NCBI GenBank assembly: GCA_023247445.1
Contig: JAHFGL010000004.1
Span: 1,520 to 65,519 of the forward strand
From: Candidatus Omnitrophota bacterium
GTDB lineage: Bacteria > Omnitrophota > Gorgyraeia > Zapsychrales > Zapsychraceae
Direction: 5' to 3'
Length of the DNA stretch: 64,000 nucleotides
In this document: positions 1 through 64,000 of the stretch, piece by piece
Layout: each line of letters begins with the position of its first letter
How positions within the stretch are numbered: position 1 is the first letter of the stretch
Program-made: the position numbers and the translations under genes
Notes under the pieces: model-generated
The model's input: the letters and a program-made list of their open reading frames with translations, nothing else
Told to the model about the DNA's origin: nothing
Database searches by the model: none

Positions 1-464
1 TTAATTTAAATAAAATTTTTGAAGGGGTATTAAACATTGTGTGGAGTGAAATTAAATATAAGGCGGATTTAAAGCAAGAGTTGGGAGAGATTCCGCTGGT
101 TGAATGTAATGGTCAACAGATAGGCCAGGTATTTATTAATCTCCTTGTTAATGCAACTCAGGCCATCCAGGGGCGAGGCGTGATCACGGTGCGCACCTAT
201 GCGAAAGATGATTTTGTTTATGCTGAAATTACTGACACCGGAGAAGGCATCCCTGCGAATATTATTGATAAGATCTTTGATCCATTCTTTTCGACCAAGG
301 ACGTTAGCAAAGGTACGGGCTTGGGACTCAGTATTAGTTACGAAATTGTTAAGAATCATAACGGAGATATTAAAGTCATAAGTGAGGTTGGCCGTGGAAC
401 AACGTTTATCGTTTCTTTTCCAGCAATTATTGGTGAGTCCTTGGATAAAAAGGTTGATTCATGA
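1..464 (+). CDS. sensor histidine kinase, C-terminal HATPase_c fragment (5' end lies outside window)
   Basis: Frame of ORF 39..464 stays open back to base 3. ATP-lid motifs NLLVNA, DTGEGI and GTGLGLSI are present. 4-bp ATGA overlap with the next gene suggests an operon. Confidence 0.8.
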   Translation, partial: NLNKIFEGVLNIVWSEIKYKADLKQELGEIPLVECNGQQIGQVFINLLVNATQAIQGRGVITVRTYAKDDFVYAEITDTGEGIPANIIDKIFDPFFSTKDVSKGTGLGLSISYEIVKNHNGDIKVISEVGRGTTFIVSFPAIIGESLDKKVDS

Positions 465-1636
465 GTAAGCAAATTAATATTTTAGTTATTGATGATGAAG
501 AGAATATTCTAAAATCTCTTAAACGGATTTTTATCAATGATACTTTTGATGTCGCGACAACAACAAACCCTGATGAGGCGATGGCAATCTTGAGTCGCGA
601 AAAAATCAAAGTTGTGATCAGTGATCATCGCATGCCAACTATCTCCGGAGTGGAATTTTTGCGTCGAGTTAAAGAGCAATTCCCCGATATTGTTCGTATT
701 TTGTTTACGGGATATGCTGACGTTTCCGCGGCCGAAGAAGCGATTAATGTTAGTCAGGTCTATCGTTTTATCAATAAACCTTGGAATGTTTCGGAACTCA
801 AAGGTGTTATTTATCAGGCGATTCAATATTATGATTTGGTTCGGGAAAATCGTAAATTGTTTCAAGCGACGATTGCTAAAAATGAAGAATTAGAGATCGT
901 TAATCGAAAGTTAAAGGCGATGTATGAGATCCAGCGCGAATTTAGTTCAACCATATCCCATGAGTTAAGAACACCGCTAGCGTCTATTAAGCTCGCCATT
1001 GATATTGTTTTAAGCGGGACCACTGGAAAACTCTCGAATCAACAAGATGATTTTCTTAATAAAGCGAAGTTAAGTGTCGATCGATTAAAGCGATTGATCG
1101 ATGATATTTTAGATTTATCAAAGTTAGAGTATGGTAAGCAAAAACTAAATAAGCAATTGCAGGATATCCACCGTGTTGTTAACGAAGTTATTGCTTTGCA
1201 AGAACCCGTGGCGAAGCATAAAAATATTTATCTTAAAACGCAGCTTTCTTCTAATCTTCCCAAAATTCCCTATGACATTGATCGTATCCATCAAGTTTTG
1301 AATAATCTTATTAGTAATGCCATAAAGTTTACAGATCATGGCGGCATTGAAATTTCCGCTGTCTATAATGAGGAAGATCGGCATGTTGAAATTCATATTA
1401 AGGATACGGGTGTGGGCATTGAAGAAGAAGATATCCCTAAGCTTTTTAAAAAATTTCAACAGCTTGGTGATCCAGCCCGGCGGGCAACAGGGGGAACGGG
1501 GTTGGGGTTAGCAATTTGTAAAGAGATTATTGAACAACATGGTGGGAAAATTTGGGTAAATTCACATTATGGTCAGGGGAGTATATTTTCTTTTATATTG
1601 CCTCTTGAAGATAAGAATAAGGCCGCCAATTTTTAA
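461..1636 (+). CDS. hybrid response regulator-histidine kinase (N-terminal REC, HisKA H-box ISHELRTPLASI, HATPase_c)
   Basis: REC signature ILVIDDEEN...DHRMPTISG. H-box and G-boxes KDTGVGI, GGTGLGLAI. Confidence 0.85.
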   Translation: MSKQINILVIDDEENILKSLKRIFINDTFDVATTTNPDEAMAILSREKIKVVISDHRMPTISGVEFLRRVKEQFPDIVRILFTGYADVSAAEEAINVSQVYRFINKPWNVSELKGVIYQAIQYYDLVRENRKLFQATIAKNEELEIVNRKLKAMYEIQREFSSTISHELRTPLASIKLAIDIVLSGTTGKLSNQQDDFLNKAKLSVDRLKRLIDDILDLSKLEYGKQKLNKQLQDIHRVVNEVIALQEPVAKHKNIYLKTQLSSNLPKIPYDIDRIHQVLNNLISNAIKFTDHGGIEISAVYNEEDRHVEIHIKDTGVGIEEEDIPKLFKKFQQLGDPARRATGGTGLGLAICKEIIEQHGGKIWVNSHYGQGSIFSFILPLEDKNKAANF

Positions 1637-1681
1637 GTTGGCGAGCCTCGCCAAACAAAAATAATAAAAGGCGGGAGCATT

Positions 1682-2062
1682 ATGACATCTAAAAAAAGAA
1701 TTATGATTATTGAAGATGAAGTGGACTTGGCCGACATGCTTAAGTTTCAACTTGTGGCGAATGATTATGAAGTTTTTTTGGCTCATAATGGAGCGGATGG
1801 TTTAGCCAAATTAGCTGAGGCCAAACCAGATTTGATTCTTTTGGATCTTAATATGCCGAAGTTAGGTGGTGTTGAGTTCTGCCAACGCATTCAAACACCG
1901 GATGGGCATTTAAAATATCCGGTCCTAATCCTTACCGCTCGGGCCAATACAGAACAAATTTTTAAGAATTATCCCATTGCAGGTTTTATGACCAAACCTT
2001 TTAAGATTGAAGAATTATTAAATGAAATAAAAACTATTGTTGAGAAAAATAAGGGCAATTAA
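1682..2062 (+). CDS. single-domain response regulator (CheY-like REC)
   Basis: IMIIEDEVDLADML ... LLDLNMPKLGG ... KPF motif. 126 aa. RBS-like ggcggga upstream. Confidence 0.85.
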   Translation: MTSKKRIMIIEDEVDLADMLKFQLVANDYEVFLAHNGADGLAKLAEAKPDLILLDLNMPKLGGVEFCQRIQTPDGHLKYPVLILTARANTEQIFKNYPIAGFMTKPFKIEELLNEIKTIVEKNKGN

Positions 2063-2067
2063 ATTTA

Positions 2068-3786
2068 ATGCATCATTTAAATGACCAAAATATTCTAATC
2101 TTTTTAATTCAGGTCCTTATCTTGTTAGCTTGTGCAAGAGGATTGGGTGAGCTTTTTCATCTCTGGCGACAGCCGCCTATGATCGCCGAGATTTTGGTTG
2201 GTGTTGTTTTGGGACCAACAATTCTGGGACGATTTTATCCGACGCTACAGCTTGCCATTTTTCCCTTAGACCCGATTCAACAAACAATGTTAGAAACTGT
2301 TGCTTGGTTGGGGGTTTTTTTCCTTCTTTTGGAAGCAGGATTAGAAATTGATTTTGCCTCTGCCTGGCGACACAAAGGGGATGCGTTAACAATTGCTTTA
2401 ACGGGTGTTGTGATTCCTATTCTCGTAAGTTTCTTAGCCTGCTTATTTCTTCCGGATCAATATTTAATCAATCCCGATCAAAGAGTTATTTTTTCACTTT
2501 TTATGGCAACGGTTATGGCGATCACCGCGATGCCGGTTGTTTCGCGTGTCCTTTATGATTTGAGTCTTTCTAAAACAGATTTGGGTTTTCTCATTATGTC
2601 AGCGCATTCGATCAACGATATTTTAGGCTGGCTTATTTTTACCCTTGTTTTAGTTTTCTTTAGTACAGGGACTATTCTTATCGGTAAGATACTGGCCTTG
2701 TCTCTTATGGTTCTTGTTTTCTTAATGGTTGCATTAACTATCGGCCGTCATTTGACAGGTCGTACGATTATGTTTATCAAGAAAAAAGCTATGCCCGAGC
2801 CGAGCACCTCGCTTACTTTTATTTGTTTATTAGGATTATTTTGCGGGATGATTACGCAAAAGATTGGGATTCATGCTTTATTTGGATTTTTTATTGCTGG
2901 GGTTATGGCCGGCGGGGCAAAAGCATTATCTGAAAAAACAAGACAAGTTATTTCCCAAATGGTCTTTGCTATTTTTGTTCCACTATTTTTCGCGAGCATT
3001 GGGCTACGCATTGATTTTTTTAAGAATTTTGATCTGTTCCTAGTTTTGTTTTTAACTGTTTTTAGTATTGTTGGAAAATTTTTGGGAGGATATGTTGGCG
3101 CATCGATAAGTAAAAATTGGCGAGATGATCGTTTGGCTATTGCCGTTGCGCATACACCTGGTGGAATGATGGAGGTTGTCGTTGGAATTTTAGCTTTTGA
3201 AAGTGGATTAATTACAGAACCTGTTTTTGTTGCTATTATTTTTGGCGCGATCTCATCATCTATTATTGTGGGGCCGTGGCTCAATTATTCGCTTAGTCGA
3301 AAGAAAGAAGTCAGCATCTTAGACTATTTCTCCAAGCGAACAATTATTGGTCAATTAAAGAGTCAACAAAAGTCAGTGGCCATTGTTGAACTTTGTGATT
3401 TAGCTTCGATGCAAGGCGCAATGCCATCGACAGAAGAAATAACTAAAGCTGTTTTTCATCGTGAAGAGTCCATGGGAACAGCTATTGAAGAGGGGATCGC
3501 TTTGCCCCATGCCCGATTAGCATCGCTTCAGCGACCGATTGTCGTTTTTGGCCGTTCACTAAATGGCATTGACTGGGATTCCCCTGATGGGAAGCCTGCC
3601 CAATTTATTTTCTTATTATTAACTCCTGAAAAGGATGAAGGGATTCAGATTCAAATTTTGCGGGCGATTGCAACGGTGATGAGTGATGTTCAAACTCGAA
3701 AGGATATTTTAAACGCTCAAGATGTTGAGGAGGTTTGGACAATTCTGCAAAAAGATTTCAACCTATTTCGGGTAAAAAGAAAATAG
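2068..3786 (+). CDS. cation/proton antiporter (Na+/H+ exchanger family) fused to a C-terminal PTS EIIA type-2 (EIIA-Ntr-like) domain
   Basis: About 12 hydrophobic helices N-terminally. C-terminal approx 150 aa carry the EIIA-2 signature AIEEGIALPHARL with a putative phospho-His. Confidence 0.75.
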   Translation: MHHLNDQNILIFLIQVLILLACARGLGELFHLWRQPPMIAEILVGVVLGPTILGRFYPTLQLAIFPLDPIQQTMLETVAWLGVFFLLLEAGLEIDFASAWRHKGDALTIALTGVVIPILVSFLACLFLPDQYLINPDQRVIFSLFMATVMAITAMPVVSRVLYDLSLSKTDLGFLIMSAHSINDILGWLIFTLVLVFFSTGTILIGKILALSLMVLVFLMVALTIGRHLTGRTIMFIKKKAMPEPSTSLTFICLLGLFCGMITQKIGIHALFGFFIAGVMAGGAKALSEKTRQVISQMVFAIFVPLFFASIGLRIDFFKNFDLFLVLFLTVFSIVGKFLGGYVGASISKNWRDDRLAIAVAHTPGGMMEVVVGILAFESGLITEPVFVAIIFGAISSSIIVGPWLNYSLSRKKEVSILDYFSKRTIIGQLKSQQKSVAIVELCDLASMQGAMPSTEEITKAVFHREESMGTAIEEGIALPHARLASLQRPIVVFGRSLNGIDWDSPDGKPAQFIFLLLTPEKDEGIQIQILRAIATVMSDVQTRKDILNAQDVEEVWTILQKDFNLFRVKRK

Positions 3787-3810
3787 AATTCTTTAGAACT
3801 TATCTTAAGA

Positions 3811-3970
3811 TTGTCATGCCTGAATGTTTTTATCAGGCATCCAGTCTTACCTCGTTTAGATTCCCGCCATTGCTTTTCTCTAAAATGAAGGTAAAGCAAT
3901 GACGGTACCAACTTCCTCTAAATTATTTTAAAGGTAAGTTGGTGCCGCTTAAAGCATGCGGGAATGACAA
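3811..3970. repeat. MITE-like palindromic element with termini TTGTCAT...ATGACAA and inner inverted repeat ATTCCCGC...GCGGGAAT; contains hairpins atgcctga/tcaggcat and ggtaccaactt/aagttggtgcc
   Basis: Seen directly in sequence between convergent genes. The 26-bp 3' end ccgcttaaagcatgcgggaatgacaa recurs identically at 30665..30690. Confidence 0.55.
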
Positions 3971-4011
3971 GCTTTTACCATTTTTTGGATAACTCCGAGT
4001 CTTTTGCTATC

Positions 4012-5700
4012 TTACAAATTTTTAATTTTAAAAATATCTTCAGCCCTGGCCAGCGCCAGATCAATATGTCCTACGATGTTCTCTTGCCCAATGCGTTCCA
4101 CAATTCCTGATTGTTTAAGTGTCATAAGAAGATTTGAATTAACTCCTGATAGAATAAGTGTTGTCTTGCTCTTCTTTAATCTGTGGAAAAGATCTTCCAA
4201 AACCCGCAGACCCGTCGCATCAATAATGGGAACATAACGCATCCGCAAAATAAGTATTTGGGGTGGTCTTTCAAATTCACGCAGCGTATCTTTAAATTTT
4301 TCCGCTGCGCCAAAAAAGAAGGGTCCATAAATTTCATAAACTTCAACCCCTGACGGAACATTGCGTTTGGAGATAGCGTTGGGATCATCTGATTCGTCAT
4401 CTTCTGCCCCAATCGATTTTGTTAGCGCATTAACTTCAGTGACTTCCACCATCCGTTTCATAAAAAGAAATGCGGCAAGAACAACACCTACTTCAATGGC
4501 GACAGTTAAATCAACAAGAACGGTCAAAGAAAAGGTGATAAGCAGTACCGCAATATCACTTTTCGTACTACGAAAAAGTTTTATAAAGGTATGCCATTCG
4601 CTCATGTTGTAGGCAACTGTAATTAAGATCCCTGCGAGTGTCGCCATGGGAATTAAGGCCGCCCATTTTCCAAAAAATAAAAATATAAGAAGAAGTGTTA
4701 TGGCATGGATGATTCCTGCCACAGGCGTTCGTCCACCATTTTTAATATTGGTAGCCGTGCGTGCAATAGCTCCTGTTGCAGGAATTCCGCCAAATATAGG
4801 AGACGCAATGTTGGCTATTCCTTGCGCAATTAATTCCATGTTGGAACGGTGCCGTCGGCCAGTCATCCCATCAGCGACAACCGCGGAGAGAAGAGATTCA
4901 ATTCCTGCGAGTAATGCAATTGTTAGCGCTGGCGATAACAATTTAGAAAATAAATCAATGTTTAAAGGAAATGAAAATGGTAGATGGGGCATTGGTAACG
5001 TGCTGGGAACTTGACCAAATCTACTTCCAATGGTTTCAATGGGTAAATGTAATAATTGTGTTATTCCCGTTGTTAAGATTATGGCAATGAGTGTTCCTGG
5101 CAACTTTTGGGTCACCCGCGGCCAAAACATAATAATGAGCACCGTCAATATTCCTAGGCCGAAGGCATCAAAATTAATGGATGGTAGATTTTGTAAGTAG
5201 GCTAACCATTTGGCGAGAAAGTGTTCTGGGGTGTGTGTTAACGTCAATCCTAAAAAATCACGGATTTGTGTTGTGAAAATAATTAAGGCAATCCCACTGG
5301 TGAATCCAACGGTAACAGGATAAGGAATAAATTTGATCACATCACCCATGCGGGCGGCCCCTAATATAATAAGGAAGATCCCCGCCATAAAAGTGGCGGT
5401 GGCGAGGCCTTCATACCCATATTGTTGAACGATGTTATAAACAATAACGATGAATGCACCGGTGGGGCCGCCAATTTGTACGCGGCTGCCGCTAAAGGCA
5501 GAGATCAAAAATCCAGCAACAATGGCCGTGTAAATTCCTTGTTCAGGTTTAACTCCGGAGGCGATGGCGAAGGCAATTGATAGCGGAAGGGCAACAATGC
5601 CAACAATAATTCCAGCGATTAAATCGTGGGAGAAAGTTTTTGCAGAGTAACCTTCTTTGATTGCCGTTATTAATTTTGGTTCAAATGTTTTAGTGTGCAT
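4012..5700 (-). CDS. SulP-family inorganic anion transporter with C-terminal STAS domain
   Basis: Sulfate-transporter N-terminal motif GIYTAIVAGFL..GGPTGA. Multi-TM core. STAS-like C-terminus ILILRMRYVPIIDATGLRVLEDL. Confidence 0.85.
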   Translation of the reverse strand: MHTKTFEPKLITAIKEGYSAKTFSHDLIAGIIVGIVALPLSIAFAIASGVKPEQGIYTAIVAGFLISAFSGSRVQIGGPTGAFIVIVYNIVQQYGYEGLATATFMAGIFLIILGAARMGDVIKFIPYPVTVGFTSGIALIIFTTQIRDFLGLTLTHTPEHFLAKWLAYLQNLPSINFDAFGLGILTVLIIMFWPRVTQKLPGTLIAIILTTGITQLLHLPIETIGSRFGQVPSTLPMPHLPFSFPLNIDLFSKLLSPALTIALLAGIESLLSAVVADGMTGRRHRSNMELIAQGIANIASPIFGGIPATGAIARTATNIKNGGRTPVAGIIHAITLLLIFLFFGKWAALIPMATLAGILITVAYNMSEWHTFIKLFRSTKSDIAVLLITFSLTVLVDLTVAIEVGVVLAAFLFMKRMVEVTEVNALTKSIGAEDDESDDPNAISKRNVPSGVEVYEIYGPFFFGAAEKFKDTLREFERPPQILILRMRYVPIIDATGLRVLEDLFHRLKKSKTTLILSGVNSNLLMTLKQSGIVERIGQENIVGHIDLALARAEDIFKIKNL

Positions 5701-5855
5701 GTTGTTTGGGATTATTGCGATGAACTGAATTATATCAAGAATATTTATTAAATATAAATAAAGATTCTTTTTTAAAATCCAAATACAATTTTATTGTGTA
5801 GACTTATTTTCTAACTTCTTTTACAATACGTTTGCTATCAATGACTTGGAGAACT

Positions 5856-8321
5856 ATGAACAAAACTGATCTAGAAAAATATCAAAAATGGACCATCATG
5901 CATAAAGAAATGACGAAGGATGCTATCAAAACATCATTTCAAGTTAACCGCGAATACACCCTTTCTAAAGACCAGTACACCGCAACAACCCACGATAATT
6001 TCCTGGCGATAGCTTTTACCATTCGCGACCGCTTAGTCGAACGTTGGATCCAGACACAACAGAGTTACCATAAGAAAAATGTTAAACGTGTTTATTATCT
6101 TTCTCTTGAATTTTTGATTGGTCGATTGCTTGGCAATAATGTTTATAACCTTGGGCTCGAGAAAGAAGTTAATGAGGCGTTAGAAGAATTAGGATTTGAT
6201 TTGGAAGAAGTACGAGATCAAGAGCTTGATGCTAGTTTGGGCAATGGAGGTTTGGGTCGACTAGCTGCTTGTTTTTTGGATTCAATGGCCACTCTGGGCA
6301 TTCCCGCCCACGGTTACGGGATTCGTTATGAATATGGAATTTTTAATCAAAAAATTAAAGATGGTTTTCAAGTTGAATTGCCTGATGAGTGGCTGCGTTC
6401 TGGGACGCCATGGGAGTTTGCCCGTCCAGAATATGCGGTTAAGATTCGTTTTTATGGCGGGACCAACATGTTTTACGACAAAAATGGCAAACTCTGTGTC
6501 AAATGGATAGATACACAAGATGTCTTGGCGGTGCCGTATGATTTTCCTGTGCCGGGATATAAGAATGATGTGGTTAATACACTGCGGTTATGGTCGGCGC
6601 GAAGTACGGAAGAATTTGATTTTGATTATTTTAAAAATGGCGAATACGACCAGGCTGTTTATCAAAAGATTTTGTCGGAAAATATTTCTAAGGTACTTTA
6701 TCCATCCGACAATGTTCATCAAGGTAAAGAGCTTCGTTTAAAACAAGAATATTTTTTTACGGCCGCCTCAATTGCCGATATTGTCCGCCGATTCAAAACG
6801 GAGAATGTCGACTTTCGTAATATTCCCAATAAAATTGTTATTCAACTTAATGACACGCATCCGGCGCTGGCGATTGCCGAACTTATGCGGCTGTTGGTGG
6901 ATGAATATGAATTAGTGTGGGAGACTGCGTGGGATATTACCAAGCGAACATTTGCGTACACGAATCATACGATTATGCCAGAGGCGCTTGAATGTTGGTC
7001 CGTTGATCTTTTTGAACGCGTCTTGCCACGACATTTGCAAATTATTTATGAAATCAATGATCGGTTTTTAAAAGACGTGGCGGTTCAATATCCTGGAGAT
7101 TTGGAGCGACTAAGTCGGATGTCGCTCATTGAAGAGGGGTATCCCAAAAAAGTCCGCATGGCGCATTTAGCAATTGTGGGAAGTTTTTCCGTTAATGGGG
7201 TTTCGCAACTGCATTCGGAGCTTCTTAAGAGTCATCTTTTTCGAGATTTTTATGAATTTTATCCCGATAAATTTAACAATAAGACTAATGGCATCACCCC
7301 GCGCCGCTGGCTTCTTAAAGCTAATCCAAAACTTTCTTCCTTAATTACTGAGTCGTTAGGTGAAAATTGGGTGAAAGATCTTGGGCAACTTGAAAAGTTA
7401 TTGCCTTTAGCTGAGCAACAATTATTTCGTGGGGAGTGGCAGAAGATAAAGAATCAAAATAAAAAGGTCTTAGCGGCGTATATTGCCAAGACCAATAATA
7501 TTTCCGTCAATCCAGAATCTATGTTTGATGTCCAGGTCAAACGCATTCATGAATATAAACGTCAGCTTTTGTTTGCCTTTTATATTGTTTCGGAATATTT
7601 GAAGATTAAAAATAATCCCGGAGCCTTGACTGTGCCGCGAACGTTTATTATTGGCGGCAAAGCCGCGCCGTCGTATTCGATGGCGAAACTTTCCATTAAA
7701 TTTATTAACAGCATTGCGGATATTATTAATCGTGATAAAGCGGTGCGGGATAAAATTCAATTGGTCTTCTTAGAAAATTATCGCGTTTCTTTGGCGGAAA
7801 GAATATTTCCAGCGAGTGATTTGTCCGAGCAGATTTCAACCGCCGGCACCGAAGCCTCTGGAACAGGAAATATGAAATTTATGATCAATGGCGCATTGAC
7901 TATCGGCACGTATGATGGCGCGAATATCGAAATGGCCCAGGTCGTTGGCCCGGAGAATATTTTTATCTTTGGTTTACGAACGCATGAAGTCGAAGAATTA
8001 AAACGAAAAGGGTACAATCCACAGGATTTTATTAATCAATTACCGGTTTTACAGGAAATTTTTCATCTAATTCAAACCGGATTCTTCTCTTATAATCAAC
8101 CAGGATTGTTTGATCCAATTCTGCATTCGATTACTTCCTACGATCCATTTTTATTGTGCGCTGACTTTGCTGCGTATTGCCAGATGCAAGAGCAAGTTTC
8201 AAAGACCTATCAAAATAAGGAAGATTGGACGAAGAAATCCATTATCAACGTGGCCAAGTCTGGCTTCTTCTCCAGCGACCGCACGATTGCCGAATACGCC
8301 AAGAATATTTGGAAGGTGTAA
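5856..8321 (+). CDS. glgP: glycogen/alpha-glucan phosphorylase (PLP-dependent)
   Basis: Pyridoxal-phosphate site EASGTGNMKFMINGALTIGTYDGANIE. Length approx 820 aa. An alternative upstream start at 5832 exists, but GGAG precedes the ATG at 5856. Confidence 0.9.
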   Translation: MNKTDLEKYQKWTIMHKEMTKDAIKTSFQVNREYTLSKDQYTATTHDNFLAIAFTIRDRLVERWIQTQQSYHKKNVKRVYYLSLEFLIGRLLGNNVYNLGLEKEVNEALEELGFDLEEVRDQELDASLGNGGLGRLAACFLDSMATLGIPAHGYGIRYEYGIFNQKIKDGFQVELPDEWLRSGTPWEFARPEYAVKIRFYGGTNMFYDKNGKLCVKWIDTQDVLAVPYDFPVPGYKNDVVNTLRLWSARSTEEFDFDYFKNGEYDQAVYQKILSENISKVLYPSDNVHQGKELRLKQEYFFTAASIADIVRRFKTENVDFRNIPNKIVIQLNDTHPALAIAELMRLLVDEYELVWETAWDITKRTFAYTNHTIMPEALECWSVDLFERVLPRHLQIIYEINDRFLKDVAVQYPGDLERLSRMSLIEEGYPKKVRMAHLAIVGSFSVNGVSQLHSELLKSHLFRDFYEFYPDKFNNKTNGITPRRWLLKANPKLSSLITESLGENWVKDLGQLEKLLPLAEQQLFRGEWQKIKNQNKKVLAAYIAKTNNISVNPESMFDVQVKRIHEYKRQLLFAFYIVSEYLKIKNNPGALTVPRTFIIGGKAAPSYSMAKLSIKFINSIADIINRDKAVRDKIQLVFLENYRVSLAERIFPASDLSEQISTAGTEASGTGNMKFMINGALTIGTYDGANIEMAQVVGPENIFIFGLRTHEVEELKRKGYNPQDFINQLPVLQEIFHLIQTGFFSYNQPGLFDPILHSITSYDPFLLCADFAAYCQMQEQVSKTYQNKEDWTKKSIINVAKSGFFSSDRTIAEYAKNIWKV

Positions 8322-8423
8322 CTACGTTTAGACTGGTTTAATTTATTTATCAACACCCCTGCATTAGCTACGACCATTAGAAAAACTCACCTACGAACCC
8401 GATATCAAATTAAGAAAGGCGCG

Positions 8424-9176
8424 ATGAAGGGAATTTTAATTTTTATATTGTTATTTTTATTGCCCTTACATACGTTTGCTGAAGAAATAACCGTTGCCGC
8501 AACGGCGAATATTGGGTCTGCGCTCGAAGAATTAAAAGTAGAATTTGAAAAGGATTCTGGGGATAAATTAAAGGTCATTATTGGTTCTTCTGGAAAGCTG
8601 ACGACACAAATCGAAAACGGTGCGCCGTTTGATATTTTCATGTCCGCAGATATGAAATATCCACAGACACTTTTTGAAGAAGGATTGGCCGCGCAAGCTC
8701 CGAAAGTTTATGCCTACGGTGTTCTTGTCTTGTGGTCAACCAAGAATTTAGATTTATCCACGGGAGTCAATGTGTTAACTGGGCCAGAAATAAAAAAGAT
8801 CGCGTTGGCTAATCCACAAGTTGCGCCTTACGGCCGGGAGGCGGTCAATGTGCTAAAGTATTACAAATTGTATTCGGATGTGACGAAAAGACTTGTTTAT
8901 GGCGAAAGCATTGCCCAGGCTAACGATTTCATCAGCACGCAATCAGCTGATATTGGATTTACATCTAAATCAACGGTGCTTAGTCCAGATTTAAAAGACA
9001 AAGGCGTTTGGACAGAGATTCCTGCCGAGTCATATAATCGCATTGCCCAAGGAATGATTATTTTAAAACACGGCAAAAAGAATAATTTAGAAACTGCGCA
9101 AAAGTTTTATGATTTTGTTTTTTCAGCCAAGGCAAAATCTATTTTAAAGAAATATGGATATCTAATTGATGAATAA
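8424..9176 (+). CDS. modA: molybdate ABC transporter periplasmic binding protein
   Basis: Signal peptide. ModA-like motifs GSSGKLTTQIENGAPFDIFMSAD. Operon with permease and ATPase. Confidence 0.85.
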   Translation: MKGILIFILLFLLPLHTFAEEITVAATANIGSALEELKVEFEKDSGDKLKVIIGSSGKLTTQIENGAPFDIFMSADMKYPQTLFEEGLAAQAPKVYAYGVLVLWSTKNLDLSTGVNVLTGPEIKKIALANPQVAPYGREAVNVLKYYKLYSDVTKRLVYGESIAQANDFISTQSADIGFTSKSTVLSPDLKDKGVWTEIPAESYNRIAQGMIILKHGKKNNLETAQKFYDFVFSAKAKSILKKYGYLIDE

Positions 9177-9576
9177 GTTAACCGGAACAATTGTTCATAT
9201 CGAATCCTCTGAGCACATGTCGATGGTTGATGTTGATGTCAAAGGGGATATTTTTAGTTCCATTGTTTTGGAAACGCCAGAAACGGCGAGCTATTTAAAA
9301 GTTGGCAGGGCTGTTACGCTGATGTTTAAAGAAACAGAAGTGTCGATTGGGAAGAATCTCAGCGGGCAAATTAGTTTGCGCAATAGATTTGGCGCCGTCA
9401 TCCGCAGCATCGAAGCTTCGGGCATCTTAGCTAAAGTTCTTCTTGATTATCAAAGTGTGCAAATTGTTTCGGTCATCTCAGCACGTTCTGCCGTTAAACT
9501 CAATTTAAAAAAAGGTGATTCTGTGGAATGGTTAGTTAAGACCAATGAAGTTTCGCTGTTAACAGAGAAGGGTTAA
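9166..9576 (+). CDS. tandem Mop (molbindin/TOBE) domain molybdate-binding protein
   Basis: 136 aa, consistent with two approx 68-aa Mop repeats. Sits between modA and modB. Confidence 0.65.
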   Translation: MMNKLTGTIVHIESSEHMSMVDVDVKGDIFSSIVLETPETASYLKVGRAVTLMFKETEVSIGKNLSGQISLRNRFGAVIRSIEASGILAKVLLDYQSVQIVSVISARSAVKLNLKKGDSVEWLVKTNEVSLLTEKG

Positions 9577-10248
9577 ATGCTCAACGATTTACAGCCACTT
9601 TTTTTGACGTTCGAACTGGCCGCGATTACAACGCTAATCCTCGTTGTGCTGGGCATTCCGTTGGCCTATTGGATCGCCTTTTCAAAAAGTAAATTAAAAT
9701 ACATTGTTGAACCGCTTGTCAGTATGCCGCTTGTCTTGCCGCCGACTGTTTTAGGTTTTTATATCTTACTTGCCTTTAGTCCAAAATATTTTCTTGGACA
9801 TTATTTGGAATCGACCTTCGACATTCGAATTGCGTTTAGCTTTGTGGGACTTGTGATTGGTTCGGTCTTTTTTAGTCTTCCGTTTATGGTTAATCCCATT
9901 AAGTCAGGATTTGAAAATTTTCCAGTTTCCTTAATTGAAGCTTCGTACGTTTTGGGAAAATCAAAATGGGAAACTTTAATCAAAGTTATTCTGCCCAATA
10001 TTAAACCGGCGCTTTTTGCGGGATTCGTCATGGCCTTTGCGCATACAATCGGAGAGTTCGGTGTTGTTCTTATGGTTGGCGGCAATATTCCTGGAGAAAC
10101 AAGGGTGGCGTCGATTGCGATCTTTAGCGAAGTTGAAGCGCTTAATTACGACAAGGCTAATTTTTATTCCTTGATTCTTGTGGCGATTTCATTTTGTATT
10201 TTGTTTGGTTTCTATTATTTCAACAGAAAATCGGTAAAGATATTTTAA
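9577..10248 (+). CDS. modB: molybdate ABC transporter permease
   Basis: ABC permease EAA-like loop EASYVLGKSKWETLIKVILP. Five to six TM segments. Confidence 0.85.
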   Translation: MLNDLQPLFLTFELAAITTLILVVLGIPLAYWIAFSKSKLKYIVEPLVSMPLVLPPTVLGFYILLAFSPKYFLGHYLESTFDIRIAFSFVGLVIGSVFFSLPFMVNPIKSGFENFPVSLIEASYVLGKSKWETLIKVILPNIKPALFAGFVMAFAHTIGEFGVVLMVGGNIPGETRVASIAIFSEVEALNYDKANFYSLILVAISFCILFGFYYFNRKSVKIF

Positions 10249-10249
10249 T

Positions 10250-11131
10250 ATGATAAAACTTCATTTTAAAAAGATGATGCACACATCCCAGGGGCAAGAG
10301 TGGCTCGATGTTGATTTAAAAGTCGAGAAGGGAGGCTTTTCTACGTTTTTTGGCGAATCCGGAGCTGGGAAGACGACGCTACTGCGCATTGTCGCTGGAT
10401 TAACCGATCCAGCCGAAGGATATATTGAAGTCGATGGTGAAGTTTGGTTTGATAGTAAGCGGAAGATTAATCTTCCTGTTCAACAAAGAAAGGTTGGATT
10501 TGTTTTTCAGGACTACAGTCTCTTCCCTAATATGACAGTTCGCGAGAATATTCGATATGCGTTAGCTGACAAAAATCAGGAAAATATTATTGATGGGTGG
10601 TTAGCCGCGATGGATTTAAAAGGATTAGAACACGAGCGTCCACAAAAAATATCGGGAGGACAAAAGCAAAGGGTGGCTTTGGTTCGCGCGCTTGTCAGTA
10701 GTCCCAAAATTTTATTATTAGATGAGCCGTTGTCTGCTTTAGATGTCAACCTACGTTTAAAACTTCAGGATGAAATTCTTAAAATTTATCAAAAGACGAA
10801 GATCACAACGATCCTGGTGAGCCACGATTTGTCGGAGGTCTTCAAATTGTCGCAACGGGTTTTGGTTTTAGAACAAGGCAAGATTGTCAAATCCGGTCAA
10901 CCGCACGAAGTGTTCAGCAATCAAAATTTAAGTGGAAAGTTTAAGTTTGTAGGAACGATTGTTGATATCCAAAAAGATGCGATCCTCTCTATAATAACGG
11001 TTCAGATTGGAAATAATTTAACAAAAGTGGTGGCAACCGATGAAGAGTTGAAAGATTTAAAGGTAGGGGATAAAGTGGTCGTTGCTTCAAAGGCATTTAA
11101 CCCGCTTTTGATGAAATATGACGGTCGTTAA
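10250..11131 (+). CDS. modC: molybdate ABC transporter ATP-binding protein with C-terminal TOBE/Mop domain
   Basis: Walker A GESGAGKTT, signature ISGGQKQRVAL, Walker B LLLDEP. C-terminal approx 70 aa resemble a TOBE fold. Confidence 0.85.
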   Translation: MIKLHFKKMMHTSQGQEWLDVDLKVEKGGFSTFFGESGAGKTTLLRIVAGLTDPAEGYIEVDGEVWFDSKRKINLPVQQRKVGFVFQDYSLFPNMTVRENIRYALADKNQENIIDGWLAAMDLKGLEHERPQKISGGQKQRVALVRALVSSPKILLLDEPLSALDVNLRLKLQDEILKIYQKTKITTILVSHDLSEVFKLSQRVLVLEQGKIVKSGQPHEVFSNQNLSGKFKFVGTIVDIQKDAILSIITVQIGNNLTKVVATDEELKDLKVGDKVVVASKAFNPLLMKYDGR

Positions 11132-11227
11132 GCTGGGTAGAGAAAATATTGAATTTTTCTTTGCATACGAGTGTTTTTATATTATATTGCGAATGATTCT
11201 TCCAGTAGGAACTCAAACAAAATTCAA

Positions 11228-11560
11228 ATGATCAGAAATCTAAAAATTTATTTAATGGTGGTTGCTTTAGGAGTTGTTGGAATTTTAATCCCTTCCACTA
11301 CGTTTTCCCAAGCAGAAAATGTGCAGGTTGTTGGCGACAAGGAATTGTCTGGAGAAGTTCTTTCTGTTGATTCGGTTGAATCGGTCATTGTCGTTAAATA
11401 TCTTATCGATGAAAAAAGTGAAGCTTACGAAGCCGAGTTGTTTAAGGTTGGACCGACAACGGATATTTCAAAAGTTAAAGTGGGAGATCGCGTGCAGTTA
11501 AGTTATTCCCAGAATTCAGAAGGAACCAAGACATTAAATTCTTTAAGGATTGAAAAATAA
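11228..11560 (+). CDS. hypothetical secreted protein
   Basis: Internal start chosen for its signal-peptide-like N-terminus MIRNLKIYLMVVALGVVGILIPSTTFSQA. No recognisable domain. Confidence 0.4.
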   Translation: MIRNLKIYLMVVALGVVGILIPSTTFSQAENVQVVGDKELSGEVLSVDSVESVIVVKYLIDEKSEAYEAELFKVGPTTDISKVKVGDRVQLSYSQNSEGTKTLNSLRIEK

Positions 11561-11597
11561 ATCTTAATAACAAGTTAAATAGATGGAGAAAGAAGGC

Positions 11598-12065
11598 ATG
11601 AAAAAAGAAATGATTCTAACGGTTGTAATCGCAACAGCATTTTTAATTGGATGTTCACAAAAACCAAAAGAAGAGTCGATGCTAGATGCTGATAAAATTT
11701 TAGAAAATCAAGTGATAGCGCCGACACCGGTTGCTGGGGTTCAACAGCCGATGGTTGAAGGACAACAACCGATCGCGATGGACAATACCGCCACTATGGA
11801 GCAAGCTGCTGAACCGATGGCCGCAGTTGCCGAAGTAACCACACCAACAGCCATGGATATTCAGCAGGCCTTAAAGAATGCTGAATTTTATAATGGAAAA
11901 GTCGATGGAGATATTGGCCCCAGAACCAAAAAGGCGATCAGAGAATTTCAGGCCAAAAATGATTTAGCCGCCGATGGTAAGGTTGGACGTAAGACATGGG
12001 CAAAGCTTGCACCCTATCTTAACCAAGCCCCAGAACCGACAACGACAACAGATATCTCGAATTAA
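11598..12065 (+). CDS. lipoprotein with peptidoglycan-binding (PG_binding_1-like) domain
   Basis: Lipobox LIGCS. C-terminal motif YNGKVDGDIGPRTKKAIREFQAKNDLAADGKVGRKTW. Confidence 0.6.
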   Translation: MKKEMILTVVIATAFLIGCSQKPKEESMLDADKILENQVIAPTPVAGVQQPMVEGQQPIAMDNTATMEQAAEPMAAVAEVTTPTAMDIQQALKNAEFYNGKVDGDIGPRTKKAIREFQAKNDLAADGKVGRKTWAKLAPYLNQAPEPTTTTDISN

Positions 12066-12406
12066 TAATTTCGAATTGTCGAATTAGCAAAATCCAGATT
12101 TAGAGATAAGTAGCCCTTAATCCCAGAGATATTCTCCCTCCAAAGAAGAGAGCCTTCGGATTTAAATCATTCTTTATTTTTAGGATCAATGCTATAATTC
12201 GTCCATTGCATTATTCTAATTTTAATAACTTTGTATTAGGACAGCAACCTTATCGGCGATATCTAGTCGGATTGTGTTTAATTATTCGGCCATTTAAGCG
12301 TGAATAGAAGAATTTTATTGGATAATTATCCGATTGAATTTTTTAAATCATTTAGTATCATATATCTATTAATAATAAGAAAAATTCTTAAGGAGAGGTT
12401 CCTATC

Positions 12407-13423
12407 ATGCGAAATAAATTTTTATTTGTTCTAACGATGTTTGCGTTTTTGACAAGCTCGGCATTTACATTTAACAAAGGGAAACTGACGATTGATAAGA
12501 CCCAGCGAGAGGAAAAGCGAAAGCAAGAGTTAGATCAAATGCAAAAGGAATTTGAATGGTGGCCAACTGATGCCAAGCCTGCGCCGGTTAAAGATCCTGA
12601 GCAGGGAGGGTATTGGTGGTGGCCAGATGCCCCAGGGCAAGCGCGTCCGTGGGGAAATCGTGGTTATATTTATGTTTACCGAATTATTTATGATTATAAA
12701 GCCGAAGATAAATATGAAGAAGAAGTAGCCCAGCCTGTGGAACCAACACCCACGCCAGCCGCACCTGAACTGAAACCATCCTTACTAGTTAAGAAAATTT
12801 TAAAGAATGTAAAAATTTATTTTGATTATAACAAAGCTGATATACGCCCCGATCACACCGCTATTTTGGAAAAAGCGATCAAGACTTTACAGCATAATCC
12901 ACAGGCGAGCATCCTGATCACAGGCAATTGCGATACCCGTGGGTCCGTCGAATATAATCAAAAGCTAGGTAAGAAACGTGGTGAAGTTATTAAAGAATAT
13001 ATGCTTAGCCACGGAATCGCGGAAGATCGTGTCAAAATCATTAGCCGTGGGAAATTGGATGCGGTTGCTTCCATCACTGATTTAGTGGGGATGCAGAAGG
13101 ATCGTAACGCCCAATTTATGGTTGCGGAAGTGGAAGAAGTGATGATTCCCAATTTTGAGCAAGAACAAGGCGAGGATGCCAAGGCCGCCACAAAAGTTGA
13201 AGAAGGAAAATATTTAATTGAAAAAGAAGAAAAGGTTGATTCCGCGGTTCAGGTTTCAACCAAAGAATATGTGATCCAGAAAAATGATTCTCTCTGGAAA
13301 ATTGCCAAAAACGAGTTGGGGAGTGGTCATCGTTGGAAGTATCTTTATGAATTTAATAAAGAGCGCATTAAGAATCCAAATAAATTAAAGGCCGGGACAA
13401 AGATTTTGATTCCGGTTGAATAG
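12407..13423 (+). CDS. OmpA/MotB-like peptidoglycan-associated domain protein with C-terminal LysM domain
   Basis: OmpA_C-like block NCDTRGSVEYNQKLGKKRGEVIKEYM. LysM-like YVIQKNDSLWKIAKNEL...LKAGTKILIP. Signal peptide. Confidence 0.75.
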   Translation: MRNKFLFVLTMFAFLTSSAFTFNKGKLTIDKTQREEKRKQELDQMQKEFEWWPTDAKPAPVKDPEQGGYWWWPDAPGQARPWGNRGYIYVYRIIYDYKAEDKYEEEVAQPVEPTPTPAAPELKPSLLVKKILKNVKIYFDYNKADIRPDHTAILEKAIKTLQHNPQASILITGNCDTRGSVEYNQKLGKKRGEVIKEYMLSHGIAEDRVKIISRGKLDAVASITDLVGMQKDRNAQFMVAEVEEVMIPNFEQEQGEDAKAATKVEEGKYLIEKEEKVDSAVQVSTKEYVIQKNDSLWKIAKNELGSGHRWKYLYEFNKERIKNPNKLKAGTKILIPVE

Positions 13424-13432
13424 AGATAGTTT

Positions 13433-13717
13433 ATGAAGAAGATATTTCTTCTAACATTGGTTCTTTGTTGCGTGGCCAGCTTATCTGTCGAGAGTTTTGC
13501 GCAATTAAGTCGTGATATTGAATATTATAAGGGCAAGATTATCCACATGGATAAGAAAGCCAATACGATTACGGTTCAAAGAGCCGATGGAGCCAAGCGG
13601 ATTTTTGATATCAGTGCGGCAAGACATCCAGACTTAGCAGGTAATGAATTAGTCATTGTTATTGTTCCTTTGGGAACTGATAAAGCCATTAATGTAAAAA
13701 TATCAATACGGCAATAA
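13433..13717 (+). CDS. small hypothetical secreted protein
   Basis: 94 aa with N-terminal signal peptide. No recognisable domain. Confidence 0.4.
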   Translation: MKKIFLLTLVLCCVASLSVESFAQLSRDIEYYKGKIIHMDKKANTITVQRADGAKRIFDISAARHPDLAGNELVIVIVPLGTDKAINVKISIRQ

Positions 13718-13721
13718 ATGA

Positions 13722-14306
13722 ATGTTTGAAACTTTTCTTTTAGCCTTTATTCCGCTATTTGTTACCGTTGATGCGATAGGGACGTTGCCCATCTTTATTG
13801 TCCTGACGCAAAATCTAAAACAACAAGATAAAAAACGTATTATCGTTCAGTCGGTCATAACCGCCCTTTGCGTGGCCATCGGGTTTCTGGCGATTGGAAA
13901 GTTTGTCTTTAAAGTTTTAGGCATCACGATGGCTGATTTTATGATCGCTGGTGGTGTCATTCTTCTTTGTATCGCGATTGTCGATTTAATCAAACCAGAA
14001 AAATATCGTCAAGACATCTCGATCGAAGAGTTGGGGGCCGTTCCTTTGGGAACGCCGCTTATTGTTGGCCCGGCTGTTCTTGCCACGTCTTTGATGATTA
14101 TGAATCAATACGGCTTGGTGATGACGGTGCTATCTTTGGTGACAAATATTTTGCTAACAGGTTTTGTTTTTTTACAATCTGAAGTATTAATTAAATTTTT
14201 AGGTAAAGCGGGGTCAAACGCTTTATCGAGAGTCATGGCGGTTTTGCTGGCGGCAATTGCGGTCATGATGATTCGTAAAGGAATTTTCTTGATTGCAGCA
14301 GTATAA
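13722..14306 (+). CDS. MarC-family integral membrane protein (UPF0056)
   Basis: N-terminal FLLAFIPLFVTVDAIGTLPIFI is typical of MarC. Six TM segments. Confidence 0.75.
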   Translation: MFETFLLAFIPLFVTVDAIGTLPIFIVLTQNLKQQDKKRIIVQSVITALCVAIGFLAIGKFVFKVLGITMADFMIAGGVILLCIAIVDLIKPEKYRQDISIEELGAVPLGTPLIVGPAVLATSLMIMNQYGLVMTVLSLVTNILLTGFVFLQSEVLIKFLGKAGSNALSRVMAVLLAAIAVMMIRKGIFLIAAV

Positions 14307-14381
14307 AAAGGTATATTCTTTGCCCGTTGAAGATTTTTAATAAATCTAAAACGGGTATAATTTTGAAACCCACTGAATTTT

Positions 14382-14933
14382 ATGCACGATCAAGTTTATT
14401 CATATGTTATTATTCCTGCGCTGATTTTTTTGGCTAGAATTTGCGATGTGACGATTGGCACTGTGCGGATTATGCTTGTTGCCCGCGGTAAGAAGGTGAT
14501 TGCGCCAGTCTTGGGTTTTATTGAAATGATGATTTGGGCGCTGGTCATTCGTCAGCTGATGACCAGTGGCTTATCTAATTGGGTTTGTTTTATTGCTTTT
14601 GCGGGTGGCTTTGCCGTCGGCAATTACGTTGGGATGTATATTGAAGAAAAGCTGGCGATGGGGCTACAGGTTATTCGTATCATTACGCAGAAAGATGCGC
14701 ATCATTTGTTAATTGATCAGTTAAAGTCAGAAGGTTATGGCCTCACGATTGTTGATGCGCAAGGGGCCAATGGTAAAGTTAATCTTATCTTTACCGTTGT
14801 TAAACGTTCTGACCAGCAAAAGGTTATTAATATCGTTCAACAATTTAATCCGAATGCGTTTTATTCTGTTGAAGATATTCGTGCGGTTGGGAAGGGGATT
14901 TTTCCTTCGTCGAAAAACTTGTTAAACATTTAA
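14382..14933 (+). CDS. UPF0316/DUF2179-family membrane protein
   Basis: N-terminal TM pair plus C-terminal PII-like soluble domain. Pattern ARGKKVIAP..GF.E..IW...EEKLA matches the family. Confidence 0.55.
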   Translation: MHDQVYSYVIIPALIFLARICDVTIGTVRIMLVARGKKVIAPVLGFIEMMIWALVIRQLMTSGLSNWVCFIAFAGGFAVGNYVGMYIEEKLAMGLQVIRIITQKDAHHLLIDQLKSEGYGLTIVDAQGANGKVNLIFTVVKRSDQQKVINIVQQFNPNAFYSVEDIRAVGKGIFPSSKNLLNI

Positions 14934-14951
14934 AAATTCTAGGAGTTGTGA

Positions 14952-16706
14952 ATGAACATTGGATCATTTAAATTTTTGGAAAATAAGATTGTGCTACGTT
15001 TTAACCTGCGTATCTGTGAAACGGCGGAAGAACTCTTGGAGAGTTCTTTGTTTAAAGAAGTGCTCACAAGATCGCTTGATGAATTGTCTCAGCGCAATTC
15101 CTTTCTTCTTAATATTTTTGACGGTCACAAAACTGACGACCAGCAAATTAATGATTTAATAAAAACATTTCAATTCTTATCAAAAATGCCAGGGACGCTG
15201 GTTCCTAACGTCGTTAAAGGTTCACAGCGGTTCTTGAAAGATCCGCATTTGCTTAATGATTTTGTTGAGTACTTATACAATTATTGGCGTAGATATGATC
15301 GTTTTCTTATTTGTGATTCAACGCAGAATGATTTAGATAAAAGTTCTTACCGTACGTTTAATGCAAGCGTCGGAGAGTTGACCAATTTAATTCGTGGGGT
15401 TTACCGTGATATTCAAGAGAATATTATCGGACATCATCCGCGTATTTATCGACAGGTTAGCGCCGGTGCTGAAGTTGCGACGATTTCAATCGACAAGCAA
15501 ATTACGTTTCCAAGCGCCAATTACAATAAGCTCAACAAAGTCCCGATGATTCGTCAGGTATTATTACATCCACCGCTAATTCTTAATCCACCAATGAATA
15601 AACGATCAGGCAAGTTCCAGCGGATTCCCACGAATCCACTAGATGTGGTTGATATTAATAGAGAAGAGTGGCTGTGCTATCCGGCCAAAGTTGGAGAACT
15701 CGTTATTTTAATTTATTTCCACAATAAATTCTTGGATCTTGGGTTTTCGCTGTGCAACTTATTTCAATTAGCGGAAGATGAAGATTTAAACAAAAAACCC
15801 GATGCCGTTTATGTGTTTGGTGTGGCTCCGGGCTCCTTAAATCAATTTGGTGATTTTCCGACGGTTTTTTACGATGATGAAGCCAATGACCTTTTGGTTG
15901 GCGCCGTGCCTAATGACAATCAATTTGGTTATTTTGGATATTTAAAGAAAATGGTTTTGACCCTGCACAATATTATAATGATGAAAAAGGGAAGACTTCC
16001 TTTTCATGGCGCGTTGGTGCGTATTATTTTAAAAGGCAACCGTGATGTAACCATTTTATTTATTGGTGATACAGGAGCCGGAAAGTCCGAGACGCTCGAA
16101 GCCTTCCGCGAGCTTGGTTATGATAAGATTCAAGACATTATTATCATTGCTGATGACATGGGGTCGCTTGATATCGACGGCGATGGCAACATCATTGGAT
16201 ATGGAACAGAAATCGGCGCATTCTTACGACTTGATGATTTGCAGCCAGGATATGCGCTGGGCCAAATCGACCGCGCGATTATTATGAGCGCCAATCAAGT
16301 CAATGCCCGCATCATTTTGCCGGTTACTTCCTATGACAATGTCATTAAGGGCCGCAAGATCGATTATATTTTATACGCCAACAACTATGACCAAATTGAT
16401 GACGAACATCCGATTATTGAACGCGTGACGGATGTCGAAAAAGCTTTGAATATTTTCCGCGAAGGAACGGTTATGAGTAAGGGAACCACAACCACAACCG
16501 GTCTGGTTCATTCCTATTTTGCCAATGTCTTTGGCCCACCGCAGTACAAGGAAATTCACGAAGGGCTTGCGCATAAATTTTTTAATGCTTTTTTTAAGAA
16601 TGGCGTTTTTGTCGGACAGATGCGCACCCGTCTAGGATTAGTCGGCGCGGAACGTGAAGGCCCTATTGAAGCCGCTAAAGAATTATTAGAAGTTTTGCAG
16701 AAATAA
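14952..16706 (+). CDS. HprK-related P-loop kinase domain protein with approx 370-aa N-terminal extension of unknown function
   Basis: Walker A FIGDTGAGKSETLEAFRELGY closely resembles the HPr kinase/phosphorylase C-terminal domain G(D/E)SG(V/A)GKSE. Good RBS aggag. Confidence 0.55.
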   Translation: MNIGSFKFLENKIVLRFNLRICETAEELLESSLFKEVLTRSLDELSQRNSFLLNIFDGHKTDDQQINDLIKTFQFLSKMPGTLVPNVVKGSQRFLKDPHLLNDFVEYLYNYWRRYDRFLICDSTQNDLDKSSYRTFNASVGELTNLIRGVYRDIQENIIGHHPRIYRQVSAGAEVATISIDKQITFPSANYNKLNKVPMIRQVLLHPPLILNPPMNKRSGKFQRIPTNPLDVVDINREEWLCYPAKVGELVILIYFHNKFLDLGFSLCNLFQLAEDEDLNKKPDAVYVFGVAPGSLNQFGDFPTVFYDDEANDLLVGAVPNDNQFGYFGYLKKMVLTLHNIIMMKKGRLPFHGALVRIILKGNRDVTILFIGDTGAGKSETLEAFRELGYDKIQDIIIIADDMGSLDIDGDGNIIGYGTEIGAFLRLDDLQPGYALGQIDRAIIMSANQVNARIILPVTSYDNVIKGRKIDYILYANNYDQIDDEHPIIERVTDVEKALNIFREGTVMSKGTTTTTGLVHSYFANVFGPPQYKEIHEGLAHKFFNAFFKNGVFVGQMRTRLGLVGAEREGPIEAAKELLEVLQK

Positions 16707-16872
16707 TTCTTTACTATATTTTTTATTTAGTGCTAGAATACCAACAGATTGAAGGTCTTAGTACTTCATAAGTTTGTTCTTCCTCACATCCGGCAAAAAT
16801 AGTTGTAACAAATCCTGCACATCTTGGTTGAGCAAGGTTTTAAAAATTGCATAACTTGAAATAAGGAAAGCA

Positions 16873-17910
16873 ATGAACCCAGCCAATCAACCAAACAACA
16901 ATCACACCCCTGCCAATGAAGTCGAACACCAAAAACTCGAACATCTCCTCAGCATAGAAGAAGGTCTTAATTCCATCTCGCATATCGATCGGTTAATTGA
17001 TTTTATTGTTCAAAAGACAAGCCTCGTGCTTCAAGCCCAGCGATGTTCTCTGATGTTCCTTGATGAAAACACACAGGAACTCTGTATTAAAGGACACTGT
17101 GGTTTAGGTGAGGAAATCGTCCGGCAGAGCCGTATCAAATTGGGGAGTCCAATCGCTGGGCTTGTCGCTGAGGATGGAAAACCGATTCTGGTCACCGACA
17201 TCGAGCGCGATTATCGTTTTGCCAGAAAAAGTAAAAAATATTATCTGGGGAAATCATTTATCTGTGTGCCGATTCAATTAAAGAAACGTATGATGGGGGT
17301 TATTAATGTTGCGGATAAACATTCACAAGAGGGAGATGTTTTTACCGCGTTTGATTTAAAGATTCTTTCAATGATTGCCCGGCAAGTCGCAACATCGATT
17401 GAAGTGGCTAAATTGTATCGTGAAATAAATTATTTAAATATCTTAGACCCCATCACCAATCTTTTTAATTATCGATATTTTGTTAAGAGTCTTGATCAAG
17501 AGATCAGTCGGCTGCAACGTTATTCGGGATCTTTATGTTTACTCTTAATTGACATCGATGATTTTAAAGCCTACAACGATCTTTTTGGTTATCGAGAAGG
17601 TAACGCTTTACTTAAACAAATTGGACAGGTTCTCAACGAGAATTTCCGAGATGCTGATATTGCCTGTCGTTACGCGGGGGATGAATTTGCGATTATCCTC
17701 CCTGAGACGCGGGTCGATGAAGCGCAAACCGTGGTGGAGAAAATCAATCGGATCGTTGGGGACCTGTCGCTTCAAAAGAAAATTACCTTTAGCGCCGGCA
17801 TCGCCAAGTATGCCGCCGGCATGCATCGATATGATTTGATTATGAAAGCCGAAGCCGCGCTTTTTGATGCCAAGCGCGAAGGCAAAAACCGCGTTTTAAG
17901 CTACGATTAA
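16873..17910 (+). CDS. GAF-GGDEF diguanylate cyclase (variant AGDEF active-site motif, RxxD I-site present)
   Basis: GAF N-terminal half. GGDEF domain with ...FRDADIACRYAGDEFAIIL. Confidence 0.8.
   Translation: MNPANQPNNNHTPANEVEHQKLEHLLSIEEGLNSISHIDRLIDFIVQKTSLVLQAQRCSLMFLDENTQELCIKGHCGLGEEIVRQSRIKLGSPIAGLVAEDGKPILVTDIERDYRFARKSKKYYLGKSFICVPIQLKKRMMGVINVADKHSQEGDVFTAFDLKILSMIARQVATSIEVAKLYREINYLNILDPITNLFNYRYFVKSLDQEISRLQRYSGSLCLLLIDIDDFKAYNDLFGYREGNALLKQIGQVLNENFRDADIACRYAGDEFAIILPETRVDEAQTVVEKINRIVGDLSLQKKITFSAGIAKYAAGMHRYDLIMKAEAALFDAKREGKNRVLSYD
17869..17910. repeat. 42-bp perfect direct repeat, copy A (3' end of GGDEF gene): gccaagcgcgaaggcaaaaaccgcgttttaagctacgattaa
   Basis: Identical 42-mer recurs at 19101..19142. 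Degenerate similarity continues approx 18 bp beyond. Confidence 0.9.
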
Positions 17911-17975
17911 CTCCTTTCCCAATTTATGCGCAACGAAATTTAATCAGCGTTAAAGAGCAGGGCCTCTACCAAAGG

Positions 17976-18036
17976 TTGACATCACTTTAAAGAATGCTAT
18001 ACTTGCACATGTAAGGTTATCCTTACACATGTTAGG
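17976..18036 (+). promoter_or_regulatory. sigma70-like promoter (TTGACA-16-TATACT) followed by operator-like palindrome ACATGTAAGG-ttat-CCTTACACATGT upstream of the wHTH-MNT gene
   Basis: Hexamers at 17976..17981 and 17998..18003. Inverted repeat at 18007..18032, directly read from sequence. Confidence 0.5.
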
Positions 18037-18044
18037 TAAACCAT

Positions 18045-18677
18045 ATGATCTCATCGCCATTTCAAATACATGAAGTCATTGATTCACCCTCTAAGGTGGC
18101 TATTTTAAGGGTTTTAGCTTCGCGTAAGGGTCTTAAGGCCACGGGTCGAGAGATAGCCAAGTTAGCTGGCTTTTCTGTGCCATCAACGCACGACTCCTTA
18201 AAAGCTCTACATGAACGTAATATTCTAAATCTTGAAATTATCGGTAAACAGCATATTTACTCGTTAAATGAAGACGATCGTCTGGTCCAGAAAATTATCC
18301 GGCCTATGTTTGCGGCCGAAGGGGGGATCAAGGATGAGATATGCAATTTTCTTTTGACTGAAATCAAGAAAGCTGGAATTAAACGAGAGATTGTTTCCTT
18401 GATCCTTTATGGAAGTGCTCAAAGGGGACTGGCCGTGAAAAATAGTGATGTTGATGTGGCCGTTATTGTTGATAGATTGGCCAATGTCAGTAAGGTGGAG
18501 GACATTTTTATCTCAACTATTCAGCCAAGGTTTAAAGCTTACTTTGGTGTCCAGCTTGATCCTTATGTGAAAGCAGCGTCAGAATTTCGCGATTTCTTAA
18601 AGAAGAATTTGCCCCCAGTTTCAACGCTGATTAAATCCTATTCTGTATTAAATGGCAAAGAACCTTTGGAGGTTTAA
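18045..18677 (+). CDS. nucleotidyltransferase (minimal NTase, MNT-type) with N-terminal winged-HTH
   Basis: NTase motif ILYGSAQRGLAVKNSDVDVAVIV (GS...DxD). N-terminal wHTH VAILRVLASRKG...IAKLAGFSVPSTHDSL. Translationally coupled to the next gene via TAAATG. Confidence 0.7.
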   Translation: MISSPFQIHEVIDSPSKVAILRVLASRKGLKATGREIAKLAGFSVPSTHDSLKALHERNILNLEIIGKQHIYSLNEDDRLVQKIIRPMFAAEGGIKDEICNFLLTEIKKAGIKREIVSLILYGSAQRGLAVKNSDVDVAVIVDRLANVSKVEDIFISTIQPRFKAYFGVQLDPYVKAASEFRDFLKKNLPPVSTLIKSYSVLNGKEPLEV

Positions 18678-19085
18678 ATGACAGCACGTGATGCAAAGGT
18701 TAGAGAAGAAAGTAAATCGGCCGCCGGAGATTATTTGAAGAAGGCCGCCGATAATTATGACCAAATGCTGGCCGCCTTTCATGCCTCAAATTGGAACGCC
18801 GCAGCGACACTGGCTGTTCAATGTGCAATTTCCTCTGCCGATGCCATTTGTGTTCACGAAAAAGGGATTCGTTCTATTTCCCAAGATCATTTAGATGTCT
18901 GTGATTTGGTTTCAAAGCTCTCTCTTAATGGCGCCGATGAAAAATCCAAGCAGCTTCGTAAAGTGATTGCGCGAAAAAACATGGTTCAATACGAATGTCG
19001 CAGTGTTTACAAGGCTGATGCTGATGAAATGGTAAAAGTTACGACGAGATTTTATCAGTGGGTCAATGAGAAGATGGGGAAGTAA
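18678..19085 (+). CDS. HEPN domain protein (partner of MNT; toxin-antitoxin-like pair)
   Basis: 135 aa, helical. Candidate Rx5H motif IRSISQDH. Obligate pairing with the upstream NTase. Confidence 0.6.
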   Translation: MTARDAKVREESKSAAGDYLKKAADNYDQMLAAFHASNWNAAATLAVQCAISSADAICVHEKGIRSISQDHLDVCDLVSKLSLNGADEKSKQLRKVIARKNMVQYECRSVYKADADEMVKVTTRFYQWVNEKMGK

Positions 19086-19100
19086 TTAACCCCAAAGAAG

Positions 19101-19142
19101 GCCAAGCGCGAAGGCAAAAACCGCGTTTTAAGCTACGATTAA
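19101..19142. repeat. 42-bp perfect direct repeat, copy B
   Basis: Identical to 17869..17910. Lies immediately downstream of the HEPN gene stop. Confidence 0.9.
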
Positions 19143-19186
19143 TTTCTCTCTTTCCAATTTCCCGACCTTTATTTATAATCTCATCT

Positions 19187-20218
19187 ATGCCCACCGCGAT
19201 TGTTTCCTCTAACCTAAAAAACTCTGCTGCTTACGCAACGTTATTAAATCAGGTCAAAAAAACTTTGCTCGAGGGGCAGGCGCGCATTGAAGAAGCGCGC
19301 GTTCGCATTTATTGGGAAACTGGAAAACATATTCAAACGCATATTCTCAAATATTCTGATCGTGCGGAATATGGGGCGGAGATTTTTAAGCGATTGTCGA
19401 AAGATTTGAATGTTGATTCAAGCGTTCTGCAGCGTTGTGTTCAATTTGTTAAAGTTTATCCTAAGTTACCAATTCTCGGTGGCCACCGAGAATTCAGTTG
19501 GTCACATTATCTTAAGCTCATTACGATTCCTGATAAAAAAGAGCGGCTTTTGCTTGAAAAGAATATCACTCAAAAAGGCTGGACGGCAGATGAACTCGCC
19601 GCACGGCTTAAGGAAGAACACCAAAAAATTTTAATCCCTAAGCACTCAGCACTAGGCACTAAGCCACTAATTCCACTTCGCGGCGCGCCCTACACCTACC
19701 AGGTGATTGACCGTCCAAATATTAAAACCGGAAAATCGAGTTTGCGATTAGATTTAGGTTTTGGTGTGTTTCATAAAGATCCGGCGCTCGTCGCTTCCTT
19801 TAATAAAGGCGACATCGTGGAGTCGCGTCCAAAGGAGGATGCGTTTAAACTTTACAAAACAAATCGAACGGCCAAAGATCTGTACACCTATTGGGCCGAG
19901 ATTGAGCGCGTCATTGACGGCGATACCGTTAAAGTGCGATTTGATTTAGGATTTAATGTCGAGGTGCGCGAGACTTTGCGTTTGCGCGGGCTCGACTGTC
20001 CAGAAATGGACACGAAGGAAGGCCAAGCGGCGAAAACCTTTGTCCAATCGCATTTGAAAGAAGAGCAATTCGTCCTCGTCCGCTCCAGCCGGTCCGATAA
20101 ATACGACAGATATCTTGCCGATATTTTTATTCCACAGAGCGAAGAACCGAATCCATCGAAGGATTTATATCTGAATAATTTATTGTTGCAGAATGGTTAC
20201 GCGAAACGGATGAAATAA
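19187..20218 (+). CDS. nuclease with DUF1016-N-like N-terminal region fused to C-terminal staphylococcal-nuclease (SNase/thermonuclease) domain
   Basis: N-terminal RIYWETGKHI...RLSKDL...VQFVKVYP resembles the YhcG/DUF1016 N-terminal region. C-terminal DGDTVKVRFDLGF...LRLRGLDCPEM is the SNase Ca-binding core. Start codon uncertain. Confidence 0.6.
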   Translation: MPTAIVSSNLKNSAAYATLLNQVKKTLLEGQARIEEARVRIYWETGKHIQTHILKYSDRAEYGAEIFKRLSKDLNVDSSVLQRCVQFVKVYPKLPILGGHREFSWSHYLKLITIPDKKERLLLEKNITQKGWTADELAARLKEEHQKILIPKHSALGTKPLIPLRGAPYTYQVIDRPNIKTGKSSLRLDLGFGVFHKDPALVASFNKGDIVESRPKEDAFKLYKTNRTAKDLYTYWAEIERVIDGDTVKVRFDLGFNVEVRETLRLRGLDCPEMDTKEGQAAKTFVQSHLKEEQFVLVRSSRSDKYDRYLADIFIPQSEEPNPSKDLYLNNLLLQNGYAKRMK

Positions 20219-20306
20219 TTAGGGACACGTACTTTTCTTTAAACGTAAATAGACCCCGGAAAGTTTATCAATTACCCAAACTTTCAACAATGTAAATGAG
20301 GTTACC

Positions 20307-21119
20307 ATGAATGAAGAATTGAGTGCTTGGAGTATCGTTAAGAAGTTAACGTGGCACGACGCGTTTCACGTTTTGGGTGTTATCGCATTGGCTTGGTTGG
20401 GTTCTTTTTTAATCCGTTGGGTTATCCGTCAATCGGCGGAAAAGGCTCCGGCTTATCTTCGGCTTTTTATGCTGCGGCTGTTGCCGATTTCTCGTCTATT
20501 GATTGCAATCGCGGCCGTTGTCATCATTGTGCCTATTCTCATTGAGCCGAAGTTTCAGAATGTCATCGCGCTTGTGATGAGCGTCGCTGTTGCGTTGGCC
20601 TTTGCGTTCAAAGATTATGCGGGCTGCTTAGCAGCTGGTTTTATTACCGTCTTAGAAAATACTTATCAACCTGGGGATTGGGTCGAGATTGATGGCACCT
20701 ATGGAGAAGTTAAATCCATCGGTCTGCGGGCGCTGTTCCTAGTTACGGCGGATGACACCGAGGTTTCGATTCCCCATTCCCGTCTTTGGTCAACGAGCAT
20801 CTTTAATGCCTCAAGCGGTAACCGAAGTCTTTTGTGCGTTACGAATTTTTATCTGCATCCGGATCATGATGCGGCGTTGGTGCGTAGTCGTTTAACCGAA
20901 ATAGCGCAGGCCAGTTCTTATCGTAAGTCCGATACCCCTGTTGTGGTTATCGTCCTCGAGAAACCCTGGGGAACTCATTATCGGCTTAAGGCTTATGTGA
21001 AAGAGAGCCGGGAACAGTTTTTGTTTATTACAGATTTGACAGTTAAGGGGAAGGCAATGATTCGTTCCCTGGGTATCCGCTTTGCTCAAGCGACTTATGC
21101 CGAGACAAGTTTTAAATAA
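20307..21119 (+). CDS. small-conductance mechanosensitive channel (MscS family)
   Basis: Three TM helices, then MscS beta-domain motif GDWVEIDGTYGEVKSIGLRALFLVTADDTEVSIPHS. Confidence 0.8.
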   Translation: MNEELSAWSIVKKLTWHDAFHVLGVIALAWLGSFLIRWVIRQSAEKAPAYLRLFMLRLLPISRLLIAIAAVVIIVPILIEPKFQNVIALVMSVAVALAFAFKDYAGCLAAGFITVLENTYQPGDWVEIDGTYGEVKSIGLRALFLVTADDTEVSIPHSRLWSTSIFNASSGNRSLLCVTNFYLHPDHDAALVRSRLTEIAQASSYRKSDTPVVVIVLEKPWGTHYRLKAYVKESREQFLFITDLTVKGKAMIRSLGIRFAQATYAETSFK

Positions 21120-21276
21120 TTACAAGTAATTGTCGACCACACACCTGAACCTGATTTTTAAAATTCTTGAGTCCCCAATATTCGTGTGGTAATGTATTTT
21201 CAATTAATATCCGATCAATCCCCCGATCTCGATCCCCCATCGGATTCAATCAGTCCAAAAGAAAGGGGAAAAGTTT

Positions 21277-21990
21277 ATGTCTACAGAAATGAATCTCACC
21301 AAAATCGCCGTCTTTAAGGGAAAGCAAGTTAGAAAGATCATTCATCATAATGAATGGTGGTTTTCAATTAATGACATTATTGAAGTTCTCACAGGGACAG
21401 AAAGACCGCGTAAATATTGGAATGATTTAAAGGTGAAGTTAATAAAGGAGGGTTATGTTGAAGTGTCCGAGAAAATCGGACAACTGAAATTGAAGGCTTC
21501 TGATGGGAAGGAATATTTAACAGATTGTGCAAATACAGAAACTATTTTTCGTATAGTTCAAGCAGTTCCCTCCCCCAAAGCCGAACCTTTCAAACGCTGG
21601 TTAGCCAGGGTTGGTTATGAGCGGATTCAGGAGATTGAAGATCCTGAGTTAGCGATGAAACGCATGCGGGCTATTTATAAGGCTAAGGGCTACTCTGATG
21701 ACTGGATCGAAAAACGTGTGCGTGGCATCGCGATTCGTGAAGAGTTAACGGATGAATGGAATAAGCGCGGTGTAGAAAATCCACGAGAGTACGCGATTTT
21801 AACAGCCGAGATTTCTAAAGCGGCTTTTGGAATGACGCCTTCTGAGTATAAGAAATACAAGGGACTGGACAGGCAAAATTTGCGCGACCACATGACTGAT
21901 TTGGAACTGATTTTTTCTATGCTGGGAGAAGCGTCCACAACAAAGATTGCCCGCGGACGAGATATGAAAGGGTTTGAGCCGAATAAGTAA
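21277..21990 (+). CDS. Bro-N domain protein (DinD-like, DNA-damage-inducible protein D family). The frame continues past an in-frame TAA (21988..21990) for 44 more sense codons, to 22125
   Basis: Bro-N N-terminal block KQVRKIIHHNEWWFSINDIIEVL. The post-stop in-frame translation AAVDGGSIAGNARKELEQKSGEKVITQENF looks like genuine protein. Confidence 0.7.
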   Translation: MSTEMNLTKIAVFKGKQVRKIIHHNEWWFSINDIIEVLTGTERPRKYWNDLKVKLIKEGYVEVSEKIGQLKLKASDGKEYLTDCANTETIFRIVQAVPSPKAEPFKRWLARVGYERIQEIEDPELAMKRMRAIYKAKGYSDDWIEKRVRGIAIREELTDEWNKRGVENPREYAILTAEISKAAFGMTPSEYKKYKGLDRQNLRDHMTDLELIFSMLGEASTTKIARGRDMKGFEPNK

Positions 21991-22142
21991 GCTGCTGTTG
22001 ACGGCGGGTCGATCGCTGGAAACGCTAGAAAAGAATTGGAACAAAAAAGCGGCGAGAAAGTTATTACTCAAGAAAATTTTCGCCAAATTCCTCAAAAGAA
22101 AAAGCAAATAAAAATAAAGAGATAGAGGCTCCCTTACATACC

Positions 22143-22805
22143 ATGCCCACACTCGACACAACCGAAAAATTTAAGAAATATATCTTTTGGATCTTCCGCG
22201 CTCTCTTGATCGTCACCGCGATCATCGCCGTCTTTTCCCATCATTGGAAAGAAGTCATGTATCTTTTATTTATTTTATTCCTGACGTTTCTGCCCAGGAT
22301 CATCGAGGGAAAGGTCGGGCTTGATTATCCCAGCGAGATTGAGATCATCATCCTTTTGTTTATCATAGCCTCGATTTATTTGGGCGAGATGCATTCCTTT
22401 TACGAAAAGTTCCCGTGGTGGGACGTGCTTTTACACTCGATTTCCGCGGTCATTATCGGTGGCATCGGGTTTTCGATTGTTTTTATTCTCAACAAGAGTA
22501 AGAAAATAGTTTTTAAATTAAGTCCCGGATTTGTGTGTTTGTTTGCGTTTTGTTTTGCGGTCGCCTTTGGTGCGCTGTGGGAAATTTTTGAATATATGAT
22601 GGATCAAGCCTTTGGCCTTAATATGCAAAAGTCAGGGCTTGTTGATACGATGGAAGACTTGATTGTCGATTCCTTGGGCGCGCTAGTTTTTGCTGTGTTT
22701 GGATATTTTCATTTAAAACGCAAGATTCATATGTTTGACTGGTTAGCCAGAAAATTCTTTAAGCTCAATCCGGAGTTAAAAGAGACATCACAAGAGAATT
22801 TATAA
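22143..22805 (+). CDS. hypothetical integral membrane protein (possibly YjdF/DUF2238-like)
   Basis: Five to six TM segments. Motif GALWEIFEY. Family assignment is tentative. Confidence 0.4.
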   Translation: MPTLDTTEKFKKYIFWIFRALLIVTAIIAVFSHHWKEVMYLLFILFLTFLPRIIEGKVGLDYPSEIEIIILLFIIASIYLGEMHSFYEKFPWWDVLLHSISAVIIGGIGFSIVFILNKSKKIVFKLSPGFVCLFAFCFAVAFGALWEIFEYMMDQAFGLNMQKSGLVDTMEDLIVDSLGALVFAVFGYFHLKRKIHMFDWLARKFFKLNPELKETSQENL

Positions 22806-22913
22806 TTGCCATAACCTGGCCGTTGTGATAAAAAATATCCAGCTCAATTCCCCACCGTTTTAGTTTATCCCCCAACTAAACTATCCAATAAATCATTAAT
22901 CAAAGGGGGAAGT

Positions 22914-23480
22914 ATGTCTACAGATAGGAAACAGAAAAAACAATCTAATAAAGGATTGGTTCATTTCGTTTCAAAGGAAATTATAGAAAGTAAGATTTAT
23001 TTAATACGTGGACGCAAAGTTATGTTTGATCATGATTTGGCAAAATTATACGAGGTTCCCACGCATCGATTAAATGAACAAGTCAAAAGAAATCCTGAGC
23101 GATTTCCAAAAGATTTTGTGTTTCAATTAAGCAACGAAGAATATAAAGCTTTGAGCTCGCATTTTGCGAGCTCAAAAAAGGGCTCCGGCGGACGTAGATA
23201 TTTACCGTTTGTTTTTACAGAACAGGGGGTAGCCATGCTTTCAAGCGTTTTAAAAAGTAAGAAAGCAGCTTTAGTTAACGTTGCTATCATGCGAGTTTTT
23301 GTAAAGATTCGAGAATTATTAACAACACATAAGAATTTGGCGGATAAATTAAAAGAGCTTGCCACGCGCATTGACAATCACGATGAACAAATTCACTCAA
23401 TATTTGACGCCATTCGACAGTTGATAAAAGAAGAAGAAAAGCCCAGGCGCGGGATTGGGTTTCATGTGAAGTATGATTAG
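22914..23480 (+). CDS. ORF6N-domain protein (KilA-N-related DNA-binding, phage antirepressor-like)
   Basis: ORF6N signature IRGRKVMFDHDLAKLYEVPTHRLNEQVKRNPERFP...GGRRYLPFVFTEQGVAMLSSVL. Confidence 0.75.
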   Translation: MSTDRKQKKQSNKGLVHFVSKEIIESKIYLIRGRKVMFDHDLAKLYEVPTHRLNEQVKRNPERFPKDFVFQLSNEEYKALSSHFASSKKGSGGRRYLPFVFTEQGVAMLSSVLKSKKAALVNVAIMRVFVKIRELLTTHKNLADKLKELATRIDNHDEQIHSIFDAIRQLIKEEEKPRRGIGFHVKYD

Positions 23481-23504
23481 TTTTTTAATAGAAGATGAAT
23501 TTAA

Positions 23505-23616
23505 ATTTTTGAGGTTCCAATTTGGAACCTCAAAGGTTAGTATCTTGATGTGCCAATTTGGCACCTCAAGTTGAATTTTAAAATTGGAAGTCACAGCTTG
23601 TGACTTCCAATTTTAT
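23505..23616 (+). terminator. array of three consecutive hairpins (ttgaggttccaatttggaacctcaa; gtgccaatttggcac; aaattggaagtcacagcttgtgacttccaattt), the last followed by a T-rich tract
   Basis: Palindromes read directly. Shared CCAATTTGG/AATTGG cores. Located between the ORF6N gene and ychF. Confidence 0.5.
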
Positions 23617-23693
23617 TGCTTGTTTCTTCCCCCCGTCAACGTTAGAATAACCCCTGTATTTATTTAGTTAAACACACAAGTTAAGGAATCATC

Positions 23694-24767
23694 ATGGAAA
23701 TTGGAATTGTAGGTTTGCCTAACGTCGGGAAATCAACCCTTTTTAACGCGCTAACCGGCGCCGCAGTCGCAGCTGAAAACTTTCCGTTTACAACCATTGA
23801 ACCAAACGTTGGGATTGTTCCACTACCTGACCCGCGTTTATATGTTTTAGCTGAAAAATTTGAGAGTCAAAAGATCACGCCTTCCGGCATTCGATTTGTG
23901 GATATCGCGGGGCTCGTCAAAGGGGCCAGCCAAGGCGAAGGATTGGGCAATCAGTTTTTAGGCCACATCCGCGCCGTTGATGCCATTGCCCACGTGGTGC
24001 GCTGTTTTCGCGATGATAATGTTGTCAACGTCATGGATCAGCTGGATCCAGTTAATGCCGCTGATATTATTGAAACAGAATTGTTACTTGCCGATTTACA
24101 GCAAGCGCAAAAAGCCCTTGAGAAATTAAAAAAGAATGCCAAGTCCGGCGCCAAAGAAGATAAAGAAAAGGTCGCCGTGATGGAAGAGATTCTAAAAGCT
24201 TTTGAAGAAGGCAAGTCAGCCCGCAGCCAATCAATTCCTAAAGAATTTTTAGAAGAATATCAATTTCTAACGGCCAAGCCGCTTTTATATGTGGCCAACA
24301 CCGATGAAGGCCCTGCCGATCCCAAATTACTTGGACCATTACAGGTTCGTGCAGAGAAAGAAAATGCAAAGATCGTTGTCCTTTCGACAAAATTAGAAGC
24401 CGAAATTGTTCAACTTCCCGAAGAAGAAAGAGCGGTTTATTATGAATCAGCGGGAATCACTTCCCCTGGACTGGCAACACTCGCTAAAGCCGGACGAGAA
24501 TTATTAAATCAAGTTTGTTTTTTTACAGCCGGGGAAAAAGAGACCCGCGCCTGGCTTATTAATAAAGGAACAAAGGCCGCGAAGGCGGCTGGAAAAATTC
24601 ATACGGACATTGAACGTGGATTTATCCGCGCGGAAGTTTACAAATATGATGATTTGGTCAAGCTAGGAACTTACAAGGCGATTCAAGAAAAAGGACTCGT
24701 GGCGCTTGAAGGAAAAGATTACGAAATAAAAGAAGGCGATGTTGTTTATTTTAGGTTTAGTGTCTAG
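23694..24767 (+). CDS. ychF: ribosome-binding ATPase YchF (Obg-like ATPase)
   Basis: G1 motif GIVGLPNVGKSTLFNALT. Central coiled-coil insert. C-terminal TGS domain. 357 aa. Confidence 0.9.
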   Translation: MEIGIVGLPNVGKSTLFNALTGAAVAAENFPFTTIEPNVGIVPLPDPRLYVLAEKFESQKITPSGIRFVDIAGLVKGASQGEGLGNQFLGHIRAVDAIAHVVRCFRDDNVVNVMDQLDPVNAADIIETELLLADLQQAQKALEKLKKNAKSGAKEDKEKVAVMEEILKAFEEGKSARSQSIPKEFLEEYQFLTAKPLLYVANTDEGPADPKLLGPLQVRAEKENAKIVVLSTKLEAEIVQLPEEERAVYYESAGITSPGLATLAKAGRELLNQVCFFTAGEKETRAWLINKGTKAAKAAGKIHTDIERGFIRAEVYKYDDLVKLGTYKAIQEKGLVALEGKDYEIKEGDVVYFRFSV

Positions 24768-24826
24768 CACAGATTATTTCAATTAAGCAACAGCGTTTTA
24801 AACATATGGATTGTTAAAATAAATTC

Positions 24827-24985
24827 CAATAAACAAATACCAAATGCCAAACAATATACAAATACACAAATCCCAATGGCCAAAAGTCACATTCAGTTTT
24901 GTAGCTTGTTAATTGGAGTTTTTTTGGTATTTATGATTTGGGATTTGAATATTGTCTGTGATTTGGTGCTTGGGATTTTTAATTT
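24827..24985. repeat. palindromic intergenic repeat, copy 1 (arms caaat-ccaaataccaaa / tttggtatttgtgatttgg around a core aatcccaatggccaaaa...agttttgtag.ttgttaattg)
   Basis: Shares a colinear match of approx 120 bp with 29727..29850. Confidence 0.6.
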
Positions 24986-25002
24986 AAAAAGAGGAGATTC
25001 TT

Positions 25003-25419
25003 ATGATTAAAGCAGAATTGGGAAGACAGCTCATGATCAACGTTGATAACACCGTTGGATCGCTGGCGGAGGTTACCAGTGTCGTCTCGGCATCAAGCAT
25101 TAATCAAATCGCTATTTGTGCGTATTCCGTTGGCAAGAAAGTTGCGATTATGTGCGTGACGGAAGACAATAATGCCGCGAAGAAGCTGTTGGAAGATCAG
25201 GGGTTTCTTGTTCAGGAAGAAGAGGTTGTTTTGTTAACGATTGATAATAAGGCCGGATCTCTACAGCGCGTCACCGATAAAATCGCTGAGGCGGGTGTTG
25301 ATTTGAAATTAATCTACGGCAGTGTTTCCCCCGGACAAGAGTCGGCGCGCATTGTTATTATTGCTGAAAATAATTTAGATGTAATTATGGTCATTAAAAC
25401 AGAACTTGAGCGCAGCTAA
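25003..25419 (+). CDS. tandem ACT-domain protein
   Basis: Two approx 65-aa beta-alpha-beta-beta-alpha-beta-like halves with Gly after the first strand (VDNTVGSLAEV; IDNKAGSLQRV). RBS gaggag. Confidence 0.6.
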   Translation: MIKAELGRQLMINVDNTVGSLAEVTSVVSASSINQIAICAYSVGKKVAIMCVTEDNNAAKKLLEDQGFLVQEEEVVLLTIDNKAGSLQRVTDKIAEAGVDLKLIYGSVSPGQESARIVIIAENNLDVIMVIKTELERS

Positions 25420-25432
25420 GAGGAGTAAGACA

Positions 25433-25699
25433 ATGTCATTTCAAGGTCAAGGCATGGATGAAAAACAAAAGCAAGTCTTTGATAAAGCACGCAAAGGCGT
25501 TTTGAAATATTTAGTGGAAAAAGGCGGCAAGCTCAATATGGGCGAGTTGCACGACTACAGCATGAATAAATATTTTATCCAGCATCAGGGGTTTTCGCGG
25601 ATGATGGAAACCTTTGTCGATGAAGGATTGGCACAATATGATGCAGCAACACAAGAGGTCACGATTTCTGAACTCGGTCAACAATTTATCTCCAGCTAA
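25433..25699 (+). CDS. small hypothetical protein
   Basis: Internal start at the Met preceded by RBS aagaggag. No recognisable domain. Confidence 0.4.
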   Translation: MSFQGQGMDEKQKQVFDKARKGVLKYLVEKGGKLNMGELHDYSMNKYFIQHQGFSRMMETFVDEGLAQYDAATQEVTISELGQQFISS

Positions 25700-25713
25700 A
25701 GCTTACCCTACAA

Positions 25714-26943
25714 GTGAATAATAAAATTTATGACGTAGTTATCGTTGGCGCAGGCGCGGCAGGCCTTATGACGGCCATTTGCTGCCGTCGGCATGGCCTT
25801 GAGGTTCTGTTGTTAGACGGTCAACCTAAGATTGGCGCCAAGATTTTAATGTCGGGCGGCACGCGCTGCAATGTAACGAACTTCGATGTCAACGAACGCG
25901 ATTATCAGAGTGAAGAACTGCGCACCGTGCGCAATGTTCTTAAGGCTTTTCCTGCCACACAAACAATTAAATTTTTTCGCCGGCTTGGCGTTAATCTTAT
26001 CTTAGAGCCCGGTGGGAAATATTTTCCCACCACACATTCGGGAAAGACAGTTTTGGAGGCCTTCCTTAAAGAGATTGATCGATTAGGCGTTGTTTTGCAG
26101 ACCTCTTGTAAAGTTGACCACATTGAATTTGACGGCAAGAAATTTCATGTTCGCGGAGAAAATTTTGCGACACTTTCTAAAACGGTTGTGCTCTGTTCTG
26201 GCGGGCTGTCGTACCCAACAACAGGCAGTGACGGCGTTGGCTACCGATTGGCTAAACATTTTGGTCATCATTTGATTCCAACAACGCCGGCGTTAACACC
26301 GTTTGGAACCAGTGATCAGGATTGGAAAGATTTAAGTGGCGTTACGCTGCCTGCGCGCTTAACCCTTCACGTTGATGGAAAGAAACACATTGCGTACGAA
26401 GACTCATTTCTTTTTACCCATTTTGGATATAGCGGCCCGTGTGTGCTCGACATCAGTCGTCATTGGATCAGGCTTAAAGATAAACATGATGTGAAACTAA
26501 CCGCGAACTTCTTGCCCGATTTTGACGAACAATTGTTGCGCAGCAGTTTGGATCAATTTGTTAAAGATCATCCTAAGAAATTGACAAAAAGTTTCTTAGT
26601 CGAGAAATTGCCGGAACGTTTCATTGAAACTTTCTTGAAAAAGATTGATTTAGATGACACGATAGGTGTCAGTCAGCTCAAGAAAGAAAATCGAGAGCGA
26701 TTGATTTCTGGTTTACTTTCTTGTCCACTCCCAGTAACAGGGGTGATTGGTTATAAAAAAGCGGAGGTTACCGCTGGAGGTGTTGATTTTAAAGAAGTCG
26801 ATGCCAAGACTTTGGAATCCAAATTGCAGCGAGGACTTTTTTTTGCCGGCGAGATTTTAGACGTTGATGGTCGCATTGGTGGATTTAATTTTCAATGGGC
26901 TTGGGCCAGTGGATATGTGGTGGCGCAGGCCATTATCAAGTAA
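25714..26943 (+). CDS. HI0933-family NAD(FAD)-utilising flavoprotein (BaiN-like)
   Basis: N-terminal Rossmann YDVVIVGAGAAGLMTAI. Approx 400 aa. HI0933 C-terminal block GGFNFQWAWASG. Confidence 0.85.
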   Translation: MNNKIYDVVIVGAGAAGLMTAICCRRHGLEVLLLDGQPKIGAKILMSGGTRCNVTNFDVNERDYQSEELRTVRNVLKAFPATQTIKFFRRLGVNLILEPGGKYFPTTHSGKTVLEAFLKEIDRLGVVLQTSCKVDHIEFDGKKFHVRGENFATLSKTVVLCSGGLSYPTTGSDGVGYRLAKHFGHHLIPTTPALTPFGTSDQDWKDLSGVTLPARLTLHVDGKKHIAYEDSFLFTHFGYSGPCVLDISRHWIRLKDKHDVKLTANFLPDFDEQLLRSSLDQFVKDHPKKLTKSFLVEKLPERFIETFLKKIDLDDTIGVSQLKKENRERLISGLLSCPLPVTGVIGYKKAEVTAGGVDFKEVDAKTLESKLQRGLFFAGEILDVDGRIGGFNFQWAWASGYVVAQAIIK

Positions 26944-26960
26944 TTGAACTAAAGGTTAGA

Positions 26961-27539
26961 ATGATTCAAGTTGTCGAAACGTTATTTAATCCTAAGGGGA
27001 TGGCCATTTTTTGGACATTTGCCGAGGGATTTATTTTAATATTCTTACGAGGCCTTTTTCTTAATCTCAAAGAACAAAAAAAGCAGAATGGTTTTATTGT
27101 TATAAGCTGCGTCCTTTTTATTCTTTTAACGTGGGTAATCATGTATGGACAAAAGTTTATACCACTTCCAACGAGCAATTATGGGTATCAAATTATGTTT
27201 TGGAACTTTTTTTGTACCCTGTGGGTTGTTCTAGAAGGGACCAGCGTATTTTATGCCTTTCAAATTTACAAACACATAAAGAAGATCAACCCCGCGGTTT
27301 GGACCGCCTATATTCTTCCCCTATTAGTCGTGGGGGCGTTTGGTTTTTTTATTTTTTATCAGAGTTATGCCATCTTTGTCTGTCAGAAATATCATTTATA
27401 TAAGGATGAGTTTTATAATATGCAGTTGTTTTATGTTCGGATTTGCGGAGTTTTCTGGATAACTTTCGAATGGTTGGCGGTTGTAATCTGGCTTAGATTA
27501 TTTTCATTGTTAAAAGAGGATCAATCCCATGCTAGATAA
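26961..27539 (+). CDS. hypothetical membrane protein
   Basis: Four to five TM helices. Internal start chosen to avoid overlap with the upstream gene. Confidence 0.4.
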   Translation: MIQVVETLFNPKGMAIFWTFAEGFILIFLRGLFLNLKEQKKQNGFIVISCVLFILLTWVIMYGQKFIPLPTSNYGYQIMFWNFFCTLWVVLEGTSVFYAFQIYKHIKKINPAVWTAYILPLLVVGAFGFFIFYQSYAIFVCQKYHLYKDEFYNMQLFYVRICGVFWITFEWLAVVIWLRLFSLLKEDQSHAR

Positions 27540-27885
27540 TATCTTTCTTTGGATTGGAGCCAATTTTACAGACGAAGCGTATATTCTTTCAACAAAGATT
27601 CATGGTGTCCTCTGGAGCATTGCTGATGTTATAGTCATATTAACTGTACTCAACGTTGTTTGGTTATTTGGAAAGAAAGATGGAGGGAAGTTTCCTGTCG
27701 TCAGACTTACTCTCCTTGGAGTTTCAGCAGCCTTAATACCGTTTCTTATATGGACTAACACACCAAGAGACTTTTATTATTTAGATTCTGGGATCGTCAT
27801 GATCCAACTTTTTGTTTTGATTTATACAATTATAAGAAATGGAAAAGATATTAAAGACATTTTAAAGCCCAGGCTAAGAGATTAG
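27529..27885 (+). CDS. hypothetical membrane protein
   Basis: Three TM helices. 11-bp overlap with the previous ORF in a different frame. Confidence 0.4.
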   Translation: MLDNIFLWIGANFTDEAYILSTKIHGVLWSIADVIVILTVLNVVWLFGKKDGGKFPVVRLTLLGVSAALIPFLIWTNTPRDFYYLDSGIVMIQLFVLIYTIIRNGKDIKDILKPRLRD

Positions 27886-27888
27886 GTA

Positions 27889-28116
27889 ATGAAAATGAAA
27901 CTTGGACAATATCAGCATTATAGGGGGAAATTTTACGAAGTTATTGGCGTCGCTCATCATAGTGAGACGCTGGAGGAGTTGGTGGTTTATAAGGCGCTAT
28001 ATAAAACTAAATTTGGAAAAGATTCGTTGTGGGTTCGTCCTAGAAGGATGTTTTGTGAAAAAATTAAGGTCGGGGTTGCATTTGTTCCGCGGTTTAAATA
28101 TATTGGGAAACAATAG
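27889..28116 (+). CDS. DUF1653-family small protein
   Basis: YQHYRGKFYEVIGVAHHSETLEELVVYKALY...WVRPRRMF matches the DUF1653 pattern. Confidence 0.55.
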   Translation: MKMKLGQYQHYRGKFYEVIGVAHHSETLEELVVYKALYKTKFGKDSLWVRPRRMFCEKIKVGVAFVPRFKYIGKQ

Positions 28117-28134
28117 GGAGAGGAAAGGGAGACT

Positions 28135-28440
28135 ATGAGAATTAAAGCTCAGATTTTTTTCGTATTTTTAATTTCTTTTGTTTTGTGTTCAAGTGCGTTA
28201 GCAGCAAGCAAGTCGCGTAAGATTGCCCCTGTTGCCGATCCAAGTCGTCAAACATTGTTTAATAAAACGACGGATTTTATCGCAACGGCGGGTGAATCAC
28301 CCTCAAATAAACAACAGATATTGCGTGAGCGCCGAAAGAATCGTCGGGAAGCTCGGGTGAGTGCCCAGAATCGCAAGCAACGCGCCAAAACGCAAAAGCG
28401 ACTTAAGAAAGAGCAGCAAGTGATTATGAAGAAGTTGTAG
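28135..28440 (+). CDS. small secreted highly basic (K/R/Q-rich) protein
   Basis: Signal peptide, then ILRERRKNRREARVSAQNRKQRAKTQKRLKKEQQ. Strong RBS gggagaggaaagggag. Confidence 0.4.
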   Translation: MRIKAQIFFVFLISFVLCSSALAASKSRKIAPVADPSRQTLFNKTTDFIATAGESPSNKQQILRERRKNRREARVSAQNRKQRAKTQKRLKKEQQVIMKKL

Positions 28441-28454
28441 AGAAAGGCTTCAAA

Positions 28455-28820
28455 ATGAATGTTGCTGTCGTTGGAGCATCAAACAAACCTGATCGATATT
28501 CCTATCAGGCCGTCATGTTGTTAAAAGAGAAGGGGCATCAGGTTTATCCCGTGCATCCGCGCATCAAAGACATCGAAGGAATGGCCGTCTATCCATCAGT
28601 TAATGACATTAAAGATTCGATTGATACTATTTCAATGTATGTTGCTGCTGATGTCTCAATAGCCATGGCGGATGATTTATTAGCCAAGCATCCTCGGCGA
28701 ATTATTTTTAATCCCGGGGCTGAGAATTTGCCGCTGGAAGAACAGTTACGTTTAAAGGGAATCCAACCGATTAATGCGTGTACGCTGGTCATGCTACGCA
28801 CCAATCAATTCGACAAATGA
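28455..28820 (+). CDS. CoA-binding domain protein (YccU-like)
   Basis: NVAVVGASNKPDRYSYQAV...VYPVHP matches the CoA_binding_2 pattern. Confidence 0.7.
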   Translation: MNVAVVGASNKPDRYSYQAVMLLKEKGHQVYPVHPRIKDIEGMAVYPSVNDIKDSIDTISMYVAADVSIAMADDLLAKHPRRIIFNPGAENLPLEEQLRLKGIQPINACTLVMLRTNQFDK

Positions 28821-29722
28821 ACGCGATTACAATTTCTAACTTAAAGAAAACTTACGCCAATGGCACCCAGGCCTTAAAGGAAATTAACCTGGAGGTCACC
28901 GCTGGAGATTTTTTTGCTCTTCTTGGCGCCAACGGTGCGGGCAAGACGACCGTGATTGGAATTTTGACGAGCATTGTTAATAAGACTTCCGGGTCGGTTA
29001 AGATTTTTGATATTGATATCGAAAAAGATCATATGGCGGCAAAGAAAATGATTGGTGTTGTGCCGCAAGAAATGAATTTTAATATGTTTGAACAGGTCCA
29101 GGATATTGTGGTGGCCCAAGCTGGATATTTTGGGATTGATCATAAAACTGCGATCAGAGATTCTGAAATTATTTTAAAGCAAGTTGAGCTTTGGGAAAAA
29201 CGAAAATCTCCTTCACGAACGCTTTCTGGTGGGATGAAACGGCGCCTGATGATCGCCCGCGCGTTAATTAATAAACCAAAATTGTTGATTCTTGATGAAC
29301 CAACCGCCGGTGTTGATGTTGAGCTACGTTACGGCATGTGGGAGTATTTGCGGCAGTTAAACGCTCAAGGCACCACGATTCTTTTAACGACCCATTATTT
29401 AGAAGAAGTCGAACAGATGTGTAAAAACGCGGCGATTATTAAGACGGGCGAGATTATCAAATACGATCGTGTGAAAAATTTGCTTCAGCTCCTTGAACAA
29501 GAAACCTATGTAGTTCACGTTGAGAAAATTCAGGCTATCGAAACGATCAAGATGTATAACCCCAAAGTAATTGATGATACAACCTTTGAGGTCGATATCA
29601 GTAAGAAAGAGAGACTAAACGATTTTATTCTCAAGATTTCAAACGCAGGAATGATTGTCACGGATATTCGACCTAAAGGGAATCGATTAGAGAAGTTGTT
29701 TTTAAAGATACTGAAACAATAA
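28817..29722 (+). CDS. ABC transporter ATP-binding protein (ABC-2 type exporter subunit)
   Basis: Walker A GANGAGKTT, signature LSGGMKRRL, Walker B LILDEPTAGVD. ATGA overlap with the previous gene. Confidence 0.85.
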   Translation: MNAITISNLKKTYANGTQALKEINLEVTAGDFFALLGANGAGKTTVIGILTSIVNKTSGSVKIFDIDIEKDHMAAKKMIGVVPQEMNFNMFEQVQDIVVAQAGYFGIDHKTAIRDSEIILKQVELWEKRKSPSRTLSGGMKRRLMIARALINKPKLLILDEPTAGVDVELRYGMWEYLRQLNAQGTTILLTTHYLEEVEQMCKNAAIIKTGEIIKYDRVKNLLQLLEQETYVVHVEKIQAIETIKMYNPKVIDDTTFEVDISKKERLNDFILKISNAGMIVTDIRPKGNRLEKLFLKILKQ

Positions 29723-29726
29723 AGCA

Positions 29727-29850
29727 CCAATACACAAATTCCAAATACCAAACAATATGCAAATTCAAAATCCCAATGGCCAAAATTAACTTTTAGTTTT
29801 GTAGTTTGTTAATTGCAATTTGTTTGGTATTTGTGATTTGGATATTTTAA
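29727..29850. repeat. palindromic intergenic repeat, copy 2 (same family as 24827..24985), between ABC ATPase and permease genes
   Basis: Direct sequence comparison of the two copies. Confidence 0.6.
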
Positions 29851-29855
29851 AAAAC

Positions 29856-30629
29856 ATGACCTCCCAAGAAAATTATGTAGCCTATCAAACGATCATCCGT
29901 AAAGAAGTGGTGCGCTTTATGCGTATTTGGACGCAGACGCTTTTGCCGCCGGTAATTACGCAGACATTATATTTTATTATCTTTGGAAAATTTATTGGAT
30001 CTCAAATTGGCGGGATAAATGGAATCAGTTACATGTCGTTTATCGTGCCGGGGCTTGTCATGATGGCGATTATTAACAATTCCTTTGCCAACGTAGTTAG
30101 CTCTTTTTTTGGAGCGAAGTTTCAGCGCAGCGTTGAAGAGCTTTTGGTTTCATCAACGCCACACTGGATTATTCTTGCTGGATATGTCAGTGGGGGAGTT
30201 TTGCGCGGAGTTGTCGTGGGGACGCTGGTCTTTATTGTTTCTTTCTTCTTTACCGTTCCGCATATTTATCACCCTTTTTTAATTATTGTATTTATGGTTT
30301 TGACATCGATTCTTTTTTCTTTGGGAGGGTTTATTAATGCGATCTTTGCGAAGAAATTTGATGACGTGGCGATTTTTCCAACGTTTATCTTAACTCCGTT
30401 AAGTTATTTGGGCGGCGTTTTTTATTCTATTCACAGCTTGCCGGAGGTTTGGCAGAATCTTTCAAAATTAAATCCGATCCTTTATATGATTAATGGTTTT
30501 CGTTACGGATTTTATGGAATTTCAGATGTGAATGTTTCCGTTAGTATTCTAATTTTGATTACGCTCATCATCATTTTAGCGGTTTATAGTTTGGATCTCT
30601 TAAAGAAGGGAACCGGGCTGCGAAGTTAA
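29856..30629 (+). CDS. ABC-2 type transporter permease
   Basis: Six TM segments. Internal start after the repeat. Partner of the upstream ATPase. Confidence 0.75.
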   Translation: MTSQENYVAYQTIIRKEVVRFMRIWTQTLLPPVITQTLYFIIFGKFIGSQIGGINGISYMSFIVPGLVMMAIINNSFANVVSSFFGAKFQRSVEELLVSSTPHWIILAGYVSGGVLRGVVVGTLVFIVSFFFTVPHIYHPFLIIVFMVLTSILFSLGGFINAIFAKKFDDVAIFPTFILTPLSYLGGVFYSIHSLPEVWQNLSKLNPILYMINGFRYGFYGISDVNVSVSILILITLIIILAVYSLDLLKKGTGLRS

Positions 30630-30637
30630 CTAAGGAA

Positions 30638-30690
30638 AGTCGATGCGGGCATCCAATTAGATTCCCGCTTAAAGCATGCGGGAATGACAA
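30638..30690. repeat. short derivative of the 3811..3970 element (cgatgcgggcatcc...attcccgcttaaagcatgcgggaatgacaa); looks like the two ends joined with the internal approx 110 bp missing
   Basis: 26-bp identity with 3945..3970. The inverted repeat ATTCCCGC-N10-GCGGGAAT is intact. Confidence 0.55.
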
Positions 30691-30707
30691 TCTTGGGATA
30701 ATTTCTA

Positions 30708-31736
30708 ATGAAAACTAATACTTTTAAATTAGCGTTAATCATTTTTGTTTCTCTGTTTATTTTGATTTTTGGTTTTGGGTATTATCTCTTAAACAGCTCG
30801 TGGTTTTGGGAAAAACTCGCCGTAAGTCTGATCAAGCAAGGGGGAAAAGAAGTCCAATCCGCCCAACTGAGCATCCAAAAAACAAATTTTAATCTGCCGA
30901 CAAAATTAATCTTAGAGGATGTTAAATTAAAGATTAAGATTCAAGAAGTGTCATACACAATTGATCTTAGCGGGCTCACCATTGATGCGAATTCCTTTAT
31001 CGTAGGCCGGGACAAAAAGATTGACCTTAATTTAAGCGGCCTAAGAATTGAATCATCAGTGGCTAATCTAAAAGACGCCAATATGGTGTTGGCCGTATCT
31101 TTCGAGAAGAATTTATTGAAAAGTTTAAAGGGCACTTTAAAAATCGCCTCGGCTGATTCGAATAAATATGTTTTAACCAATATTTCTGCCGATATCACGG
31201 GCGACCAAAAGAATATTGTTTTAGATAATTTCTTGGCGAGTTCTTATAACGGAGAGGTGAAAGGTAAGATTACACTAGCCTATCAACCGGCTGTTACGTA
31301 TGATATAGCCCTAGCGATCAAAGATGTCGATTTAACGGCGATGCGGGCCGCTAACATGGAGGTTTTTTCTCAGGTGCGTGGAAAGTTACAGGGAGATGTT
31401 GAATTAAAAGGTGAACCTGCTAAAATTCATTCCATCATCATGAACCTGGAGATACCTCAGGAGGGCCAAGTTAAGGCGCGGCTTCTTAAACCATTTTTTG
31501 ATTACATTCCGCAGAGCACGCAGAAAAAAGATTTAGAACTTTTGATGAAGGTTGACGGACTTGTGGCGCTGGACAAAGCCGTCCTTGCGCTAAAGAGTTC
31601 AAGCGAAGAGAAGCTAAGTACAACGATCGGACTTGAGAGCAAACGATTTAATTTAGATACACATTTAACAGTTGATTTTAATATTGAAGGTGGGCTTCAA
31701 AATTTGTTTGTTTTTCTACAGAAATTTCTTCAATAA
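30708..31736 (+). CDS. hypothetical membrane-anchored protein, possibly miniature AsmA/YdbH-like
   Basis: N-terminal TM, beta-rich. Assignment rests on gene order ahead of ynbE-like and ydbL-like genes. Confidence 0.35.
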   Translation: MKTNTFKLALIIFVSLFILIFGFGYYLLNSSWFWEKLAVSLIKQGGKEVQSAQLSIQKTNFNLPTKLILEDVKLKIKIQEVSYTIDLSGLTIDANSFIVGRDKKIDLNLSGLRIESSVANLKDANMVLAVSFEKNLLKSLKGTLKIASADSNKYVLTNISADITGDQKNIVLDNFLASSYNGEVKGKITLAYQPAVTYDIALAIKDVDLTAMRAANMEVFSQVRGKLQGDVELKGEPAKIHSIIMNLEIPQEGQVKARLLKPFFDYIPQSTQKKDLELLMKVDGLVALDKAVLALKSSSEEKLSTTIGLESKRFNLDTHLTVDFNIEGGLQNLFVFLQKFLQ

Positions 31737-31746
31737 TGGAGGCGAC

Positions 31747-31977
31747 ATGATGGAAATAAAACAAAAGAATATGTTGGCGCTGGTATCGATCTTTGGGCTT
31801 CTGACAGCCGTGGGATGTACGGTCAAAGCTGTCGGTGATCCAAAACGGCCGATTACAATCGATGCCCATATTACCGTTGATATCAAGGGACTGCAGAATA
31901 CAGCAACCGATATCGAAGATTTTGTCAGTGGTCAGAAATCTAAAGAAAGTTTACCTGTCGATCAAGGAGGAAAATAA
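31747..31977 (+). CDS. YnbE-like small lipoprotein
   Basis: Lipobox LLTAVGCTV, then KAVGDPKRPITIDAHITVDIKGLQ, resembling YnbE. RBS ggagg. Confidence 0.55.
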   Translation: MMEIKQKNMLALVSIFGLLTAVGCTVKAVGDPKRPITIDAHITVDIKGLQNTATDIEDFVSGQKSKESLPVDQGGK

Positions 31978-31978
31978 T

Positions 31979-32392
31979 ATGTTTAGAAAGACATTATTAA
32001 TTGTATTAAGTGCATGTTTACTTGCCGTTAGTTATAATCACGTCGTTTTGGCTCAAGGAAAATATAGTATTAAAGAAATGACGCCACAGGTTCAAGGCGC
32101 CCTTGAGAATCGCCGTGATCGTTTTGATAAACTCAAAGAATTAAAAGCTAGTGGGGCTATTGGGGAGAATAATCAGGGGTACGTTCAAGTTTTAGCGAAG
32201 GGCGAGGGCGCGGATGAAATTGTTTCAGCAGAAAATGCTGATCGAAAACTTATCTATGAAGCAATTGCCAAACAAAATGAACTTCAAGGGGCACTTGATA
32301 CCATTGAAAAAGTTTTTGCACAGGTGCAACGCGATAAAGCTACCGCTGGGGATAAGATTCAAACTGAAGCAGGTGATTGGATTACAAAATAG
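31979..32392 (+). CDS. YdbL-like (DUF1318) periplasmic protein
   Basis: GENNQGYVQVL...IVSAENADRKLIYEAIA...GDWITK matches the DUF1318 pattern. RBS aaggagg. Confidence 0.6.
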   Translation: MFRKTLLIVLSACLLAVSYNHVVLAQGKYSIKEMTPQVQGALENRRDRFDKLKELKASGAIGENNQGYVQVLAKGEGADEIVSAENADRKLIYEAIAKQNELQGALDTIEKVFAQVQRDKATAGDKIQTEAGDWITK

Positions 32393-32399
32393 TTTGTCT

Positions 32400-33791
32400 T
32401 TATCGTGATTTGCGTTGGCCGAGGAATTGATTTGTCGCCACGGCAATTATAATCAAATAAAGCGGCACCAGTGGCAGCGCATAGCGCGGAAGAATATAGA
32501 AGAAGGAATGTACTGCGATAAATAGAATTATAAGGGCAAGGATTAGCCCTAACCGTTCAATGTGGCCATTCTTTTTCTCGATGAAGGTAAGTTGTAGAGT
32601 GTAGAAAAGCGAAAGTATTGTTAGAAGGGCCATTAGAAAACTTAGCCCATAGCTAAACACCTGCCGATCATAAAGTTTTTGCAACCAACTTGGATATGCG
32701 ACAAATCCTATCTGTGTTGATTCCCAAAAAAGCATTTTAGCGCCTTCCACTAAACCTAGTCCCGCCGCTTGGAGAGGATTCACAAGCATTTTTCCTATCG
32801 CTAATTTAATTAATGTCTGATCAGCTTTTTGTGCGGGTAAGTGATAACTCTCAAGTTCCTGTCTTTTCTCTGCACCTAAGTCATCGGAGATTCGCCACGA
32901 CCAAAAGGCACATCGGTCCTTCCCTAATGCTTTTTGACAGAACTGTTCACCAGGAATAAAGGCGGCCGCACTTTGCATTCGTTGGTTGTTTAATTTTTCC
33001 ATCCGGCGGGCGATGTTGCCATAAAGCGCCCACGCGCCGCGATCAGTTAAGGCAAAGTGTCCATTATATTTTTGGTTGGCAGACTTATAGAGAAAGACGG
33101 GAATTTCAAAACTGAAAATAAAGATAAGAAAGAAGATCGCCATTTTAAGACCTAATCGGCGGTTTTTGATCGCGTAGATAATACAAATAAGAAAGAATGC
33201 TGGTGTAATGATTTCAAAAATGGCTTTTGTTAAAGTCAAAAGAAAGAATAAAATGCCCCACACAAAAGCTAGGAGATAATCTTTCTTTGAGTTTAGCTGG
33301 GAGAGTTTTTCAACGGACACGTAGCCTACAATAATCGTCGCGAGAATCAAGGGATAACTTGCGATCTCTGAGAAAAGGCTGCACGCAGAATTGATAACTG
33401 CTGGAGAAAATCCAAAATAAAAAAGAGTAACGGTCTGGATGATCGGATGGATTTGAAATTTTCTTAAAATTTTTAGTAGAAGTAGTTGGCTTATAAATAG
33501 AATACAAAATTGAAAGAATATTTGGATCGAAAGATAAGAGACAGAAAGAATATCGGCGAGGCGCATGGATAATGAGATAAGAATTGGATAAACAGGCTCG
33601 CGGTTTGGGCCTGTTTTAAAATATTCAATCCAGCCTTCTTTATAGAGAAGGGAGCCAAGATGCTCATAACCCAAAGCGTCATGGACCAAGATGGGCTGCG
33701 TTGTTGAGGCGAGATAGAGCCAGTAGATGACACAACAGATGATTGCAACCAGGGGTGTCTTTTGAATCCAGGAGGATTGTTTCGATAACAT
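32400..33791 (-). CDS. GT39/GT83-like (ArnT/PMT-type) integral membrane glycosyltransferase
   Basis: N-terminal loop HDALGYEHLGSLLYKEGWIEYFKTGPNREPVYPIL. Approx 11 TM helices. Confidence 0.5.
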   Translation of the reverse strand: MLSKQSSWIQKTPLVAIICCVIYWLYLASTTQPILVHDALGYEHLGSLLYKEGWIEYFKTGPNREPVYPILISLSMRLADILSVSYLSIQIFFQFCILFISQLLLLKILRKFQIHPIIQTVTLFYFGFSPAVINSACSLFSEIASYPLILATIIVGYVSVEKLSQLNSKKDYLLAFVWGILFFLLTLTKAIFEIITPAFFLICIIYAIKNRRLGLKMAIFFLIFIFSFEIPVFLYKSANQKYNGHFALTDRGAWALYGNIARRMEKLNNQRMQSAAAFIPGEQFCQKALGKDRCAFWSWRISDDLGAEKRQELESYHLPAQKADQTLIKLAIGKMLVNPLQAAGLGLVEGAKMLFWESTQIGFVAYPSWLQKLYDRQVFSYGLSFLMALLTILSLFYTLQLTFIEKKNGHIERLGLILALIILFIAVHSFFYILPRYALPLVPLYLIIIAVATNQFLGQRKSR

Positions 33792-33868
33792 TTTTTAGTT
33801 CTCTTGTTTGACTTGCCTCAACGATTTCATTAGTATACAAGAGGTTCAAATAATAGGAAATATCATTT

Positions 33869-34690
33869 ATGAAAACAAAGCTCGATTCTTCGATTCCTAT
33901 TCGTCGTTTAGGAATTGGTTTTATTTTGGTCATAGTCTTTTTTATTTTTGTTCTGATCATCCGAGGCGAATATCCAAAATTAAGAGACCAATTGGCGCAT
34001 TGTAAAATATTTACTGGACTTATTCAAACGCAAGAAGATGTTCACAAACGCGCTCAATACATCACGGTTGATTATTTTACGCCCTCCTTTGAAAGTCTTA
34101 ATCAGTTTGTTGCCAGCCGTGGGAAGACCTCTATTGGTAATTTAGAACAATACGAAAATTATTATACAAAAATGATTGCGGCTTTCCCTAAGATGGCGGA
34201 GGCGTATGCGATGCTGGGCTTTGTTGATTATTATTTAGGGAAAGAAGAAGCGGCTATTGGGTCTTTTCAAAAGGCTACGGAACTCAATCCATATTTGTTC
34301 CCCGCGTATTACAATCTTGGTGTTATTTATTTTAAAAATCATAATTATGCAGAATCTTTATTATTTTTTAAAAAAGCCGTTACGATTAGTCCCGAGATAA
34401 CTTTTAAAATTGTCAAATCCTCCAAGCTCTATCAAGATCTTATTGTTAATCCCAAAACACATGCGGTCACCGTACCTGATTTAAACAAAAGTTATTTGGA
34501 GGGGTATAAACTTTTGGTGGCGGATTGTTATTATCTGAAGAATACAAAAGCCATGAATACCATTGCGCAGCATGCGCTGGACTTAAAGTTGGGAGAGGCC
34601 AATTTTTTTAGTCGTTATATGAATTTAGATTTAGAAAAAGAACCTGGCCCGAGTCCCGAGGTTGATAATATTACAGTGCAGATTTTTTAA
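33869..34690 (+). CDS. TPR-repeat protein with N-terminal TM anchor
   Basis: TPR units AEAYAMLGFVDYYLGKEEAAIGSFQKATELNP / YLFPAYYNLGVIYFKNHNYAESLLFFKKAV. Confidence 0.7.
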   Translation: MKTKLDSSIPIRRLGIGFILVIVFFIFVLIIRGEYPKLRDQLAHCKIFTGLIQTQEDVHKRAQYITVDYFTPSFESLNQFVASRGKTSIGNLEQYENYYTKMIAAFPKMAEAYAMLGFVDYYLGKEEAAIGSFQKATELNPYLFPAYYNLGVIYFKNHNYAESLLFFKKAVTISPEITFKIVKSSKLYQDLIVNPKTHAVTVPDLNKSYLEGYKLLVADCYYLKNTKAMNTIAQHALDLKLGEANFFSRYMNLDLEKEPGPSPEVDNITVQIF

Positions 34691-34755
34691 ATTATTGTTA
34701 AAGAAAGAAATATTCGCCTTATAATAAAGACCATTGAACGCGAAGAAGAGGGATT

Positions 34756-34941
34756 ATGAAATCAAAAAATATTTTTATTGTTCTTTTAAGCGTTCTGCTG
34801 ATTATAATTTTGTTTCAAAACACTCAGGTTGTTGCTTTTCAGTTTTTACTTTGGAAAATCACCGCTTCACGGATTTTCTTGATTTTATTAGGGATAATCG
34901 TGGGCTTTATGTTTGGGCTTTTCGCCAGTAAGAAATTATAG
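34756..34941 (+). CDS. small two-TM membrane protein, LapA/DUF1049-like
   Basis: 61 aa with two hydrophobic helices. RBS gaagaggga. Family call tentative. Confidence 0.4.
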   Translation: MKSKNIFIVLLSVLLIIILFQNTQVVAFQFLLWKITASRIFLILLGIIVGFMFGLFASKKL

Positions 34942-34952
34942 GAATTTGAATC

Positions 34953-36017
34953 ATGACGAGTGCCGCTAAAAAATTATCGCAAACCGCAGGGCTCCCCCCG
35001 GGGACGCTTGTTTACGTTGGCGATCACAAAAAACAAACCGCACGTATTACTTTGTTCGATTTCGATGTGAATCAATATAAAGAACAGGAAATTTTTTCTG
35101 TTGAAGAATGTTTTCCCTTCAAAGATTCAGAAACCATTACGTGGATAAATATTGATGGTTTGCATGATGTGGACGTCATTGAAAAGATTGATAGTCGTTT
35201 TGGTATTCATCCACTGGTATTGGAAGATATTTTAAACACTGAGCAACGTCCCAAGATTGAAGATTATGGAGATTACGTCTTTATTACATTAAAAATGTTT
35301 AATTATAATCCGGAGTTAGATGAGGTTACGCCAGAGCAGATTAGTATGATATTCGGGTCTAATTATGTTATTACATTTCAGGAATCGCAAGGAGATAGCT
35401 TTAATCCAATTCGTGATCGAATTAGAAACAATAAAGGCCGCGTGCGTAGAATGGGCGCGGATTATTTAGCCTATGCTTTGCTGGACACAATTATCGATGA
35501 TTATTTTGTTATTCTTGAGCGCTTAGGCGAAAAGATTGAACTATTTGAAGATCAGTTAATGGGAGATACGGATAATACTTGGCCACATAAAATTCATCAG
35601 CTCAAACGAGAAGTTATTTTGCTTAGAAGATATATTTGGCCTTTGCGAGAGGTGGTTGGTGGATTCCAACGTATTGAATCAAATTTAATTAACAAAGCGA
35701 CAGGAATCTTTTTGCGCGATGCCTATGATCATACCATTCAAGTCATGGACACCATTGAGTCCTATCGCGATATGCTTTCTGGAATGCATGATGTGTATCT
35801 TTCGAGCCTAAGTATCCGAATGAACGAGGTTATGAAGTTTTTAACAATCTTTACCGCTATTTTTAGTCCACTTACATTTTTAGCTGGAATTTATGGGATG
35901 AATTTCCAACATATGCCTGAACTGCATTGGGTTTGGGGATATCCTTTCATTTTGGTTATTATGGCCACGATTACTTCTTTAATGCTTATTTATTTCAAAC
36001 AAAAGAAATGGCTTTAA
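34953..36017 (+). CDS. corA: CorA magnesium/cobalt transporter
   Basis: C-terminal two TM helices with the YGMNF signature loop. Confidence 0.9.
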   Translation: MTSAAKKLSQTAGLPPGTLVYVGDHKKQTARITLFDFDVNQYKEQEIFSVEECFPFKDSETITWINIDGLHDVDVIEKIDSRFGIHPLVLEDILNTEQRPKIEDYGDYVFITLKMFNYNPELDEVTPEQISMIFGSNYVITFQESQGDSFNPIRDRIRNNKGRVRRMGADYLAYALLDTIIDDYFVILERLGEKIELFEDQLMGDTDNTWPHKIHQLKREVILLRRYIWPLREVVGGFQRIESNLINKATGIFLRDAYDHTIQVMDTIESYRDMLSGMHDVYLSSLSIRMNEVMKFLTIFTAIFSPLTFLAGIYGMNFQHMPELHWVWGYPFILVIMATITSLMLIYFKQKKWL

Positions 36018-36037
36018 TTTCTATTTCTGTCCTTAGT

Positions 36038-36064
36038 TGTCCTACCTTGTCCCATTGACAATCC
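36038..36064 (+). promoter_or_regulatory. conserved upstream motif tgtcctaccttgtcccattgacaatcc with palindrome TTGTC-N4-TGACAA overlapping a -35 TTGACA (putative -10 TATCTT 17 bp downstream)
   Basis: Near-identical motif at 38535..38560 upstream of the third PEP-CTERM gene. Confidence 0.45.
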
Positions 36065-36121
36065 TCTTCTTATAGATTATCTTTCATCTATCTTTCAAAT
36101 TATTAGATTTGCGTAAAGCCA

Positions 36122-37249
36122 ATGAAAAAAACCTTAATTTATTTATGTTTTAATTTATTCCTTTTGGGGAGTTCGCTTCCTGCCTATGCCGGGGGAGGAC
36201 TGCCACCAGGGCCAAATTACAACAATCTTGATTTTACGGACTTTGTGGTTTTTGGCGGCGGGCATACTATTTTAGGCCGTGGAGTCAGCGCTGATGATAA
36301 TGAACCCGATGATCCAGATGATCCGATTATTATTAACGGAGCCTTGGTTGGTAGTAATGGCAATATTGAAGTTCGTGGTAAATCTCAAACCGAGGCCATT
36401 GTTACCAATGGTGATATTTTGCTTGGTAATCATGTGAGAGTAGATGGGGATGTGATTGTTAATGGGGATGTGGATTTAAATCTCGATGCTCAAGTTGGTG
36501 GTGATATTGAGGCGGGAGGGAAGGTTCATTTAGGAAGACATTCAGTAGTTTCTGGCGATGTCACCGCGGGTGGTGATATTGATTTAGAAAAATTTTCTAG
36601 CATTGGTGGAACAGCTTCAGAATTTAGCACGCCGCTAACCTATTCACCTATTACGTTACCCCCTTCAACAGCCTTTGGAATAGGTACTCTCGATGTGACG
36701 AAAGGCTCAGGTAATACAACAACACTTTTACCGGGATCATATGATGATATTACTTTGGGAGCTTCCAATGTTTTGAATCTTCAAGGCGGCAAATATTATA
36801 TGGATAATCTTAATTTGGGAGAGTTTAGTACAATTAATATTGATCTAACTAGCGGCGAGTTTGAAATGTATGTTCTTCATGATGTAACGATTGGACGATA
36901 TACGAATATGTTTTTAACCGGTGGCGAAGCTGATCAAGTTTATATAGAGGTAGGAAGAAAATGGCTTTCGCGAGGCCATAGCAATCTTTATGGGACTGTT
37001 TTTTCACATGGTGATTTGCAGATTGGTCGAAAGACAAATTGGACGGGCGCATTATATGCCGGGGATGTCTTAAGAATTCGCGGAGGAAGTAATATCAATT
37101 TTGATTTATATTGTGGTTTTGAAGGGGATTTAGCTTGTGAGGATGTACCACCACAGACATCAGCTGTTCCTGAACCGACGACGATCGCTTTATTGGCCTC
37201 TGGTTTATTGGCCGCCTCAAGATTAAAGAAATTGAAGAAACTTGCCTAA
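36122..37249 (+). CDS. PEP-CTERM protein, paralog 1: signal peptide, bactofilin-like beta-helical repeats, ice-binding-like (DUF3494-like) C-terminal half, PEP-CTERM anchor
   Basis: C-terminus SAVPEPTTIALLASGLLAASRLKKLKKLA. Repeats GDVIVNGDVDL.. / GDIEAGG / GDVTAGGDIDL. Blocks LYGTVFSHGD...TGALYA. Confidence 0.8.
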   Translation: MKKTLIYLCFNLFLLGSSLPAYAGGGLPPGPNYNNLDFTDFVVFGGGHTILGRGVSADDNEPDDPDDPIIINGALVGSNGNIEVRGKSQTEAIVTNGDILLGNHVRVDGDVIVNGDVDLNLDAQVGGDIEAGGKVHLGRHSVVSGDVTAGGDIDLEKFSSIGGTASEFSTPLTYSPITLPPSTAFGIGTLDVTKGSGNTTTLLPGSYDDITLGASNVLNLQGGKYYMDNLNLGEFSTINIDLTSGEFEMYVLHDVTIGRYTNMFLTGGEADQVYIEVGRKWLSRGHSNLYGTVFSHGDLQIGRKTNWTGALYAGDVLRIRGGSNINFDLYCGFEGDLACEDVPPQTSAVPEPTTIALLASGLLAASRLKKLKKLA

Positions 37250-37318
37250 TATTATGTTTTATCTTTTAGCCATCGATACATTCTAGGAATATAAATTAAG
37301 AAAATATAAAGGTTAAAA

Positions 37319-38455
37319 ATGCGAAAATTTTTATTGCTAAGCTATTGTTTTATTTTGGCTTCGGAATTGTTGACTAGTCGTGTTTATGCTGGCGGAAGTC
37401 TCCCACCACCATCACCATCAACCTCAACAAACGTTGCCCTTGACTTCACTGATTTTGTGGTGTTTGGTAACAACCGCGTTGTAATTGGCCGGGGCGTTGA
37501 TTTGGATGATGAAGTTATCGATCCCGATGATCCAGATGATTTGACAACAATTAACGGTGGGAATTTGGGAAGCAATAGAAATCTTTATACTTATGGCCGT
37601 ACCCAAACAGAAGGAATTTTTGCTGGGGAAGACTATCATGCTGGACGGGAAATTCAAGTTGATGGAGATATCGTTGCGAATAGTGAAGTAAGAATTTATT
37701 CAGATAGTCATATTGCTGGTGATATTGATTCCGGTGGAGATTTATATCTTGGATCACGTACGAATGTTGGAGGTGACATAACGGCCGCAGGCGACATGTT
37801 TTTGGGAACGGGAATTGTGATTGGTGGAACTCAAGCATCGGGTGGCACTCCAGATGTTTATGTCCCAGTGACACTTCCTCCACAAACGGTTTTTGGTGCA
37901 GGGGCAGTTGATGTTAGGTCGGGTTCAAATGAAACTGTTACGTTATTGCCAGGAAGCTATGATGATGTTCTTTTGGGATCATATAATGTTCTTAATCTCA
38001 CTTCTGGTAAATATTATTTAGATTCTTTTCATCTAGGAGCTTATAGTATTATTAATTTAGATTTGAGTGGAGGGAGTTTTGAGATGCATCTTGTTCGAGA
38101 TGTAAAACTCGGACGATATACAACAATGTTTTTAACGAATGGAACACCAGATCAAGTTCTTTGGGATGTAGGCACGAGTTGGCATTCTTATGGGTATGCG
38201 ACTCTTTATGGAACTGTTTTTGCTCAAAATGATATTGTGATTGGCCGGGGCAATAACATTACTGGAGCACTTTATGCCGCGGATCAGATACATATCTATG
38301 GAAATAGTGTGATTAATTTTGATTTGTATTGTGAACTTACACATGCTGGATGCGATGACCCTCCAATAACAAGCGCTGTTCCTGAGCCAGGAACGATGGC
38401 GTTGTTGGGATCTGGCTTGCTTGGGGCATTTAGATTTCGAAGAAAGAAAACGTAG
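37319..38455 (+). CDS. PEP-CTERM protein, paralog 2 (same architecture)
   Basis: C-terminus SAVPEPGTMALLGSGLLGAFRFRRKKT. Shared blocks GGSLPPP, DFTDFVVFG, DDPDDP, TLLPGSYDD, LYGTVFAQND, TGALYA. Confidence 0.8.
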   Translation: MRKFLLLSYCFILASELLTSRVYAGGSLPPPSPSTSTNVALDFTDFVVFGNNRVVIGRGVDLDDEVIDPDDPDDLTTINGGNLGSNRNLYTYGRTQTEGIFAGEDYHAGREIQVDGDIVANSEVRIYSDSHIAGDIDSGGDLYLGSRTNVGGDITAAGDMFLGTGIVIGGTQASGGTPDVYVPVTLPPQTVFGAGAVDVRSGSNETVTLLPGSYDDVLLGSYNVLNLTSGKYYLDSFHLGAYSIINLDLSGGSFEMHLVRDVKLGRYTTMFLTNGTPDQVLWDVGTSWHSYGYATLYGTVFAQNDIVIGRGNNITGALYAADQIHIYGNSVINFDLYCELTHAGCDDPPITSAVPEPGTMALLGSGLLGAFRFRRKKT

Positions 38456-38486
38456 TAGGAAAAATATTAGATTTTGGGTTTAAAAT

Positions 38487-38520
38487 AAAGCAGATTACTT
38501 AAATGTAATCTGCTTTATTG
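38487..38520 (+). terminator. rho-independent-like hairpin aaagcagattac-ttaaat-gtaatctgcttt
   Basis: 10-12 bp perfect stem. Near-identical hairpin recurs after paralog 4 (41129..41168). Confidence 0.55.
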
Positions 38521-38534
38521 GTTGTGTCCAACAG

Positions 38535-38560
38535 TGTCCTACCTTGTCATATTGACAACC
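38535..38560 (+). promoter_or_regulatory. second copy of conserved upstream motif tgtcctaccttgtcatattgacaacc (perfect palindrome TTGTCA-TAT-TGACAA over the -35 hexamer; -10-like TATCCT 17 bp downstream)
   Basis: Direct comparison with 36038..36064. Confidence 0.45.
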
Positions 38561-38729
38561 TTGTGTTCATAGTTTATCCTTTCACTAATTCATTCAAAGA
38601 GTCATAAATAAATTAGACAAATTGTTGGTGTTCTTAATCGACAATATCCGATGTTGTTATCTTGACAGTTTTTAGATAATATTTTATGCTTTGCCACATT
38701 TCAAAATTAGTATAAAGGGGCGAGAAATA

Positions 38730-39875
38730 ATGAAGAAAATTCTATCAACAATTTTTATTTTAGGTTTATCGATTTTGCTGCCAATGACAGCGCATGCCGG
38801 TGGGGGTCTCCCTACACCAAGCGCACCAGCGACGACGGATTTTACATTTAGCGATTTTGCTGTCTTTGGTGGAAATCGTGTTGTTCTTGGTCGTGGTATT
38901 GATGCCTCTGATGATGATCCAGATGATGTTACGCCTGAAGATCCAAATGATCCTATCATTGTAAACGGTGGGAATATTGGAAGTAATAACAATATTCACG
39001 TTTATGGAAGAACTGATACTGAGAGTATTGTGGGAGGCGGACGATTTGTAGGAGGGCATAGGATCGATGTCAATGGGGATGTTATTTTTAATGAAAATGT
39101 ATTGATTTATGGGAATAGTCATATTACTGGGGATGTCCAAGCTGGAGGAGATTTAACACTTGGTCGTGAGATCACCGTTGGTGGTGATGTAACGGCCGGT
39201 GGAAGCATTAATTTAGGGCCTTTTGATTCTATTGGAGGGGCAGTAACCGCAAACGGAACACCTACAGTTTTTTCCCCAGTTAGTTTGCCTCCAGAAACAG
39301 TATTTGGCCATGGAACTGTCGATGTTCGCACGGGAGATTATGCTACAACAACGCTTTTACCAGGGTCCTATGATGATCTGATTATGGGAGATCACAATGT
39401 TCTAAATTTGTCAGCAGGGAAATATTATATTGATCGTTTACGCATGCTTTCAAGTAGTATCATTAATATTGACCTTTCGGGTGGATCTTTTGAACTTTAT
39501 GTGACCAATGGTGTTTCTCTTGGTCGATATATGGATATGAATTTGATTAATGGTTCAGCTGAAGATGTTTATATTGAAACCAACAATTGGCATAGCTATT
39601 CTTATGCCACTTTATATGGCACAATTTTTGCCCATAATAGTATTGTTGTTGGACGTAAAACTCATCTCACAGGGGCTCTTTATGCAGAGAATGGTATCCA
39701 TGTTTATGGTGGATCGCGTATTGATTTTGATTTAGCCTGTCATCTTGATTCTGACCAGGAACAGTGTCAACCCCCGCCAACAACATCAGCTGTTCCTGAA
39801 CCCGCCTCGATGGCTTTACTAGGTTCTGGTTTATTAGGGGCATTTGGATTAAGAAAAAAGAAAGCTAAAGCATAA
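38730..39875 (+). CDS. PEP-CTERM protein, paralog 3
   Basis: C-terminus SAVPEPASMALLGSGLLGAFGLRKKKAKA. Internal start at MKKILST after RBS aaagggg. Confidence 0.8.
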   Translation: MKKILSTIFILGLSILLPMTAHAGGGLPTPSAPATTDFTFSDFAVFGGNRVVLGRGIDASDDDPDDVTPEDPNDPIIVNGGNIGSNNNIHVYGRTDTESIVGGGRFVGGHRIDVNGDVIFNENVLIYGNSHITGDVQAGGDLTLGREITVGGDVTAGGSINLGPFDSIGGAVTANGTPTVFSPVSLPPETVFGHGTVDVRTGDYATTTLLPGSYDDLIMGDHNVLNLSAGKYYIDRLRMLSSSIINIDLSGGSFELYVTNGVSLGRYMDMNLINGSAEDVYIETNNWHSYSYATLYGTIFAHNSIVVGRKTHLTGALYAENGIHVYGGSRIDFDLACHLDSDQEQCQPPPTTSAVPEPASMALLGSGLLGAFGLRKKKAKA

Positions 39876-39910
39876 TAAATTTAAAAATTTAGTCTTTGAT
39901 AAGTAATAAA

Positions 39911-39948
39911 AATAGTGGATTTCAAAAGAATCCACTATTTTTATTATT
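39911..39948 (+). terminator. hairpin atagtggatt-tcaaaaga-atccactat followed by a T-rich tract
   Basis: Read directly. Immediately downstream of the paralog 3 stop. Confidence 0.5.
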
Positions 39949-39979
39949 TCCTAAATTATTATTAAATAATACTAAAAAA

Positions 39980-41098
39980 ATGATGAGAAAGTTTATTGTA
40001 ATACTTTATATGGTTAGCTTTATGTTGGCTTTTCCTATTTATGCCAATGCTGGGGGAGGATTACCATCTCCAAGTTCTACTACAGATTTTACCATTAGTG
40101 ATTTTGTTGTCTTTGGTAAAAATTCCGTTGTTATTGATCAAAATGTTGATGTCACAGGCGGAACAGTTTCTACGACCAGCGGTCCATTAGTCGGCAGTAA
40201 CGGTGATGTTACTCTATGGCAAGGGGTTCAATCCCATGGTGTTGTAGGTGGGGATGATCTTGTCATTGGATCTGATGATGTTGATGTTTACGGTGATGTG
40301 GTTTTTAATGGTGATGTCCAAGTTTATCAAGACAGCCAGATCCATGGTGATGTTGATGCGGGCGGCAATGTCAATACAGGTTCAAATGATTATTTTGGTG
40401 GGGATATTACAGCTGATGGCACAATCACTCTAGGGACTCTCACAAGCGTGGTAGGAGCGGTCACACCCAATGGTAACCCAGATACTTATTCCCCGGTAGC
40501 TTTGCTCCCAGAGACAAGCTTTAGTGCGGGAACCTTGTCATCCCAAGATAGAAATATCACAGGATTTAATGCCTCGCTTAATCTTGCCCCAGGGACCTAT
40601 CGAGATGTGAGTTTTAATCGGCCTAATGCGACTTTAAACCTGACCTCAGGAACGTATTATTTACGTAATTTAACGATGCCGGTAGATAGTATTATTAACA
40701 TCAATTTAAGTGGCGGAGATTTTAAGTTGTATGTGCTTCAGGATATATCTCTTAATCACGATGTTAATATGTTTTTAGTCAATGGAACAGCAGATGATGT
40801 TTATATAGAAGTTGCTCATAATTGGTTTTCTGGTGAACGAGATACGTTTTATGGAACAGTTTTTGCCCATAACGATATTACAGTTAATGCCAGTTCCCAT
40901 GTGACAGGGGCGCTTTATAGTGAACATAATATTTTTATTGGTCGTGACTCAGTGATCAACTGTGATGTTTATAATAATGATGATGATTGCAATGGACCCG
41001 ATGTCGTCACGCCTTCAGAGGTTCCCGAACCAGCAACGATGGTGTTATTAGGATCTGGTTTACTTGGGGCGCTTGGATTTCGAAGAAAGAAAGTTTAA
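39980..41098 (+). CDS. PEP-CTERM protein, paralog 4 (more divergent N-terminal half)
   Basis: C-terminus SEVPEPATMVLLGSGLLGALGFRRKKV. Start at MMRKFIV. Confidence 0.8.
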   Translation: MMRKFIVILYMVSFMLAFPIYANAGGGLPSPSSTTDFTISDFVVFGKNSVVIDQNVDVTGGTVSTTSGPLVGSNGDVTLWQGVQSHGVVGGDDLVIGSDDVDVYGDVVFNGDVQVYQDSQIHGDVDAGGNVNTGSNDYFGGDITADGTITLGTLTSVVGAVTPNGNPDTYSPVALLPETSFSAGTLSSQDRNITGFNASLNLAPGTYRDVSFNRPNATLNLTSGTYYLRNLTMPVDSIININLSGGDFKLYVLQDISLNHDVNMFLVNGTADDVYIEVAHNWFSGERDTFYGTVFAHNDITVNASSHVTGALYSEHNIFIGRDSVINCDVYNNDDDCNGPDVVTPSEVPEPATMVLLGSGLLGALGFRRKKV

Positions 41099-41128
41099 CT
41101 AGGGAAATATTATTAGGATTTAAAAAAT

Positions 41129-41168
41129 GAAGCAGATTGCTTAAATGTAATCTGCTTTATTTTTTTTG
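41129..41168 (+). terminator. rho-independent terminator gaagcagattgc-ttaaat-gtaatctgcttt + T8
   Basis: Homologous to the hairpin after paralog 2, so the duplication included the 3' flanks. Confidence 0.6.
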
Positions 41169-41207
41169 CTTGTAACTTTTTATTTTCAAAGTAGAATAAC
41201 CCCAGTT

Positions 41208-41792
41208 ATGAGTCCTAAAAGTCTTAAGCGCTGTGTTTGGCCGGGCGATGATCTTTTATATATAGCCTATCATGATCAAGAATGGGGCGTTCCCGTTCAT
41301 GATGATCGTCTTTTCTTTGAAGCGCTCATTTTAGATGGCGCCCAAGCAGGTTTAAGTTGGATTACGATATTAAGAAAGAGAGAAAATTATCGCAAGGCCT
41401 TTGACCAGTTTGATGTCAAAAAAGTCGCGCGGTATGATTCAACAAAGATCAAAGAGTTGCTCTCAAATGAAGGAATTGTGCGCAACCGACTTAAAGTTGC
41501 ATCAGCCGTCACCAATGCCCAGGCATTCTTAAAAGTACAAAAAGAATTTGGAAGTTTTGATAAATATATTTGGCAGTTTGTTTCTTATAAATCGATTCAA
41601 AATCGTCGACGCTCTGTGAAAGATTTACCAACAAAAACTAAAGAATCTGATGCGATGAGTAAGGATTTGAAGGCGCGTGGATTTAAGTTTGTTGGATCGA
41701 CCATTTGTTATGCCTTTATGCAAGCCGTTGGAATGGTCAATGATCATACGGTTGAATGCTTTCGTCACGCACAACTTTCCAATGCATCCTAA
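41208..41792 (+). CDS. tag: DNA-3-methyladenine glycosylase I
   Basis: Tag signature YHDQEWGVP...DGAQAGLSW...GIVRNRLK. Zinc snap Cys/His at the termini. Confidence 0.85.
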   Translation: MSPKSLKRCVWPGDDLLYIAYHDQEWGVPVHDDRLFFEALILDGAQAGLSWITILRKRENYRKAFDQFDVKKVARYDSTKIKELLSNEGIVRNRLKVASAVTNAQAFLKVQKEFGSFDKYIWQFVSYKSIQNRRRSVKDLPTKTKESDAMSKDLKARGFKFVGSTICYAFMQAVGMVNDHTVECFRHAQLSNAS

Positions 41793-42102
41793 ATATAAAA
41801 GAATGCTCAAAGGCATGTTGGCCAAGGAAAAGGCCAAGAAGAAAAGTAAAGTAAAAGAAAAATGGTTTTTGTATATTTTAGAGTGTAAGGATAAAACGTT
41901 TTATACGGGTGTGACGAATAATTTAGAACGACGGCTTAAGATGCATAACAGTGGCAAAGCCTCGCGATATACTCGAACCCGTCGGCCAGTTAAGTTTATT
42001 TATCAAGAGATTTGTGGTAGCCGAACGCAGGCCTTGGTTCGCGAATGTGCGGTTAAAGCCCTGCCGCGTAAGAAAAAACAAGAGTTGATTATTAGTGCAT
42101 AG
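41782..42102 (+). CDS. GIY-YIG nuclease domain protein (UPF0213/YhbQ-like)
   Basis: WFLYILECKDKTFYTGVTNNLERRLKMHNSG. Overlaps the tag 3' end by 11 nt. An alternative start is at 41803. Confidence 0.65.
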   Translation: MHPKYKRMLKGMLAKEKAKKKSKVKEKWFLYILECKDKTFYTGVTNNLERRLKMHNSGKASRYTRTRRPVKFIYQEICGSRTQALVRECAVKALPRKKKQELIISA

Positions 42103-42114
42103 GAAGGAATAAAC

Positions 42115-42507
42115 ATGGCGACATTGTTTACTCGAATTGCTAAAGGTGAAATCCCGTGCCATAAAATTTTGGAAGATGAGAATTATCTCGCTTTTTTGGA
42201 TGTGCGGCCGATTAATCCTGGACATACGCTGGTTATTCCTAAAAAAGAAATTGATTATATTTTTGATGTAGAAGACGATCTCTTAAGCGGCCTTATGGTT
42301 TTTGCTAAAAAGACAGCCAAGATGATTAAAAAAGAAATTTCGTGTAAGAAGGTTGGGATGATGGTGGCCGGCTTAGAAGTTCCACATGTTCACATTCATT
42401 TGATTCCCATTATGGAAGTCACCGATTTAAATTTTGCTAAAGCTAAACCAACGCTTGCGGAAGAATTAGCTAAAGTCGCAGAGCAAATCAGGAAACATCA
42501 GAAATGA
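42115..42507 (+). CDS. HIT-family (histidine triad) nucleotide hydrolase
   Basis: Histidine triad HVHIHLIP. Approx 130 aa. Confidence 0.85.
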   Translation: MATLFTRIAKGEIPCHKILEDENYLAFLDVRPINPGHTLVIPKKEIDYIFDVEDDLLSGLMVFAKKTAKMIKKEISCKKVGMMVAGLEVPHVHIHLIPIMEVTDLNFAKAKPTLAEELAKVAEQIRKHQK

Positions 42508-44138
42508 TAGCCGCTAAGGGAGTAACATTACAATACGGGCAACGACGTTTGTTTGAAGACGTCAACATTGTCTTCTCGCCAGGGAATTGCTATGGCTTAA
42601 TTGGGGCCAACGGTTCTGGGAAGTCTACATTTTTAAAAATTCTTTCGGGAGAGATTGATTCAACCATGGGAGAAGTTGCCATTGATCGCGGTAAGCGGCT
42701 TTCGATGTTAAAACAGGATCAATTTGCTTTTGATGAGGTGACTGTTTTAACAACCGTGATCATGGGACACAAAGAACTTTATGATATTCTTCAGGAGAAA
42801 GATGCGATTTATGCCAAAGCTGATTTTTCTGATGCCGATGGTATCCGCGCTTCTGAACTCGAGGCCAAATTTGCCGAGATGAATGGTTGGGATGCCGAGA
42901 CCGAGGCCGCGCAGCTTTTAGGTAACGTAGGCATCAAGGAAGAATTTCATCAGATGACAATGAAGCAGCTTCAGGCTGGACAAAAGATTCGTGTTCTTTT
43001 GGCCCAAGCCTTATTTGGTACACCGGACATTCTTCTTTTAGATGAGCCTACCAACCAACTTGATGTGGATACCTGTTTATGGCTGGAAGAATTTTTGTGC
43101 GAATTTCAAAATACGGCCATTGTCGTTTCTCACGATCGACATTTTTTAGATAAAGTTTGTACCCACGTTGCTGATATTGATTTTGGAAAGATTCAGCTTT
43201 ATCCAGGAAATTATACGTTCTGGAAAAAATCAAGTGAGCTGGCGCTACGCCAACGCGGTGATAAGAATAAAAAGGTTGAAGAGAAGAGAAAAGAGCTGCA
43301 GGATTTTATTGCCCGCTTTAGCGCCAACGCTTCGAAATCTAAACAAGCGACCTCGCGAAAGAAGATTTTAGAAAAGCTAACCTTTGATGATATCAAACCG
43401 TCTTTGCGTAAATATCCTTATGTTTCATTCAAGTTCGAGAAAGACGCGGGAAATGATATTGTAAAGATTGAAAAATTGACGAAAAGTATCGATGGAAAGT
43501 TAATTTTTAAAGACCTAGATATTCATATCAACAAAGGCGATAAGATTGCGTTTGTTGGACGAAATGATATCGCTAAGACCACATTATTTCAGATTTTGAT
43601 GGGAGAGCTCACGGCTGATTCGGGAACGTTTAAATGGGGCATATCCGCTTCTCAGGCGTATTTCCCTAAAGATAATAAAAAGTTTTTTGATGTCGATTTA
43701 AACTTGATTGACTGGCTGCGCCAATTTTCGAAAGAAAAAGAAGAAAATTTTATCCGTGGATTCTTAGGGCGGATGTTATTTACTGGCGAAGAGTCGCTGA
43801 AGAAGGCCTCGGTTCTTTCTGGAGGTGAAAAGGTCCGCTGCATGCTCGCGCGGATGATGCTCGTTGGCGCTAACGTCGTTATTTTAGATGAACCCACCAA
43901 TCACCTTGACCTTGAATCCATCAGCTCGCTTAACGATGGACTGGAAGATTTCAAGGGCACAGTTTTATTTTCTTCGCATGACCACCAATTTGTTGACACC
44001 ATCGCCAACCGTATTATTGAAATCACCCCTAACGGTTTTCTCGATAAGCCGGGCATGACCTTTGATGAGTATTTGACGAGCGAAAGTGTTCGCCAACGTC
44101 GGGATGAGCTTTATCAAGAAGAACACGCGAGTTTGTAG
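42504..44138 (+). CDS. ABC-F family ATPase (two nucleotide-binding domains, no TM domain)
   Basis: NBD1 Walker A GANGSGKST. NBD2 signature LSGGEKVRCMLA and Walker B VILDEPTNHLD. Inter-domain linker. NBD2 Walker A is degenerate (GRNDIAKTT). Confidence 0.8.
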   Translation: MIAAKGVTLQYGQRRLFEDVNIVFSPGNCYGLIGANGSGKSTFLKILSGEIDSTMGEVAIDRGKRLSMLKQDQFAFDEVTVLTTVIMGHKELYDILQEKDAIYAKADFSDADGIRASELEAKFAEMNGWDAETEAAQLLGNVGIKEEFHQMTMKQLQAGQKIRVLLAQALFGTPDILLLDEPTNQLDVDTCLWLEEFLCEFQNTAIVVSHDRHFLDKVCTHVADIDFGKIQLYPGNYTFWKKSSELALRQRGDKNKKVEEKRKELQDFIARFSANASKSKQATSRKKILEKLTFDDIKPSLRKYPYVSFKFEKDAGNDIVKIEKLTKSIDGKLIFKDLDIHINKGDKIAFVGRNDIAKTTLFQILMGELTADSGTFKWGISASQAYFPKDNKKFFDVDLNLIDWLRQFSKEKEENFIRGFLGRMLFTGEESLKKASVLSGGEKVRCMLARMMLVGANVVILDEPTNHLDLESISSLNDGLEDFKGTVLFSSHDHQFVDTIANRIIEITPNGFLDKPGMTFDEYLTSESVRQRRDELYQEEHASL

Positions 44139-44187
44139 ATTTATGCCCGCTTGACAAGGCGGAGCATATAGTGTATTTTTTGAGTGT

Positions 44188-44562
44188 ATGAAAAGAGTTT
44201 ATAAAACATCAGTTCCCTTTTTGTTGGTTGCCTTCGTGGCGGCTTCTATATTATTGTGCTGCTACAAGCCAGCCTCGGCTGCGGTTAATGTCAAAGTTCC
44301 TGCCTGCCATAAAGCTCAAAAATCACAAACTCCTAGTCAAGATCATAAATGTTGTAAGAAGAACATGATGATGCAATCAGCTGTTCTTCATCAGGATTTC
44401 AAAGTATCCAATTTAAATCAACAAAGTTATGACTTCTTGGTGTTAGGATTAAGCTTAACGTCAACGTTAATCAAAGTTTCATCGCAATACCGACTCCCCA
44501 TATCTCCTCAGAAGTTTGCCTCGATCTCCATCTTCCTTAAAACACACACCCTTCGTATTTAA
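44188..44562 (+). CDS. hypothetical small secreted protein upstream of metal-efflux genes
   Basis: Signal peptide and Cys/His/Met-containing stretch VPACHKAQKSQTPSQDHKCCKKNMMMQ. May be spurious. Confidence 0.3.
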   Translation: MKRVYKTSVPFLLVAFVAASILLCCYKPASAAVNVKVPACHKAQKSQTPSQDHKCCKKNMMMQSAVLHQDFKVSNLNQQSYDFLVLGLSLTSTLIKVSSQYRLPISPQKFASISIFLKTHTLRI

Positions 44563-44634
44563 TAATTCATTCCAAAAATTTTCTAAAAAGAATAATAGAT
44601 TCTCTGTCGTTAGTTTTAATTAAAGGAGTGCGAT

Positions 44635-45909
44635 ATGAAGGGAAATAAGAATATAATTTTGGGCGTGGTCTTTTTAGTGGTTATTGTCATTGGATTTATA
44701 ATGACGAAAGAGTCGAGAGAACATAAGTTAACGCACACTGCTTCTGATGTTTATTATTGCCCCATGCATCCGCAAGTCATCAGTGATAAGCCAGGGAATT
44801 GTCCGATTTGCAGTATGAAGTTGGTTAAAAAGGAATTTTCTAAGAATTCATCTGTTCCAAAAGTTACACAGACCAAAGAGAAAAAAATTCTTTATTGGAC
44901 GGATCCGATGATTCCTGGATATAAAGCAGAAGGTCCGGGAAAGTCGCCGATGGGGATGGATTTGGTTCCTGTGTTCGAAGAGGGATCAAATAAAATAACA
45001 TCTGATAATTCTGTTCAAGGGTATTCAACGATTTCAATCGACACGCAAAAACAACAATTGATGGGCGTTCGAACCGTGCCCGTTGTGAAGAAAACATTAA
45101 CCAAAACGCTTCACGCGTATGGTTATGTGGCGCATGATTTAGAATTGTATCAGGCCCAACTTGAATACATTGAGGCCTGGCGTGTGTTTTATGCCTTTAT
45201 GTCCCGTCGACAAATTAAAGATGAATTTCGTAGTGATTGGAGACAATACTATGTTAATCAACCAGCGCATGGGCGCTGGCTTAGTAACGATAAACTTAAA
45301 GCGCAAGAAAGACTTATTAAGGCTGAGTATGAATTAAGGCATATGGGATTGACCGATACGCAGCTGGAACAGCTACGAAGAATCAAATATGGACAACCGT
45401 GGGTTCAATCCGATTTATTATTCTTTGAAAAAGATCAGCCATTCTGGATTTACGCGCAAGTTCTGGAAGTGGATTTAGGATTTATTGCCGCGGGACAAAA
45501 AGTCATCGCAACGATTCCAACGTATGGTGAAACAGTGGAAGGCATCGTGCGCAGTGTCTCGCCCGTTGTTGATCCCACGACACGCACTTCGCGCGTGCGC
45601 ATTGAACTACCAAATTACAAAGGTGAATTAAGTGTAAACATGTATGTTAACGTGGATATGCCTGTTGAATTAGATGAGGCGTTCGTGATTCCTCGTGAGG
45701 CCATTATGGATACAGGAATAAGCAAAATAGTTTTTGTACAAACCCAAGATGGCGTCTTTGAACCACGTAGTATTCAAACAGGTTTTGAAGGTGATGATAT
45801 GGTGGTTGTGAAATCTGGATTAAAAGAAGGCGAGACGATTGTATCCTCAGGCAATTTTCTTTTGGATTCAGAAAGTCGCTTAGAAGGATCACTATCAGGA
45901 GGGCAATAA
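44635..45909 (+). CDS. RND efflux periplasmic adaptor (CusB/CzcB-like) with N-terminal heavy-metal-binding motif
   Basis: N-terminal YYCPMHPQVISDKPGNCPICSMKL (HMBD-like). Membrane-fusion-protein beta-barrel and lipoyl regions. Confidence 0.75.
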   Translation: MKGNKNIILGVVFLVVIVIGFIMTKESREHKLTHTASDVYYCPMHPQVISDKPGNCPICSMKLVKKEFSKNSSVPKVTQTKEKKILYWTDPMIPGYKAEGPGKSPMGMDLVPVFEEGSNKITSDNSVQGYSTISIDTQKQQLMGVRTVPVVKKTLTKTLHAYGYVAHDLELYQAQLEYIEAWRVFYAFMSRRQIKDEFRSDWRQYYVNQPAHGRWLSNDKLKAQERLIKAEYELRHMGLTDTQLEQLRRIKYGQPWVQSDLLFFEKDQPFWIYAQVLEVDLGFIAAGQKVIATIPTYGETVEGIVRSVSPVVDPTTRTSRVRIELPNYKGELSVNMYVNVDMPVELDEAFVIPREAIMDTGISKIVFVQTQDGVFEPRSIQTGFEGDDMVVVKSGLKEGETIVSSGNFLLDSESRLEGSLSGGQ

Positions 45910-45910
45910 T

Positions 45911-48900
45911 ATGATTGAGAAAATTATTGATGCCTGTGCTCGTCAGAAGTTTTTGGTCTTACTTTTTGTAACGGCCGCTATTGTGGCTTCGATATGGTCA
46001 GTCAAAAATATTCCACTGGATGCTATCCCTGATCTTTCCGACACCCAAGTGATCATTTATTCCAAATGGGATCGCAGTCCAGATATTATTGAAGATCAAG
46101 TTACCTATCCAATCATATCGTCCTTATTGGGAACTCCTGGCGTCAAAGCAATCCGCGGATTTTCTGATTTTGGATTCTCTTATGTTTATGTCATTTTTAA
46201 AGATGGCACAGATCCTTATTGGGCGCGAAGTCGTGTCTTAGAATATTTAAGTAAAATTTCCTCTCAGTTGCCCGAGGGCGTTAAGACAGAATTAGGTCCT
46301 GATGCCACGGGGGTGGGTTGGGTTTTGCAATATGCACTTGTGGACACTAGCGGTACGCATGATTTGGCACAGCTGCGTAGTTTTCAAGATTGGCATTTGC
46401 GTTATTGGTTGGGGTCGGTGCCCGGTGTTGCTGAAGTAGCTTCCCAAGGCGGCTTTGTCAAACAATATCAAATCACCGTCGACCCAAGAAAATTGCTAGC
46501 CTACAATATTCCTATCAATAGAGTCATCGAGTCCGTGCGTTTGGGTAATCAAGAAACCAGCGGTCGACTCGTTGAATTTACCGGCGCGGAATATATGATT
46601 CGCGGTCACGGCTACGCCAAGTCTATTGATGATTTAGAGCAGATCGTTCTGGGGGTGGATGCTCATGGCACACCGATTGTTATTAAAGATGTTGCTCATG
46701 TTGCTTTAGGAGGTGAAACACGGCGTGGAATTTTGGATTTAAATGGCCAGGGTGATGTTGTTGGCGGAACCATTGTAATGCGTCAGGGAGAGAATGCGTT
46801 AAGAGTTATTGAGGCTGTTAAAACCAAACTTAAGGAGATTGAACCTTCATTGCCGCCAGGCGTCAAGATCGATATCACCTATGATCGTTCTGATCTTATC
46901 TTACGCGCTATTGATCATCTTAAAAAGCAACTGATAGAAGAAATGATCATTGTCAGTTTAGTTATTCTAATTTTCTTATGGCATTTCCCGTCAGCATTTA
47001 TTCCGATTGTCACCATTCCGATTGCGGTCTTGATCGCTTTTATTCCTTTGCTCGGAATGAAATTAACATCGAATATCATGTCGTTGGCAGGCATTGCCAT
47101 ATCAATCGGGATTTTAGTTGATGGGGCGATTGTGCAAATGGAAAATGTTTATAAACGCCTGGAAGAATGGGAGGCCGGTGGTAGGCGAGAAGATCCAAAA
47201 GAAGTGGCGCTTAAAGCGATTAAGGAAGTTGCGCCATCGGTATTTTTTGCGCTACTGGTCATCGCTGTATCATTTTTTCCAATCTTTACACTTCTTGATC
47301 AGGAAGGACGGTTGTTTAAACCACTAGCCTGGTCAAAAACATTTGCCATGGCGGTCGCAGCGATTTTAGTTGTGACGCTTAATCCAGCGCTGCGCCTGAT
47401 GTTTGTGCGCACTAAACCTTTTACCAAAGGTCCTGGCTGGTTGAGGAGTTTAGGGAATACATTATTTATTGGCCGCTATTATCCCGAGGAGAAACATCCC
47501 ATAAGCCGGGTGTTATTTCGTGTGTATGAACCTATCTGTCGGTTTGTCCTTAATCACGCCAAAATGACAATTATCATTGCTTTGTTATTAATGGCCAGTG
47601 TGATTCCAATTCTTTTACCTCACGGAAATTTTAAGTTTAAGGGGATTTCTTTGCCACATACATTAGGATCGGAATTTATGCCGCCGTTATGGGAAGGGCA
47701 AATTTTATATATGCCTATCACTATGCCGGGAATTTCAGTAACGGAAGCCCAAAAGTTATTACAAAATCAGGACAAGATTCTTAAAAGTTTTCCAGAAGTG
47801 GATAAGGTTTTTGGCAAAGCCGGACGGATGGAAAGCTCAACGGATCCTGCGCCATTATCAATGATGGAAACGGTCGTGTTGCTCAAGCCGGAAAGCGAGT
47901 GGCGCATCGTTAATGGCCGTCCAATTACCCATGAACAACTGATTGAAGAAATGGATCAAACGCTAAGAATTCCCGGAACCAGCAATTCTTGGACGATGCC
48001 GATTAAAAATCGTATTGACATGCTTTCAACGGGAATTCGCACACCCATTGGAATTAAAATTTTAGGTGCTGATTTTAAAGAAATTGATAGAATGGGCATG
48101 GCCTTAGAGGCGTTATTAAAAAATGTCCCCGGCACGCGCAGTGTTTTTGCTGAACGCACGCAGGGCGGATATTTTTTAGACTTTGATCTTAAACGCCAAG
48201 AGCTTGCACGTTACGGATTGTCCGTTGCCGATGCCGAAATGTCGATTCAATCGGCCATTGGTGGCGAAAATATTGCGACGACTGTTGAGGGTCGGGAAAG
48301 ATATAGCATCAATGTCCGTTATCCGCGTGAATTTCGCGATAATGTGGATCAATTAAGCCGTGTCCTTGTGGCAACACCATCGGGCGCGCAAATTGCTCTG
48401 GGACAAATCGCAAATATTGTTGTGCGCACGGGACCGGCGATGATCCGCAATGAAAATGGGATGCTTGCTGGTTATGTGTATGTTGATGTGGCCGGCCGTG
48501 ACATTGGAACCTATGTTGAAGAGGCAAAGAAGAAAGTCGCCACTGAGTTTAAACTGTCGCAAGGATACACGTTAATCTGGAGCGGACAGTATGAGAATAT
48601 GCTTCGTGTCCGTGAGCGACTTAAGATTGTTGTCCCACTGACACTTTTTATTATTGTTCTTTTACTTTATTTCAACACAAAATCATGGGTTAAAACTGGT
48701 ATTGTTTTATTAGCCGTGCCGTTTTCGTTAATCGGTGCATTTTGGTTATTATGGATACTCAAATACAATCTATCGATTGCAGTTTGGGTTGGGATGATTG
48801 CCTTGATGGGACTCGACGCGGAAACGGGTGTCTTGATGTTACTTTTTCTTGATATTGCTTATAAAGATGCCGTGCGTAAAAATGCCATGAAAACGATCGG

Positions 48901-49159
48901 TGATTTGCGCGAGGCCATCATTGTTGGAGCGGTTAGGCGCGTACGACCCAAAATGATGACGGTGGCAGCCGCTTTACTAGGCTTATTGCCGATTATGTTT
49001 TCGCATGGAGCCGGAGCCGATGTTATGAAACGGATCGCCGCGCCCATGGTGGGAGGTTTAACGACGTCGTTTATTTTGGAATTGCTTGTTTACCCGGCTG
49101 TCTATTTTCTTTGGAAATCGCATTTTGAATTAAAGAATAATAAACCTCAAATAACATAA
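45911..49159 (+). CDS. heavy-metal-efflux (HME) RND inner membrane pump, CusA/CzcA family
   Basis: 1082 aa, 12 TM helices. Two large periplasmic loops. Typical AcrB/CzcA N-terminus MIEKIIDACARQKFLVLL. Confidence 0.85.
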   Translation: MIEKIIDACARQKFLVLLFVTAAIVASIWSVKNIPLDAIPDLSDTQVIIYSKWDRSPDIIEDQVTYPIISSLLGTPGVKAIRGFSDFGFSYVYVIFKDGTDPYWARSRVLEYLSKISSQLPEGVKTELGPDATGVGWVLQYALVDTSGTHDLAQLRSFQDWHLRYWLGSVPGVAEVASQGGFVKQYQITVDPRKLLAYNIPINRVIESVRLGNQETSGRLVEFTGAEYMIRGHGYAKSIDDLEQIVLGVDAHGTPIVIKDVAHVALGGETRRGILDLNGQGDVVGGTIVMRQGENALRVIEAVKTKLKEIEPSLPPGVKIDITYDRSDLILRAIDHLKKQLIEEMIIVSLVILIFLWHFPSAFIPIVTIPIAVLIAFIPLLGMKLTSNIMSLAGIAISIGILVDGAIVQMENVYKRLEEWEAGGRREDPKEVALKAIKEVAPSVFFALLVIAVSFFPIFTLLDQEGRLFKPLAWSKTFAMAVAAILVVTLNPALRLMFVRTKPFTKGPGWLRSLGNTLFIGRYYPEEKHPISRVLFRVYEPICRFVLNHAKMTIIIALLLMASVIPILLPHGNFKFKGISLPHTLGSEFMPPLWEGQILYMPITMPGISVTEAQKLLQNQDKILKSFPEVDKVFGKAGRMESSTDPAPLSMMETVVLLKPESEWRIVNGRPITHEQLIEEMDQTLRIPGTSNSWTMPIKNRIDMLSTGIRTPIGIKILGADFKEIDRMGMALEALLKNVPGTRSVFAERTQGGYFLDFDLKRQELARYGLSVADAEMSIQSAIGGENIATTVEGRERYSINVRYPREFRDNVDQLSRVLVATPSGAQIALGQIANIVVRTGPAMIRNENGMLAGYVYVDVAGRDIGTYVEEAKKKVATEFKLSQGYTLIWSGQYENMLRVRERLKIVVPLTLFIIVLLLYFNTKSWVKTGIVLLAVPFSLIGAFWLLWILKYNLSIAVWVGMIALMGLDAETGVLMLLFLDIAYKDAVRKNAMKTIGDLREAIIVGAVRRVRPKMMTVAAALLGLLPIMFSHGAGADVMKRIAAPMVGGLTTSFILELLVYPAVYFLWKSHFELKNNKPQIT

Positions 49160-49179
49160 AGCAAAAAGGAGGAAGTACA

Positions 49180-49524
49180 ATGAAAACAAAATTATTTGTT
49201 TTAATCTTGATGGCCGTCTTTTTAAGGCTCGATGGGGCTATCGCGAGCAGTGAAGAAATTGCCGTCGCGGTCGTAGAAAAAGACAAGGCTGCTGTGGAAG
49301 TTGTCGATGTCGGTAATAAAATTTGTCCAATTTCCGGGGAGAAAGTCGGCGAAATGGGTGAGATTGTAAAGCATGAATATAATGGCAAGTCGTATAATTT
49401 ATGCTGTAGTATGTGTCTTAGAGATTTTAAGAATGATCCAGAAAAGTTTAGCAGAATAGCCGAAGATGAAGTTGCAAAAGAAGCGGTGGTAGACAATTCT
49501 GAAAAAGTTCAAGAACAAAAATAA
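49180..49524 (+). CDS. secreted YHS-like metal-binding domain protein
   Basis: Signal peptide. CPISGEKV...YNGKSYNLCCSMCLRDFKNDPEKF resembles a YHS/TRASH-type Cys motif. Confidence 0.55.
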   Translation: MKTKLFVLILMAVFLRLDGAIASSEEIAVAVVEKDKAAVEVVDVGNKICPISGEKVGEMGEIVKHEYNGKSYNLCCSMCLRDFKNDPEKFSRIAEDEVAKEAVVDNSEKVQEQK

Positions 49525-49538
49525 AATCAAATTACTTT

Positions 49539-49667
49539 AAATATTGAATTGTTTCTGGAGGGACGTCGGTCCAACGAGCCGCATGGATTCAGGCGAGGAA
49601 GGACCGCCGAGCGAAGCTTGCCTCGCAGGGGCAAGCGAGCGATCCCGGAAGAAACAATTCAATATTT
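49539..49667. repeat. GC-rich approx 95-bp island flanked by perfect 17-bp inverted repeat aaatattgaattgtttc / gaaacaattcaatattt (candidate structured RNA or MITE)
   Basis: Inverted repeat read directly. Inner segment is far more GC-rich than its AT-rich flanks and contains a hairpin gcttgcc/ggcaagc. Confidence 0.5.
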
Positions 49668-49699
49668 TTAGATTAATTTTAGAAACTGGAAAAAAGTTT

Positions 49700-50866
49700 A
49701 TGCAAGATCCCATCTGCGGGATGAGTGTTAGTGAAAAGAGTTCTCTACGATTAACCGTCAGCGGCCAAACCTATTATTTCTGCAGCGAACATTGTCTGAA
49801 GAAGTTTGCTAGCCAAAATAAAGTTGATGCTGATATGGTTTCCTCATGCGCGGGTTCTACGAGCCTTCCATGGTACAAAAATAAAACTTTACTGACCGCG
49901 GCCATTCTTCTTTTATTGTATGTATCATCGTATTTCCTTCCAATCTTGGGGCCTTTTAAGCAATCGCTAACGATGTATTTTCAAAAAGCCTGGTGGGCGA
50001 TTGCCTTAGGACTTATTCTCGGTGGGATCATTGATTATCTTGTTCCTCGCGAATACATTTCATATGTCTTGGCCCGCCGGAAGAAACGCACGATTGTCTA
50101 CTCGGTTATGTTGGGCTTTTTGATGAGCGTTTGTAATCACGGCATTCTAGCTATTTCGATGGAGCTTTATAAAAAGGGGGCTTCCACCTCAGCGGTCATT
50201 GCTTTTTTGCTCGCAAGTCCCTGGGCAAATTTGCCAATAACATTAATGCTCATCGGTTTTTTCGGATTCCTTAAAGCTATTTATATTATCGTAGTTGCCA
50301 TTATTATCGCTTTAGTCACAGGATATATTTATCAATTTCTCGAGAGGCGTCAGCTTGTTGAAACTAATTCACAAAGCCTGATGTTCGAGGAAGATTTTTC
50401 TATTATGAAAGATATTCAAAAAAGATGGAGTGATGTGGAATTTTCTTCAGATTATTTAAAAGAAACGGCACACGGCATTTATGGGGGAGTGGTTGCGTTG
50501 AGCAATATGGTTCTCTGGTGGATTTTAATTGGCATTGGTATTGCAAGTTTTGCCGGTGCATATATCCCGCCGCATTTTTTTCATCAATATATGGGACCAA
50601 CGGTTTTGGGACTTGTTGTGACACTTATTATGGCCACTATTTTGGAAGTCTGCTCGGAAGGCACCGCGCCCTTGGCCTTTGAAATATTTAGGCAAACCGG
50701 CGCCTTGGGAAATAGTTTGGTGTTTCTGATGGCCGGAGTCGCGACCGACTATACAGAAATTGGTCTTATTTGGCACAACATTGGCCGTCGGGCGGCACTA
50801 TGGTTGCCGGCAATTACTGTTCCTCAAATAATACTTTTTGGTATATTGGCTAATATTATTTTTTAA
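49700..50866 (+). CDS. YHS-domain-fused permease (PF03773-like predicted permease)
   Basis: N-terminal MQDPICGMSVSEKSSLRLTVSGQTYYFCSEHCLKKF is a canonical YHS. Then approx 8 TM helices. The upstream 156 nt of the long ORF is treated as noncoding. Confidence 0.6.
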   Translation: MQDPICGMSVSEKSSLRLTVSGQTYYFCSEHCLKKFASQNKVDADMVSSCAGSTSLPWYKNKTLLTAAILLLLYVSSYFLPILGPFKQSLTMYFQKAWWAIALGLILGGIIDYLVPREYISYVLARRKKRTIVYSVMLGFLMSVCNHGILAISMELYKKGASTSAVIAFLLASPWANLPITLMLIGFFGFLKAIYIIVVAIIIALVTGYIYQFLERRQLVETNSQSLMFEEDFSIMKDIQKRWSDVEFSSDYLKETAHGIYGGVVALSNMVLWWILIGIGIASFAGAYIPPHFFHQYMGPTVLGLVVTLIMATILEVCSEGTAPLAFEIFRQTGALGNSLVFLMAGVATDYTEIGLIWHNIGRRAALWLPAITVPQIILFGILANIIF

Positions 50867-50869
50867 CCT

Positions 50870-51559
50870 GTGTATAATGACGTTATGAAGAAATTTATTA
50901 AATTCATTTTACAGTTACTTTTTTTTGCCCTTCTTACCTTCATCGGTTATAAAGCCTTTTGGCAATATCAACATGAAAATCGGATTCTCAAACAAGTGAT
51001 TGAGCGACTACAAGCCGATTCACGGGTAGCAGAGGTTTTAGTGACCGGCGTTAATTATGATGAAAAATCGGCTAAGACCTTTACAACGATTAAATTTTTA
51101 GAATACGACATCGATAACAAAGCGCTTGAACCAAAATATTTTACTTTCTCCGGAAATATTATCCAATTCCAGTCGCTGGTCATCCGCTTTGATGATATTT
51201 ATGTCCGTAACGCTGATCGTCTGCGCGGCAAAAGCGCGTTTATTTTTTGGAAAGTTTTTATGCTCGACGGCCGAAACACACAGGAATATGAGATTAATAA
51301 AATGTATGACACGCCCCAAGGATACAAATTAAACGATATAAAGGACCCATTTGAAGATCGTTTATGGAAAGATTTCTGGATTTACGCGCTTAACCCCGAT
51401 CGCGCCAAACGTAGTGGCGTTAAAAATGCCCAGATTGAAGCTCCCGGAACGATGTTTGTTCCTGGACATCTCTACACACTTAAAATTGAACATGATGGTG
51501 GACTGCGAATTGATTCATTGCCGCTTCCCGTCATTTTGCATGGCGAAAAAATTCCCTAA
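50870..51559 (+). CDS. hypothetical protein with N-terminal TM anchor
   Basis: No recognisable domain. Confidence 0.35.
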   Translation: MYNDVMKKFIKFILQLLFFALLTFIGYKAFWQYQHENRILKQVIERLQADSRVAEVLVTGVNYDEKSAKTFTTIKFLEYDIDNKALEPKYFTFSGNIIQFQSLVIRFDDIYVRNADRLRGKSAFIFWKVFMLDGRNTQEYEINKMYDTPQGYKLNDIKDPFEDRLWKDFWIYALNPDRAKRSGVKNAQIEAPGTMFVPGHLYTLKIEHDGGLRIDSLPLPVILHGEKIP

Positions 51560-51634
51560 ATCCTTGCTGGATTTATTTACTAAAGAGCTATAATGCCATC
51601 AAAGAATATTAATCCTTTTAAAGGGGAGGACATC

Positions 51635-52258
51635 ATGATGTTAACAAGAAATTTATTCGTTATTATATTTGTTTGTCTTTTAATCAGTCCTGCTTTTTCT
51701 GAAGATGGGGTTTTGGTTTCTGGACCATCAAGAACCCAGTCGTTCTCTCCATCCCAAACTCTTTCAACGAATGAACAGATTGTCCAACAAACGATCATGG
51801 CCGCTTATCAGCAAGCAGTGGCAAACGTCGTCCAGAAACAGATTGTTCAACAAAAGTTAAATATCGCCCAAGGAGTTGTTCAGGAGGTAATTGGCCAAAC
51901 CGTTCTTCAAGGATTAAAAGAACAGGCGGTTACGCAGGCTCTTAGGCAAGCATATGCGCAAGGGATAAGCCAAGTTGTTAATCAGCGCCAACAGCAAATT
52001 ACGCAAGAAGTCATTAAACGTAATATTGCCGCTAGTGTCGAACAGGCGCTTAGAAAATCGATGATGGAACAAGTGTATAAACAGGTTGCCCAAAAAGTTA
52101 TTGAGCAACGAATCCTTCAAGAACAAGCCGTGCTTCAACAACAGCTTCAGCAGCGTGTAGGAGCGGCGATTATGCAGCAGCGACAGCAAGCCATGCAGCA
52201 GGCTCTTGCCAAGCAATATGAGCAGGCTTTACTACAAACCCTCGCCAGTCAACGCTAG
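51635..52258 (+). CDS. secreted glutamine-rich repetitive protein (coiled-coil-like Q/V/A repeats)
   Basis: Signal peptide, then degenerate repeats (Q.V.Q..V.Q). Strong RBS aaggggagga. Confidence 0.45.
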   Translation: MMLTRNLFVIIFVCLLISPAFSEDGVLVSGPSRTQSFSPSQTLSTNEQIVQQTIMAAYQQAVANVVQKQIVQQKLNIAQGVVQEVIGQTVLQGLKEQAVTQALRQAYAQGISQVVNQRQQQITQEVIKRNIAASVEQALRKSMMEQVYKQVAQKVIEQRILQEQAVLQQQLQQRVGAAIMQQRQQAMQQALAKQYEQALLQTLASQR

Positions 52259-52312
52259 AGAAGGACCCGAAGGAAAATTGTCTCTTCGTGAAATAACGTA
52301 TATACTTTCCCT

Positions 52313-54229
52313 ATGAGAATCCATTCTCAGCCTTTTTATAAGTCGATTGATATTTTAAATTCGGCTTTGATTCTTGTGTGCATAACTTATGCGCTTGGGA
52401 TCGTTTCTGACATTTCCTTCCTTCAGGATTTAGGAATCCTATCGTTGCTACTGCTTATTCCTTTGAAGGTATTTCTTTATTGTGGCATTTATGGAATATT
52501 AGTAGAAATAGCAAGTAAAGAGGAGGTATTGGTAAAGTTTGATCATTGGAAAGATTATGTTCGGCGATTTTGGAAAATTTACAGTATTTTGCTGGTTGTT
52601 CCTTTTTTTATTCATCTGCCATTAACCTTACTCGTCCCGTATTTTAAAAGCTTGCCTATCACTGTTGTGGTTTTTCAGTTTAATATTATTGCCTTATTTA
52701 TTTTAGCTAAGACAATCATTGCTAAGAAATATATCCAGCCTCTGGGCCTATCCGCACGGCCGATTGTCATTGATCTAAAAATAGCGGGAACGATTCTTGG
52801 GATCTACGCAATCGATATGGCCGTATTTTATTTGCCACAATTTATTGACGGCGGGCCACTTTATTTACCGAATATTTTAGGGTTTGTATCGGAATTAATC
52901 CATTACATGGAGTTTCTAATATTTGTCGTCGTTATTTTGGATGGGTATCCTGAAATTGAGAAACATCTTACTCCCGAGCGAGAATTATATATTATCAGCC
53001 CACCGAATGCCGGAGTTCGCGATAGTTTGGGATCCATTATTTATAAGCCGAATCCGGCGGTTTTTGTTGTTTTAAAGGCTTTGACTCCCAAAAATTATCG
53101 GATTCGACTATTTAATCGTGTGCCCTGGCAAAATAGGTTTTATAAAAGTAATGTTTTGGTCGCGATCACCTGCTTTACTGGGAATAGTTTTGAGGCTTAC
53201 AAAATTGCGAAAGAATTTAAAGAGAGCGGGGCAACCGTCATTATGGGCGGCCCGCATGTGACGTATTTACCGGATGAGGCTTTAGGATATTGCGATAGTG
53301 TTGTTATCGGAGAGGCGGAGGGGGTTTGGAAACAATTGATTACGGATTACGAAAATAATTCTTTGAAGAAGAAATATGTCGGTGCCGCCGAGGATAAATA
53401 CTATGAAGAGGTGCATCAAGAATTGCTTATGTCATCGCCAGAGGTGATCAGAGATTTTCTTGAGACGACACGTGGATGTAAATTTAAATGTCATTTTTGC
53501 ACTATTCCTGGATTAAGTAGCGGCCGAACACGGACAAAACCAACATTCCAGCTTGTTGAGTTGATTGAAAAGATTAAACATAAATATAATTCGGTATCTT
53601 TTATTGATAACAATATTTACAGTGATCCTGCTTACGCGAAAGAATTGTTTACTGCTTTAAAACCGCTTAAGGTTAAATGGCGAACGGCGTGTACCATTGA
53701 TATCGTTAAGAATGAAGAATTGCTCAAACTTGCCAAAGACAGCGGATGCGAGTTGCTTTTATTTGGTTACGAGATTTTTGGTAGTTCATCTGAAAAAGGT
53801 CAAGGAGGAAAATTCGCTTTAGCTGAAAAATATATTCAATTAACGGATGCCGTCAAGAAGATGGGGATCCGAGTTAAGGGGAGTTTCGTCTTTGGGTGGG
53901 ATACGGATCGGCTCCGAGACTTAATTACGTTATGGAAATTTTGTTTGAAGATCCGTCCTGAGATAACCGTCATCAATTTATTGACACCAATCCCTGGGTC
54001 CCATACGTATGACGATATGCTCAAAGAAAATTCTATTACAAATCTTAATTGGCGCAGTTACTCTTTCCATAATTTTGTTTTTAAACATAAGCATATTAAT
54101 CGACGTGTGTTGGATTTATTGTTTCCTATTCTTCGTCCATTTTTTATGTTTACGACTTCGCGTATGGGCTTTTCTGCGCTTTTCTTGTTAGTCGTGGTTA
54201 TAAGTTTGTCAGTTATGTTTAAACTCTAA
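52313..54229 (+). CDS. membrane-anchored B12-binding-domain radical SAM protein, paralog 1 (6 N-terminal TM helices + B12-binding-like + radical SAM CxxxCxxC + C-terminal TM)
   Basis: TTRGCKFKCHFCTIPGLS. B12-binding-like VAITCFTGNSFEAYKIAKEFKESGATVIMGGPHV. Hydrophobic N-terminal 220 aa. Confidence 0.75.
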   Translation: MRIHSQPFYKSIDILNSALILVCITYALGIVSDISFLQDLGILSLLLLIPLKVFLYCGIYGILVEIASKEEVLVKFDHWKDYVRRFWKIYSILLVVPFFIHLPLTLLVPYFKSLPITVVVFQFNIIALFILAKTIIAKKYIQPLGLSARPIVIDLKIAGTILGIYAIDMAVFYLPQFIDGGPLYLPNILGFVSELIHYMEFLIFVVVILDGYPEIEKHLTPERELYIISPPNAGVRDSLGSIIYKPNPAVFVVLKALTPKNYRIRLFNRVPWQNRFYKSNVLVAITCFTGNSFEAYKIAKEFKESGATVIMGGPHVTYLPDEALGYCDSVVIGEAEGVWKQLITDYENNSLKKKYVGAAEDKYYEEVHQELLMSSPEVIRDFLETTRGCKFKCHFCTIPGLSSGRTRTKPTFQLVELIEKIKHKYNSVSFIDNNIYSDPAYAKELFTALKPLKVKWRTACTIDIVKNEELLKLAKDSGCELLLFGYEIFGSSSEKGQGGKFALAEKYIQLTDAVKKMGIRVKGSFVFGWDTDRLRDLITLWKFCLKIRPEITVINLLTPIPGSHTYDDMLKENSITNLNWRSYSFHNFVFKHKHINRRVLDLLFPILRPFFMFTTSRMGFSALFLLVVVISLSVMFKL

Positions 54230-54283
54230 ACGTTAGGTTTAATCTCCGTTCGGCTTGAATCATTGAATTAAAGTAATGTCATT

Positions 54284-56206
54284 ATGATGTCTAAAGACAG
54301 CCCTTTAAAAACATCCTATGAAGTCTTGGCCTCGGTGCCGAGTCTTGTTCTTGTCACATACATGCTAGGATTGTTCTATGACACATCGTTTATCCAGGAT
54401 TTAGGATGGTCCGCCCTACTTCTTTTTATTTTCCTAAAAATAATTCTCTATAGCGGCATCTATGGTGTGTTGGTTGAGCTCGCCAGCGGACAGGAATTTC
54501 TAATTGACTTTAAGCAGTTTCGCCAGAACATCCGGGCCTTTTGGAAAATCTATTCCTTGTTATTGGTTGTCCCGTTTTTTATCCATTTTCCTCTAACGCT
54601 TTTATCAAACTATTTTAAAGCCTTGCCGGTCACCGTTGTTTTTACCCACTTTAATATCATCGCGCTATATATTTTAGCCAACTATATTATCGAGAAGAAA
54701 TACGTTAAACAACTGGGATTACCGAGAAGAAAAATTCCTCTGAGTATTTTTAATATTGTCGTGATTCTGGCTTTATACTTCATCGACTTAGGCGTTTTTT
54801 ATTTGCCGCAGTTTGTGATGACAGAAAAATATTACTTACCTAACTTTCTAGGGTTTCTTTCAGAGATCATTCATTATTTTCAGTTCTTGTATTTCTCGGT
54901 TTTAATCTTGAACTCCTATCCTGAAATTCAAAAGCATTTTACCCCGCAACGAGAACTCTTTTTGATCAATCCTTGGTGTGCGGGTATGTTGCGCAGTTTG
55001 GGATATGCCTTGTTTAGCCGCGGCTATCCACCGGCATTTGTTGTCCTTAAGGCCATGACACCAAAAAATTATAAAGTTCGCGAATTTAATCAAGTCATTT
55101 GGCGCAATCGCTATTACCGTGGGCATCCTTTGGTCGCCATTACATCTTATACAATGAGTAGCTTTGAAGCCTACAAGATTGCGAAGGGATATAAACAGCG
55201 AGGCGCAACTGTTGTTATGGGTGGGCCGCATGTGACATACTTACCTAAGGAGGCCTTGGAATATTGCGATAGTGTTGTTGTTGGAGAAGCCGAGGGAGTG
55301 TGGAAAGATGTCATTAAAGATTACGAAAATCATACCTTAAAGAAGGAATATACAGGCAGTGGCACCAAAGAATATCATGACCAAGTTTATCAAGAGCTTC
55401 TTAATTCTTCGCCCGATGTGATCAAAGACTTTTTAGAGACCACCCGGGGGTGTAAGTTTAAATGCCATTTTTGTACGATTCCTGGATTAAGCGGAGGCAA
55501 TGTGCGCAATAAACCAGTTTTTCAGCTGGTTGAATTGATTAGGAAAGTTAAGAAAAAATATAATCAAGTTACATTTATTGATAACAACATTTATAATGAT
55601 CCCGCGTATGCCAGGGAACTTTTCAAGGCGCTTAAACCTCTCAATATTAAGTGGCGTACGGCGTGTACCATTGATATTGCAAAGAATGAAGAGACCTTAA
55701 AGTTGGCAAAGGAAAGTGGCTGTGTAGGATTATTGGTTGGCTATGAGATCTCAGGAAATTCGCCTGATAGTCAGAATTTGCGCGGGAAGTTTTCGATGGC
55801 TGAACAATATCGGCGCTATACGCAAACGATCCAACAGCTTGGCATTGCCATTCGCGCTAATTTTATTTTTGGTTTTGAATCGGATCGGTTAAAAGATATT
55901 TGGCGGCTTTGGCGATACTGCTTATCGTTAGGAGCGAATTCAGCCGGGTTGGGTATTTTGACGCCGCTTCCGGGGTCACAGCTTTATCACGATATGCTTA
56001 TCGAGAATCGATTAACGAACCTCAACTGGTGTCGATATTCGATGTTTCAGTTGGTATTTAAACATAAATATTTAAACGATGCGGTTGTCTCAAAGGTTTT
56101 TCCTGTTGTTTCTGTTTTTTATTTATTAACTACGTCTAAGACAGGGCGGATTTTATTTTCACTCTTAATCATTTTGGCGTTATGCACAGTTTTATTTAAA
56201 CTTTAG
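54284..56206 (+). CDS. membrane-anchored B12-binding-domain radical SAM protein, paralog 2
   Basis: TTRGCKFKCHFCTIPGLSGG. Same conserved blocks as paralog 1: YPEIQKHFTPQRELFLINP, GPHVTYLPKEALEYCDSVVVGEAEGVW. Confidence 0.75.
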   Translation: MMSKDSPLKTSYEVLASVPSLVLVTYMLGLFYDTSFIQDLGWSALLLFIFLKIILYSGIYGVLVELASGQEFLIDFKQFRQNIRAFWKIYSLLLVVPFFIHFPLTLLSNYFKALPVTVVFTHFNIIALYILANYIIEKKYVKQLGLPRRKIPLSIFNIVVILALYFIDLGVFYLPQFVMTEKYYLPNFLGFLSEIIHYFQFLYFSVLILNSYPEIQKHFTPQRELFLINPWCAGMLRSLGYALFSRGYPPAFVVLKAMTPKNYKVREFNQVIWRNRYYRGHPLVAITSYTMSSFEAYKIAKGYKQRGATVVMGGPHVTYLPKEALEYCDSVVVGEAEGVWKDVIKDYENHTLKKEYTGSGTKEYHDQVYQELLNSSPDVIKDFLETTRGCKFKCHFCTIPGLSGGNVRNKPVFQLVELIRKVKKKYNQVTFIDNNIYNDPAYARELFKALKPLNIKWRTACTIDIAKNEETLKLAKESGCVGLLVGYEISGNSPDSQNLRGKFSMAEQYRRYTQTIQQLGIAIRANFIFGFESDRLKDIWRLWRYCLSLGANSAGLGILTPLPGSQLYHDMLIENRLTNLNWCRYSMFQLVFKHKYLNDAVVSKVFPVVSVFYLLTTSKTGRILFSLLIILALCTVLFKL

Positions 56207-56214
56207 GAACACTT

Positions 56215-58152
56215 ATGGATTTGAAGAAAGAAAAAGAAGAAATATCTTTATTAAGCAGGGCAGGGGGAATTCTTAATTCTCTGGCTTCGATGGTTTTTCT
56301 GACGTATATGTTGGATGTTCTTTTCGATAGCAATTTTGTTCAGAATCTGGGCATATTCGGTCTGTTGATTTTTATCCCGCTTAAGATTCTTCTTTTTACC
56401 GCCATGTTCGTTACCTTAATTGAGATAGCCAGTGGGGAAGAGATTCTTTTTCAATTTGCTCGCTTTAAAAGTAATGTGACTAAATTTTGGAAAATTTATG
56501 CCTTAGCGTTATGTTTGCCGCTAGCCATTTATTTTATTGTGAAGTATGTCTTTAGGTTGCCTCAAAACTTATCCATTAGTGTTTTAATGTTTCATTTAAA
56601 TATTGTTATTTTCTTTTTGGTTTCTTACGGCATTATTAATGCAAAATACATAAAGCCAGGGGCGCTAAAGAGAAGAAGCATCGTTTTAAGCTTGAAAAGT
56701 GTCGGTATTATTCTTGCCCTTTATGGATTGGATCTGGCCATTTTTTATTTACCACAGTATGTTGATACCTCAAGATTTTATCTGCCCAATCTGTTAGGAT
56801 TTCTTGCTCGATATTTAGATTTCTTTATCTTTACGTATTTATCTCTGATTATTTTTAAGCAATATCCTGAAATTGAGAAACGATTTACTTTTGATCGTGA
56901 ACTTTACTTAATCAATCCCTATCCTTATGGCGGAGATCTTCTGACGGGATTTTCCTATTCTGCGTGGCGGTGGCATCCACCTATTTTTGTTGTTTTAAGG
57001 GCATTAACGCCAAAGCATTATAAAGTCACAGAATTTAATCAACGTATTTGGGCCAATCGATATTATAAGAAAAATGCTTTAGTGGCGATTACCTGTTACA
57101 CCTCGAACTCTCCGGAGGCTTATAGGATTGCGAAAGAGTTTAAACGACGTGGTGCGACTGTCATCATGGGTGGGCCGCACATTATGTGTGTACCTCAGGA
57201 AGCCATCGATTATTGTGATAGTGTCGTTGTTGGAGATGTGGAAGGGGTCTGGCGTGAGATCATTCGCGATTATGAAAATGGATCACTTAAGAAAGAATAT
57301 TCTGGAGAATCAAAGAAAGAAGATCATGAATTTGTTCAGCAAGAACTGATGACCTCGACTCCAGAAGTGGTTAAAGACTTTTTGGAACCAACGCGAGGAT
57401 GTAAATTTAAGTGTCATTTTTGTGCGATTCCAGGCATTGTGGATAATATTAAAAGATTACCTGTTGAAGAATTCTTGTCGCTGATTAAACGGATTAAACA
57501 TAGATATAATCGTGATCTTTACTTTATTGATAGCAATATTTATTCGGATCCCGCGTATTCTAAAGAATTATTTCAAGCTTTGAAACCGATGAATGTTACC
57601 TGGCAGAGCGCGGCGACCATTGACATCGCCAAGAATCAGGAAACACTTAAATTAGCTCGAGAAAGTGGTTGTAAATTATTGTTATGCGGTTATGAAGTTC
57701 CTGCCGGATCGCTGGAAACAAAAGTTGATGGCAAATTAACGATGGCGGATCGATACATTGACTATACGCGAATTATCCAAAAAACAGGAATTAAAATAAA
57801 AGGGACGTTTATGTTTGGTTGGGAGTCAGATAGTTACAAAAGTTTATTTGAGCTATGGAAGTTTTGCTTTAAACTTAGCCCACAAATAACCGTTATGTCG
57901 ATTTTGACACCCATCCCTGGATCCAAACTTTATGTTGATATGCTTAAAAGCAATCGTTTAACGAATTTAAATTGGCGGGCGTATGCCTTTTATAGTTTGG
58001 TTTATAAACATCCCAATCTAGATAATTTTATATTTCCAAAATTATTTATCTTTATCCGATATGTGTTTTTCTTTACGACATCTACGTTCGGTCGAAAAGT
58101 TTTTATTTTTGTATTAATTGGGGTTGCGCTACTTCTTTTAACGAGGTTATAA
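56215..58152 (+). CDS. membrane-anchored B12-binding-domain radical SAM protein, paralog 3
   Basis: PTRGCKFKCHFCAIPGIV. Blocks YPEIEKRFTFDRELYLINP, GPHIMCVPQEAIDYCDSVVVGDVEGVW. Confidence 0.75.
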   Translation: MDLKKEKEEISLLSRAGGILNSLASMVFLTYMLDVLFDSNFVQNLGIFGLLIFIPLKILLFTAMFVTLIEIASGEEILFQFARFKSNVTKFWKIYALALCLPLAIYFIVKYVFRLPQNLSISVLMFHLNIVIFFLVSYGIINAKYIKPGALKRRSIVLSLKSVGIILALYGLDLAIFYLPQYVDTSRFYLPNLLGFLARYLDFFIFTYLSLIIFKQYPEIEKRFTFDRELYLINPYPYGGDLLTGFSYSAWRWHPPIFVVLRALTPKHYKVTEFNQRIWANRYYKKNALVAITCYTSNSPEAYRIAKEFKRRGATVIMGGPHIMCVPQEAIDYCDSVVVGDVEGVWREIIRDYENGSLKKEYSGESKKEDHEFVQQELMTSTPEVVKDFLEPTRGCKFKCHFCAIPGIVDNIKRLPVEEFLSLIKRIKHRYNRDLYFIDSNIYSDPAYSKELFQALKPMNVTWQSAATIDIAKNQETLKLARESGCKLLLCGYEVPAGSLETKVDGKLTMADRYIDYTRIIQKTGIKIKGTFMFGWESDSYKSLFELWKFCFKLSPQITVMSILTPIPGSKLYVDMLKSNRLTNLNWRAYAFYSLVYKHPNLDNFIFPKLFIFIRYVFFFTTSTFGRKVFIFVLIGVALLLLTRL

Positions 58153-58155
58153 AAA

Positions 58156-58764
58156 TTATTTAAGATTTTTGTAGATGAAGGGGATCTTGAGAATAATTTG
58201 AATAACAAAATAGCTGGCGATCGTGGTTGCAAAAATCTGCCATACTTTGAGGGGATAAATAAAGCAGGTAAAGATAAACACGCACATAATTGTTTTTCGC
58301 GAAATATTATCAAGATGATAAATGGTATCAACCAGTGATGGGATGTTGTACTTCTTGCTGTAAATTTCACAAAGTTGATAGAGAGTTTTCTGGCAGAGGT
58401 CTTCTAGTTGGAAGTCTTTTTTGAGTAGTTCCGTACTAATTTCAACAACCAACTTCTTTTGATTTTGATTCAGTTTAAATAGCGGATAAATAAATAGTAG
58501 CCCTGCCCATAAATAAACATACTGTTTTGATACGATAATCAATACGAGTAGTCCAACAATGAGGACATTAAGAAGCAATTGCAAACAGAGAATTTTTCTT
58601 AAACGGGGATAAAGAGTGGCGGCGTGATTAACATCTGTAAGATGTTCAGAAATGGCCGGACGCGTAACCAGGAAATTAAACCATCGAAAGACTTGTTCGT
58701 CAGTATCGATTGAGCTAGCAATAGCTTCCAAACTACTAACTGCTTTATGAAAAGGGATGGCCAT
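58156..58764 (-). CDS. hypothetical integral membrane protein
   Basis: 202 aa, 3-4 TM helices. Convergent with the radical SAM cluster. No recognisable domain. Confidence 0.4.
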   Translation of the reverse strand: MAIPFHKAVSSLEAIASSIDTDEQVFRWFNFLVTRPAISEHLTDVNHAATLYPRLRKILCLQLLLNVLIVGLLVLIIVSKQYVYLWAGLLFIYPLFKLNQNQKKLVVEISTELLKKDFQLEDLCQKTLYQLCEIYSKKYNIPSLVDTIYHLDNISRKTIMCVFIFTCFIYPLKVWQIFATTIASYFVIQIILKIPFIYKNLK

Positions 58765-58868
58765 AATTGTTTTCCTGTAAAGAATCGTTGAAAAGTTGAC
58801 GGTATTCTACATGGATACAATGCAACAGACAAGACAAAATTTAATTACCTTGAAAGTAAATTGAGAAA

Positions 58869-61136
58869 ATGATGATGCGAAATATCAAAAGGGATAATAC
58901 AAAGCTAATTTGTGATATTGGAGAATTGGGAGGACTCTTTAGAGATTCAACGAGTCTTGAGACCTTCTTGCAGCGCATCGTTGAGATGATTGCCGATCAT
59001 ATGAATTCTGATGTTTGTTCGATCTATCTTTATTATTTGGATACGCAGGAATTGATTTTAAGCGCAACGCATGGCTTAAATAAAGATTTTATCGGAAAGC
59101 TTAAATTAAAGTTGGGAGAGGGGTTGACCGGTGTCGCTTTAAAAGAGCTACGGCCAATTTCGGAGCGCCATGCCAGTAAAAATTCCAGTTTTAGGTATTT
59201 CCCCGGCTTGGGTGAAGAGAAGTATGAATCTTTTCTCGCTGTTCCCATTATCCGCGGAACAACTAAAATTGGGACGATGGTCATCCAAAATACGCAGAAG
59301 GATTATTTTAGCGATGAGGATACCATCGCCTTGCGTGCGGTGACCTCTCAGCTGGCCAACACGATCGAAATGGCGAGGCTGATCATGTCCTTTGAAACGC
59401 AACATGATCTTCAAAAAGAAACACAGCCAACCGAACCATTAAAATTTATTCAAGGGAAAGTTGGTTCAGAAGGGTTTGCCTTTGCGCAGGCCACGATTCT
59501 TAAGAATGAAAAAAATTTGAGACTTTATATTCAAAATAAGATTGTACAAAGTTACACCTTAGAAGATTTTGAAAAGGCCGTTGCCTTAACAGAAAAACAG
59601 CTGGAAGAATTTCAGCGGCAGATTGAAGAAAAATTAGCCGACGTGGCTTCGCTTATTTTTTCCGCGCAGATTTTGATGCTTAAAGATAAAGGTTTTATTG
59701 AGGCGATTGTTCATCTGATCGAAGATGGCGAGGATCCGGTTTCTGCGACGATCACCGTTGTTGATCATTATGTCCGAAAGTTTGAAAGCCTTCCGAATCT
59801 TTATCTGCGTGAAAAAAGTCAAGATATTCGAGACATTGGCAAACGATTGCTGGACAATTTGGTTGGGCATGGTCAACAAGCCTCTGAGTATGAGGATCAC
59901 ATTATCGTTTCCGAAGAATTGTTGCCATCGGATGTCCTTAAATTTTCTTCACAGAAGGTTAGGGGAATTATTCTTTTACGCGGCGGAACCACATCACATG
60001 TTTCCATCTTAGCTCAATCATTGTCGATTCCACTTATCATTGCCGATCATCTGGATCTTTTATCGTTACCGGCCCAAACAAAAATTTTGATGGATGCCGA
60101 ACAAGGAAATATTTATATTAATCCTGCCCAAGAGATTACTAATTCGTTTAAGGGTAAGGAGGATCTACGAAAAGAAGTTGAGCGTCTTAAAAGTTCAATG
60201 TCCGCGACCACAGAGACTAGCGATGGAACGCGGGTGTATTTGTTGGCTAACATTAATCTTTTAGGTGATGTTAAAAACGCACGGGAATATAAGGCCGAAG
60301 GGGTTGGACTTTACCGAACAGAATTTCCTTTTATTATCCGTAGTGATTTTCCATCAGAGGAAGAGCAGTATGTGATTTATAAAAAGCTTATTGATGGAAT
60401 TCCAGATAAAGAAATTACTCTTCGAACACTTGATATCGGTGGTGACAAAGTTTTATCTTATTTCCAACATCACATTAAAGAGAACAATCCCTTTTTGGGA
60501 ATGCGTTCGATCCGTTTTTCGTTGCAGCACCTTGATATTTTTTCTCATCAAATCCGGGCTATTTTACGCGCCGGGGCAGACGCTAACATTCGTATTATGT
60601 TTCCTATGATTTCATCGTTGGATGAGTTTTTGGATGCCAGAAAGGTTGTCATTTCTTGTATCAACGATTTAAAAATGGCTGAGGTTCCTTGCAATGAGAA
60701 TCCAAAGATTGGTTTAATGGTTGAATTGCCATCGGTGGTTGAAATTATTGAGGATTTGGCGCAGGAGGCGGATTTTTTTAGTATTGGTACCAATGATTTT
60801 ATTCAATATATGCTGGCGGTTGATCGCACTAATGAAAAGGTGTCGAATTTGTATCTGCCTCATCATCCATCGATTCTAAGGTCTTTAAAGAAAATTGTTG
60901 ATGCTGCTAATAAGTTTAAAAAAGATGTCTCCATTTGCGGTGATATGGCTCAAGAGGAAAAATATTTGGAATATTTTCTTGGAATTGGGCTAAGAAAATT
61001 TAGTATGACGCCGGCGGGGTTACCCAAGATTCAAACAGCCCTACGTCAAATTAAAATGGCGACGGCTAAGAAAAATACAGAAGCCATTTTATCAAAGAAT
61101 ACAGTTAATGATATCGCCCGCATGATGAAGATATGA
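58869..61136 (+). CDS. ptsP: GAF-domain phosphoenolpyruvate-protein phosphotransferase (Enzyme I-Ntr)
   Basis: N-terminal GAF. PEP-utilising phospho-His site GGTTSHVSILAQSLSIPLI. Signature 2 SIGTNDFIQYMLAVDR. Confidence 0.85.
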   Translation: MMMRNIKRDNTKLICDIGELGGLFRDSTSLETFLQRIVEMIADHMNSDVCSIYLYYLDTQELILSATHGLNKDFIGKLKLKLGEGLTGVALKELRPISERHASKNSSFRYFPGLGEEKYESFLAVPIIRGTTKIGTMVIQNTQKDYFSDEDTIALRAVTSQLANTIEMARLIMSFETQHDLQKETQPTEPLKFIQGKVGSEGFAFAQATILKNEKNLRLYIQNKIVQSYTLEDFEKAVALTEKQLEEFQRQIEEKLADVASLIFSAQILMLKDKGFIEAIVHLIEDGEDPVSATITVVDHYVRKFESLPNLYLREKSQDIRDIGKRLLDNLVGHGQQASEYEDHIIVSEELLPSDVLKFSSQKVRGIILLRGGTTSHVSILAQSLSIPLIIADHLDLLSLPAQTKILMDAEQGNIYINPAQEITNSFKGKEDLRKEVERLKSSMSATTETSDGTRVYLLANINLLGDVKNAREYKAEGVGLYRTEFPFIIRSDFPSEEEQYVIYKKLIDGIPDKEITLRTLDIGGDKVLSYFQHHIKENNPFLGMRSIRFSLQHLDIFSHQIRAILRAGADANIRIMFPMISSLDEFLDARKVVISCINDLKMAEVPCNENPKIGLMVELPSVVEIIEDLAQEADFFSIGTNDFIQYMLAVDRTNEKVSNLYLPHHPSILRSLKKIVDAANKFKKDVSICGDMAQEEKYLEYFLGIGLRKFSMTPAGLPKIQTALRQIKMATAKKNTEAILSKNTVNDIARMMKI

Positions 61137-61825
61137 AATCTAAGCTTTTTTCTTTAAGTTTCGTTTTCATCATTCTTTCGGCTGGTCTTATGCACGCCCA
61201 AAATTCCCCTGCTGAAATTCGTTATATCGCCATCGGCGATTCCTATACTGTTGGAACAGGATCCAGTCCCCAAGAAGCCTGGCCAACACTTCTTACAAAA
61301 CATCTACAAAAAGAAGGTATTTCTATCCGCCTGGTTGCCAATCTGGCTCAAAACGGTTGGACGACACAAAATGCTGTTGAAATTGAACTTCCTATTTATA
61401 AAAAATTAAAACCAACCTTTGCGACAGTTTTGATCGGCGTTAACGATTGGGTAAGAGGTATGCCGGCATCAACTTTTTCTGCCCGCTTTGGTAATCTTCT
61501 AGATGAAATGCTTAAAGAATTGCCCAACAAAGATCGCCTTTTAATTATGACAATTCCTGATTTTTCCGTTACGCCAATGGGCGCAAGTTTTGGCAATGTT
61601 CGCGACATTTCGTCAGGAATTACACAGTTTAACGACATTATCAAGAAAGAGGCAAAGGCACGCGGCTTAAATGTTGTTGATATCTTTACGTTGTCTCAAC
61701 AGATGGGGCAGGATCCATCGTTAGTAGCTGATGACGGATTACATCCTTCGGCTAAAGAACATGCTCTTTGGGAAAATCTAATTTATCCACAAGCAAAGCG
61801 CATTTTACTCGGCGATCATCGTTAG
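61133..61825 (+). CDS. SGNH/GDSL-family hydrolase (secreted)
   Basis: Signal peptide. Block I IAIGDSYTVGTG. Block V DGLHPS. ATGA overlap with ptsP. Confidence 0.7.
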   Translation: MKSKLFSLSFVFIILSAGLMHAQNSPAEIRYIAIGDSYTVGTGSSPQEAWPTLLTKHLQKEGISIRLVANLAQNGWTTQNAVEIELPIYKKLKPTFATVLIGVNDWVRGMPASTFSARFGNLLDEMLKELPNKDRLLIMTIPDFSVTPMGASFGNVRDISSGITQFNDIIKKEAKARGLNVVDIFTLSQQMGQDPSLVADDGLHPSAKEHALWENLIYPQAKRILLGDHR

Positions 61826-61927
61826 TATGCTGCCCGACATTTTTATCTTTTTGTTAGATGAAATATAAATGTCTGATATAATTCAACTTAGCTTTACATA
61901 CAAATTTATTAATCCTTTTGCTAATCA

Positions 61928-62326
61928 ATGATAAAAAATAATACCAAACCAACCCGCATACTGCTCGTTGACGATGATCCTGTTCAAGTTAAACTTCTCC
62001 AAACGAGATTAAAGGAAAATGGTTTTGAGGTCTTAACCGCTCATGATGCCGCGGTTGGATTACAACTTGCGATTGATCAAACTCCCGAAATTGTCATCCT
62101 TGATGTGATGATGCCGATTATTAATGGTTATAATTTCTGCCGACTTGTCAAAACAGAAGTTAAGGTAAAAGATATTTCAGTTATCCTATTAACTTCCCGT
62201 GATAAGTTAGAGGACATTCGAATTGGTCTTGAGATGGGTGCTGATGCTTACTTGGTTAAACCCGTGAATATTGAAGAACTTCTTAGAGCGATTAAGGTCG
62301 TTGGCTCCAGTAATCATAAACATTAA
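61928..62326 (+). CDS. single-domain response regulator (REC)
   Basis: ILLVDDDPVQVKLL...ILDVMMPIINGYNF...YLVKP. Confidence 0.8.
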   Translation: MIKNNTKPTRILLVDDDPVQVKLLQTRLKENGFEVLTAHDAAVGLQLAIDQTPEIVILDVMMPIINGYNFCRLVKTEVKVKDISVILLTSRDKLEDIRIGLEMGADAYLVKPVNIEELLRAIKVVGSSNHKH

Positions 62327-62336
62327 TTCCCCACTT

Positions 62337-63140
62337 ATGTTTGCCATCAAAATTCTTGAAAATATAGGTTTTACCGTTAAAGAGTGGTGTGTTGTTACGG
62401 TTGAATTTCTTCAACTGCTTTTAGAAACCCTTTATTGGATTTTTCTTGGACCCTTTCGAGCTAAGCCCATCAACGTTCCCACCCTTTTCGATCAAATGGT
62501 TTTTATGGGGATTCAATCGATTGCCATCGTCTTTTTTGTTAATCTTTTTACAGGTGTTGTTTTGGCCATGCAATCGGCCCATCAACTTGCTCAGATGGGG
62601 GCGACAATTTATGTCGCCAGTTTAGTCACGATCTCGATTTGTCGTGAACTAGGACCAGTCTTAACGGCTCTGGTTATCGCCGGCCGAATTGGCGCCGCGA
62701 TTACCGCTGAAGTGGGATCGATGAAAGTCAACGAGCAGATTGAGGCGCTCGACACGATGGCCATTAGCCCTGTTCGTTATCTAGTTGTTCCTAAATTTTT
62801 GTCACTCCTTATTATGCTGCCGTGCCTGACGGTGTTTGGCGATATGGCGGGGATTTTGGGAGGTTACTTGATTGGCGTTTTTAGTTTAGATATTAATTCC
62901 GGATTATACATTCAAACGGCTTTAAAATATTTAACGCTTAAAGATATTTATACAGGACTATCGAAACCCTTTGTTTTTGCTATTATTATTTCACTCGTAG
63001 GCGCTTATCAGGGATTAAAGACAAAAGGCGGCGCGGTTGGCGTTGGAAAGGCAACAACGATCAGTGTGGTCACGAGTTTTATTTTAATTATTCTGGCTGA
63101 TTGTGTGGTTACGGGAATTTTTTATTTTATGGCGATGTAA
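62337..63140 (+). CDS. mlaE: MlaE-family ABC transporter permease (phospholipid/lipid-asymmetry system)
   Basis: Approx 267 aa, five TM. MlaE-like conserved region ELGPVLTALVIAGRIGAAITAEVGSMKVNEQIEALDTMAISPVRYLVVP. Confidence 0.75.
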   Translation: MFAIKILENIGFTVKEWCVVTVEFLQLLLETLYWIFLGPFRAKPINVPTLFDQMVFMGIQSIAIVFFVNLFTGVVLAMQSAHQLAQMGATIYVASLVTISICRELGPVLTALVIAGRIGAAITAEVGSMKVNEQIEALDTMAISPVRYLVVPKFLSLLIMLPCLTVFGDMAGILGGYLIGVFSLDINSGLYIQTALKYLTLKDIYTGLSKPFVFAIIISLVGAYQGLKTKGGAVGVGKATTISVVTSFILIILADCVVTGIFYFMAM

Positions 63141-63148
63141 TTAAGTAA

Positions 63149-63233
63149 TGTCATCCTGAGGAACGTAGTGACGAAGGATCTCAGAAAATTTAAGTGCTTT
63201 GAGATTCTTCGCACCTTCGGTGCTCAGAATGAC
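63149..63233. repeat. palindromic element gtcatcctgaggaacgtagtgacgaaggatctc ... gagattcttcgcaccttcggtgctcagaatgac between mlaE and mlaF
   Basis: Approx 33-bp imperfect inverted repeat arms read directly. Arms contain secondary hairpins. Termini GTCAT/ATGAC are shared with the 3811 element. Confidence 0.55.
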
Positions 63234-63258
63234 GATAGATTAAGGAAAATTTTAATTT

Positions 63259-63999
63259 ATGACAGCTGAAAAAAAAGTAGCGATTTCGATTCGGGATTTA
63301 GAAAAATTCTTCGGCGAACGAAAAGTTTTGGATAATATCAATTTTGATATTAACAAAGGAGAGATTTTTGTCATTATGGGCGGCTCTGGTAGCGGTAAAA
63401 GTACGCTTCTTAGAATTATGACCGGTGGGGTTAAGCCCAGCCGTGGAAAAGTTTTATTTGGCGATAAAGATATTCATACACTCGAAGGCATCGAGGCTGA
63501 AAAGGTCAAACGGCGATTTGGTATGAGTTTTCAATCGGCGGCGCTTTTGGATTTTCTGACCGTTGAAGAGAATGTCAGCTTGCCACTACGTGAACACACC
63601 CATCTTGATCCCAAGGTTGTTAGCATTATCGCCAAAATGAAATTAAATTTAGTTGGCCTTCAAGGATTTGAGAATTATTATCCCAGTATGATTTCCGGTG
63701 GGATGAAAAAACGCGTGGGGGTGGCCCGCGCCATTGTCATGGATCCTGAAGTTGTTTTTTATGATGAACCGACCGCGGGACTTGATCCGGTTGTTTGCGC
63801 CGTTGTCGATCAGCTTATTCTTGATTTAACAAAGAAGCTCAACCTGACCTCGATTGTTGTGACCCATAATATGGAAAGTGTCTGGCGTATTGCAGATCGT
63901 GTAGCGATGGTTTATCGAGGAAAACTTATTGAGGTTGGAACAAGAGATCAAATTCGTCATTCACAAAATAAAATTATTCAACAATTTGTTAACGGCGAG
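63259..63999 (+). CDS. mlaF: MlaF-like ABC transporter ATP-binding protein (3' end outside window)
   Basis: Walker A GGSGSGKST, signature ISGGMKKRVGVA, Walker B VVFYDEPTAGLD. Frame is open to the window end. Confidence 0.8.
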   Translation, partial: MTAEKKVAISIRDLEKFFGERKVLDNINFDINKGEIFVIMGGSGSGKSTLLRIMTGGVKPSRGKVLFGDKDIHTLEGIEAEKVKRRFGMSFQSAALLDFLTVEENVSLPLREHTHLDPKVVSIIAKMKLNLVGLQGFENYYPSMISGGMKKRVGVARAIVMDPEVVFYDEPTAGLDPVVCAVVDQLILDLTKKLNLTSIVVTHNMESVWRIADRVAMVYRGKLIEVGTRDQIRHSQNKIIQQFVNGE

Positions 64000-64000
64000 A

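Follow-up and report, generated by a model that had tools for sequence, protein, structure and literature searches.

The DNA analyzed here, referred to as the window, is a stretch of 64,000 nucleotides with a G+C content of approximately 40%, the proteins of which are closest to those of Candidatus Omnitrophota metagenome-assembled genomes (MAGs), with one protein having a 100% match and its next relatives being just 63% identical. Two intergenic sites in these 64 kb contain short inverted-repeat elements. The longer element was originally predicted to lie between convergent genes, which is borne out, as it fills the 225-nt gap (3787-4011) between the stops of a Na+/H+ exchanger-EIIA gene (2068-3786, plus strand) and a SulP/STAS gene (4012-5700, minus strand). 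The shorter copy is located in a 78-nt gap (30630-30707) between two co-directional genes, which encode an ABC-2 permease (29820-30629, plus strand) and an AsmA-like ORF (30708-31736, plus strand). Together, the two sites hold three copies (A, B, and C) of one module of approximately 35 nt, which is composed of a TGTC tag, an 8-bp stem beginning with AT, a 9-nt loop, and a CCA or CTA tail. The features are as follows:

3784-3808, minus strand: outer tail of module A (25 nt), adjoining or overlapping the TAG stop of the gene upstream
3809-3844, plus strand: module A, with a GA-TTGTC tag, an 8-bp stem, a 9-nt loop, and a CCAG tail
3816-3823 and 3833-3840, plus strand: arms ATGCCTGA and TCAGGCAT of the 8-bp stem of module A
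3824-3832, plus strand: loop ATGTTTTTA of module A, with the CCAG tail at 3841-3844
3845-3856, no strand: spacer between the inverted modules A and B, where the nuclease gene ssn sits in full-length units elsewhere
3857-3867, minus strand: inner part of module B, with the tail TAG (reverse complement CTA) and arm ATTCCCGC at 3860-3867
3868-3948, no strand: 81-nt insertion within module B at the arm/loop boundary, with hairpins at 3868-3901 and 3904-3946
3949-3972, minus strand: outer part of module B, with loop TTAAAGCAT (3949-3957), arm GCGGGAAT (3958-3965), and tag GACAAGC (3966-3972)
30645-30655, plus strand: stump of the left partner module of the short copy, with the 3′ arm GCGGGCAT and the tail CCA
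30658-30692, minus strand: module C, intact, with a TAG tail, the stem ATTCCCGC (30661-30668)/GCGGGAAT (30678-30685), loop TTAAAGCAT, and tag GACAATC (30686-30692)
30693-30717, plus strand: outer tail of module C, containing GGGA and the ATG (30708) of the downstream AsmA-like ORF

Architecture of the two elements

The long element is an inverted dimer of modules A and B with the tags pointing outward, in which module B is split by the 81-nt insert. The features by which the element was first recognized are all in place, namely the termini TTGTCAT and ATGACAA (3811-3817 and 3964-3970), the inner inverted repeat of ATTCCCGC and GCGGGAAT, the two internal hairpins that lie within the insert, and the last 26 bp (3945-3970), which are identical to 30665-30690 at 26 of 26 positions. 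What had been missed is that the left end of the long element is a hairpin too (3816-3840), of the form ATGCCTGA-ATGTTTTTA-TCAGGCAT. Its geometry is that of the ATTCCCGC hairpin, from which it is set apart by three compensatory changes in the stem, and when it is read on the opposite strand, GACAATC comes next. The tag of module A is TTGTC (3811-3815), and its reverse complement GACAA is found at 3966-3970 in module B and at 30686-30690 in module C, the tag-strand loop of the latter two modules being ATGCTTTAA (9 nt). The similarity between the two sites continues outside the hairpins, where the outer tails 3784-3808 and 30693-30717 are identical at 19 of 25 positions, and the inverted similarity of 3784-3841 to 30660-30717 amounts to 76%. 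The shared 25-nt outer tail of copy C also supplies the GGGA and the ATG of the ORF downstream of it.

The short copy consists of the intact module C and a stump of its partner, which, when compared to canonical dimers, lacks the 5′ arm, the loop, and the TGTC tag. It had been described as a miniature in which the two ends of the long element are directly joined; because the left terminus TTGTCAT is missing there, with a partner arm and a tail stump present instead, the short copy is a dimer truncated on its left. The proposed pairing of a full-length element with its internally deleted derivative consequently has to be replaced by that of a module dimer with an 81-nt insert and a left-truncated dimer. 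Module C is identical in a contig of an independent assembly (L001), and an independent assembly contig breaks off 5 nt beyond the element, which was counted in favor of its repeat nature because repeats often cause such breaks.

CGC marks both boundaries of the 81-nt insert (3865-3867 and 3946-3948), which has no second copy in the window, among approximately 160 fetched loci, or in the same-strain contigs except at the identical locus. Its first hairpin reads CGTCAT-TGCTTT-16 nt-AAAGCA-AT on the minus strand, and from this sequence it is possibly a degenerate module. A candidate relationship of the insert to ssn, based on a 13-nt match to the REKQ codons of that gene (E ~0.5), was rejected as probably due to chance, the match not being collinear with a second short one. 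With module B being disrupted and module C having lost its partner, these copies may be inert relics.

Folding, covariation, and dispersal of the module

The folding z-scores of the elements are −7.5 and −8.1 as RNA and −4.7 to −6.8 as DNA, with the DNA fold of module A reaching z = −5.1 and stable DNA hairpins being formed on both strands. A covariance model derived from related sequences (R1) was run over the 64-kb window and recovered module A with 59.6 bits (E = 1.9e-11), module C with 57.8 bits (E = 5e-11), and module B, as an interrupted match at 3934-3976, with 34.0 bits (E = 1e-5); beyond these three modules, it found nothing better than E = 0.4 across the 64 kb.

Relatives were sought with the 24-nt pattern TWAAASCATNCNGGNATGACAAKC, which covers the loop, one arm, and the tag only, in a genome set holding one genome per species. 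It matched 68 contigs from more than 12 phyla, with a chance expectation of approximately 2 (our own arithmetic, for 596 Gb and both strands), including Planctomycetota (anammox bacteria), Bacteroidota, Ignavibacteria, Calditrichia, Gemmatimonadota, several gamma- and deltaproteobacterial groups, Nitrospirae, Omnitrophota, Dadabacteria, Actinomycetota, KSB1, and others. The termini are kept well outside this genome. Four matches on viral contigs were discarded as false positives, as they represent phage coding sequence devoid of the 5′ arm, and a metagenome scan with the lineage-specific tail returned 0 matches in a collection that does not contain this organism. The arm left free by the pattern is complementary to the constrained arm in 98.5% of cells among the genome matches, and double compensatory changes occur at three of the eight stem pairs, with counts of 22/17/12 for UA/CG/GC, 40/5/4/1 for CG/AU/GC/UA, and 32/17 for AU/CG. 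As DNA palindromes, the modules are conserved and covary, and their unpaired ends are specific to one strand.

The usual unit among the relatives is 80-90 nt long and consists of (T)TGTCAT-stem-loop-stem-ATCCAG, a 15-25-nt spacer, and an inverted module ending in ATGACAA(G/T)C. Other forms include solo hairpins of 35-37 nt, longer units, and units that, like the window copy, carry additional hairpins inside a loop; module loops often host nested insertions (window module B and contigs L060, L069, L052, and L028). In other genomes, the units are present in multiple dispersed copies, units of 130-175 nt recurring at 91-98% identity with unrelated flanks, e.g. a 141-nt unit found at two sites of an Omnitrophota MAG (97.9% identical, unrelated flanks) and a recurring 130-nt unit in a deltaproteobacterial MAG. 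Direct repeats are present at the ends of some related units: in two cases (L037 and L049) the unit lies inside the loop of a host palindrome with the loop duplicated (AACG and CTCAT), and one further unit is flanked by GCTACAT. In the window copies, the only candidate target duplication that could be defined is the CGC around the 81-nt insert. The 225-nt gap is the same in the three assemblies of the organism that were compared, showing no presence/absence polymorphism, and a search for an empty site in relatives led to nearest homologues that are 63% identical and not syntenic.

The GIY-YIG gene and the known repeat families

Two bodies of work bear on the identity of these modules. In the CGTC REPs described by Di Nocera et al. 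in 2013, a CGTC tag, often in the form TGTC (TGTC and CCTC being allowed), is followed by an 8-9-bp stem beginning with AT, a 4-5-nt loop, and a CCA tail; dimers with the tags outside (HH) predominate and are located between convergent or co-directional ORFs (PMC3733652). The families CGTC-1 to CGTC-4 include the neisserial dRS3, which corresponds to CGTC-1 in Neisseria, as well as the rickettsial RPE-4 and RPE-6, and no dedicated enzyme was known for them (PMC3733652). Chenal et al. in 2025 recognized dRS3 as part of a longer 28-nt repeat, NTS, and of a degenerate Ssn-related motif (SRM), which are spatially associated with ssnA, a small single-domain GIY-YIG gene of the cd10448 type (PMC11893778). 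According to the same work, SsnA binds and cuts the motif solely as single-stranded DNA (ssDNA) and on one strand, with RNA not being a substrate; the 3 nt located 5′ of the palindrome govern cleavage, and binding depends on the C that directly follows it on the 3′ side (PMC11893778). In N. meningitidis, the NTS-ssnA system modulates transformation, and the arrangement NTS-ssnA-NTS was likened to an insertion sequence by its authors (PMC11893778).

In other genomes, the same sub-family of modules that is found in the window brackets ssn-type genes. On a 1.6-Mb anammox contig (L034), a 103-aa GIY-YIG ORF (Pfam E = 3e-18) is located exactly between two inverted modules, with its last codons (DWIPAKSMRE) being encoded by the module itself, and the gene is likewise positioned between modules on L042 and L008, while L014 carries a decayed version of the gene-bearing unit (345 nt). 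Full-length, i.e. gene-bearing, decayed, and miniature versions therefore exist across genomes. Homologues of this gene are extremely numerous, with at least 7,957 of the candidates scored reaching E <= 1e-10. Between Planctomycetota, Omnitrophota, Patescibacteria, and Deltaproteobacteria, the nucleases share 68-79% identity and the modules are near-identical, which, if the units are mobile, would reflect ongoing horizontal spread. An Omnitrophota contig (L074) encodes a homologue (HCD38919.1) that is 78% identical and has a hairpin ahead of the gene; the last codons of this gene form the hairpin CTGGATTCCCGCTTTCGCGGGAATGACA, which is identical at 27 of 28 positions to the reverse complement of the Neisseria NTS consensus. 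The comparison of the flanked nucleases with N. meningitidis SsnA is limited to the spacing of the catalytic residues, which agrees (Y8/Y19/E66 versus Y6/Y17/E64).

An independent sample consisted of 80 JGI metagenome loci picked by the GIY-YIG protein alone. A GTCAT-hairpin is present within 160 nt upstream of the gene in 54 of 76 loci, at its 3′ end in 53 of 78, and at both places in 39 of 74, with the modules oriented predominantly with the tags outward; the background of this loose detector is approximately 0.35 matches per kb of random sequence, corresponding to approximately 5 expected per side. With a second detector, which accepted only a perfect 8-bp hairpin containing G+C, the same 80 loci yielded the arrangement GTC-palindrome-C in 143 of 459 strand-wise calls, ATTCCCGC being the commonest arm. 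Among the 147 GTC-tagged hairpins of these ssn loci, 143 have the 3′ C and 32 have 9-nt loops, including the module A loop ATGTTTTTA, and the tails of the ssn-flanking modules read CCAG 94 times and CTAA twice. Clustering of the neighboring proteins at the 68 pattern-matched loci revealed no recurrent family besides the GIY-YIG gene. The search for a cognate transposase or integrase, which the original prediction had called for, thus led to none of the classical kind and to a nuclease of approximately 100 aa as the only recurrent gene. It has to be noted that the 64-kb window has no ssn-type gene, as tblastn of Ssn finds a UPF0213 gene alone. This gene, the only GIY-YIG ORF of the window (41797-42102), is of the UPF0213/YhbQ type (PDB 1zg2, E = 1e-16), shares 40% identity with Ssn, and lies away from any module.

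When the window modules are set against the CGTC REPs, all three carry the tag in its TGTC form and an 8-bp stem beginning with AT (ATGCCTGA/TCAGGCAT and ATTCCCGC/GCGGGAAT). The tail resembles CCA, being CCAG in module A and CTA(A) in modules B and C, both of which are also found in ssn-flanking modules. The location agrees as well, with A and B forming a tags-outward dimer between convergent genes and C lying between co-directional ones. Further common traits are HH dimers with a 20-100-bp spacer, heterodimers with differing stems, and the nesting of some dimers in host palindromes. The CGTC REPs differ in their loops, which are 4-5 nt long as opposed to 9 nt in the window, in their range of 5 phyla, mainly Alphaproteobacteria, and in having been thought to be devoid of a dedicated enzyme. 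Judged by these sequence features, the window modules are members of this already described and very widespread family of hairpin repeats; because 9-nt loops are found in the ssn loci in the proportion given above, modules that have them look like a further sub-family of the CGTC REPs rather than being excluded from them.

The likeness to NTS/SRM lies in the orientation-specific succession of GTCAT, ATTCCCGC...GCGGGAAT, and ATC(C/T)(A/G)G, in the inverted modules that flank a single-domain GIY-YIG gene of approximately 100 aa (on L034, L042, and L074 and at the JGI loci, not in the window), and in the intergenic location of the repeats in many phyla. Read directly, all three window modules possess the GTC immediately 5′ and the C immediately 3′ of the palindrome, the experimentally found determinants of SsnA cleavage and binding. 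The SRM pattern HGTCWYN(0-2)YYVSBRHN(0-5)WNVSBRGN(0-2)RNCYNB has 0 exact matches in the window, being missed by one substitution in module C and in module B with the insert removed, and by three in module A; among 49 modules that represent this sub-family in other genomes, it matches 15 exactly and 36 with at most one substitution. The window-type loop is 9 nt long (ATGYTTTWA) versus 3-5 nt in NTS/SRM, the first base of the tag is T and not C, and Omnitrophota are outside the phyla detailed for NTS/SRM (PMC11893778). The family membership of the window modules in sequence and structure is shown, along with the covariation and, in other genomes, the link to the gene and the dispersal in multiple copies. 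The original prediction had further compared the core of the element with neisserial dRS3 in form; this was right and goes beyond form, given that dRS3 is placed both in the CGTC-1 REP family (PMC3733652) and among the NTS/SRM repeats (PMC11893778), and a link exceeding formal resemblance is supported, at the sequence level, by the common tag, the 8-bp stem beginning with AT, the ATTCCCGC/GCGGGAAT core, and the C following the palindrome. The long element may also be compared to the neisserial-type mosaics known as NIMEs, in which dRS3-type hairpins are combined with other short repeats and of which it is a small example; NIMEs differ in being large arrays of many units (dRS3 and RS repeats), whereas the window has a single dimer with one unique insert.

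Interpretation, alternatives, and proposed mechanism

We consider it probable that the window contains three modules of the NTS/SRM type, with the long element being a gene-less, MITE-like derivative of a hairpin-ssn-hairpin unit and the short one a left-truncated dimer, and that such modules are cut by Ssn and have spread with ssn. As the gene-less dimer is arranged like the modules that flank ssn, it is best read as a derivative of this kind. The description of the long element as a MITE-like, small, non-coding, dispersed inverted-repeat element holds up, and the 130-175-nt units found elsewhere have unrelated flanks and, in some cases, direct repeats at their ends. Classical MITEs (Correia, Chunjie, and Nezha) are likewise small, non-coding, dispersed, and intergenic, with terminal inverted repeats and with full-length and miniature forms, and the short direct repeats that flank some of the related units are a further likeness. 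The window-type elements differ from them in that the termini are hairpins themselves and no DDE transposase parent is known.

The alternative that survives best, although we regard it as improbable, is that the hairpins act chiefly as RNA, i.e. as factor-independent or bidirectional terminators or 3′ stabilizers for the convergent transporter genes and, in the case of copy C, in intercistronic processing or stability. The position of the elements just past stop codons, in both the convergent (3787-4011) and the co-directional (30630-30707) setting, and their very stable RNA folds would fit such a role, and many REPs have been argued to be transcribed and to work as RNA (PMC3733652). However, no T-run follows any of the stems and no intrinsic terminator was found, and the module occurs in both orientations relative to the genes. 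The orientation-specific unpaired tag and tail are conserved across phyla, the modules flank a nuclease gene, and SsnA is inactive on RNA (PMC11893778). An RNA side-effect of the hairpins is conceivable but would leave the family as such unexplained.

Slightly less probable still is the view that the hairpins persist chiefly because other mobile DNA, such as IS110/IS1111-type elements or filamentous phages, lands in them, with the 81-nt insert representing one such landing. In Neisseria, dRS3 is known to be used in this way. A phage recombinase is reported to target it (PMC11893778), and the loop insertions, frequent as they are in module B and on L060, L069, L052, and L028, together with the duplicated loops on L037 and L049, would be in keeping with this use. 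No recombinase gene adjoins any of the modules, though, the insert has neither terminal repeats nor known relatives, and landing would be a secondary use that leaves the origin of the modules, the conservation of the tag and tail, and the link to ssn unexplained. As a secondary role, use as a landing pad is plausible. No tRNA or tmRNA that could serve as an integration target was found in the window, and integron attC sites were rejected, there being no RYYYAAC/GTTRRRY boxes on reading.

A movement of the elements by a Y1/HUH transposase (RAYT or IS200/IS605), which would make them REP/REPIN- or PATE-type elements, is very improbable. The anatomy is alike, in that GTAG REPs/REPINs with their RAYT and the IS200/IS605-derived PATEs also consist of short tagged hairpins, with inverted dimers as the replicating unit, nesting in palindromes, and a single-copy gene flanked by its own repeats, and the authors of the Ssn study have drawn the same parallel (PMC11893778). 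The tag is TGTC/CGTC and not GTAG, Di Nocera et al. encountered no RAYT or IS200 gene with CGTC repeats on its flanks (PMC3733652), and the GIY-YIG gene, the fold of which is different from HUH/Y1, is the sole recurrent neighbor in the 68 pattern-matched and 80 JGI loci. In addition, the layout of the presumed cut sites is different, with the dimer tags being on opposite strands versus the same-strand ends of IS200/IS605. The possibility that the three-way junction of module B and its insert (3857-3972) forms a small ribozyme or another structured non-coding RNA is equally remote; the strong fold (z about −6 to −8) and a weak Rfam match to hammerhead HH10 (RF02277, 21.2 bits, E = 0.07) might speak for it. 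This score is far under the gathering threshold, which is 75, direct reading reveals no hammerhead core (CUGANGA ... GAAA), the closing helix is an ordinary module stem, and the insert, having no second copy in the window or the approximately 160 loci, has no conservation backing a function. Apart from this rejected match, Rfam returned nothing relevant at gathering and E-value thresholds.

Under the preferred reading, that of NTS/SRM-type modules spread with ssn, each module would fold into its hairpin when the DNA becomes single-stranded during replication, repair, or uptake. The hairpin would then be bound by an Ssn-family nuclease, a small protein with a single GIY-YIG domain that is encoded outside the window, with the palindrome and the C directly 3′ of it as the binding determinants, and the nuclease would cut only the strand that bears the tag, a few nt 5′ of the tag. 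We infer that an Ssn nuclease may act in this way on the window copies in this organism. The repeats would spread and persist together with the nuclease gene, and the long element would have been enlarged afterwards by the 81-nt insertion into its right module. Going further, we tentatively propose that hairpin-ssn-hairpin units might constitute a so far unestablished class of autonomous mobile elements, moved by the ssDNA-specific GIY-YIG nuclease and not by a transposase, with a preference for insertion into the loops of existing hairpins, and that the window element would be one of the MITEs of this class. The series of full-length, decayed, and miniature units and the loop duplications seen at some units are consistent with such a class.

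In terms of the organism, the two odd intergenic structures would be selfish or domesticated hairpin repeats and not riboswitches, terminators, or attachment sites. With regard to the family, Omnitrophota and at least a dozen other phyla, represented by MAGs, join the range of one almost invariant 9-nt-loop sub-family, and the CGTC REPs that were "orphans" in 2013 are tied to the Ssn nuclease of 2025 by actual units of full-length, decayed, and miniature form. Should the units be mobile, a 100-aa ssDNA nuclease and a 35-nt hairpin would be enough for spread, which would also make them of interest for ssDNA tools.

Hairpin-bracketed Ssn-type genes and related units in other genomes

At the 3' end of the Ssn-type genes, the hairpin module itself encodes the C-terminus of the protein (..DWIPA..), as can be seen at the loci L034 (5331-5739) and L074 (351-662) fetched from other genomes and in the alignment of the Ssn-type proteins (A3), so that the nuclease gene overlaps its own presumed recognition site. 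The hairpin-ssn-hairpin unit of the anammox contigs lies, in turn, within an outer pair of inverted repeats of ~40 nt (TATAGTAAAGGCAATAA...), positioned at 5290-5330 and 5740-5779 in L034 and likewise found in the fetched loci L008, L014, L032, L041, and L042. Because the anammox copies diverge in sequence past these repeats, the arrangement suggests a larger composite mobile unit.

Three hairpin units from other metagenome-assembled genomes (MAGs) have direct repeats at their flanks:

L037 716-845: 130-nt unit, deltaproteobacterial MAG PRO9
L049 917-1046: 130-nt unit, same MAG
L030 770-941: 172-nt unit, anammox MAG, with the 7-nt direct repeat GCTACAT on both flanks

Both 130-nt units, the outer inverted repeat of which is GAGGCTGTTGCAGATTG, sit within a host palindrome (..ATCCCGG / CCGGGAT..), where they occupy the loop, which is directly duplicated on either side of them (AACG; CTCAT).

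The false positives of the 24-nt search pattern (loop, one arm, and tag) can be gauged from a conserved phage ORF (..VEDRLKAFWNDNPNARI..), which contains the pattern in the viral contig L070 (2236-2259) and in three other IMG/VR contigs, with no hairpin at any of these four matches.

A GIY-YIG gene and other repeats of the window

41797-42102, + strand: small GIY-YIG protein with a single domain, UPF0213/YhbQ type (PDB 1zg2, E = 1.4e-16)
24825-24945 and 29727-29846: ~120-nt intergenic repeat in two copies, unrelated to the hairpin modules

The GIY-YIG protein shares 40% identity over 78 aa with the Ssn-type hairpin-associated nucleases; its gene is flanked by ORFs for a tag-like glycosylase and a HIT-family protein, and no hairpin modules were found beside it.

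The ~120-nt repeat, the two copies of which are ~88% identical, contains an A/C-rich arm (CCAATAAACAAATACCAAATGCCAAAC...) and is in itself an imperfect palindrome, with arms (29729-29762 and 29813-29846) that are 82% complementary. One copy precedes the short hairpin copy by just 0.8 kb.

The window also carries tandem paralogue arrays. Four to five paralogues with PEP-CTERM-type sorting signals at their ends (VPEP..LLGSGLLGA..RRKK) occupy 36000-41200, two of them being followed by conserved terminator-like palindromes (38482-38519 and 41126-41163). At 52500-58000 there are three ~1.95-kb paralogous genes in tandem, spaced by 1974 and 1949 nt with a DNA identity of 66-73%; their annotation on a same-strain contig is B12-binding radical SAM protein.

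Boundaries of the long element and of module C

A contig assembled independently from the same strain (L075 5260-5450; ENA ERZ27280176 k141_8604754) stops 5 nt past the long element on its right side, as would fit an assembly that broke at a repeat.

Module C has an outer tail (30693-30717) that contains the start codon (ATG) of the AsmA-like ORF lying downstream, together with a GGGA that is likely its ribosome-binding site. The corresponding positions in the homologous tail of module A read AAGA and AAG. The start of the AsmA-like gene may thus have arisen from sequence that the repeat supplied.

Follow-up and report, generated by a model that had tools for sequence, protein, structure and literature searches.

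In an Omnitrophota bacterium, a variable, defence-like island has grown behind the 3' end of a GAF-GGDEF gene; its latest acquisition is probably a cassette encoding a winged-HTH minimal nucleotidyltransferase (wHTH-MNT) and a HEPN-domain protein. The cassette lies between two perfect copies of the end of that gene, and the recurrence of such bracketing at unrelated Omnitrophota sites points to cassette gain through host recombination. The window, that is, the whole stretch of DNA analysed, comprises 64,000 nt of Candidatus Omnitrophota assembly GCA_023247445.1 (contig JAHFGL010000004.1, positions 1,520-65,519, forward strand), and coordinates below refer to it.

Direct repeats at the end of the GGDEF gene

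The gene whose end is duplicated has homologs annotated as Omnitrophota diguanylate cyclases. It and the two repeat copies are arranged as follows:

16873..17910, + strand: GAF-GGDEF gene, target of the end duplication (345 aa; motif AGDEF; Pfam GGDEF 1.7e-37, GAF 2.5e-15)
17869..17925, + strand: left repeat copy; 17869-17910 perfect (13 codons and TAA), 17911-17925 the degenerate extension CTCCTTTCCCAATTT
19101..19160, + strand: right repeat copy, non-coding; 19101-19142 perfect, 19143-19160 the degenerate extension TTTCTCTCTTTCCAATTT
19151..19179, + strand: promoter-like site TTTCCA-17-TATAAT for the downstream nuclease gene, with its -35 hexamer within the degenerate part of the duplication

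As the initial annotation of this DNA had stated, the last 42 nt of the gene, GCCAAGCGCGAAGGCAAAAACCGCGTTTTAAGCTACGATTAA, recur exactly downstream, forming a perfect direct repeat on the same strand (17869-17910 and 19101-19142, 1232 nt apart). Exactly two copies are present in the window, with matches in 0 of 100 shuffles, and the GGDEF gene is kept intact despite the duplication of its 3' end, also as described. The degenerate similarity reported past the repeat is real but modest: BLAST joins 17869-17925 to 19101-19160 at 91.8% over 61 columns with 3 gaps, and the match between the post-stop parts (CTC-CTTTCCCAATTT versus CTCTCTTT-CCAATTT) is equalled by just 36-67 of 5000 shuffles. No substitution separates the two copies; identity is 42/42 in the coding part, and 3 indels fall within the next 18 nt. 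Coding identity followed by indels weakly favours two alleles over uniform decay (p ~0.03, our own estimate). A third copy of the 42-mer, sought as the closure of a larger island, was absent from the window when up to 3 mismatches were allowed and in a relaxed BLAST.

The wHTH-MNT/HEPN cassette

Between the repeats lies 1.19 kb of DNA that forms an autonomous expression cassette, from its promoter to the HEPN stop codon. The promoter, operator palindrome, wHTH-nucleotidyltransferase gene and adjoining HEPN gene were all found, as the initial annotation had described:

17976..18003, + strand: cassette promoter TTGACA-16-TATACT, with TG ahead of the -10 hexamer (11/12 matches)
18006..18040, + strand: putative operator; inverted repeat TGTAAGG-N4-CCTTACA (18010-18027), then the repeated half-site ATGTTAGGTAAA
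18045..18677, + strand: wHTH (ArsR/MarR-like) fused to an MntA-like minimal nucleotidyltransferase (210 aa)
18678..19085, + strand: HEPN-domain protein (135 aa), its ATG abutting the MNT stop and GGAGG 5 nt upstream

The promoter is conserved in place in nearly every cassette of the family that was aligned, and the operator consensus of the family is TGTAAGGTTAACCTTACATATGTTAGGT. The wHTH domain may bind this putative operator, and the wHTH-MNT protein is probably an autorepressor and antitoxin-like partner of the HEPN protein. The MNT protein matches Pfam NTP_transf_2 (2.2e-7) and Polbeta (1.7e-6), the NCBIfam ArsR/SmtB HTH (3e-4) and the PADLOC model PDC-M05A (1.2e-11), and its nucleotidyltransferase motif is GSAQRGLAVKNSDVDV, with G123, S124, D135 and D137 invariant. 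Compared with the PDB, its AF2 model (pLDDT 80) is most like ArsR/CadC/MarR regulators in the N-terminal half, and for the C-terminal half chain A of 7bxo, a toxin-antitoxin entry, ranks first; another PDB entry of the 7bxo system is named MntA-HepT.

The HEPN protein is assigned to Pfam HEPN PF05168 (3.6e-5) and not to DUF86. Its AF2 model (pLDDT 87, pTM 0.81) has the HEPN proteins 1wol, 1ufb, 3o10, 2hsb and 1o3u as top PDB folds (TM 0.6-0.75); the nearest are HEPN-T proteins, HepT chains ranking lower, and a profile sequence search against the PDB gave zero matches. No PADLOC model matched it in the comparison with the PDC-M05 system. Its conserved motif KNxxQYExR (K100-N101-x-x-Q104-Y105-E106-x-R108) contains no histidine, and the Rx4-6H RNase motif is absent from the protein. 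MNT-linked HEPN proteins lacking Rx4-6H can still be toxic (PMC3710099).

The pair resembles the type VII HepT/MntA system in several respects: it is a two-gene operon with the nucleotidyltransferase first and the HEPN gene second, the GS...DxD motif is present, and the modelled C-terminal half of MNT has 7bxo chain A as its best structural match. It differs from that system in the N-terminal wHTH of MNT, in a HEPN protein of the HEPN-T/PF05168 class without Rx4-6H, and in an NCBIfam MntA equivalog match (7e-6, 25.9 bits) under the cutoff of 60. Of the 'toxin-antitoxin-like' label given earlier, the resemblance stands and nothing beyond it, given the class of the HEPN protein and its lack of the RNase motif; the two proteins may behave as toxin and antitoxin, which in the type VII system means HEPN toxicity neutralised through AMPylation by MNT.

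The island and the presumed ancestral neighbourhood

The right repeat copy is followed by five further genes, a spacer, and then the YchF and ACT-domain genes:

19187-20218, + strand: DUF1016_N-SNase nuclease (Pfam), island
20307-21119, + strand: MscS-like protein (Pfam), island
21277-21990, + strand: Bro-N protein (Pfam), island
22143-22805, + strand: membrane protein, island
22914-23480, + strand: ORF6N protein (Pfam), island
23481..23693, + strand: spacer at the right-hand island edge, with three strong hairpins (z = -7.7)
23694..24767, + strand: YchF GTPase (Pfam), presumed ancestral downstream neighbour of the GGDEF gene
25003..25419, + strand: ACT-domain protein (Pfam), presumed ancestral downstream neighbour of the GGDEF gene

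The initial annotation had taken the cassette to interrupt a simple GGDEF/nuclease junction. This does not hold, since the closest GGDEF ortholog (P0002, 75% identity) precedes YchF rather than the nuclease: 92 nt after it comes YchF, then the ACT-domain gene, and the YchF and ACT-domain genes of the window match these in order, families and lengths (357 aa and 138 aa). YchF was probably the ancestral neighbour of the GGDEF gene. Because the ortholog directly precedes YchF/ACT, the nuclease and the four genes after it are island material, and everything from 17.9 to 23.7 kb has the look of an inserted, defence-like island. Its remainder (19187..23480) contains the PADLOC candidates PDC-S02 (9e-22), PDC-S13 (1e-105) and PDC-S05 (4e-60), and the closest relative has none of it between GGDEF and YchF. 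Exact-protein look-ups with GGDEF, MNT, HEPN, nuclease and YchF returned only the filled arrangement and no empty site; beyond these exact matches, the next GGDEF relative is the one at only 75% identity.

Two of the spacer hairpins share the core CCAATTTGG, and the third is followed by a U-run. The palindromes TTCCAATTTGGAA and TGCCAATTTGGCA lie at the far edge of the island, and all three island junctions in the window fall just 3' of CCAATTT. A 9-nt repeat, TTCCAATTT (19152 and 23605), was considered as a marker of a 4.4-kb island and rejected, the 9-mer not being enriched in the window (6 occurrences versus 3.3 expected).

The cassette family across Omnitrophota

Genome and metagenome scans yielded 97 MNT+HEPN loci in Omnitrophota. 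The pair is highly conserved (65-87% identity), and its neighbours differ in almost every locus. In the family alignments, conservation covers the interval from the -35 box to the HEPN stop; outside this span no terminal repeats or conserved element ends were found, nor does any attC-like imperfect palindrome recur at the cassette ends. The window likewise has no inverted repeat pair at the ends of the cassette, its sole long pair having one arm inside the MNT gene.

With a threshold of at least 25 identical bases, direct repeats tightly bracket 11 of 62 testable unique cassettes; in shifted control windows, 3 of 339 were bracketed (Fisher p = 1.3e-7). Of these three, two (L003 and L053) are themselves repeat-bracketed cargo, and the third lies inside a gene with internal repeats. 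About 20 bracketed loci are known beyond the window, and 69 of 89 testable loci have no repeat. The repeats measure 15, 17, 30, 33, 41, 42, 49, 50, 55, 67, 88, 92 and 127 nt, and at least 292 nt in an array at a DedA gene; they are perfect at four independent sites (42 nt in the window, 55 nt at L100, 30 nt at both L051 and L086). By inspection, no core is shared among the repeats of different loci, whose sequences are unrelated.

Typically, the repeated segment belongs to a neighbour of the cassette, being either the 3' end of the gene upstream or the 5' end of the gene downstream, and both neighbours are intact; at L086, its 30 nt hold the stop of one gene together with the RBS and start of the next. 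Relative to the HEPN stop, the right copy begins at points ranging from 4 nt inside it to 82 nt past it. A displaced piece of the anchor gene follows the cargo directly, the anchor itself being intact, in the window and at L029, L052, L053, L058, L082, L086, L030 and L003. A broader scan found other cargo bracketed in the same way, namely PIN, BrnT/BrnA, HNH, DUF3800, an AbiE-like pair, HTTM and a second, unrelated wHTH-MNT/HEPN pair. The process is thus independent of the cargo.

The mobility proposed for the cassette in the initial annotation therefore gains support from a single family found in almost entirely different contexts and bracketed far above controls, but neither an empty site nor a circle was found. 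The gene end is indeed duplicated, as had been proposed, but a target duplication of the transposon kind has no support at family level: there is no transposase, integrase or terminal repeat, and lengths run from 15 to >290 nt. MNT and HEPN are the only genes between the window repeats, which enclose no transposase. A diversity-generating retroelement was also considered and rejected, as there is no reverse transcriptase and the mismatches at L082 and L053 are, by eye, not adenine-specific.

Divergence between repeat copies

The array at L123/L124 consists of a DedA end, HTTM, a DedA fragment, MNT/HEPN and another DedA fragment. Copies 0 and 1 differ with pS 0.35 and pN 0.024, copies 1 and 2 with pS 0.73 and pN 0.095, and the pN/pS reported for the DedA copies is 0.04-0.05. 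As the differences are almost only at synonymous sites, the copies came from different functional alleles that diverged in different lineages; by this codon-level reading, the repeat copies of one array are established as allelic, not in situ, in origin.

Copy 1 of DedA contains stops.

Elsewhere the ratios vary. The L058 copies have a pN/pS of 0.14, the left and right copies at L053 a ratio of 1.05, and seven shorter coding repeats give 0.40 when pooled, close to the expectation for in situ duplication with one decaying copy. At L029, none of the five nucleotide differences across Leu-Leu-Arg-Lys codons changes an amino acid, and both copies end in plausible alternative C-termini at L029, L052 and L058. 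At many repeats, identity falls abruptly on one side and shows no even decay; the long repeats (127 to >290 nt) are 78-93% identical. For the aminotransferase-end repeat, left and right copies from three related genomes, a small sample, form no separate clades.

Proposed homology-guided integration

The reading we prefer, to which we give about an even chance of being correct, is homology-guided additive integration by host recombination, with displacement of the resident gene end. The cassette encodes nothing able to move it. It would have arrived on incoming DNA carrying a copy of the end of the target gene, and host recombination would have added it through this gene-end homology, either by Campbell-type insertion-duplication of a small circle or by a one-sided, homology-facilitated illegitimate join. 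The incoming gene end would then stay joined to GGDEF, and the resident end, followed by the nuclease promoter, would be pushed downstream as the right repeat copy. Excision via the identical 42-bp repeats is plausible: they could let the cassette loop out as a circle of cassette plus one repeat, able to re-enter any genome with the same gene end.

Several points weigh against this route. The window copies carry no substitutions and fit an allelic or an in situ origin alike. The DedA array is the only decisive locus. Homology-guided integration accounts for spread between orthologous sites, not for first arrival at many different ones, and the repeats often fit suspiciously closely around the cassette, unlike the prediction of a purely random-fragment model. 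Recombination on just 15-42 bp of homology is inefficient in model bacteria.

A close precedent is provided by the displacement arrays of Rhs/CDI/T6SS effector-immunity modules, whose orphan 3' fragments have been proposed to result from homology-facilitated illegitimate recombination and in which copies within one genome come from different strains (PMC5361080). As in those arrays, a module would arrive with a homologous segment, the old 3' end is kept downstream and arrays grow by repetition, a layout mirrored by DedA-HTTM-dedA'-MNT/HEPN-dedA''. In contrast to them, the anchoring role falls here to ordinary housekeeping and signalling genes (GGDEF, DedA, aminotransferase, recQ, tag), to which the cargo bears no relation, and it can also be taken by the 5' end of the downstream gene. 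The unconventional circularizable structures and the E. coli H47 island share with the cassette short direct repeats, the lack of a recombinase gene and potential excision by host functions (PMC5426353); here, however, the repeats are duplicated ends of neighbouring genes, the same cargo occurs with different repeats, and no terminal overlaps or permuted cassettes indicative of circular forms were found among the short contigs fetched.

More tentatively, and on balance doubtfully, Omnitrophota may have a general, integrase-free accretion of small defence and TA cassettes. A gene-end fragment would serve as the 'attachment' homology for additive host recombination and loop-out circles, building integron-like arrays without attC or integrase (gene, cargo B, gene-end fragment, cargo A, gene-end fragment), with wHTH-MNT/HEPN as the most successful passenger. 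Integron cassettes are also small, with one operon each and serial addition at one site, and TA cargo is common among them; they differ in that the present cassettes have no attC-like structure, shared recombination site or intI, carry their own promoter, and have a neighbour's coding sequence as repeat.

The MNT/HEPN module class is known to be horizontally mobile, and its pairs have carried the label 'mobile' for more than 15 years with no known means of moving (PMC2701414). A recent survey based on complete Omnitrophota genomes describes an integration/variability phenomenon whose mechanism is called unresolved there (bioRxiv 10.64898/2026.06.07.730766). The window and the further bracketed loci offer a concrete, testable footprint: a promoter-to-stop cassette with no recombinase, a duplicated neighbour-gene end, and both neighbours intact. 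A route through short gene-end homology, if true, would explain how defence genes are gained and shuffled in the tightly packed genomes of an uncultivated phylum with operons left undisturbed, would extend the 'displacement array' logic of Rhs/T6SS loci to ordinary genes, and would supply a search signature for recent gene gain in metagenome-assembled genomes, namely gene-end duplicates ~1-3 kb apart.

Alternative origins of the repeats

The strongest competitor, a serious candidate although we judge it rather unlikely overall, is de novo target duplication at insertion, the copies being born identical and diverging later. A staggered double-strand break or template switching during replication could capture a cassette without homology, or a transposase acting in trans could move it and leave long duplications of variable length. 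For this window such an origin is possible. It accommodates perfect repeats of differing length at four independent sites, the lack of a common sequence among them on inspection, insertion at many unrelated sites, the ratio of 1.05 at L053 and the pooled value of 0.40, which fits one constrained and one decaying copy. IS1549 and IS1634 are reported to generate direct repeats of 8-514 bp by an unknown mechanism (PMC2266710), and IS1634-family elements have been reported in Omnitrophota (bioRxiv 10.64898/2026.06.07.730766). The very variable repeat length is common to these elements and the cassette, but the IS have a transposase and terminal inverted repeats, neither of which is present in the cassette; a transposase would have no terminal inverted repeats and no conserved ends to act on. 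The saturated synonymous sites and low pN/pS of the DedA copies are impossible for a function-less in situ duplicate, and the all-synonymous differences at L029 and the abrupt one-sided loss of identity at many repeats also tell against this origin.

Site-specific recombination in trans, in which the repeats would be attL and attR of a recombinase-less, CIME-like satellite served by a tyrosine or serine recombinase encoded elsewhere, appears improbable. Entry into a gene at its 3' end, with a replacement supplied for that end, is the classic signature of integrases. Like integrase elements at gene or tRNA 3' ends, the cassettes duplicate the target end, leave the gene intact and accrete in tandem at one site. 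The commonest context is gltX-tRNA-Gln, the repeat starts within the last 7-24 nt of tRNA-Gln at L010, L028 and L074, and the right copy at L100 is 19 nt from tRNA-Leu; the CCAATTT at the island junctions and the palindromes at the far edge could be read in the same sense. Unlike those elements, however, the cassettes have neither an integrase nor a conserved att core, and a single family using many targets would need many different integrases. Repeats of 127 to >290 nt at 78-93% identity do not resemble att cores, and the 9-mer TTCCAATTT is not enriched. No recombinase family was detected among the window proteins scanned, nor was an integrase seen beside bracketed cassettes, where an IS110-like gene is present in L018 and L062 only.

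Absence of mobility, the pair being inherited vertically and the repeat left behind when 'gene end plus cassette' was duplicated in tandem and the second cassette then lost, would suit the repeat-free majority of testable loci and the 65-87% identity of the pair, but is very improbable: it needs two precise steps per site, contexts differ in nearly all loci, the same bracketing geometry recurs at independent sites far above the control rate, and the closest relative of the locus has no cassette.

An assembly artefact, a mis-join having created the second repeat copy or misplaced the cassette, has a negligible chance of being the explanation: the two copies are identical and a k=31 graph cannot separate A-R-B-R-C from an empty site plus a circle, but at related loci the repeat copies have diverged, as duplicates made by an assembler could not, and both junctions are present in an independent k141 assembly (ENA ERZ27280176). 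The initial annotation had asked for an assembly artefact to be excluded. A 1250-nt Logan contig (SRR14366772) carries both genes and is placed at ~17881-19130 by gene offsets; by arithmetic only, its length is accounted for by the 1190 nt of inter-repeat sequence and, on either side, 30 nt (k-1) of the repeat, and three short Logan contigs end inside HEPN or MNT. The two contigs of the k141 assembly, one across each repeat junction, pass from unique sequence through a repeat copy into unique sequence again: contig L001 corresponds to window positions 16617-18420 at 100% identity, and contig L002 to 18438-20648 with one mismatch.

Cassette and flanking repeats

The 42-mer GCCAAGCGCGAAGGCAAAAACCGCGTTTTAAGCTACGATTAA is present in exactly two copies in the 64-kb window (17869-17910 and 19101-19142), on the same strand and 1232 nt apart; no third copy was found there at up to 3 mismatches, and 100 shuffles gave 0 matches. 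As the initial annotation had it, the left copy is the end of the GAF-GGDEF gene (16873-17910), of which it comprises the final 13 codons and the stop. The diguanylate cyclase signature of that gene (17660-17680) is AGDEF (RYAGDEF), not GGDEF or GGEEF. In BLAST, the similarity carries on to 17925 and 19160, giving a 61-column alignment of 91.8% identity that includes three small gaps, and the post-stop similarity of CTC-CTTTCCCAATTT to CTCTCTTT-CCAATTT is matched by about 1% of shuffles. The two copies show no substitutions, and their differences are three indels, all within the 18 nt past the stop codon. This pattern weakly favours two alleles (p about 0.03, by our estimate). The promoter, palindrome, wHTH-nucleotidyltransferase and adjoining HEPN gene described earlier are all present between the copies.

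Features of the cassette and its junctions
17976-18003, promoter, TTGACA-16-TATACT
18010-18027, inverted repeat, TGTAAGG-N4-CCTTACA
18045-18677, wHTH-nucleotidyltransferase (MNT) gene, 210 aa
18678-19085, HEPN gene, 135 aa, its ATG abutting the MNT stop
Putative wHTH operator sequence, TGTAAGGTTATCCTTACA
Left junction of the filled site, CTACGATTAA then CTCCTTTCCCAATTTATGCG
Predicted empty-site junction, spanning GGDEF to the nuclease gene, GCGCTTTTTGAT - 42-mer - TTTCTCTCTTTCCAATTTCCCG
Predicted circle junction, GGGGAAGTAATTAACCCCAAAGAAG - 42-mer - CTCCTTTCCCAATTT

Both junctions recur in an independent ENA assembly, on contigs built with k=141, so that an assembly duplication of the second copy is ruled out for practical purposes: L001 corresponds to 16617-18420 at 100% identity, L002 to 18438-20648 with one mismatch, and each crosses from unique sequence via a repeat copy into the cassette. 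By length arithmetic alone, one 1250-nt Logan contig fits a k=31 unitig between 42-nt repeats (30 + 1190 + 30).

The MNT protein has a Pfam match to NTP_transf_2/Polbeta, a weak match to an ArsR/SmtB-type HTH, a match to the PADLOC candidate PDC-M05A (1.2e-11) and an NCBIfam MntA score under the cutoff. Its AlphaFold model (pLDDT 80) predicts a winged helix in the N-terminal half, matching ArsR/CadC/MarR repressors, and the modelled C-terminal half has as its best match the toxin-antitoxin entry 7bxo chain A, a sister entry of that system being named MntA-HepT. The HEPN protein passes the Pfam threshold (PF05168), and its predicted structure (pLDDT 87) resembles the HEPN-T structures 1wol, 1ufb, 2hsb and 1o3u as well as sacsin, with TM 0.6-0.75. 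Its invariant motif is KNxxQYExR, and the Rx4-6H RNase dyad is absent from the protein. Because of this absence and the low MntA score, the pair only resembles type VII HepT/MntA and falls outside its definition. MNT-linked HEPN proteins that lack Rx4-6H exist, and can be toxic nonetheless (PMC3710099). A 14-nt exact inverted repeat, TTTAATCAGCGTTA, links the region upstream of the promoter (17938-17951) with the 3' end of the MNT gene (18623-18636); it belongs to a 41-nt pair that is 73% complementary.

A cassette family in Omnitrophota

Relatives of the pair, of constant length, are found on hundreds of Omnitrophota contigs, with an unusually high conservation of 65-79% identity for the MNT and 75-87% for the HEPN proteins. 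Scans of species-representative genomes and JGI metagenomes yielded 120 loci, 97 of them with both genes. Neighbour genes differ at almost all of these 97 loci, the sole recurrent context being gltX-tRNA-Gln. When flanks are aligned, conservation starts some 75 nt ahead of the ATG, at the -35 box, includes the operator (consensus TGTAAGGTTAACCTTACATATGTTAGGT) and ends at the HEPN stop codon; no terminal repeats or conserved ends were seen in this alignment.

MNT/HEPN modules are known and have been called 'mobile' (PMC2701414), and displacement arrays, insertion-duplication and repeat-flanked segments without a recombinase have likewise been described already. The literature searched yielded no description of a highly conserved promoter-to-stop wHTH-MNT/HEPN cassette recurring phylum-wide between duplicated neighbour-gene ends, nor of the same footprint for other defence or toxin-antitoxin cargo in these genomes.

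At three loci in the commonest context, gltX-tRNA-Gln(CTG), the start of the repeat falls within the final 7-24 nt of the tRNA, and the repeat extends 70-177 nt downstream (L010 4694-4870, L028 3153-3380, L074 3757-3893). At L100 (5059-5217), 19 nt separate the right copy from a tRNA-Leu. The flanks retrieved for these loci showed no integrase.

Direct repeats at other loci

Comparison of each cassette's upstream flank with its downstream flank revealed direct repeats at further sites, where the repeat sequences are unrelated from one site to another.

Direct repeats bracketing the cassette (locus, repeat length, identity)
Window, 42 nt, 100%
L007/L057, 50 nt, 96%
L029/L087, 41 nt, 95%
L051, 30 nt, 100%
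L052, 67 nt, 97%
L053, 88 nt, 86%
L058, 92 nt, 89%
L076, 49 nt, 88%
L081, 33 nt, 97%
L082, 127 nt, 93%
L086, 30 nt, 100%
L100/L101, 55 nt, 100%
L054, 17 nt, 100%
L039, 15 nt, 100%

With 300-nt flanks, repeats of at least 25 identical bases were found in 11 of 62 unique cassettes against 3 of 339 control windows of equal size shifted by 1.8-3.6 kb (Fisher p = 1.3e-7). A wider scan added units bracketed together with one or two extra genes (L008, L010/L011, L018, L062, L074, L102/L103 and L108). The repeats are mostly the 3' end of the upstream gene, encoding for example a GGDEF protein, a 1113-aa protein, an aminotransferase or a 175-aa protein; some are intergenic or adjoin a tRNA. The 30-nt repeat of L086 combines the upstream gene's stop with the RBS and start of the epimerase gene that follows, and both flanking genes are therefore whole.

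Short GC-rich hairpins with ACGTTACACGTCCCC or GGGGACGTTTCTAC recur near cassettes, at L051 (820, 2224, 2621), L065, L017 and L033. They look like REP-type repeats, and the bracketing repeats of L051, L008 and L076 may be of this type rather than target duplications.

Bracketing is not specific to MNT/HEPN cargo. Two of the three control matches are themselves bracketed cargo, and the third (L029) falls in the gene for the 1113-aa protein, where internal repeats occur. In the first, L003 (9442-10938), a distantly related wHTH-MNT (176 aa) and HEPN (153 aa) lie between the copies of a 73-nt repeat of 90% identity that consists of the RBS plus the opening 20 codons of tag (methyladenine glycosylase), the gene downstream; the same contig also holds a member of the cassette family. 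In the second, L053 (6183-7751), a 77-nt repeat brackets a secreted-looking protein of 422 aa. Further small cargo, identified by reading the sequence and flanked by repeats of neighbour-gene ends, comprises a PIN protein bracketed by the first 130 nt of recQ (L030 2578-3632), BrnT/BrnA (L009 7810-8555), a DUF3800 protein bracketed by an aminotransferase 3' end (L081 325-1284), HNH proteins (one at L020 8043-9174) and an AbiE-like pair bracketed by a 221-nt repeat (L004 928-3306). An HTTM gene is also among the bracketed cargo of the wider scan.

Origin of the repeats

The initial annotation read the arrangement as an insertion with target duplication; the observation is confirmed, and the interpretation is supported in part. 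Transposase, integrase and element ends are absent from the cassette and its flanks, and the repeats vary greatly in length, which excludes ordinary transposition as well as membership among integron or integrase-type cassettes.

The closest relative of the cassette (P0123, 79% identity; L123/L124) provides the most informative locus, where the 3' part of a DedA-family gene is present three times, in the order DedA end, HTTM gene, a two-stop DedA fragment (about 410 nt), MNT/HEPN and a last DedA fragment (about 290 nt). The array occupies L123 1-2174 and L124 1391-1682, with copies separating the HTTM/VKGC-like gene from MNT/HEPN. Between copies 1 and 2, pS is 0.73 and pN 0.095 (pN/pS about 0.04); between copies 0 and 1, pS is 0.35 and pN 0.024 (about 0.05). 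These low ratios show that the copies, whose differences are almost all synonymous, diverged under strong purifying selection within working genes of different lineages and did not arise as local duplicates that decayed afterwards. Three further loci point the same way: L058 (pN/pS 0.14), L029 (five synonymous differences over four codons) and L052, each with two alternative intact C-termini.

Host recombination through GGDEF-end homology, with displacement of the resident gene end, has about an even chance of being how the cassette came in. Incoming DNA would carry the cassette and a copy of the GGDEF gene end, through which host recombination would add the cassette, either by Campbell-type insertion-duplication of a small circle or by a one-sided homology-facilitated illegitimate join like that suggested for the displacement arrays of Rhs and T6SS effector-immunity modules (PMC5361080). 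By either route the resident gene end would be displaced downstream. Recombination between the repeats could then release a circle of the cassette plus one repeat, which would make the unit transmissible between genomes sharing the gene end; in E. coli, recombinase-independent excision between short repeats is documented (PMC5426353). Host recombination accounts neither for how the cassette first reached each new site nor for the bracketed unit often being so tight around it.

De novo duplication, by a staggered break, template switching or an IS1634-like enzyme acting in trans (PMC2266710), is a possible but rather unlikely origin. The pooled pN/pS of seven shorter repeats, 0.40, is equally what in situ duplication followed by decay of one copy could give, whereas the ratios of the DedA array argue against it. 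That a recombinase acts in trans at att-like sites, a reading to which the tRNA-Gln cases and the coincidence of CCAATTT in the window would lend themselves, is improbable, and local rearrangement without mobility is more improbable still.

Island between GGDEF and YchF

Judging from the names of its homologs, the window comes from an Omnitrophota MAG. In the relative with the nearest GGDEF ortholog (P0002, 75% identity), YchF (357 aa) and ACT (138 aa) genes follow 92 nt on, the same two genes as at 23694-24767 and 25003-25419 in the window. By that relative's gene table, the entire stretch 17911-23693 is therefore extra. The 'empty site' proposed initially, with GGDEF followed directly by the nuclease gene, is thus probably not ancestral. 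Besides the cassette, the stretch holds five genes (19187-23480) that are absent from the closest relative's gene table: DUF1016_N-SNase nuclease, MscS-like, Bro-N, membrane protein and ORF6N. Three match PADLOC candidate defence families (DUF1016_N-SNase, PDC-S02; Bro-N, PDC-S13, 1e-105; ORF6N, PDC-S05, 4e-60), and the stretch looks like a small defence island, of which the cassette is the newest layer.

The ORF6N-YchF spacer (23481-23693) contains three strong hairpins (z = -7.7), two with palindromic cores TTCCAATTTGGAA and TGCCAATTTGGCA and the third with a 16-bp stem and a U-run after it. TTCCAATTT stands also at the end of the right copy's degenerate extension (19152) and TTCCCAATTT at the end of the left copy's (17916), which places all three island junctions directly 3' of CCAATTT; the 9-mer of these junctions shows no enrichment across the window. 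The 18 nt past the right copy and the 80 nt before YchF sum to 98 nt, near the relative's 92-nt spacer. Beyond YchF, its spacer to the ACT gene measures 236 nt in the window and 28 nt in the relative. A 74-nt direct repeat (24868-24941 and 29768-29841, 88% identity, 4.9 kb apart) lies in this spacer and in that between an ABC ATPase and an ABC-2 permease; it could mark a further bracketed insertion or belong to an intergenic element that is dispersed.

Other features of the window

Four tandem paralogous genes (36122-41168) have common 3' ends of about 90 nt encoding VPEP, a hydrophobic stretch and RRKK, which resembles a PEP-CTERM sorting signal; near-identical terminator-like hairpins stand behind two of these genes (38482 and 41124). 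Three further tandem paralogs (52313-58152) encode 638-645 aa at 66-73% DNA identity, and a domain scan of one, 52313-54229, identified B12-binding and radical SAM domains. Nearly all long ORFs lie on the plus strand, the only plausible minus-strand genes being 4012-5700, 32400-33791 and 58156-58764. Finally, a 30-nt repeat, CCGCTTAAAGCATGCGGGAATGACAA, which contains a small hairpin, occurs at 3945-3974 and 30665-30694 (97% identity, 26.7 kb apart).

Follow-up and report, generated by a model that had tools for sequence, protein, structure and literature searches.

A dispersed family of structured, RNA-like elements with one copy in a Cus-like efflux operon of Omnitrophota

Introduction

Bacterial MITEs are transcribed into long stem-loops that contain A-G and U-U mispairs and that regulate adjacent mRNAs (PMC2229807), and Correia RNA is bound by RNase III, is either cleaved or protected, and affects neighbouring genes (PMC2649163). 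With the Correia/NEMIS elements of Neisseria and the ERIC/IRU elements of enterobacteria, the family described here shares a length of 100-200 bp, an intergenic position that is often within operons, long stem-loops with A-G mispairs, inverted-repeat ends around a conserved core, occurrence in either orientation and a lineage-specific distribution. REP/REPIN sequences, which are mobilised by RAYT, likewise are dispersed extragenic palindromes that form long single-strand hairpins, with a strand-specific structure and a copy number that is very variable between lineages. Orphan non-coding RNA motifs and small ribozymes such as twister, hatchet, pistol and RAGATH also combine a compact multi-stem junction with conserved unpaired nucleotides and covarying helices; like the present family, they occur in several copies per genome in varied, sometimes mobile-element contexts, and have been detected as GC-rich islands in AT-rich spacers. 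The RNase III processing stems of the rRNA type offer a further parallel, namely a structured core within a long helix of fast-evolving complementary flanks.

The element was found in a stretch of 64,000 nucleotides from a Candidatus Omnitrophota bacterium (GCA_023247445.1 JAHFGL010000004.1:1520-65519), hereafter the window. The original prediction had described a GC-rich island enclosed by a perfect 17-bp inverted repeat inside a metal-efflux operon, and had proposed either a foreign-derived miniature insertion or a structured regulatory RNA, such as a metal-responsive leader or attenuator of the downstream permease gene. We are confident that the island is a conserved structured element that is not tied to metal sensing.

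Results

A GC-rich fold in the spacer between the YHS and permease genes

The operon around the element is of the Cus-like efflux type. Upstream of the element lie the genes for an HMBD-containing membrane-fusion protein (44635-45909), an AcrB/CusA-type RND pump (45911-49159) and a 114-aa YHS/TRASH-like protein (49180..49524, + strand; Pfam YHS, E = 2.5e-6), the last of which is also called as a gene in the ENA assembly. Downstream follows a permease with YHS and ArsP_1 domains (49700..50866, + strand; Pfam ArsP_1, E = 5.8e-35, and YHS, E = 8.1e-11), whose ATG at 49700 agrees with the ENA gene caller and whose closest named relatives are all from Omnitrophota. The YHS and permease genes are separated by a 175-nt spacer, and here, where the original prediction had placed it, the element has the same orientation as both genes; the YHS stop codon precedes its closing helix P1 by 14 nt and the permease ATG follows P1 by 33 nt. 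A longer ORF with a TTG start (49544..50866) runs through the element only because ORFs were listed mechanically, and is an artefact. ARAGORN reported neither a tRNA nor a tmRNA. An intrinsic (Rho-independent) terminator was rejected: a scan of 49100-49900 detected no terminator-like site, P1 is rich in A-U at its base, and the other copies described below lack a U-run. A second locus of the same strain from another sample (L001) is identical over the 221 aligned nt around the element and is uninformative.

Direct reading of the window shows a perfect inverted repeat of 18 bp rather than 17 bp, with arms at 49539-49556 and 49650-49667; the predicted 17-mer AAATATTGAATTGTTTC occupies 49539-49555, and 49651-49667 is its exact reverse complement. 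The repeat search lengthens the arms to 25 nt at 88% complementarity (49539-49563 and 49643-49667). By our own arithmetic, a perfect 18-bp inverted repeat spanning less than 300 nt is expected by chance about 3e-4 times per 64 kb of random sequence; the window holds five other inverted repeats of at least 14 nt within 300 nt. A search of the whole window with the 17-mer arm at <=3 mismatches, along the lines originally suggested, gave no further convincing copy. The predicted compositional contrast was borne out as well: the GC content of 49550-49649 is 0.65, against 0.30-0.44 in the adjacent 100-nt windows and 0.40 in the whole window, and no other GC peak in the 64 kb is as long or as high as that of the GC-rich core (65-70%).

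When folded as RNA, the + strand reaches -64.2 kcal/mol (z = -7.15 against shuffles). The predicted fold leads from the 18-bp helix through a GGA/GGA loop and a 4-bp helix into a three-way junction, and its base forms a near-continuous duplex of about 22 bp. On the + strand, the 5' arm of the closing helix (P1a, 49539..49556) reads AAAUAUUGAAUUGUUUCU and is perfectly complementary to 49650-49667; it is followed by the 5' side of the 3x3 purine internal loop (GGA, 49557..49559, opposite GGA at 49647-49649 in the fold) and by the 5' strand of P1b (GGGA, 49560..49563, paired with UCCC at 49643-49646). The P2 arm (49564..49609) has the stem CGUCGGUCC/GGACCGCCG, whose third pair is non-Watson-Crick (U·C) and conserved as such; beyond the stem come a C-G pair, tandem G·A/A·G and GCC/GGC, closing around a conserved GCAUGG loop. 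An optional hairpin, P2b, is missing here and is present, and covaries, in 10 of the 12 copies of the family. The P3 arm (49610..49642) runs AGCGAA, GCUUGCCUC, a GCA triloop, GGGGCAAGC and GAGCGA; it contains the predicted gcttgcc/ggcaagc hairpin, extended by a U·G and a C-G pair (49616-49636). The UCCC strand of P1b, the second GGA and the 3' arm of P1a complete the element (49643..49667, from reading, repeat search and fold). The copy is 129-133 nt long, and the two family covariance models place the whole element at 49538..49670 on the + strand, with 92.7 bits (R1) and 100.2 bits (R2). With filters off, R2 found this copy in the window at E = 1.7e-36, the runner-up scoring 10.5 bits, so that the window contains a single copy in 64 kb. 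A possible 4-bp direct repeat, TTTA, flanks it (49536-49539 and 49667-49670), a weak signal in AT-rich DNA.

Homologous copies in other Omnitrophota and in Bdellovibrionales-labelled genomes

The core of the window copy recurs elsewhere, as the search proposed in the original prediction now establishes. Exact occurrences of the core 24-mer GAAGCTTGCCTCGCAGGGGCAAGC were sought in one genome per species and turned up in four MAGs titled "uncultured Bdellovibrionales bacterium", a taxonomic label that comes from the record titles only; the proteins of these MAGs have no recorded names. The four loci share the blocks GAGCGGGCAYGG, AGAGUGAG and GAGAAGCUUGCCUCGCAGGGGCAAGC.AGCG with the window copy; their closing helix and left arm differ from it in sequence, with pairing kept. 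A 19-mer scan of metagenomes gave eight loci with flank homology, three of them duplicates of the Bdellovibrionales-labelled copies and five of them new (L012, L021, L023, L024, which is cut by a contig end, and L027), as well as eight chance matches in coding DNA. The covariance model R1, built on nine copies, then added far more diverged copies on the same contigs, giving three in 13 kb on L023 and two in 3-4 kb on L021. Altogether there are 12 distinct copies, from the window, other Omnitrophota contigs and the four Bdellovibrionales-labelled MAGs. Because the word searches fixed the sequence of P3, this small sample is biased, and for the same reason the copies found by the model matter: their P3 is wholly different in sequence (AAAUUUCC/GGAAAUUU and CUGCC/GGCAG), yet paired.

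Neither the plasmid collection, searched by blastn with a Bdellovibrionales-labelled copy and with the window core, nor the viral contigs, searched with a 17-mer and a two-block pattern, yielded a copy; the viral search gave only chance matches in coding DNA, among them one partial match with z = 0.1. The suggested Rfam scan was run and no family in Rfam 15 matched, either at the locus (E <= 10) or in the whole window (gathering threshold). Rfam 15 likewise gave no match overlapping any copy at eight related loci (L012, L027, L028 and L041 at E <= 10; L006-L009 at E <= 1), and the same scan did detect a TPP riboswitch upstream of thi4. A full-text literature search found no description of the element. 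The element family appears to be new and is absent from Rfam 15.

Copies adjoin unrelated genes and are patchily distributed

Every copy is intergenic. Copies occur in either orientation, and roughly half are antisense to their neighbours. In sense orientation, one copy ends 6 nt before the uvrB ATG (L028:9848-9994), another fills the 155-nt gatB-tsaD spacer (L027 and L043; L043, L044 and L045 are the same strain), a third lies upstream of an AAGGAG-ATG start (L024) and a fourth follows a PGM-family, glmM-like gene (L006). Antisense copies lie 5 nt after the nadC stop (L028:6106-6253), 62 nt after the uvrB stop (L028:12078-12225), 18 nt after the stop codon of a gene for a T4SS coupling protein (L007 and L009) and about 200 nt after the thi4 stop (L041:2454-2606, one of two copies at L041). 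Further neighbours are genes for ValRS and TrpRS, ankyrin genes and dnaE; no metal gene was seen beside any copy outside the window. Promoter-like sites were found near the shuffle expectation (3 against 1.9 and 1.8; 8 against 3.8 in a third region). One good promoter-like site precedes L028:9848. None of the copies examined has a transposase, RAYT or reverse-transcriptase gene beside it.

The presence of the element varies between close relatives. The organism of L023 and L028 belongs to Omnitrophota (its UvrB is 74-76% identical to that of named Omnitrophota), and the region of L028 with its three copies within 13 kb is syntenic with L030 and L032 (UvrB 74-76% identical), where the order leuA-valS-rluB-nadC ... 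uvrB-birA-coaX-groES is kept, the junctions measure 0-45 nt and the element is absent. It is also absent from 2 x 21 kb of two relatives whose Thi4 is 89% identical, and the model finds no copy at L002 and L005, two loci that carry the permease gene. In other Omnitrophota, homologues that share 62-63% identity with the permease stand in other gene contexts, with upstream spacers that are 5 nt long or unrelated, and lack the element. The family is a dispersed repeat with a patchy, lineage-specific presence in some Omnitrophota and Bdellovibrionales-labelled MAGs. The density of copies ranges from three in 13 kb and two in 3-4 kb in one organism, highly diverged, to one in 64 kb in the window.

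A conserved three-way junction with covarying helices

All copies have a common architecture, in which a long imperfect closing helix, P1, leads into a tight three-way junction with the arms P2 and P3. Measured from one model end to the other, the element is about 130 nt long; inclusion of the full outer helix brings it to 150-230 nt. About 30-35 nucleotides are conserved, mostly unpaired and purine-rich, in the blocks GA..GCGGGCAYGG, AGAGYGAG, AG.GAAG, CCUCG..GGGG and AGCG; within P2, the alignments show the conserved blocks as GAGC..GCAYGG and AG.GYGAG. Among the 12 copies, standard pairs make up 91.1% of the pair cells, a share that drops to 31-41.5% once the 3' partners have been shifted by 1-3 columns, and 26 of the 32 pairs have changed on both sides; none of 500 shuffles reached any of five structure measures. 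All five pairs of P1b (helix 1) have changed on both sides, with 93% of cells paired, and all 11 pairs of P2 (helix 2) covary, with 91.6% paired. The stem of P3 (helices 6-7) covaries completely in the copies found by the model, whereas its apical U·G and C-G pairs are invariant in 12 of 12 copies (RNAalifold). An independent RNAalifold run on the same alignment returned the same three-way junction with an outer helix longer by 10 pairs. Folded singly with 40-nt flanks, nearly all copies also show this architecture, with an interrupted P1 of 25-40 bp; the exception, L021:87-244, refolds differently with these flanks.

Non-canonical features recur as well. At the position of the P1 purine loop, other copies have NGA/GAN-type loops (tandem G·A), for example UGA/GAA, GAA/UGA or UGA/GAG; tandem G·A loops also lie in the arms and, in several copies, every 10 bp or so along P1. 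The third pair of P2 is non-Watson-Crick across the copies (U·C, C·A or U·U). All 12 copies fold better on one strand, by 3.6-22 kcal/mol (the + strand in the window), and the purine content of that strand is 56-61% in each of them. Since the counts of G·U (9 of 371 cells) and A·C (5) are both low and uninformative for the choice of strand, the strand asymmetry rests on folding energy and purine bias. So small a number of G·U pairs is low for a typical functional RNA. A by-eye search for a pseudoknot between GGGCAYGG and a strand or loop of P3 gave a pairing that is not conserved in the window copy, and coding for a peptide was rejected, as the frame of the conserved block differs between copies. 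The 30-35 or so conserved unpaired nucleotides exceed the needs of a simple RNase III hairpin or stabiliser, and suggest that the element binds a specific protein, adopts a tertiary fold or is catalytic.

The inverted repeat is the locus-specific part of the closing helix

Comparison of the copies shows what the perfect repeat of the window is. In the Bdellovibrionales-labelled copies, a core of about 120 nt, from AGAATC to GGTTGCT, is 97-100% identical, and identity collapses outside it; the flanks of L006, L007/L009 and L008 are mutually unrelated, yet complementary at each locus. An outer helix exists in 12 of 12 copies, with a sequence that differs from locus to locus. Because the arms are unrelated between loci and still self-complementary, the supposed terminal inverted repeat represents the outer portion of the closing helix, which is specific to each locus. 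Its arms are not ends recognised by a transposase, and a pure MITE with perfect terminal inverted repeats is rejected, since the arms are unconserved even where the core is 97-100% identical. A perfect inverted repeat of this appearance can thus be the locus-specific closing helix of a conserved fold instead of a transposon end. As to the choice between a foreign miniature insertion and a structured RNA, the structure has stood and the GC-rich core, which recurs in other genomes, does not look like native spacer DNA, but the repeats are no insertion ends.

One pair of copies behaves differently. L021:523 and L023:3333, from different loci of the same sample, share the outer helix too, which shows that the unit is at times duplicated as a whole. 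Neither of these two copies is bordered by matching direct repeats, and no consistent target-site duplication was found at other copies.

Discussion

We consider it probable that the element acts as RNA on the + strand. The window copy would be transcribed within the efflux-operon mRNA, and the transcript would fold into a very stable, long-stemmed three-way junction. Its effect on the operon would be generic and not metal-specific: the fold may serve as a processing site for a double-strand-specific, RNase III-type enzyme, or as a barrier through which the permease message becomes independent, in stability or translation, of the pump and YHS message; Correia/NEMIS and ERIC repeats behave in this manner. 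The family persists as a dispersed repeat. A specific role of this kind in processing or stability in the present operon can be put forward only tentatively. Taken jointly, with this functional step included, the account of a dispersed, structured, RNA-like family that would act generically on the operon transcript falls a little short of evenly balanced in our judgement. A role in cis on the mRNA, on the conserved strand, fails for the antisense copies, since these are antisense to both neighbours, unless they have promoters of their own; promoter-like matches at the copies are weak and not enriched.

The metal-responsive riboswitch, leader or attenuator of the permease that had been predicted is hardly credible. 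The stable structure and the sense position 33 nt upstream of the permease start in a metal-efflux operon would suit it, but other copies adjoin unrelated and housekeeping genes (uvrB, nadC, tsaD, thi4, a T4SS gene, dnaE), half of them in antisense, the 62-63% identical permease homologues elsewhere do without the element, the NiCo, yybP-ykoY and all other riboswitch models of Rfam 15 are unmatched, no terminator-like site was found, and the perfect 18-bp closing helix with its further pairs is too stable for switching. The regulatory metal reading fails because the same element occurs at many unrelated loci, a finding that the original prediction had itself named as counting against it. A rather unlikely but more serious alternative is a purely selfish, non-autonomous mobile element (MITE-, REPIN- or SINE-like) without host function, whose core would be a structure recognised, as single-stranded DNA or RNA, by a trans-acting enzyme during copying, and whose copy in the window would be a neutral passenger of the spacer. 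Such an element would be expected to be dispersed, confined to intergenic sites, in either orientation, gained at sites that are compact in relatives and present several times per contig in one genome, all of which we observe; the pair of copies at different loci with a shared outer helix, the tendency of contigs to end near copies, the possible TTTA repeat at the window copy and the locus beside conjugation genes also fit. The variable terminal arms, the lack of a consistent target-site duplication at other copies, the absence of transposase, RAYT and reverse-transcriptase genes beside the copies examined and the lack of matches in the plasmid and viral collections speak against it. So do the highly diverged copies in one genome, each of which keeps near-perfect pairing and the same unpaired bases, which argues for selection on each copy rather than decay.

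A gene family for a small, stable, trans-acting RNA that is part of an RNP is in our view unlikely. On this view the core of about 95-120 nt would be retained as the mature RNA; RNase III would cut the long closing helix, a processing stem that evolves fast and has its counterpart around rRNAs; and the operon would merely host the window copy, as operons sometimes host tRNA genes. A core that is 97-100% identical among four species, between flanks that are unrelated yet self-complementary, is the pattern of a mature RNA with its processing stem, and the conserved unpaired purines, the invariant U·G pair and the strand asymmetry agree with it. Antisense copies lie tail-to-tail with the upstream gene and face the promoter region of the next, which is compatible with divergent promoters of their own, and TTGGGA-17-TATAAT stands directly upstream of one copy. 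However, copy number ranges from 0 in about 100 kb of relatives to three in 13 kb, unlike that of housekeeping RNA genes, promoter and terminator signals are not consistent, and the paralogues of a single genome, different in every helix, lack a variable 'specificity' loop, which would leave many of them redundant. A new class of self-cleaving ribozyme that would cut the transcript between the YHS and permease cistrons appears improbable. It could account for a compact junction of several helices that are free to vary while about 30-35 unpaired nucleotides stay invariant, and for several copies per genome in varied gene contexts, one of them conjugative; the junction is tight, with no obvious active-site loop to be assigned, and the hammerhead, twister, twister-sister, pistol, hatchet, HDV-like and hairpin models match neither the window nor L012, L027, L028 and L041 (E <= 10) nor L006-L009 (E <= 1).

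Taken more broadly, the family might be a new class of functional RNA, a proposal that we also regard as unlikely; it could cleave itself as a ribozyme, or serve an RNP or an RNA-guided mobile system as RNA subunit or scaffold. The purine-rich three-way junction would then be the active part, the closing helix would be built from the sequence of each locus, and the family would have spread between Omnitrophota and the Bdellovibrionales-labelled bacteria. Families of such a profile have earlier proved to be ribozymes, RNP scaffolds or domesticated mobile elements. Apart from this proposal, the Cus-like operon loses an attractive but mistaken annotation as the site of a metal riboswitch, and gains a testable object in its place: a motif of about 130 nt that Rfam 15 lacks, in which some 30-35 bases are conserved and covariation is unusually strong. 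The alignment and the covariance model suffice to begin a genome-wide census and bench tests.

Comparison with described systems

Against the criteria used for MITEs such as Correia, ERIC and RUP, the copies have the size, the non-coding character and the intergenic position, and lack sequence-conserved terminal inverted repeats. In Correia and ERIC elements the terminal repeats are conserved in sequence and TA target duplications are the rule; in the present family the terminal helix changes from locus to locus and no consistent duplication is seen. Their copies are near-identical within a genome, whereas the present copies share their unpaired bases and their fold and carry compensatory changes in every helix; theirs is a simple hairpin, and here the core is a three-way junction. 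Unlike them, the present family spans two phylum-level labels. REP units are about 20-40 nt long, with a conserved stem and a conserved 5' tetranucleotide, whereas the present elements are larger, their stems vary and their loops are conserved; also unlike REP/REPIN sequences, no copy examined has a RAYT gene nearby. Twister, hatchet, pistol and RAGATH differ from the present family in its lack of an Rfam 15 match, its very long closing helix and the antisense orientation of about half of its copies. The rRNA processing stems differ in that copy number and distribution are erratic here, and the release of a mature RNA is only hypothetical. By analogy, the lifestyle of the family resembles that of Correia/NEMIS and ERIC elements, and its evolutionary signature resembles that of small ribozymes or RNP RNAs.

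Several other classes were considered and set aside. Folded integron attC sites end in the R''/R' boxes RYYYAAC ... GTTRRRY, and the arms of the window copy and of the other copies lack such a pair. A retron msr-msd RNA was rejected, as the downstream gene encodes the YHS-ArsP permease and no reverse transcriptase lies beside the other copies examined. Group II intron domain 5, SRP RNA, 5S rRNA, Y RNA/YrlA and the K-turn failed the comparison with the family consensus.

A minor observation concerns the assemblies. Contigs tend to break at or near copies, although the evidence is anecdotal: L024 ends inside a copy, one of the two L021 copies lies 86 nt from the contig end, and the L046 contig stops about 20 nt short of the position that a copy occupies in its 91%-identical relative. 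Anecdotal as they are, such contig ends would fit a repeat that breaks assembly.

Genomic setting of the copies

In two Bdellovibrionales-labelled metagenome-assembled genomes, the gene next to the element encodes a TrwB/TraG-like coupling protein of type IV secretion (L007 6349-7944 and L009 4802-6025), and this adjacency suggests that at least one copy is carried by a conjugative element. Several contigs break inside a copy, or approximately 20-90 nt from a copy or a copy-orthologous position, as seen at the contig end of L024, at L021 87-244, and at position 1 of L046. An element with enough copies to interrupt short-read assemblies would be expected to leave such breaks. On contig L043, whose copy fills the gatB-tsaD spacer, a gene for a 14,531-aa product (L043 1-3303) lies about 6.5 kb upstream of that copy. 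Giant proteins have been reported for Omnitrophota, and this product fits that description.

As a positive control for the Rfam scans in genomes bearing copies, we used the TPP riboswitch 5' of thi4 on contig L041 (1281-1403), which scored 49.1 bits, slightly below the gathering score of 54.3.

Relation of the element to neighboring genes

Within the copies at L023 3330-3484, from an Omnitrophota organism, and at L021 520-677, both strands of an internal loop in the outer helix bear a stretch that includes ACGG(C) (UUACGGCGA/GCGACGGAG and GACGG/ACGGC). The GGAG of this loop in L023 sits 11 nt 5' of the uvrB AUG and may be the Shine-Dalgarno sequence of uvrB. At the efflux operon in the window, a mechanically listed 440-aa ORF with a TTG start (49544-50866) runs through the element; we rejected this start and place the beginning of the permease at ATG 49700, the same call as in the ENA assembly.

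Other features of the window

A second long intercistronic inverted repeat, which is AT-rich, lies at 29729-29846 between the ORF 28778..29722 and an ATG near 29857, with 34-nt arms of 82% complementarity separated by 50 nt. We excluded it from the element family because the covariance model finds no match at that site. Three short near-perfect hairpins at 23579-23615, 38484-38519, and 39901-39949, with stems of 15-21 bp and loops of 3-7 nt, look like ordinary terminator-type palindromes.

Immediately 5' of the HMBD membrane-fusion gene is a Cys/Met/His-rich ORF of 124 aa (44188-44562), for which comparison with Pfam gave no match; its product could be a small metal-binding protein that partners with the pump in the periplasm. 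Directly 3' of the efflux operon, three paralogous genes lie in tandem (approximately 52313-58500); each product, about 640 aa long, combines B12-binding and radical-SAM domains with an extended membrane region at its N terminus.
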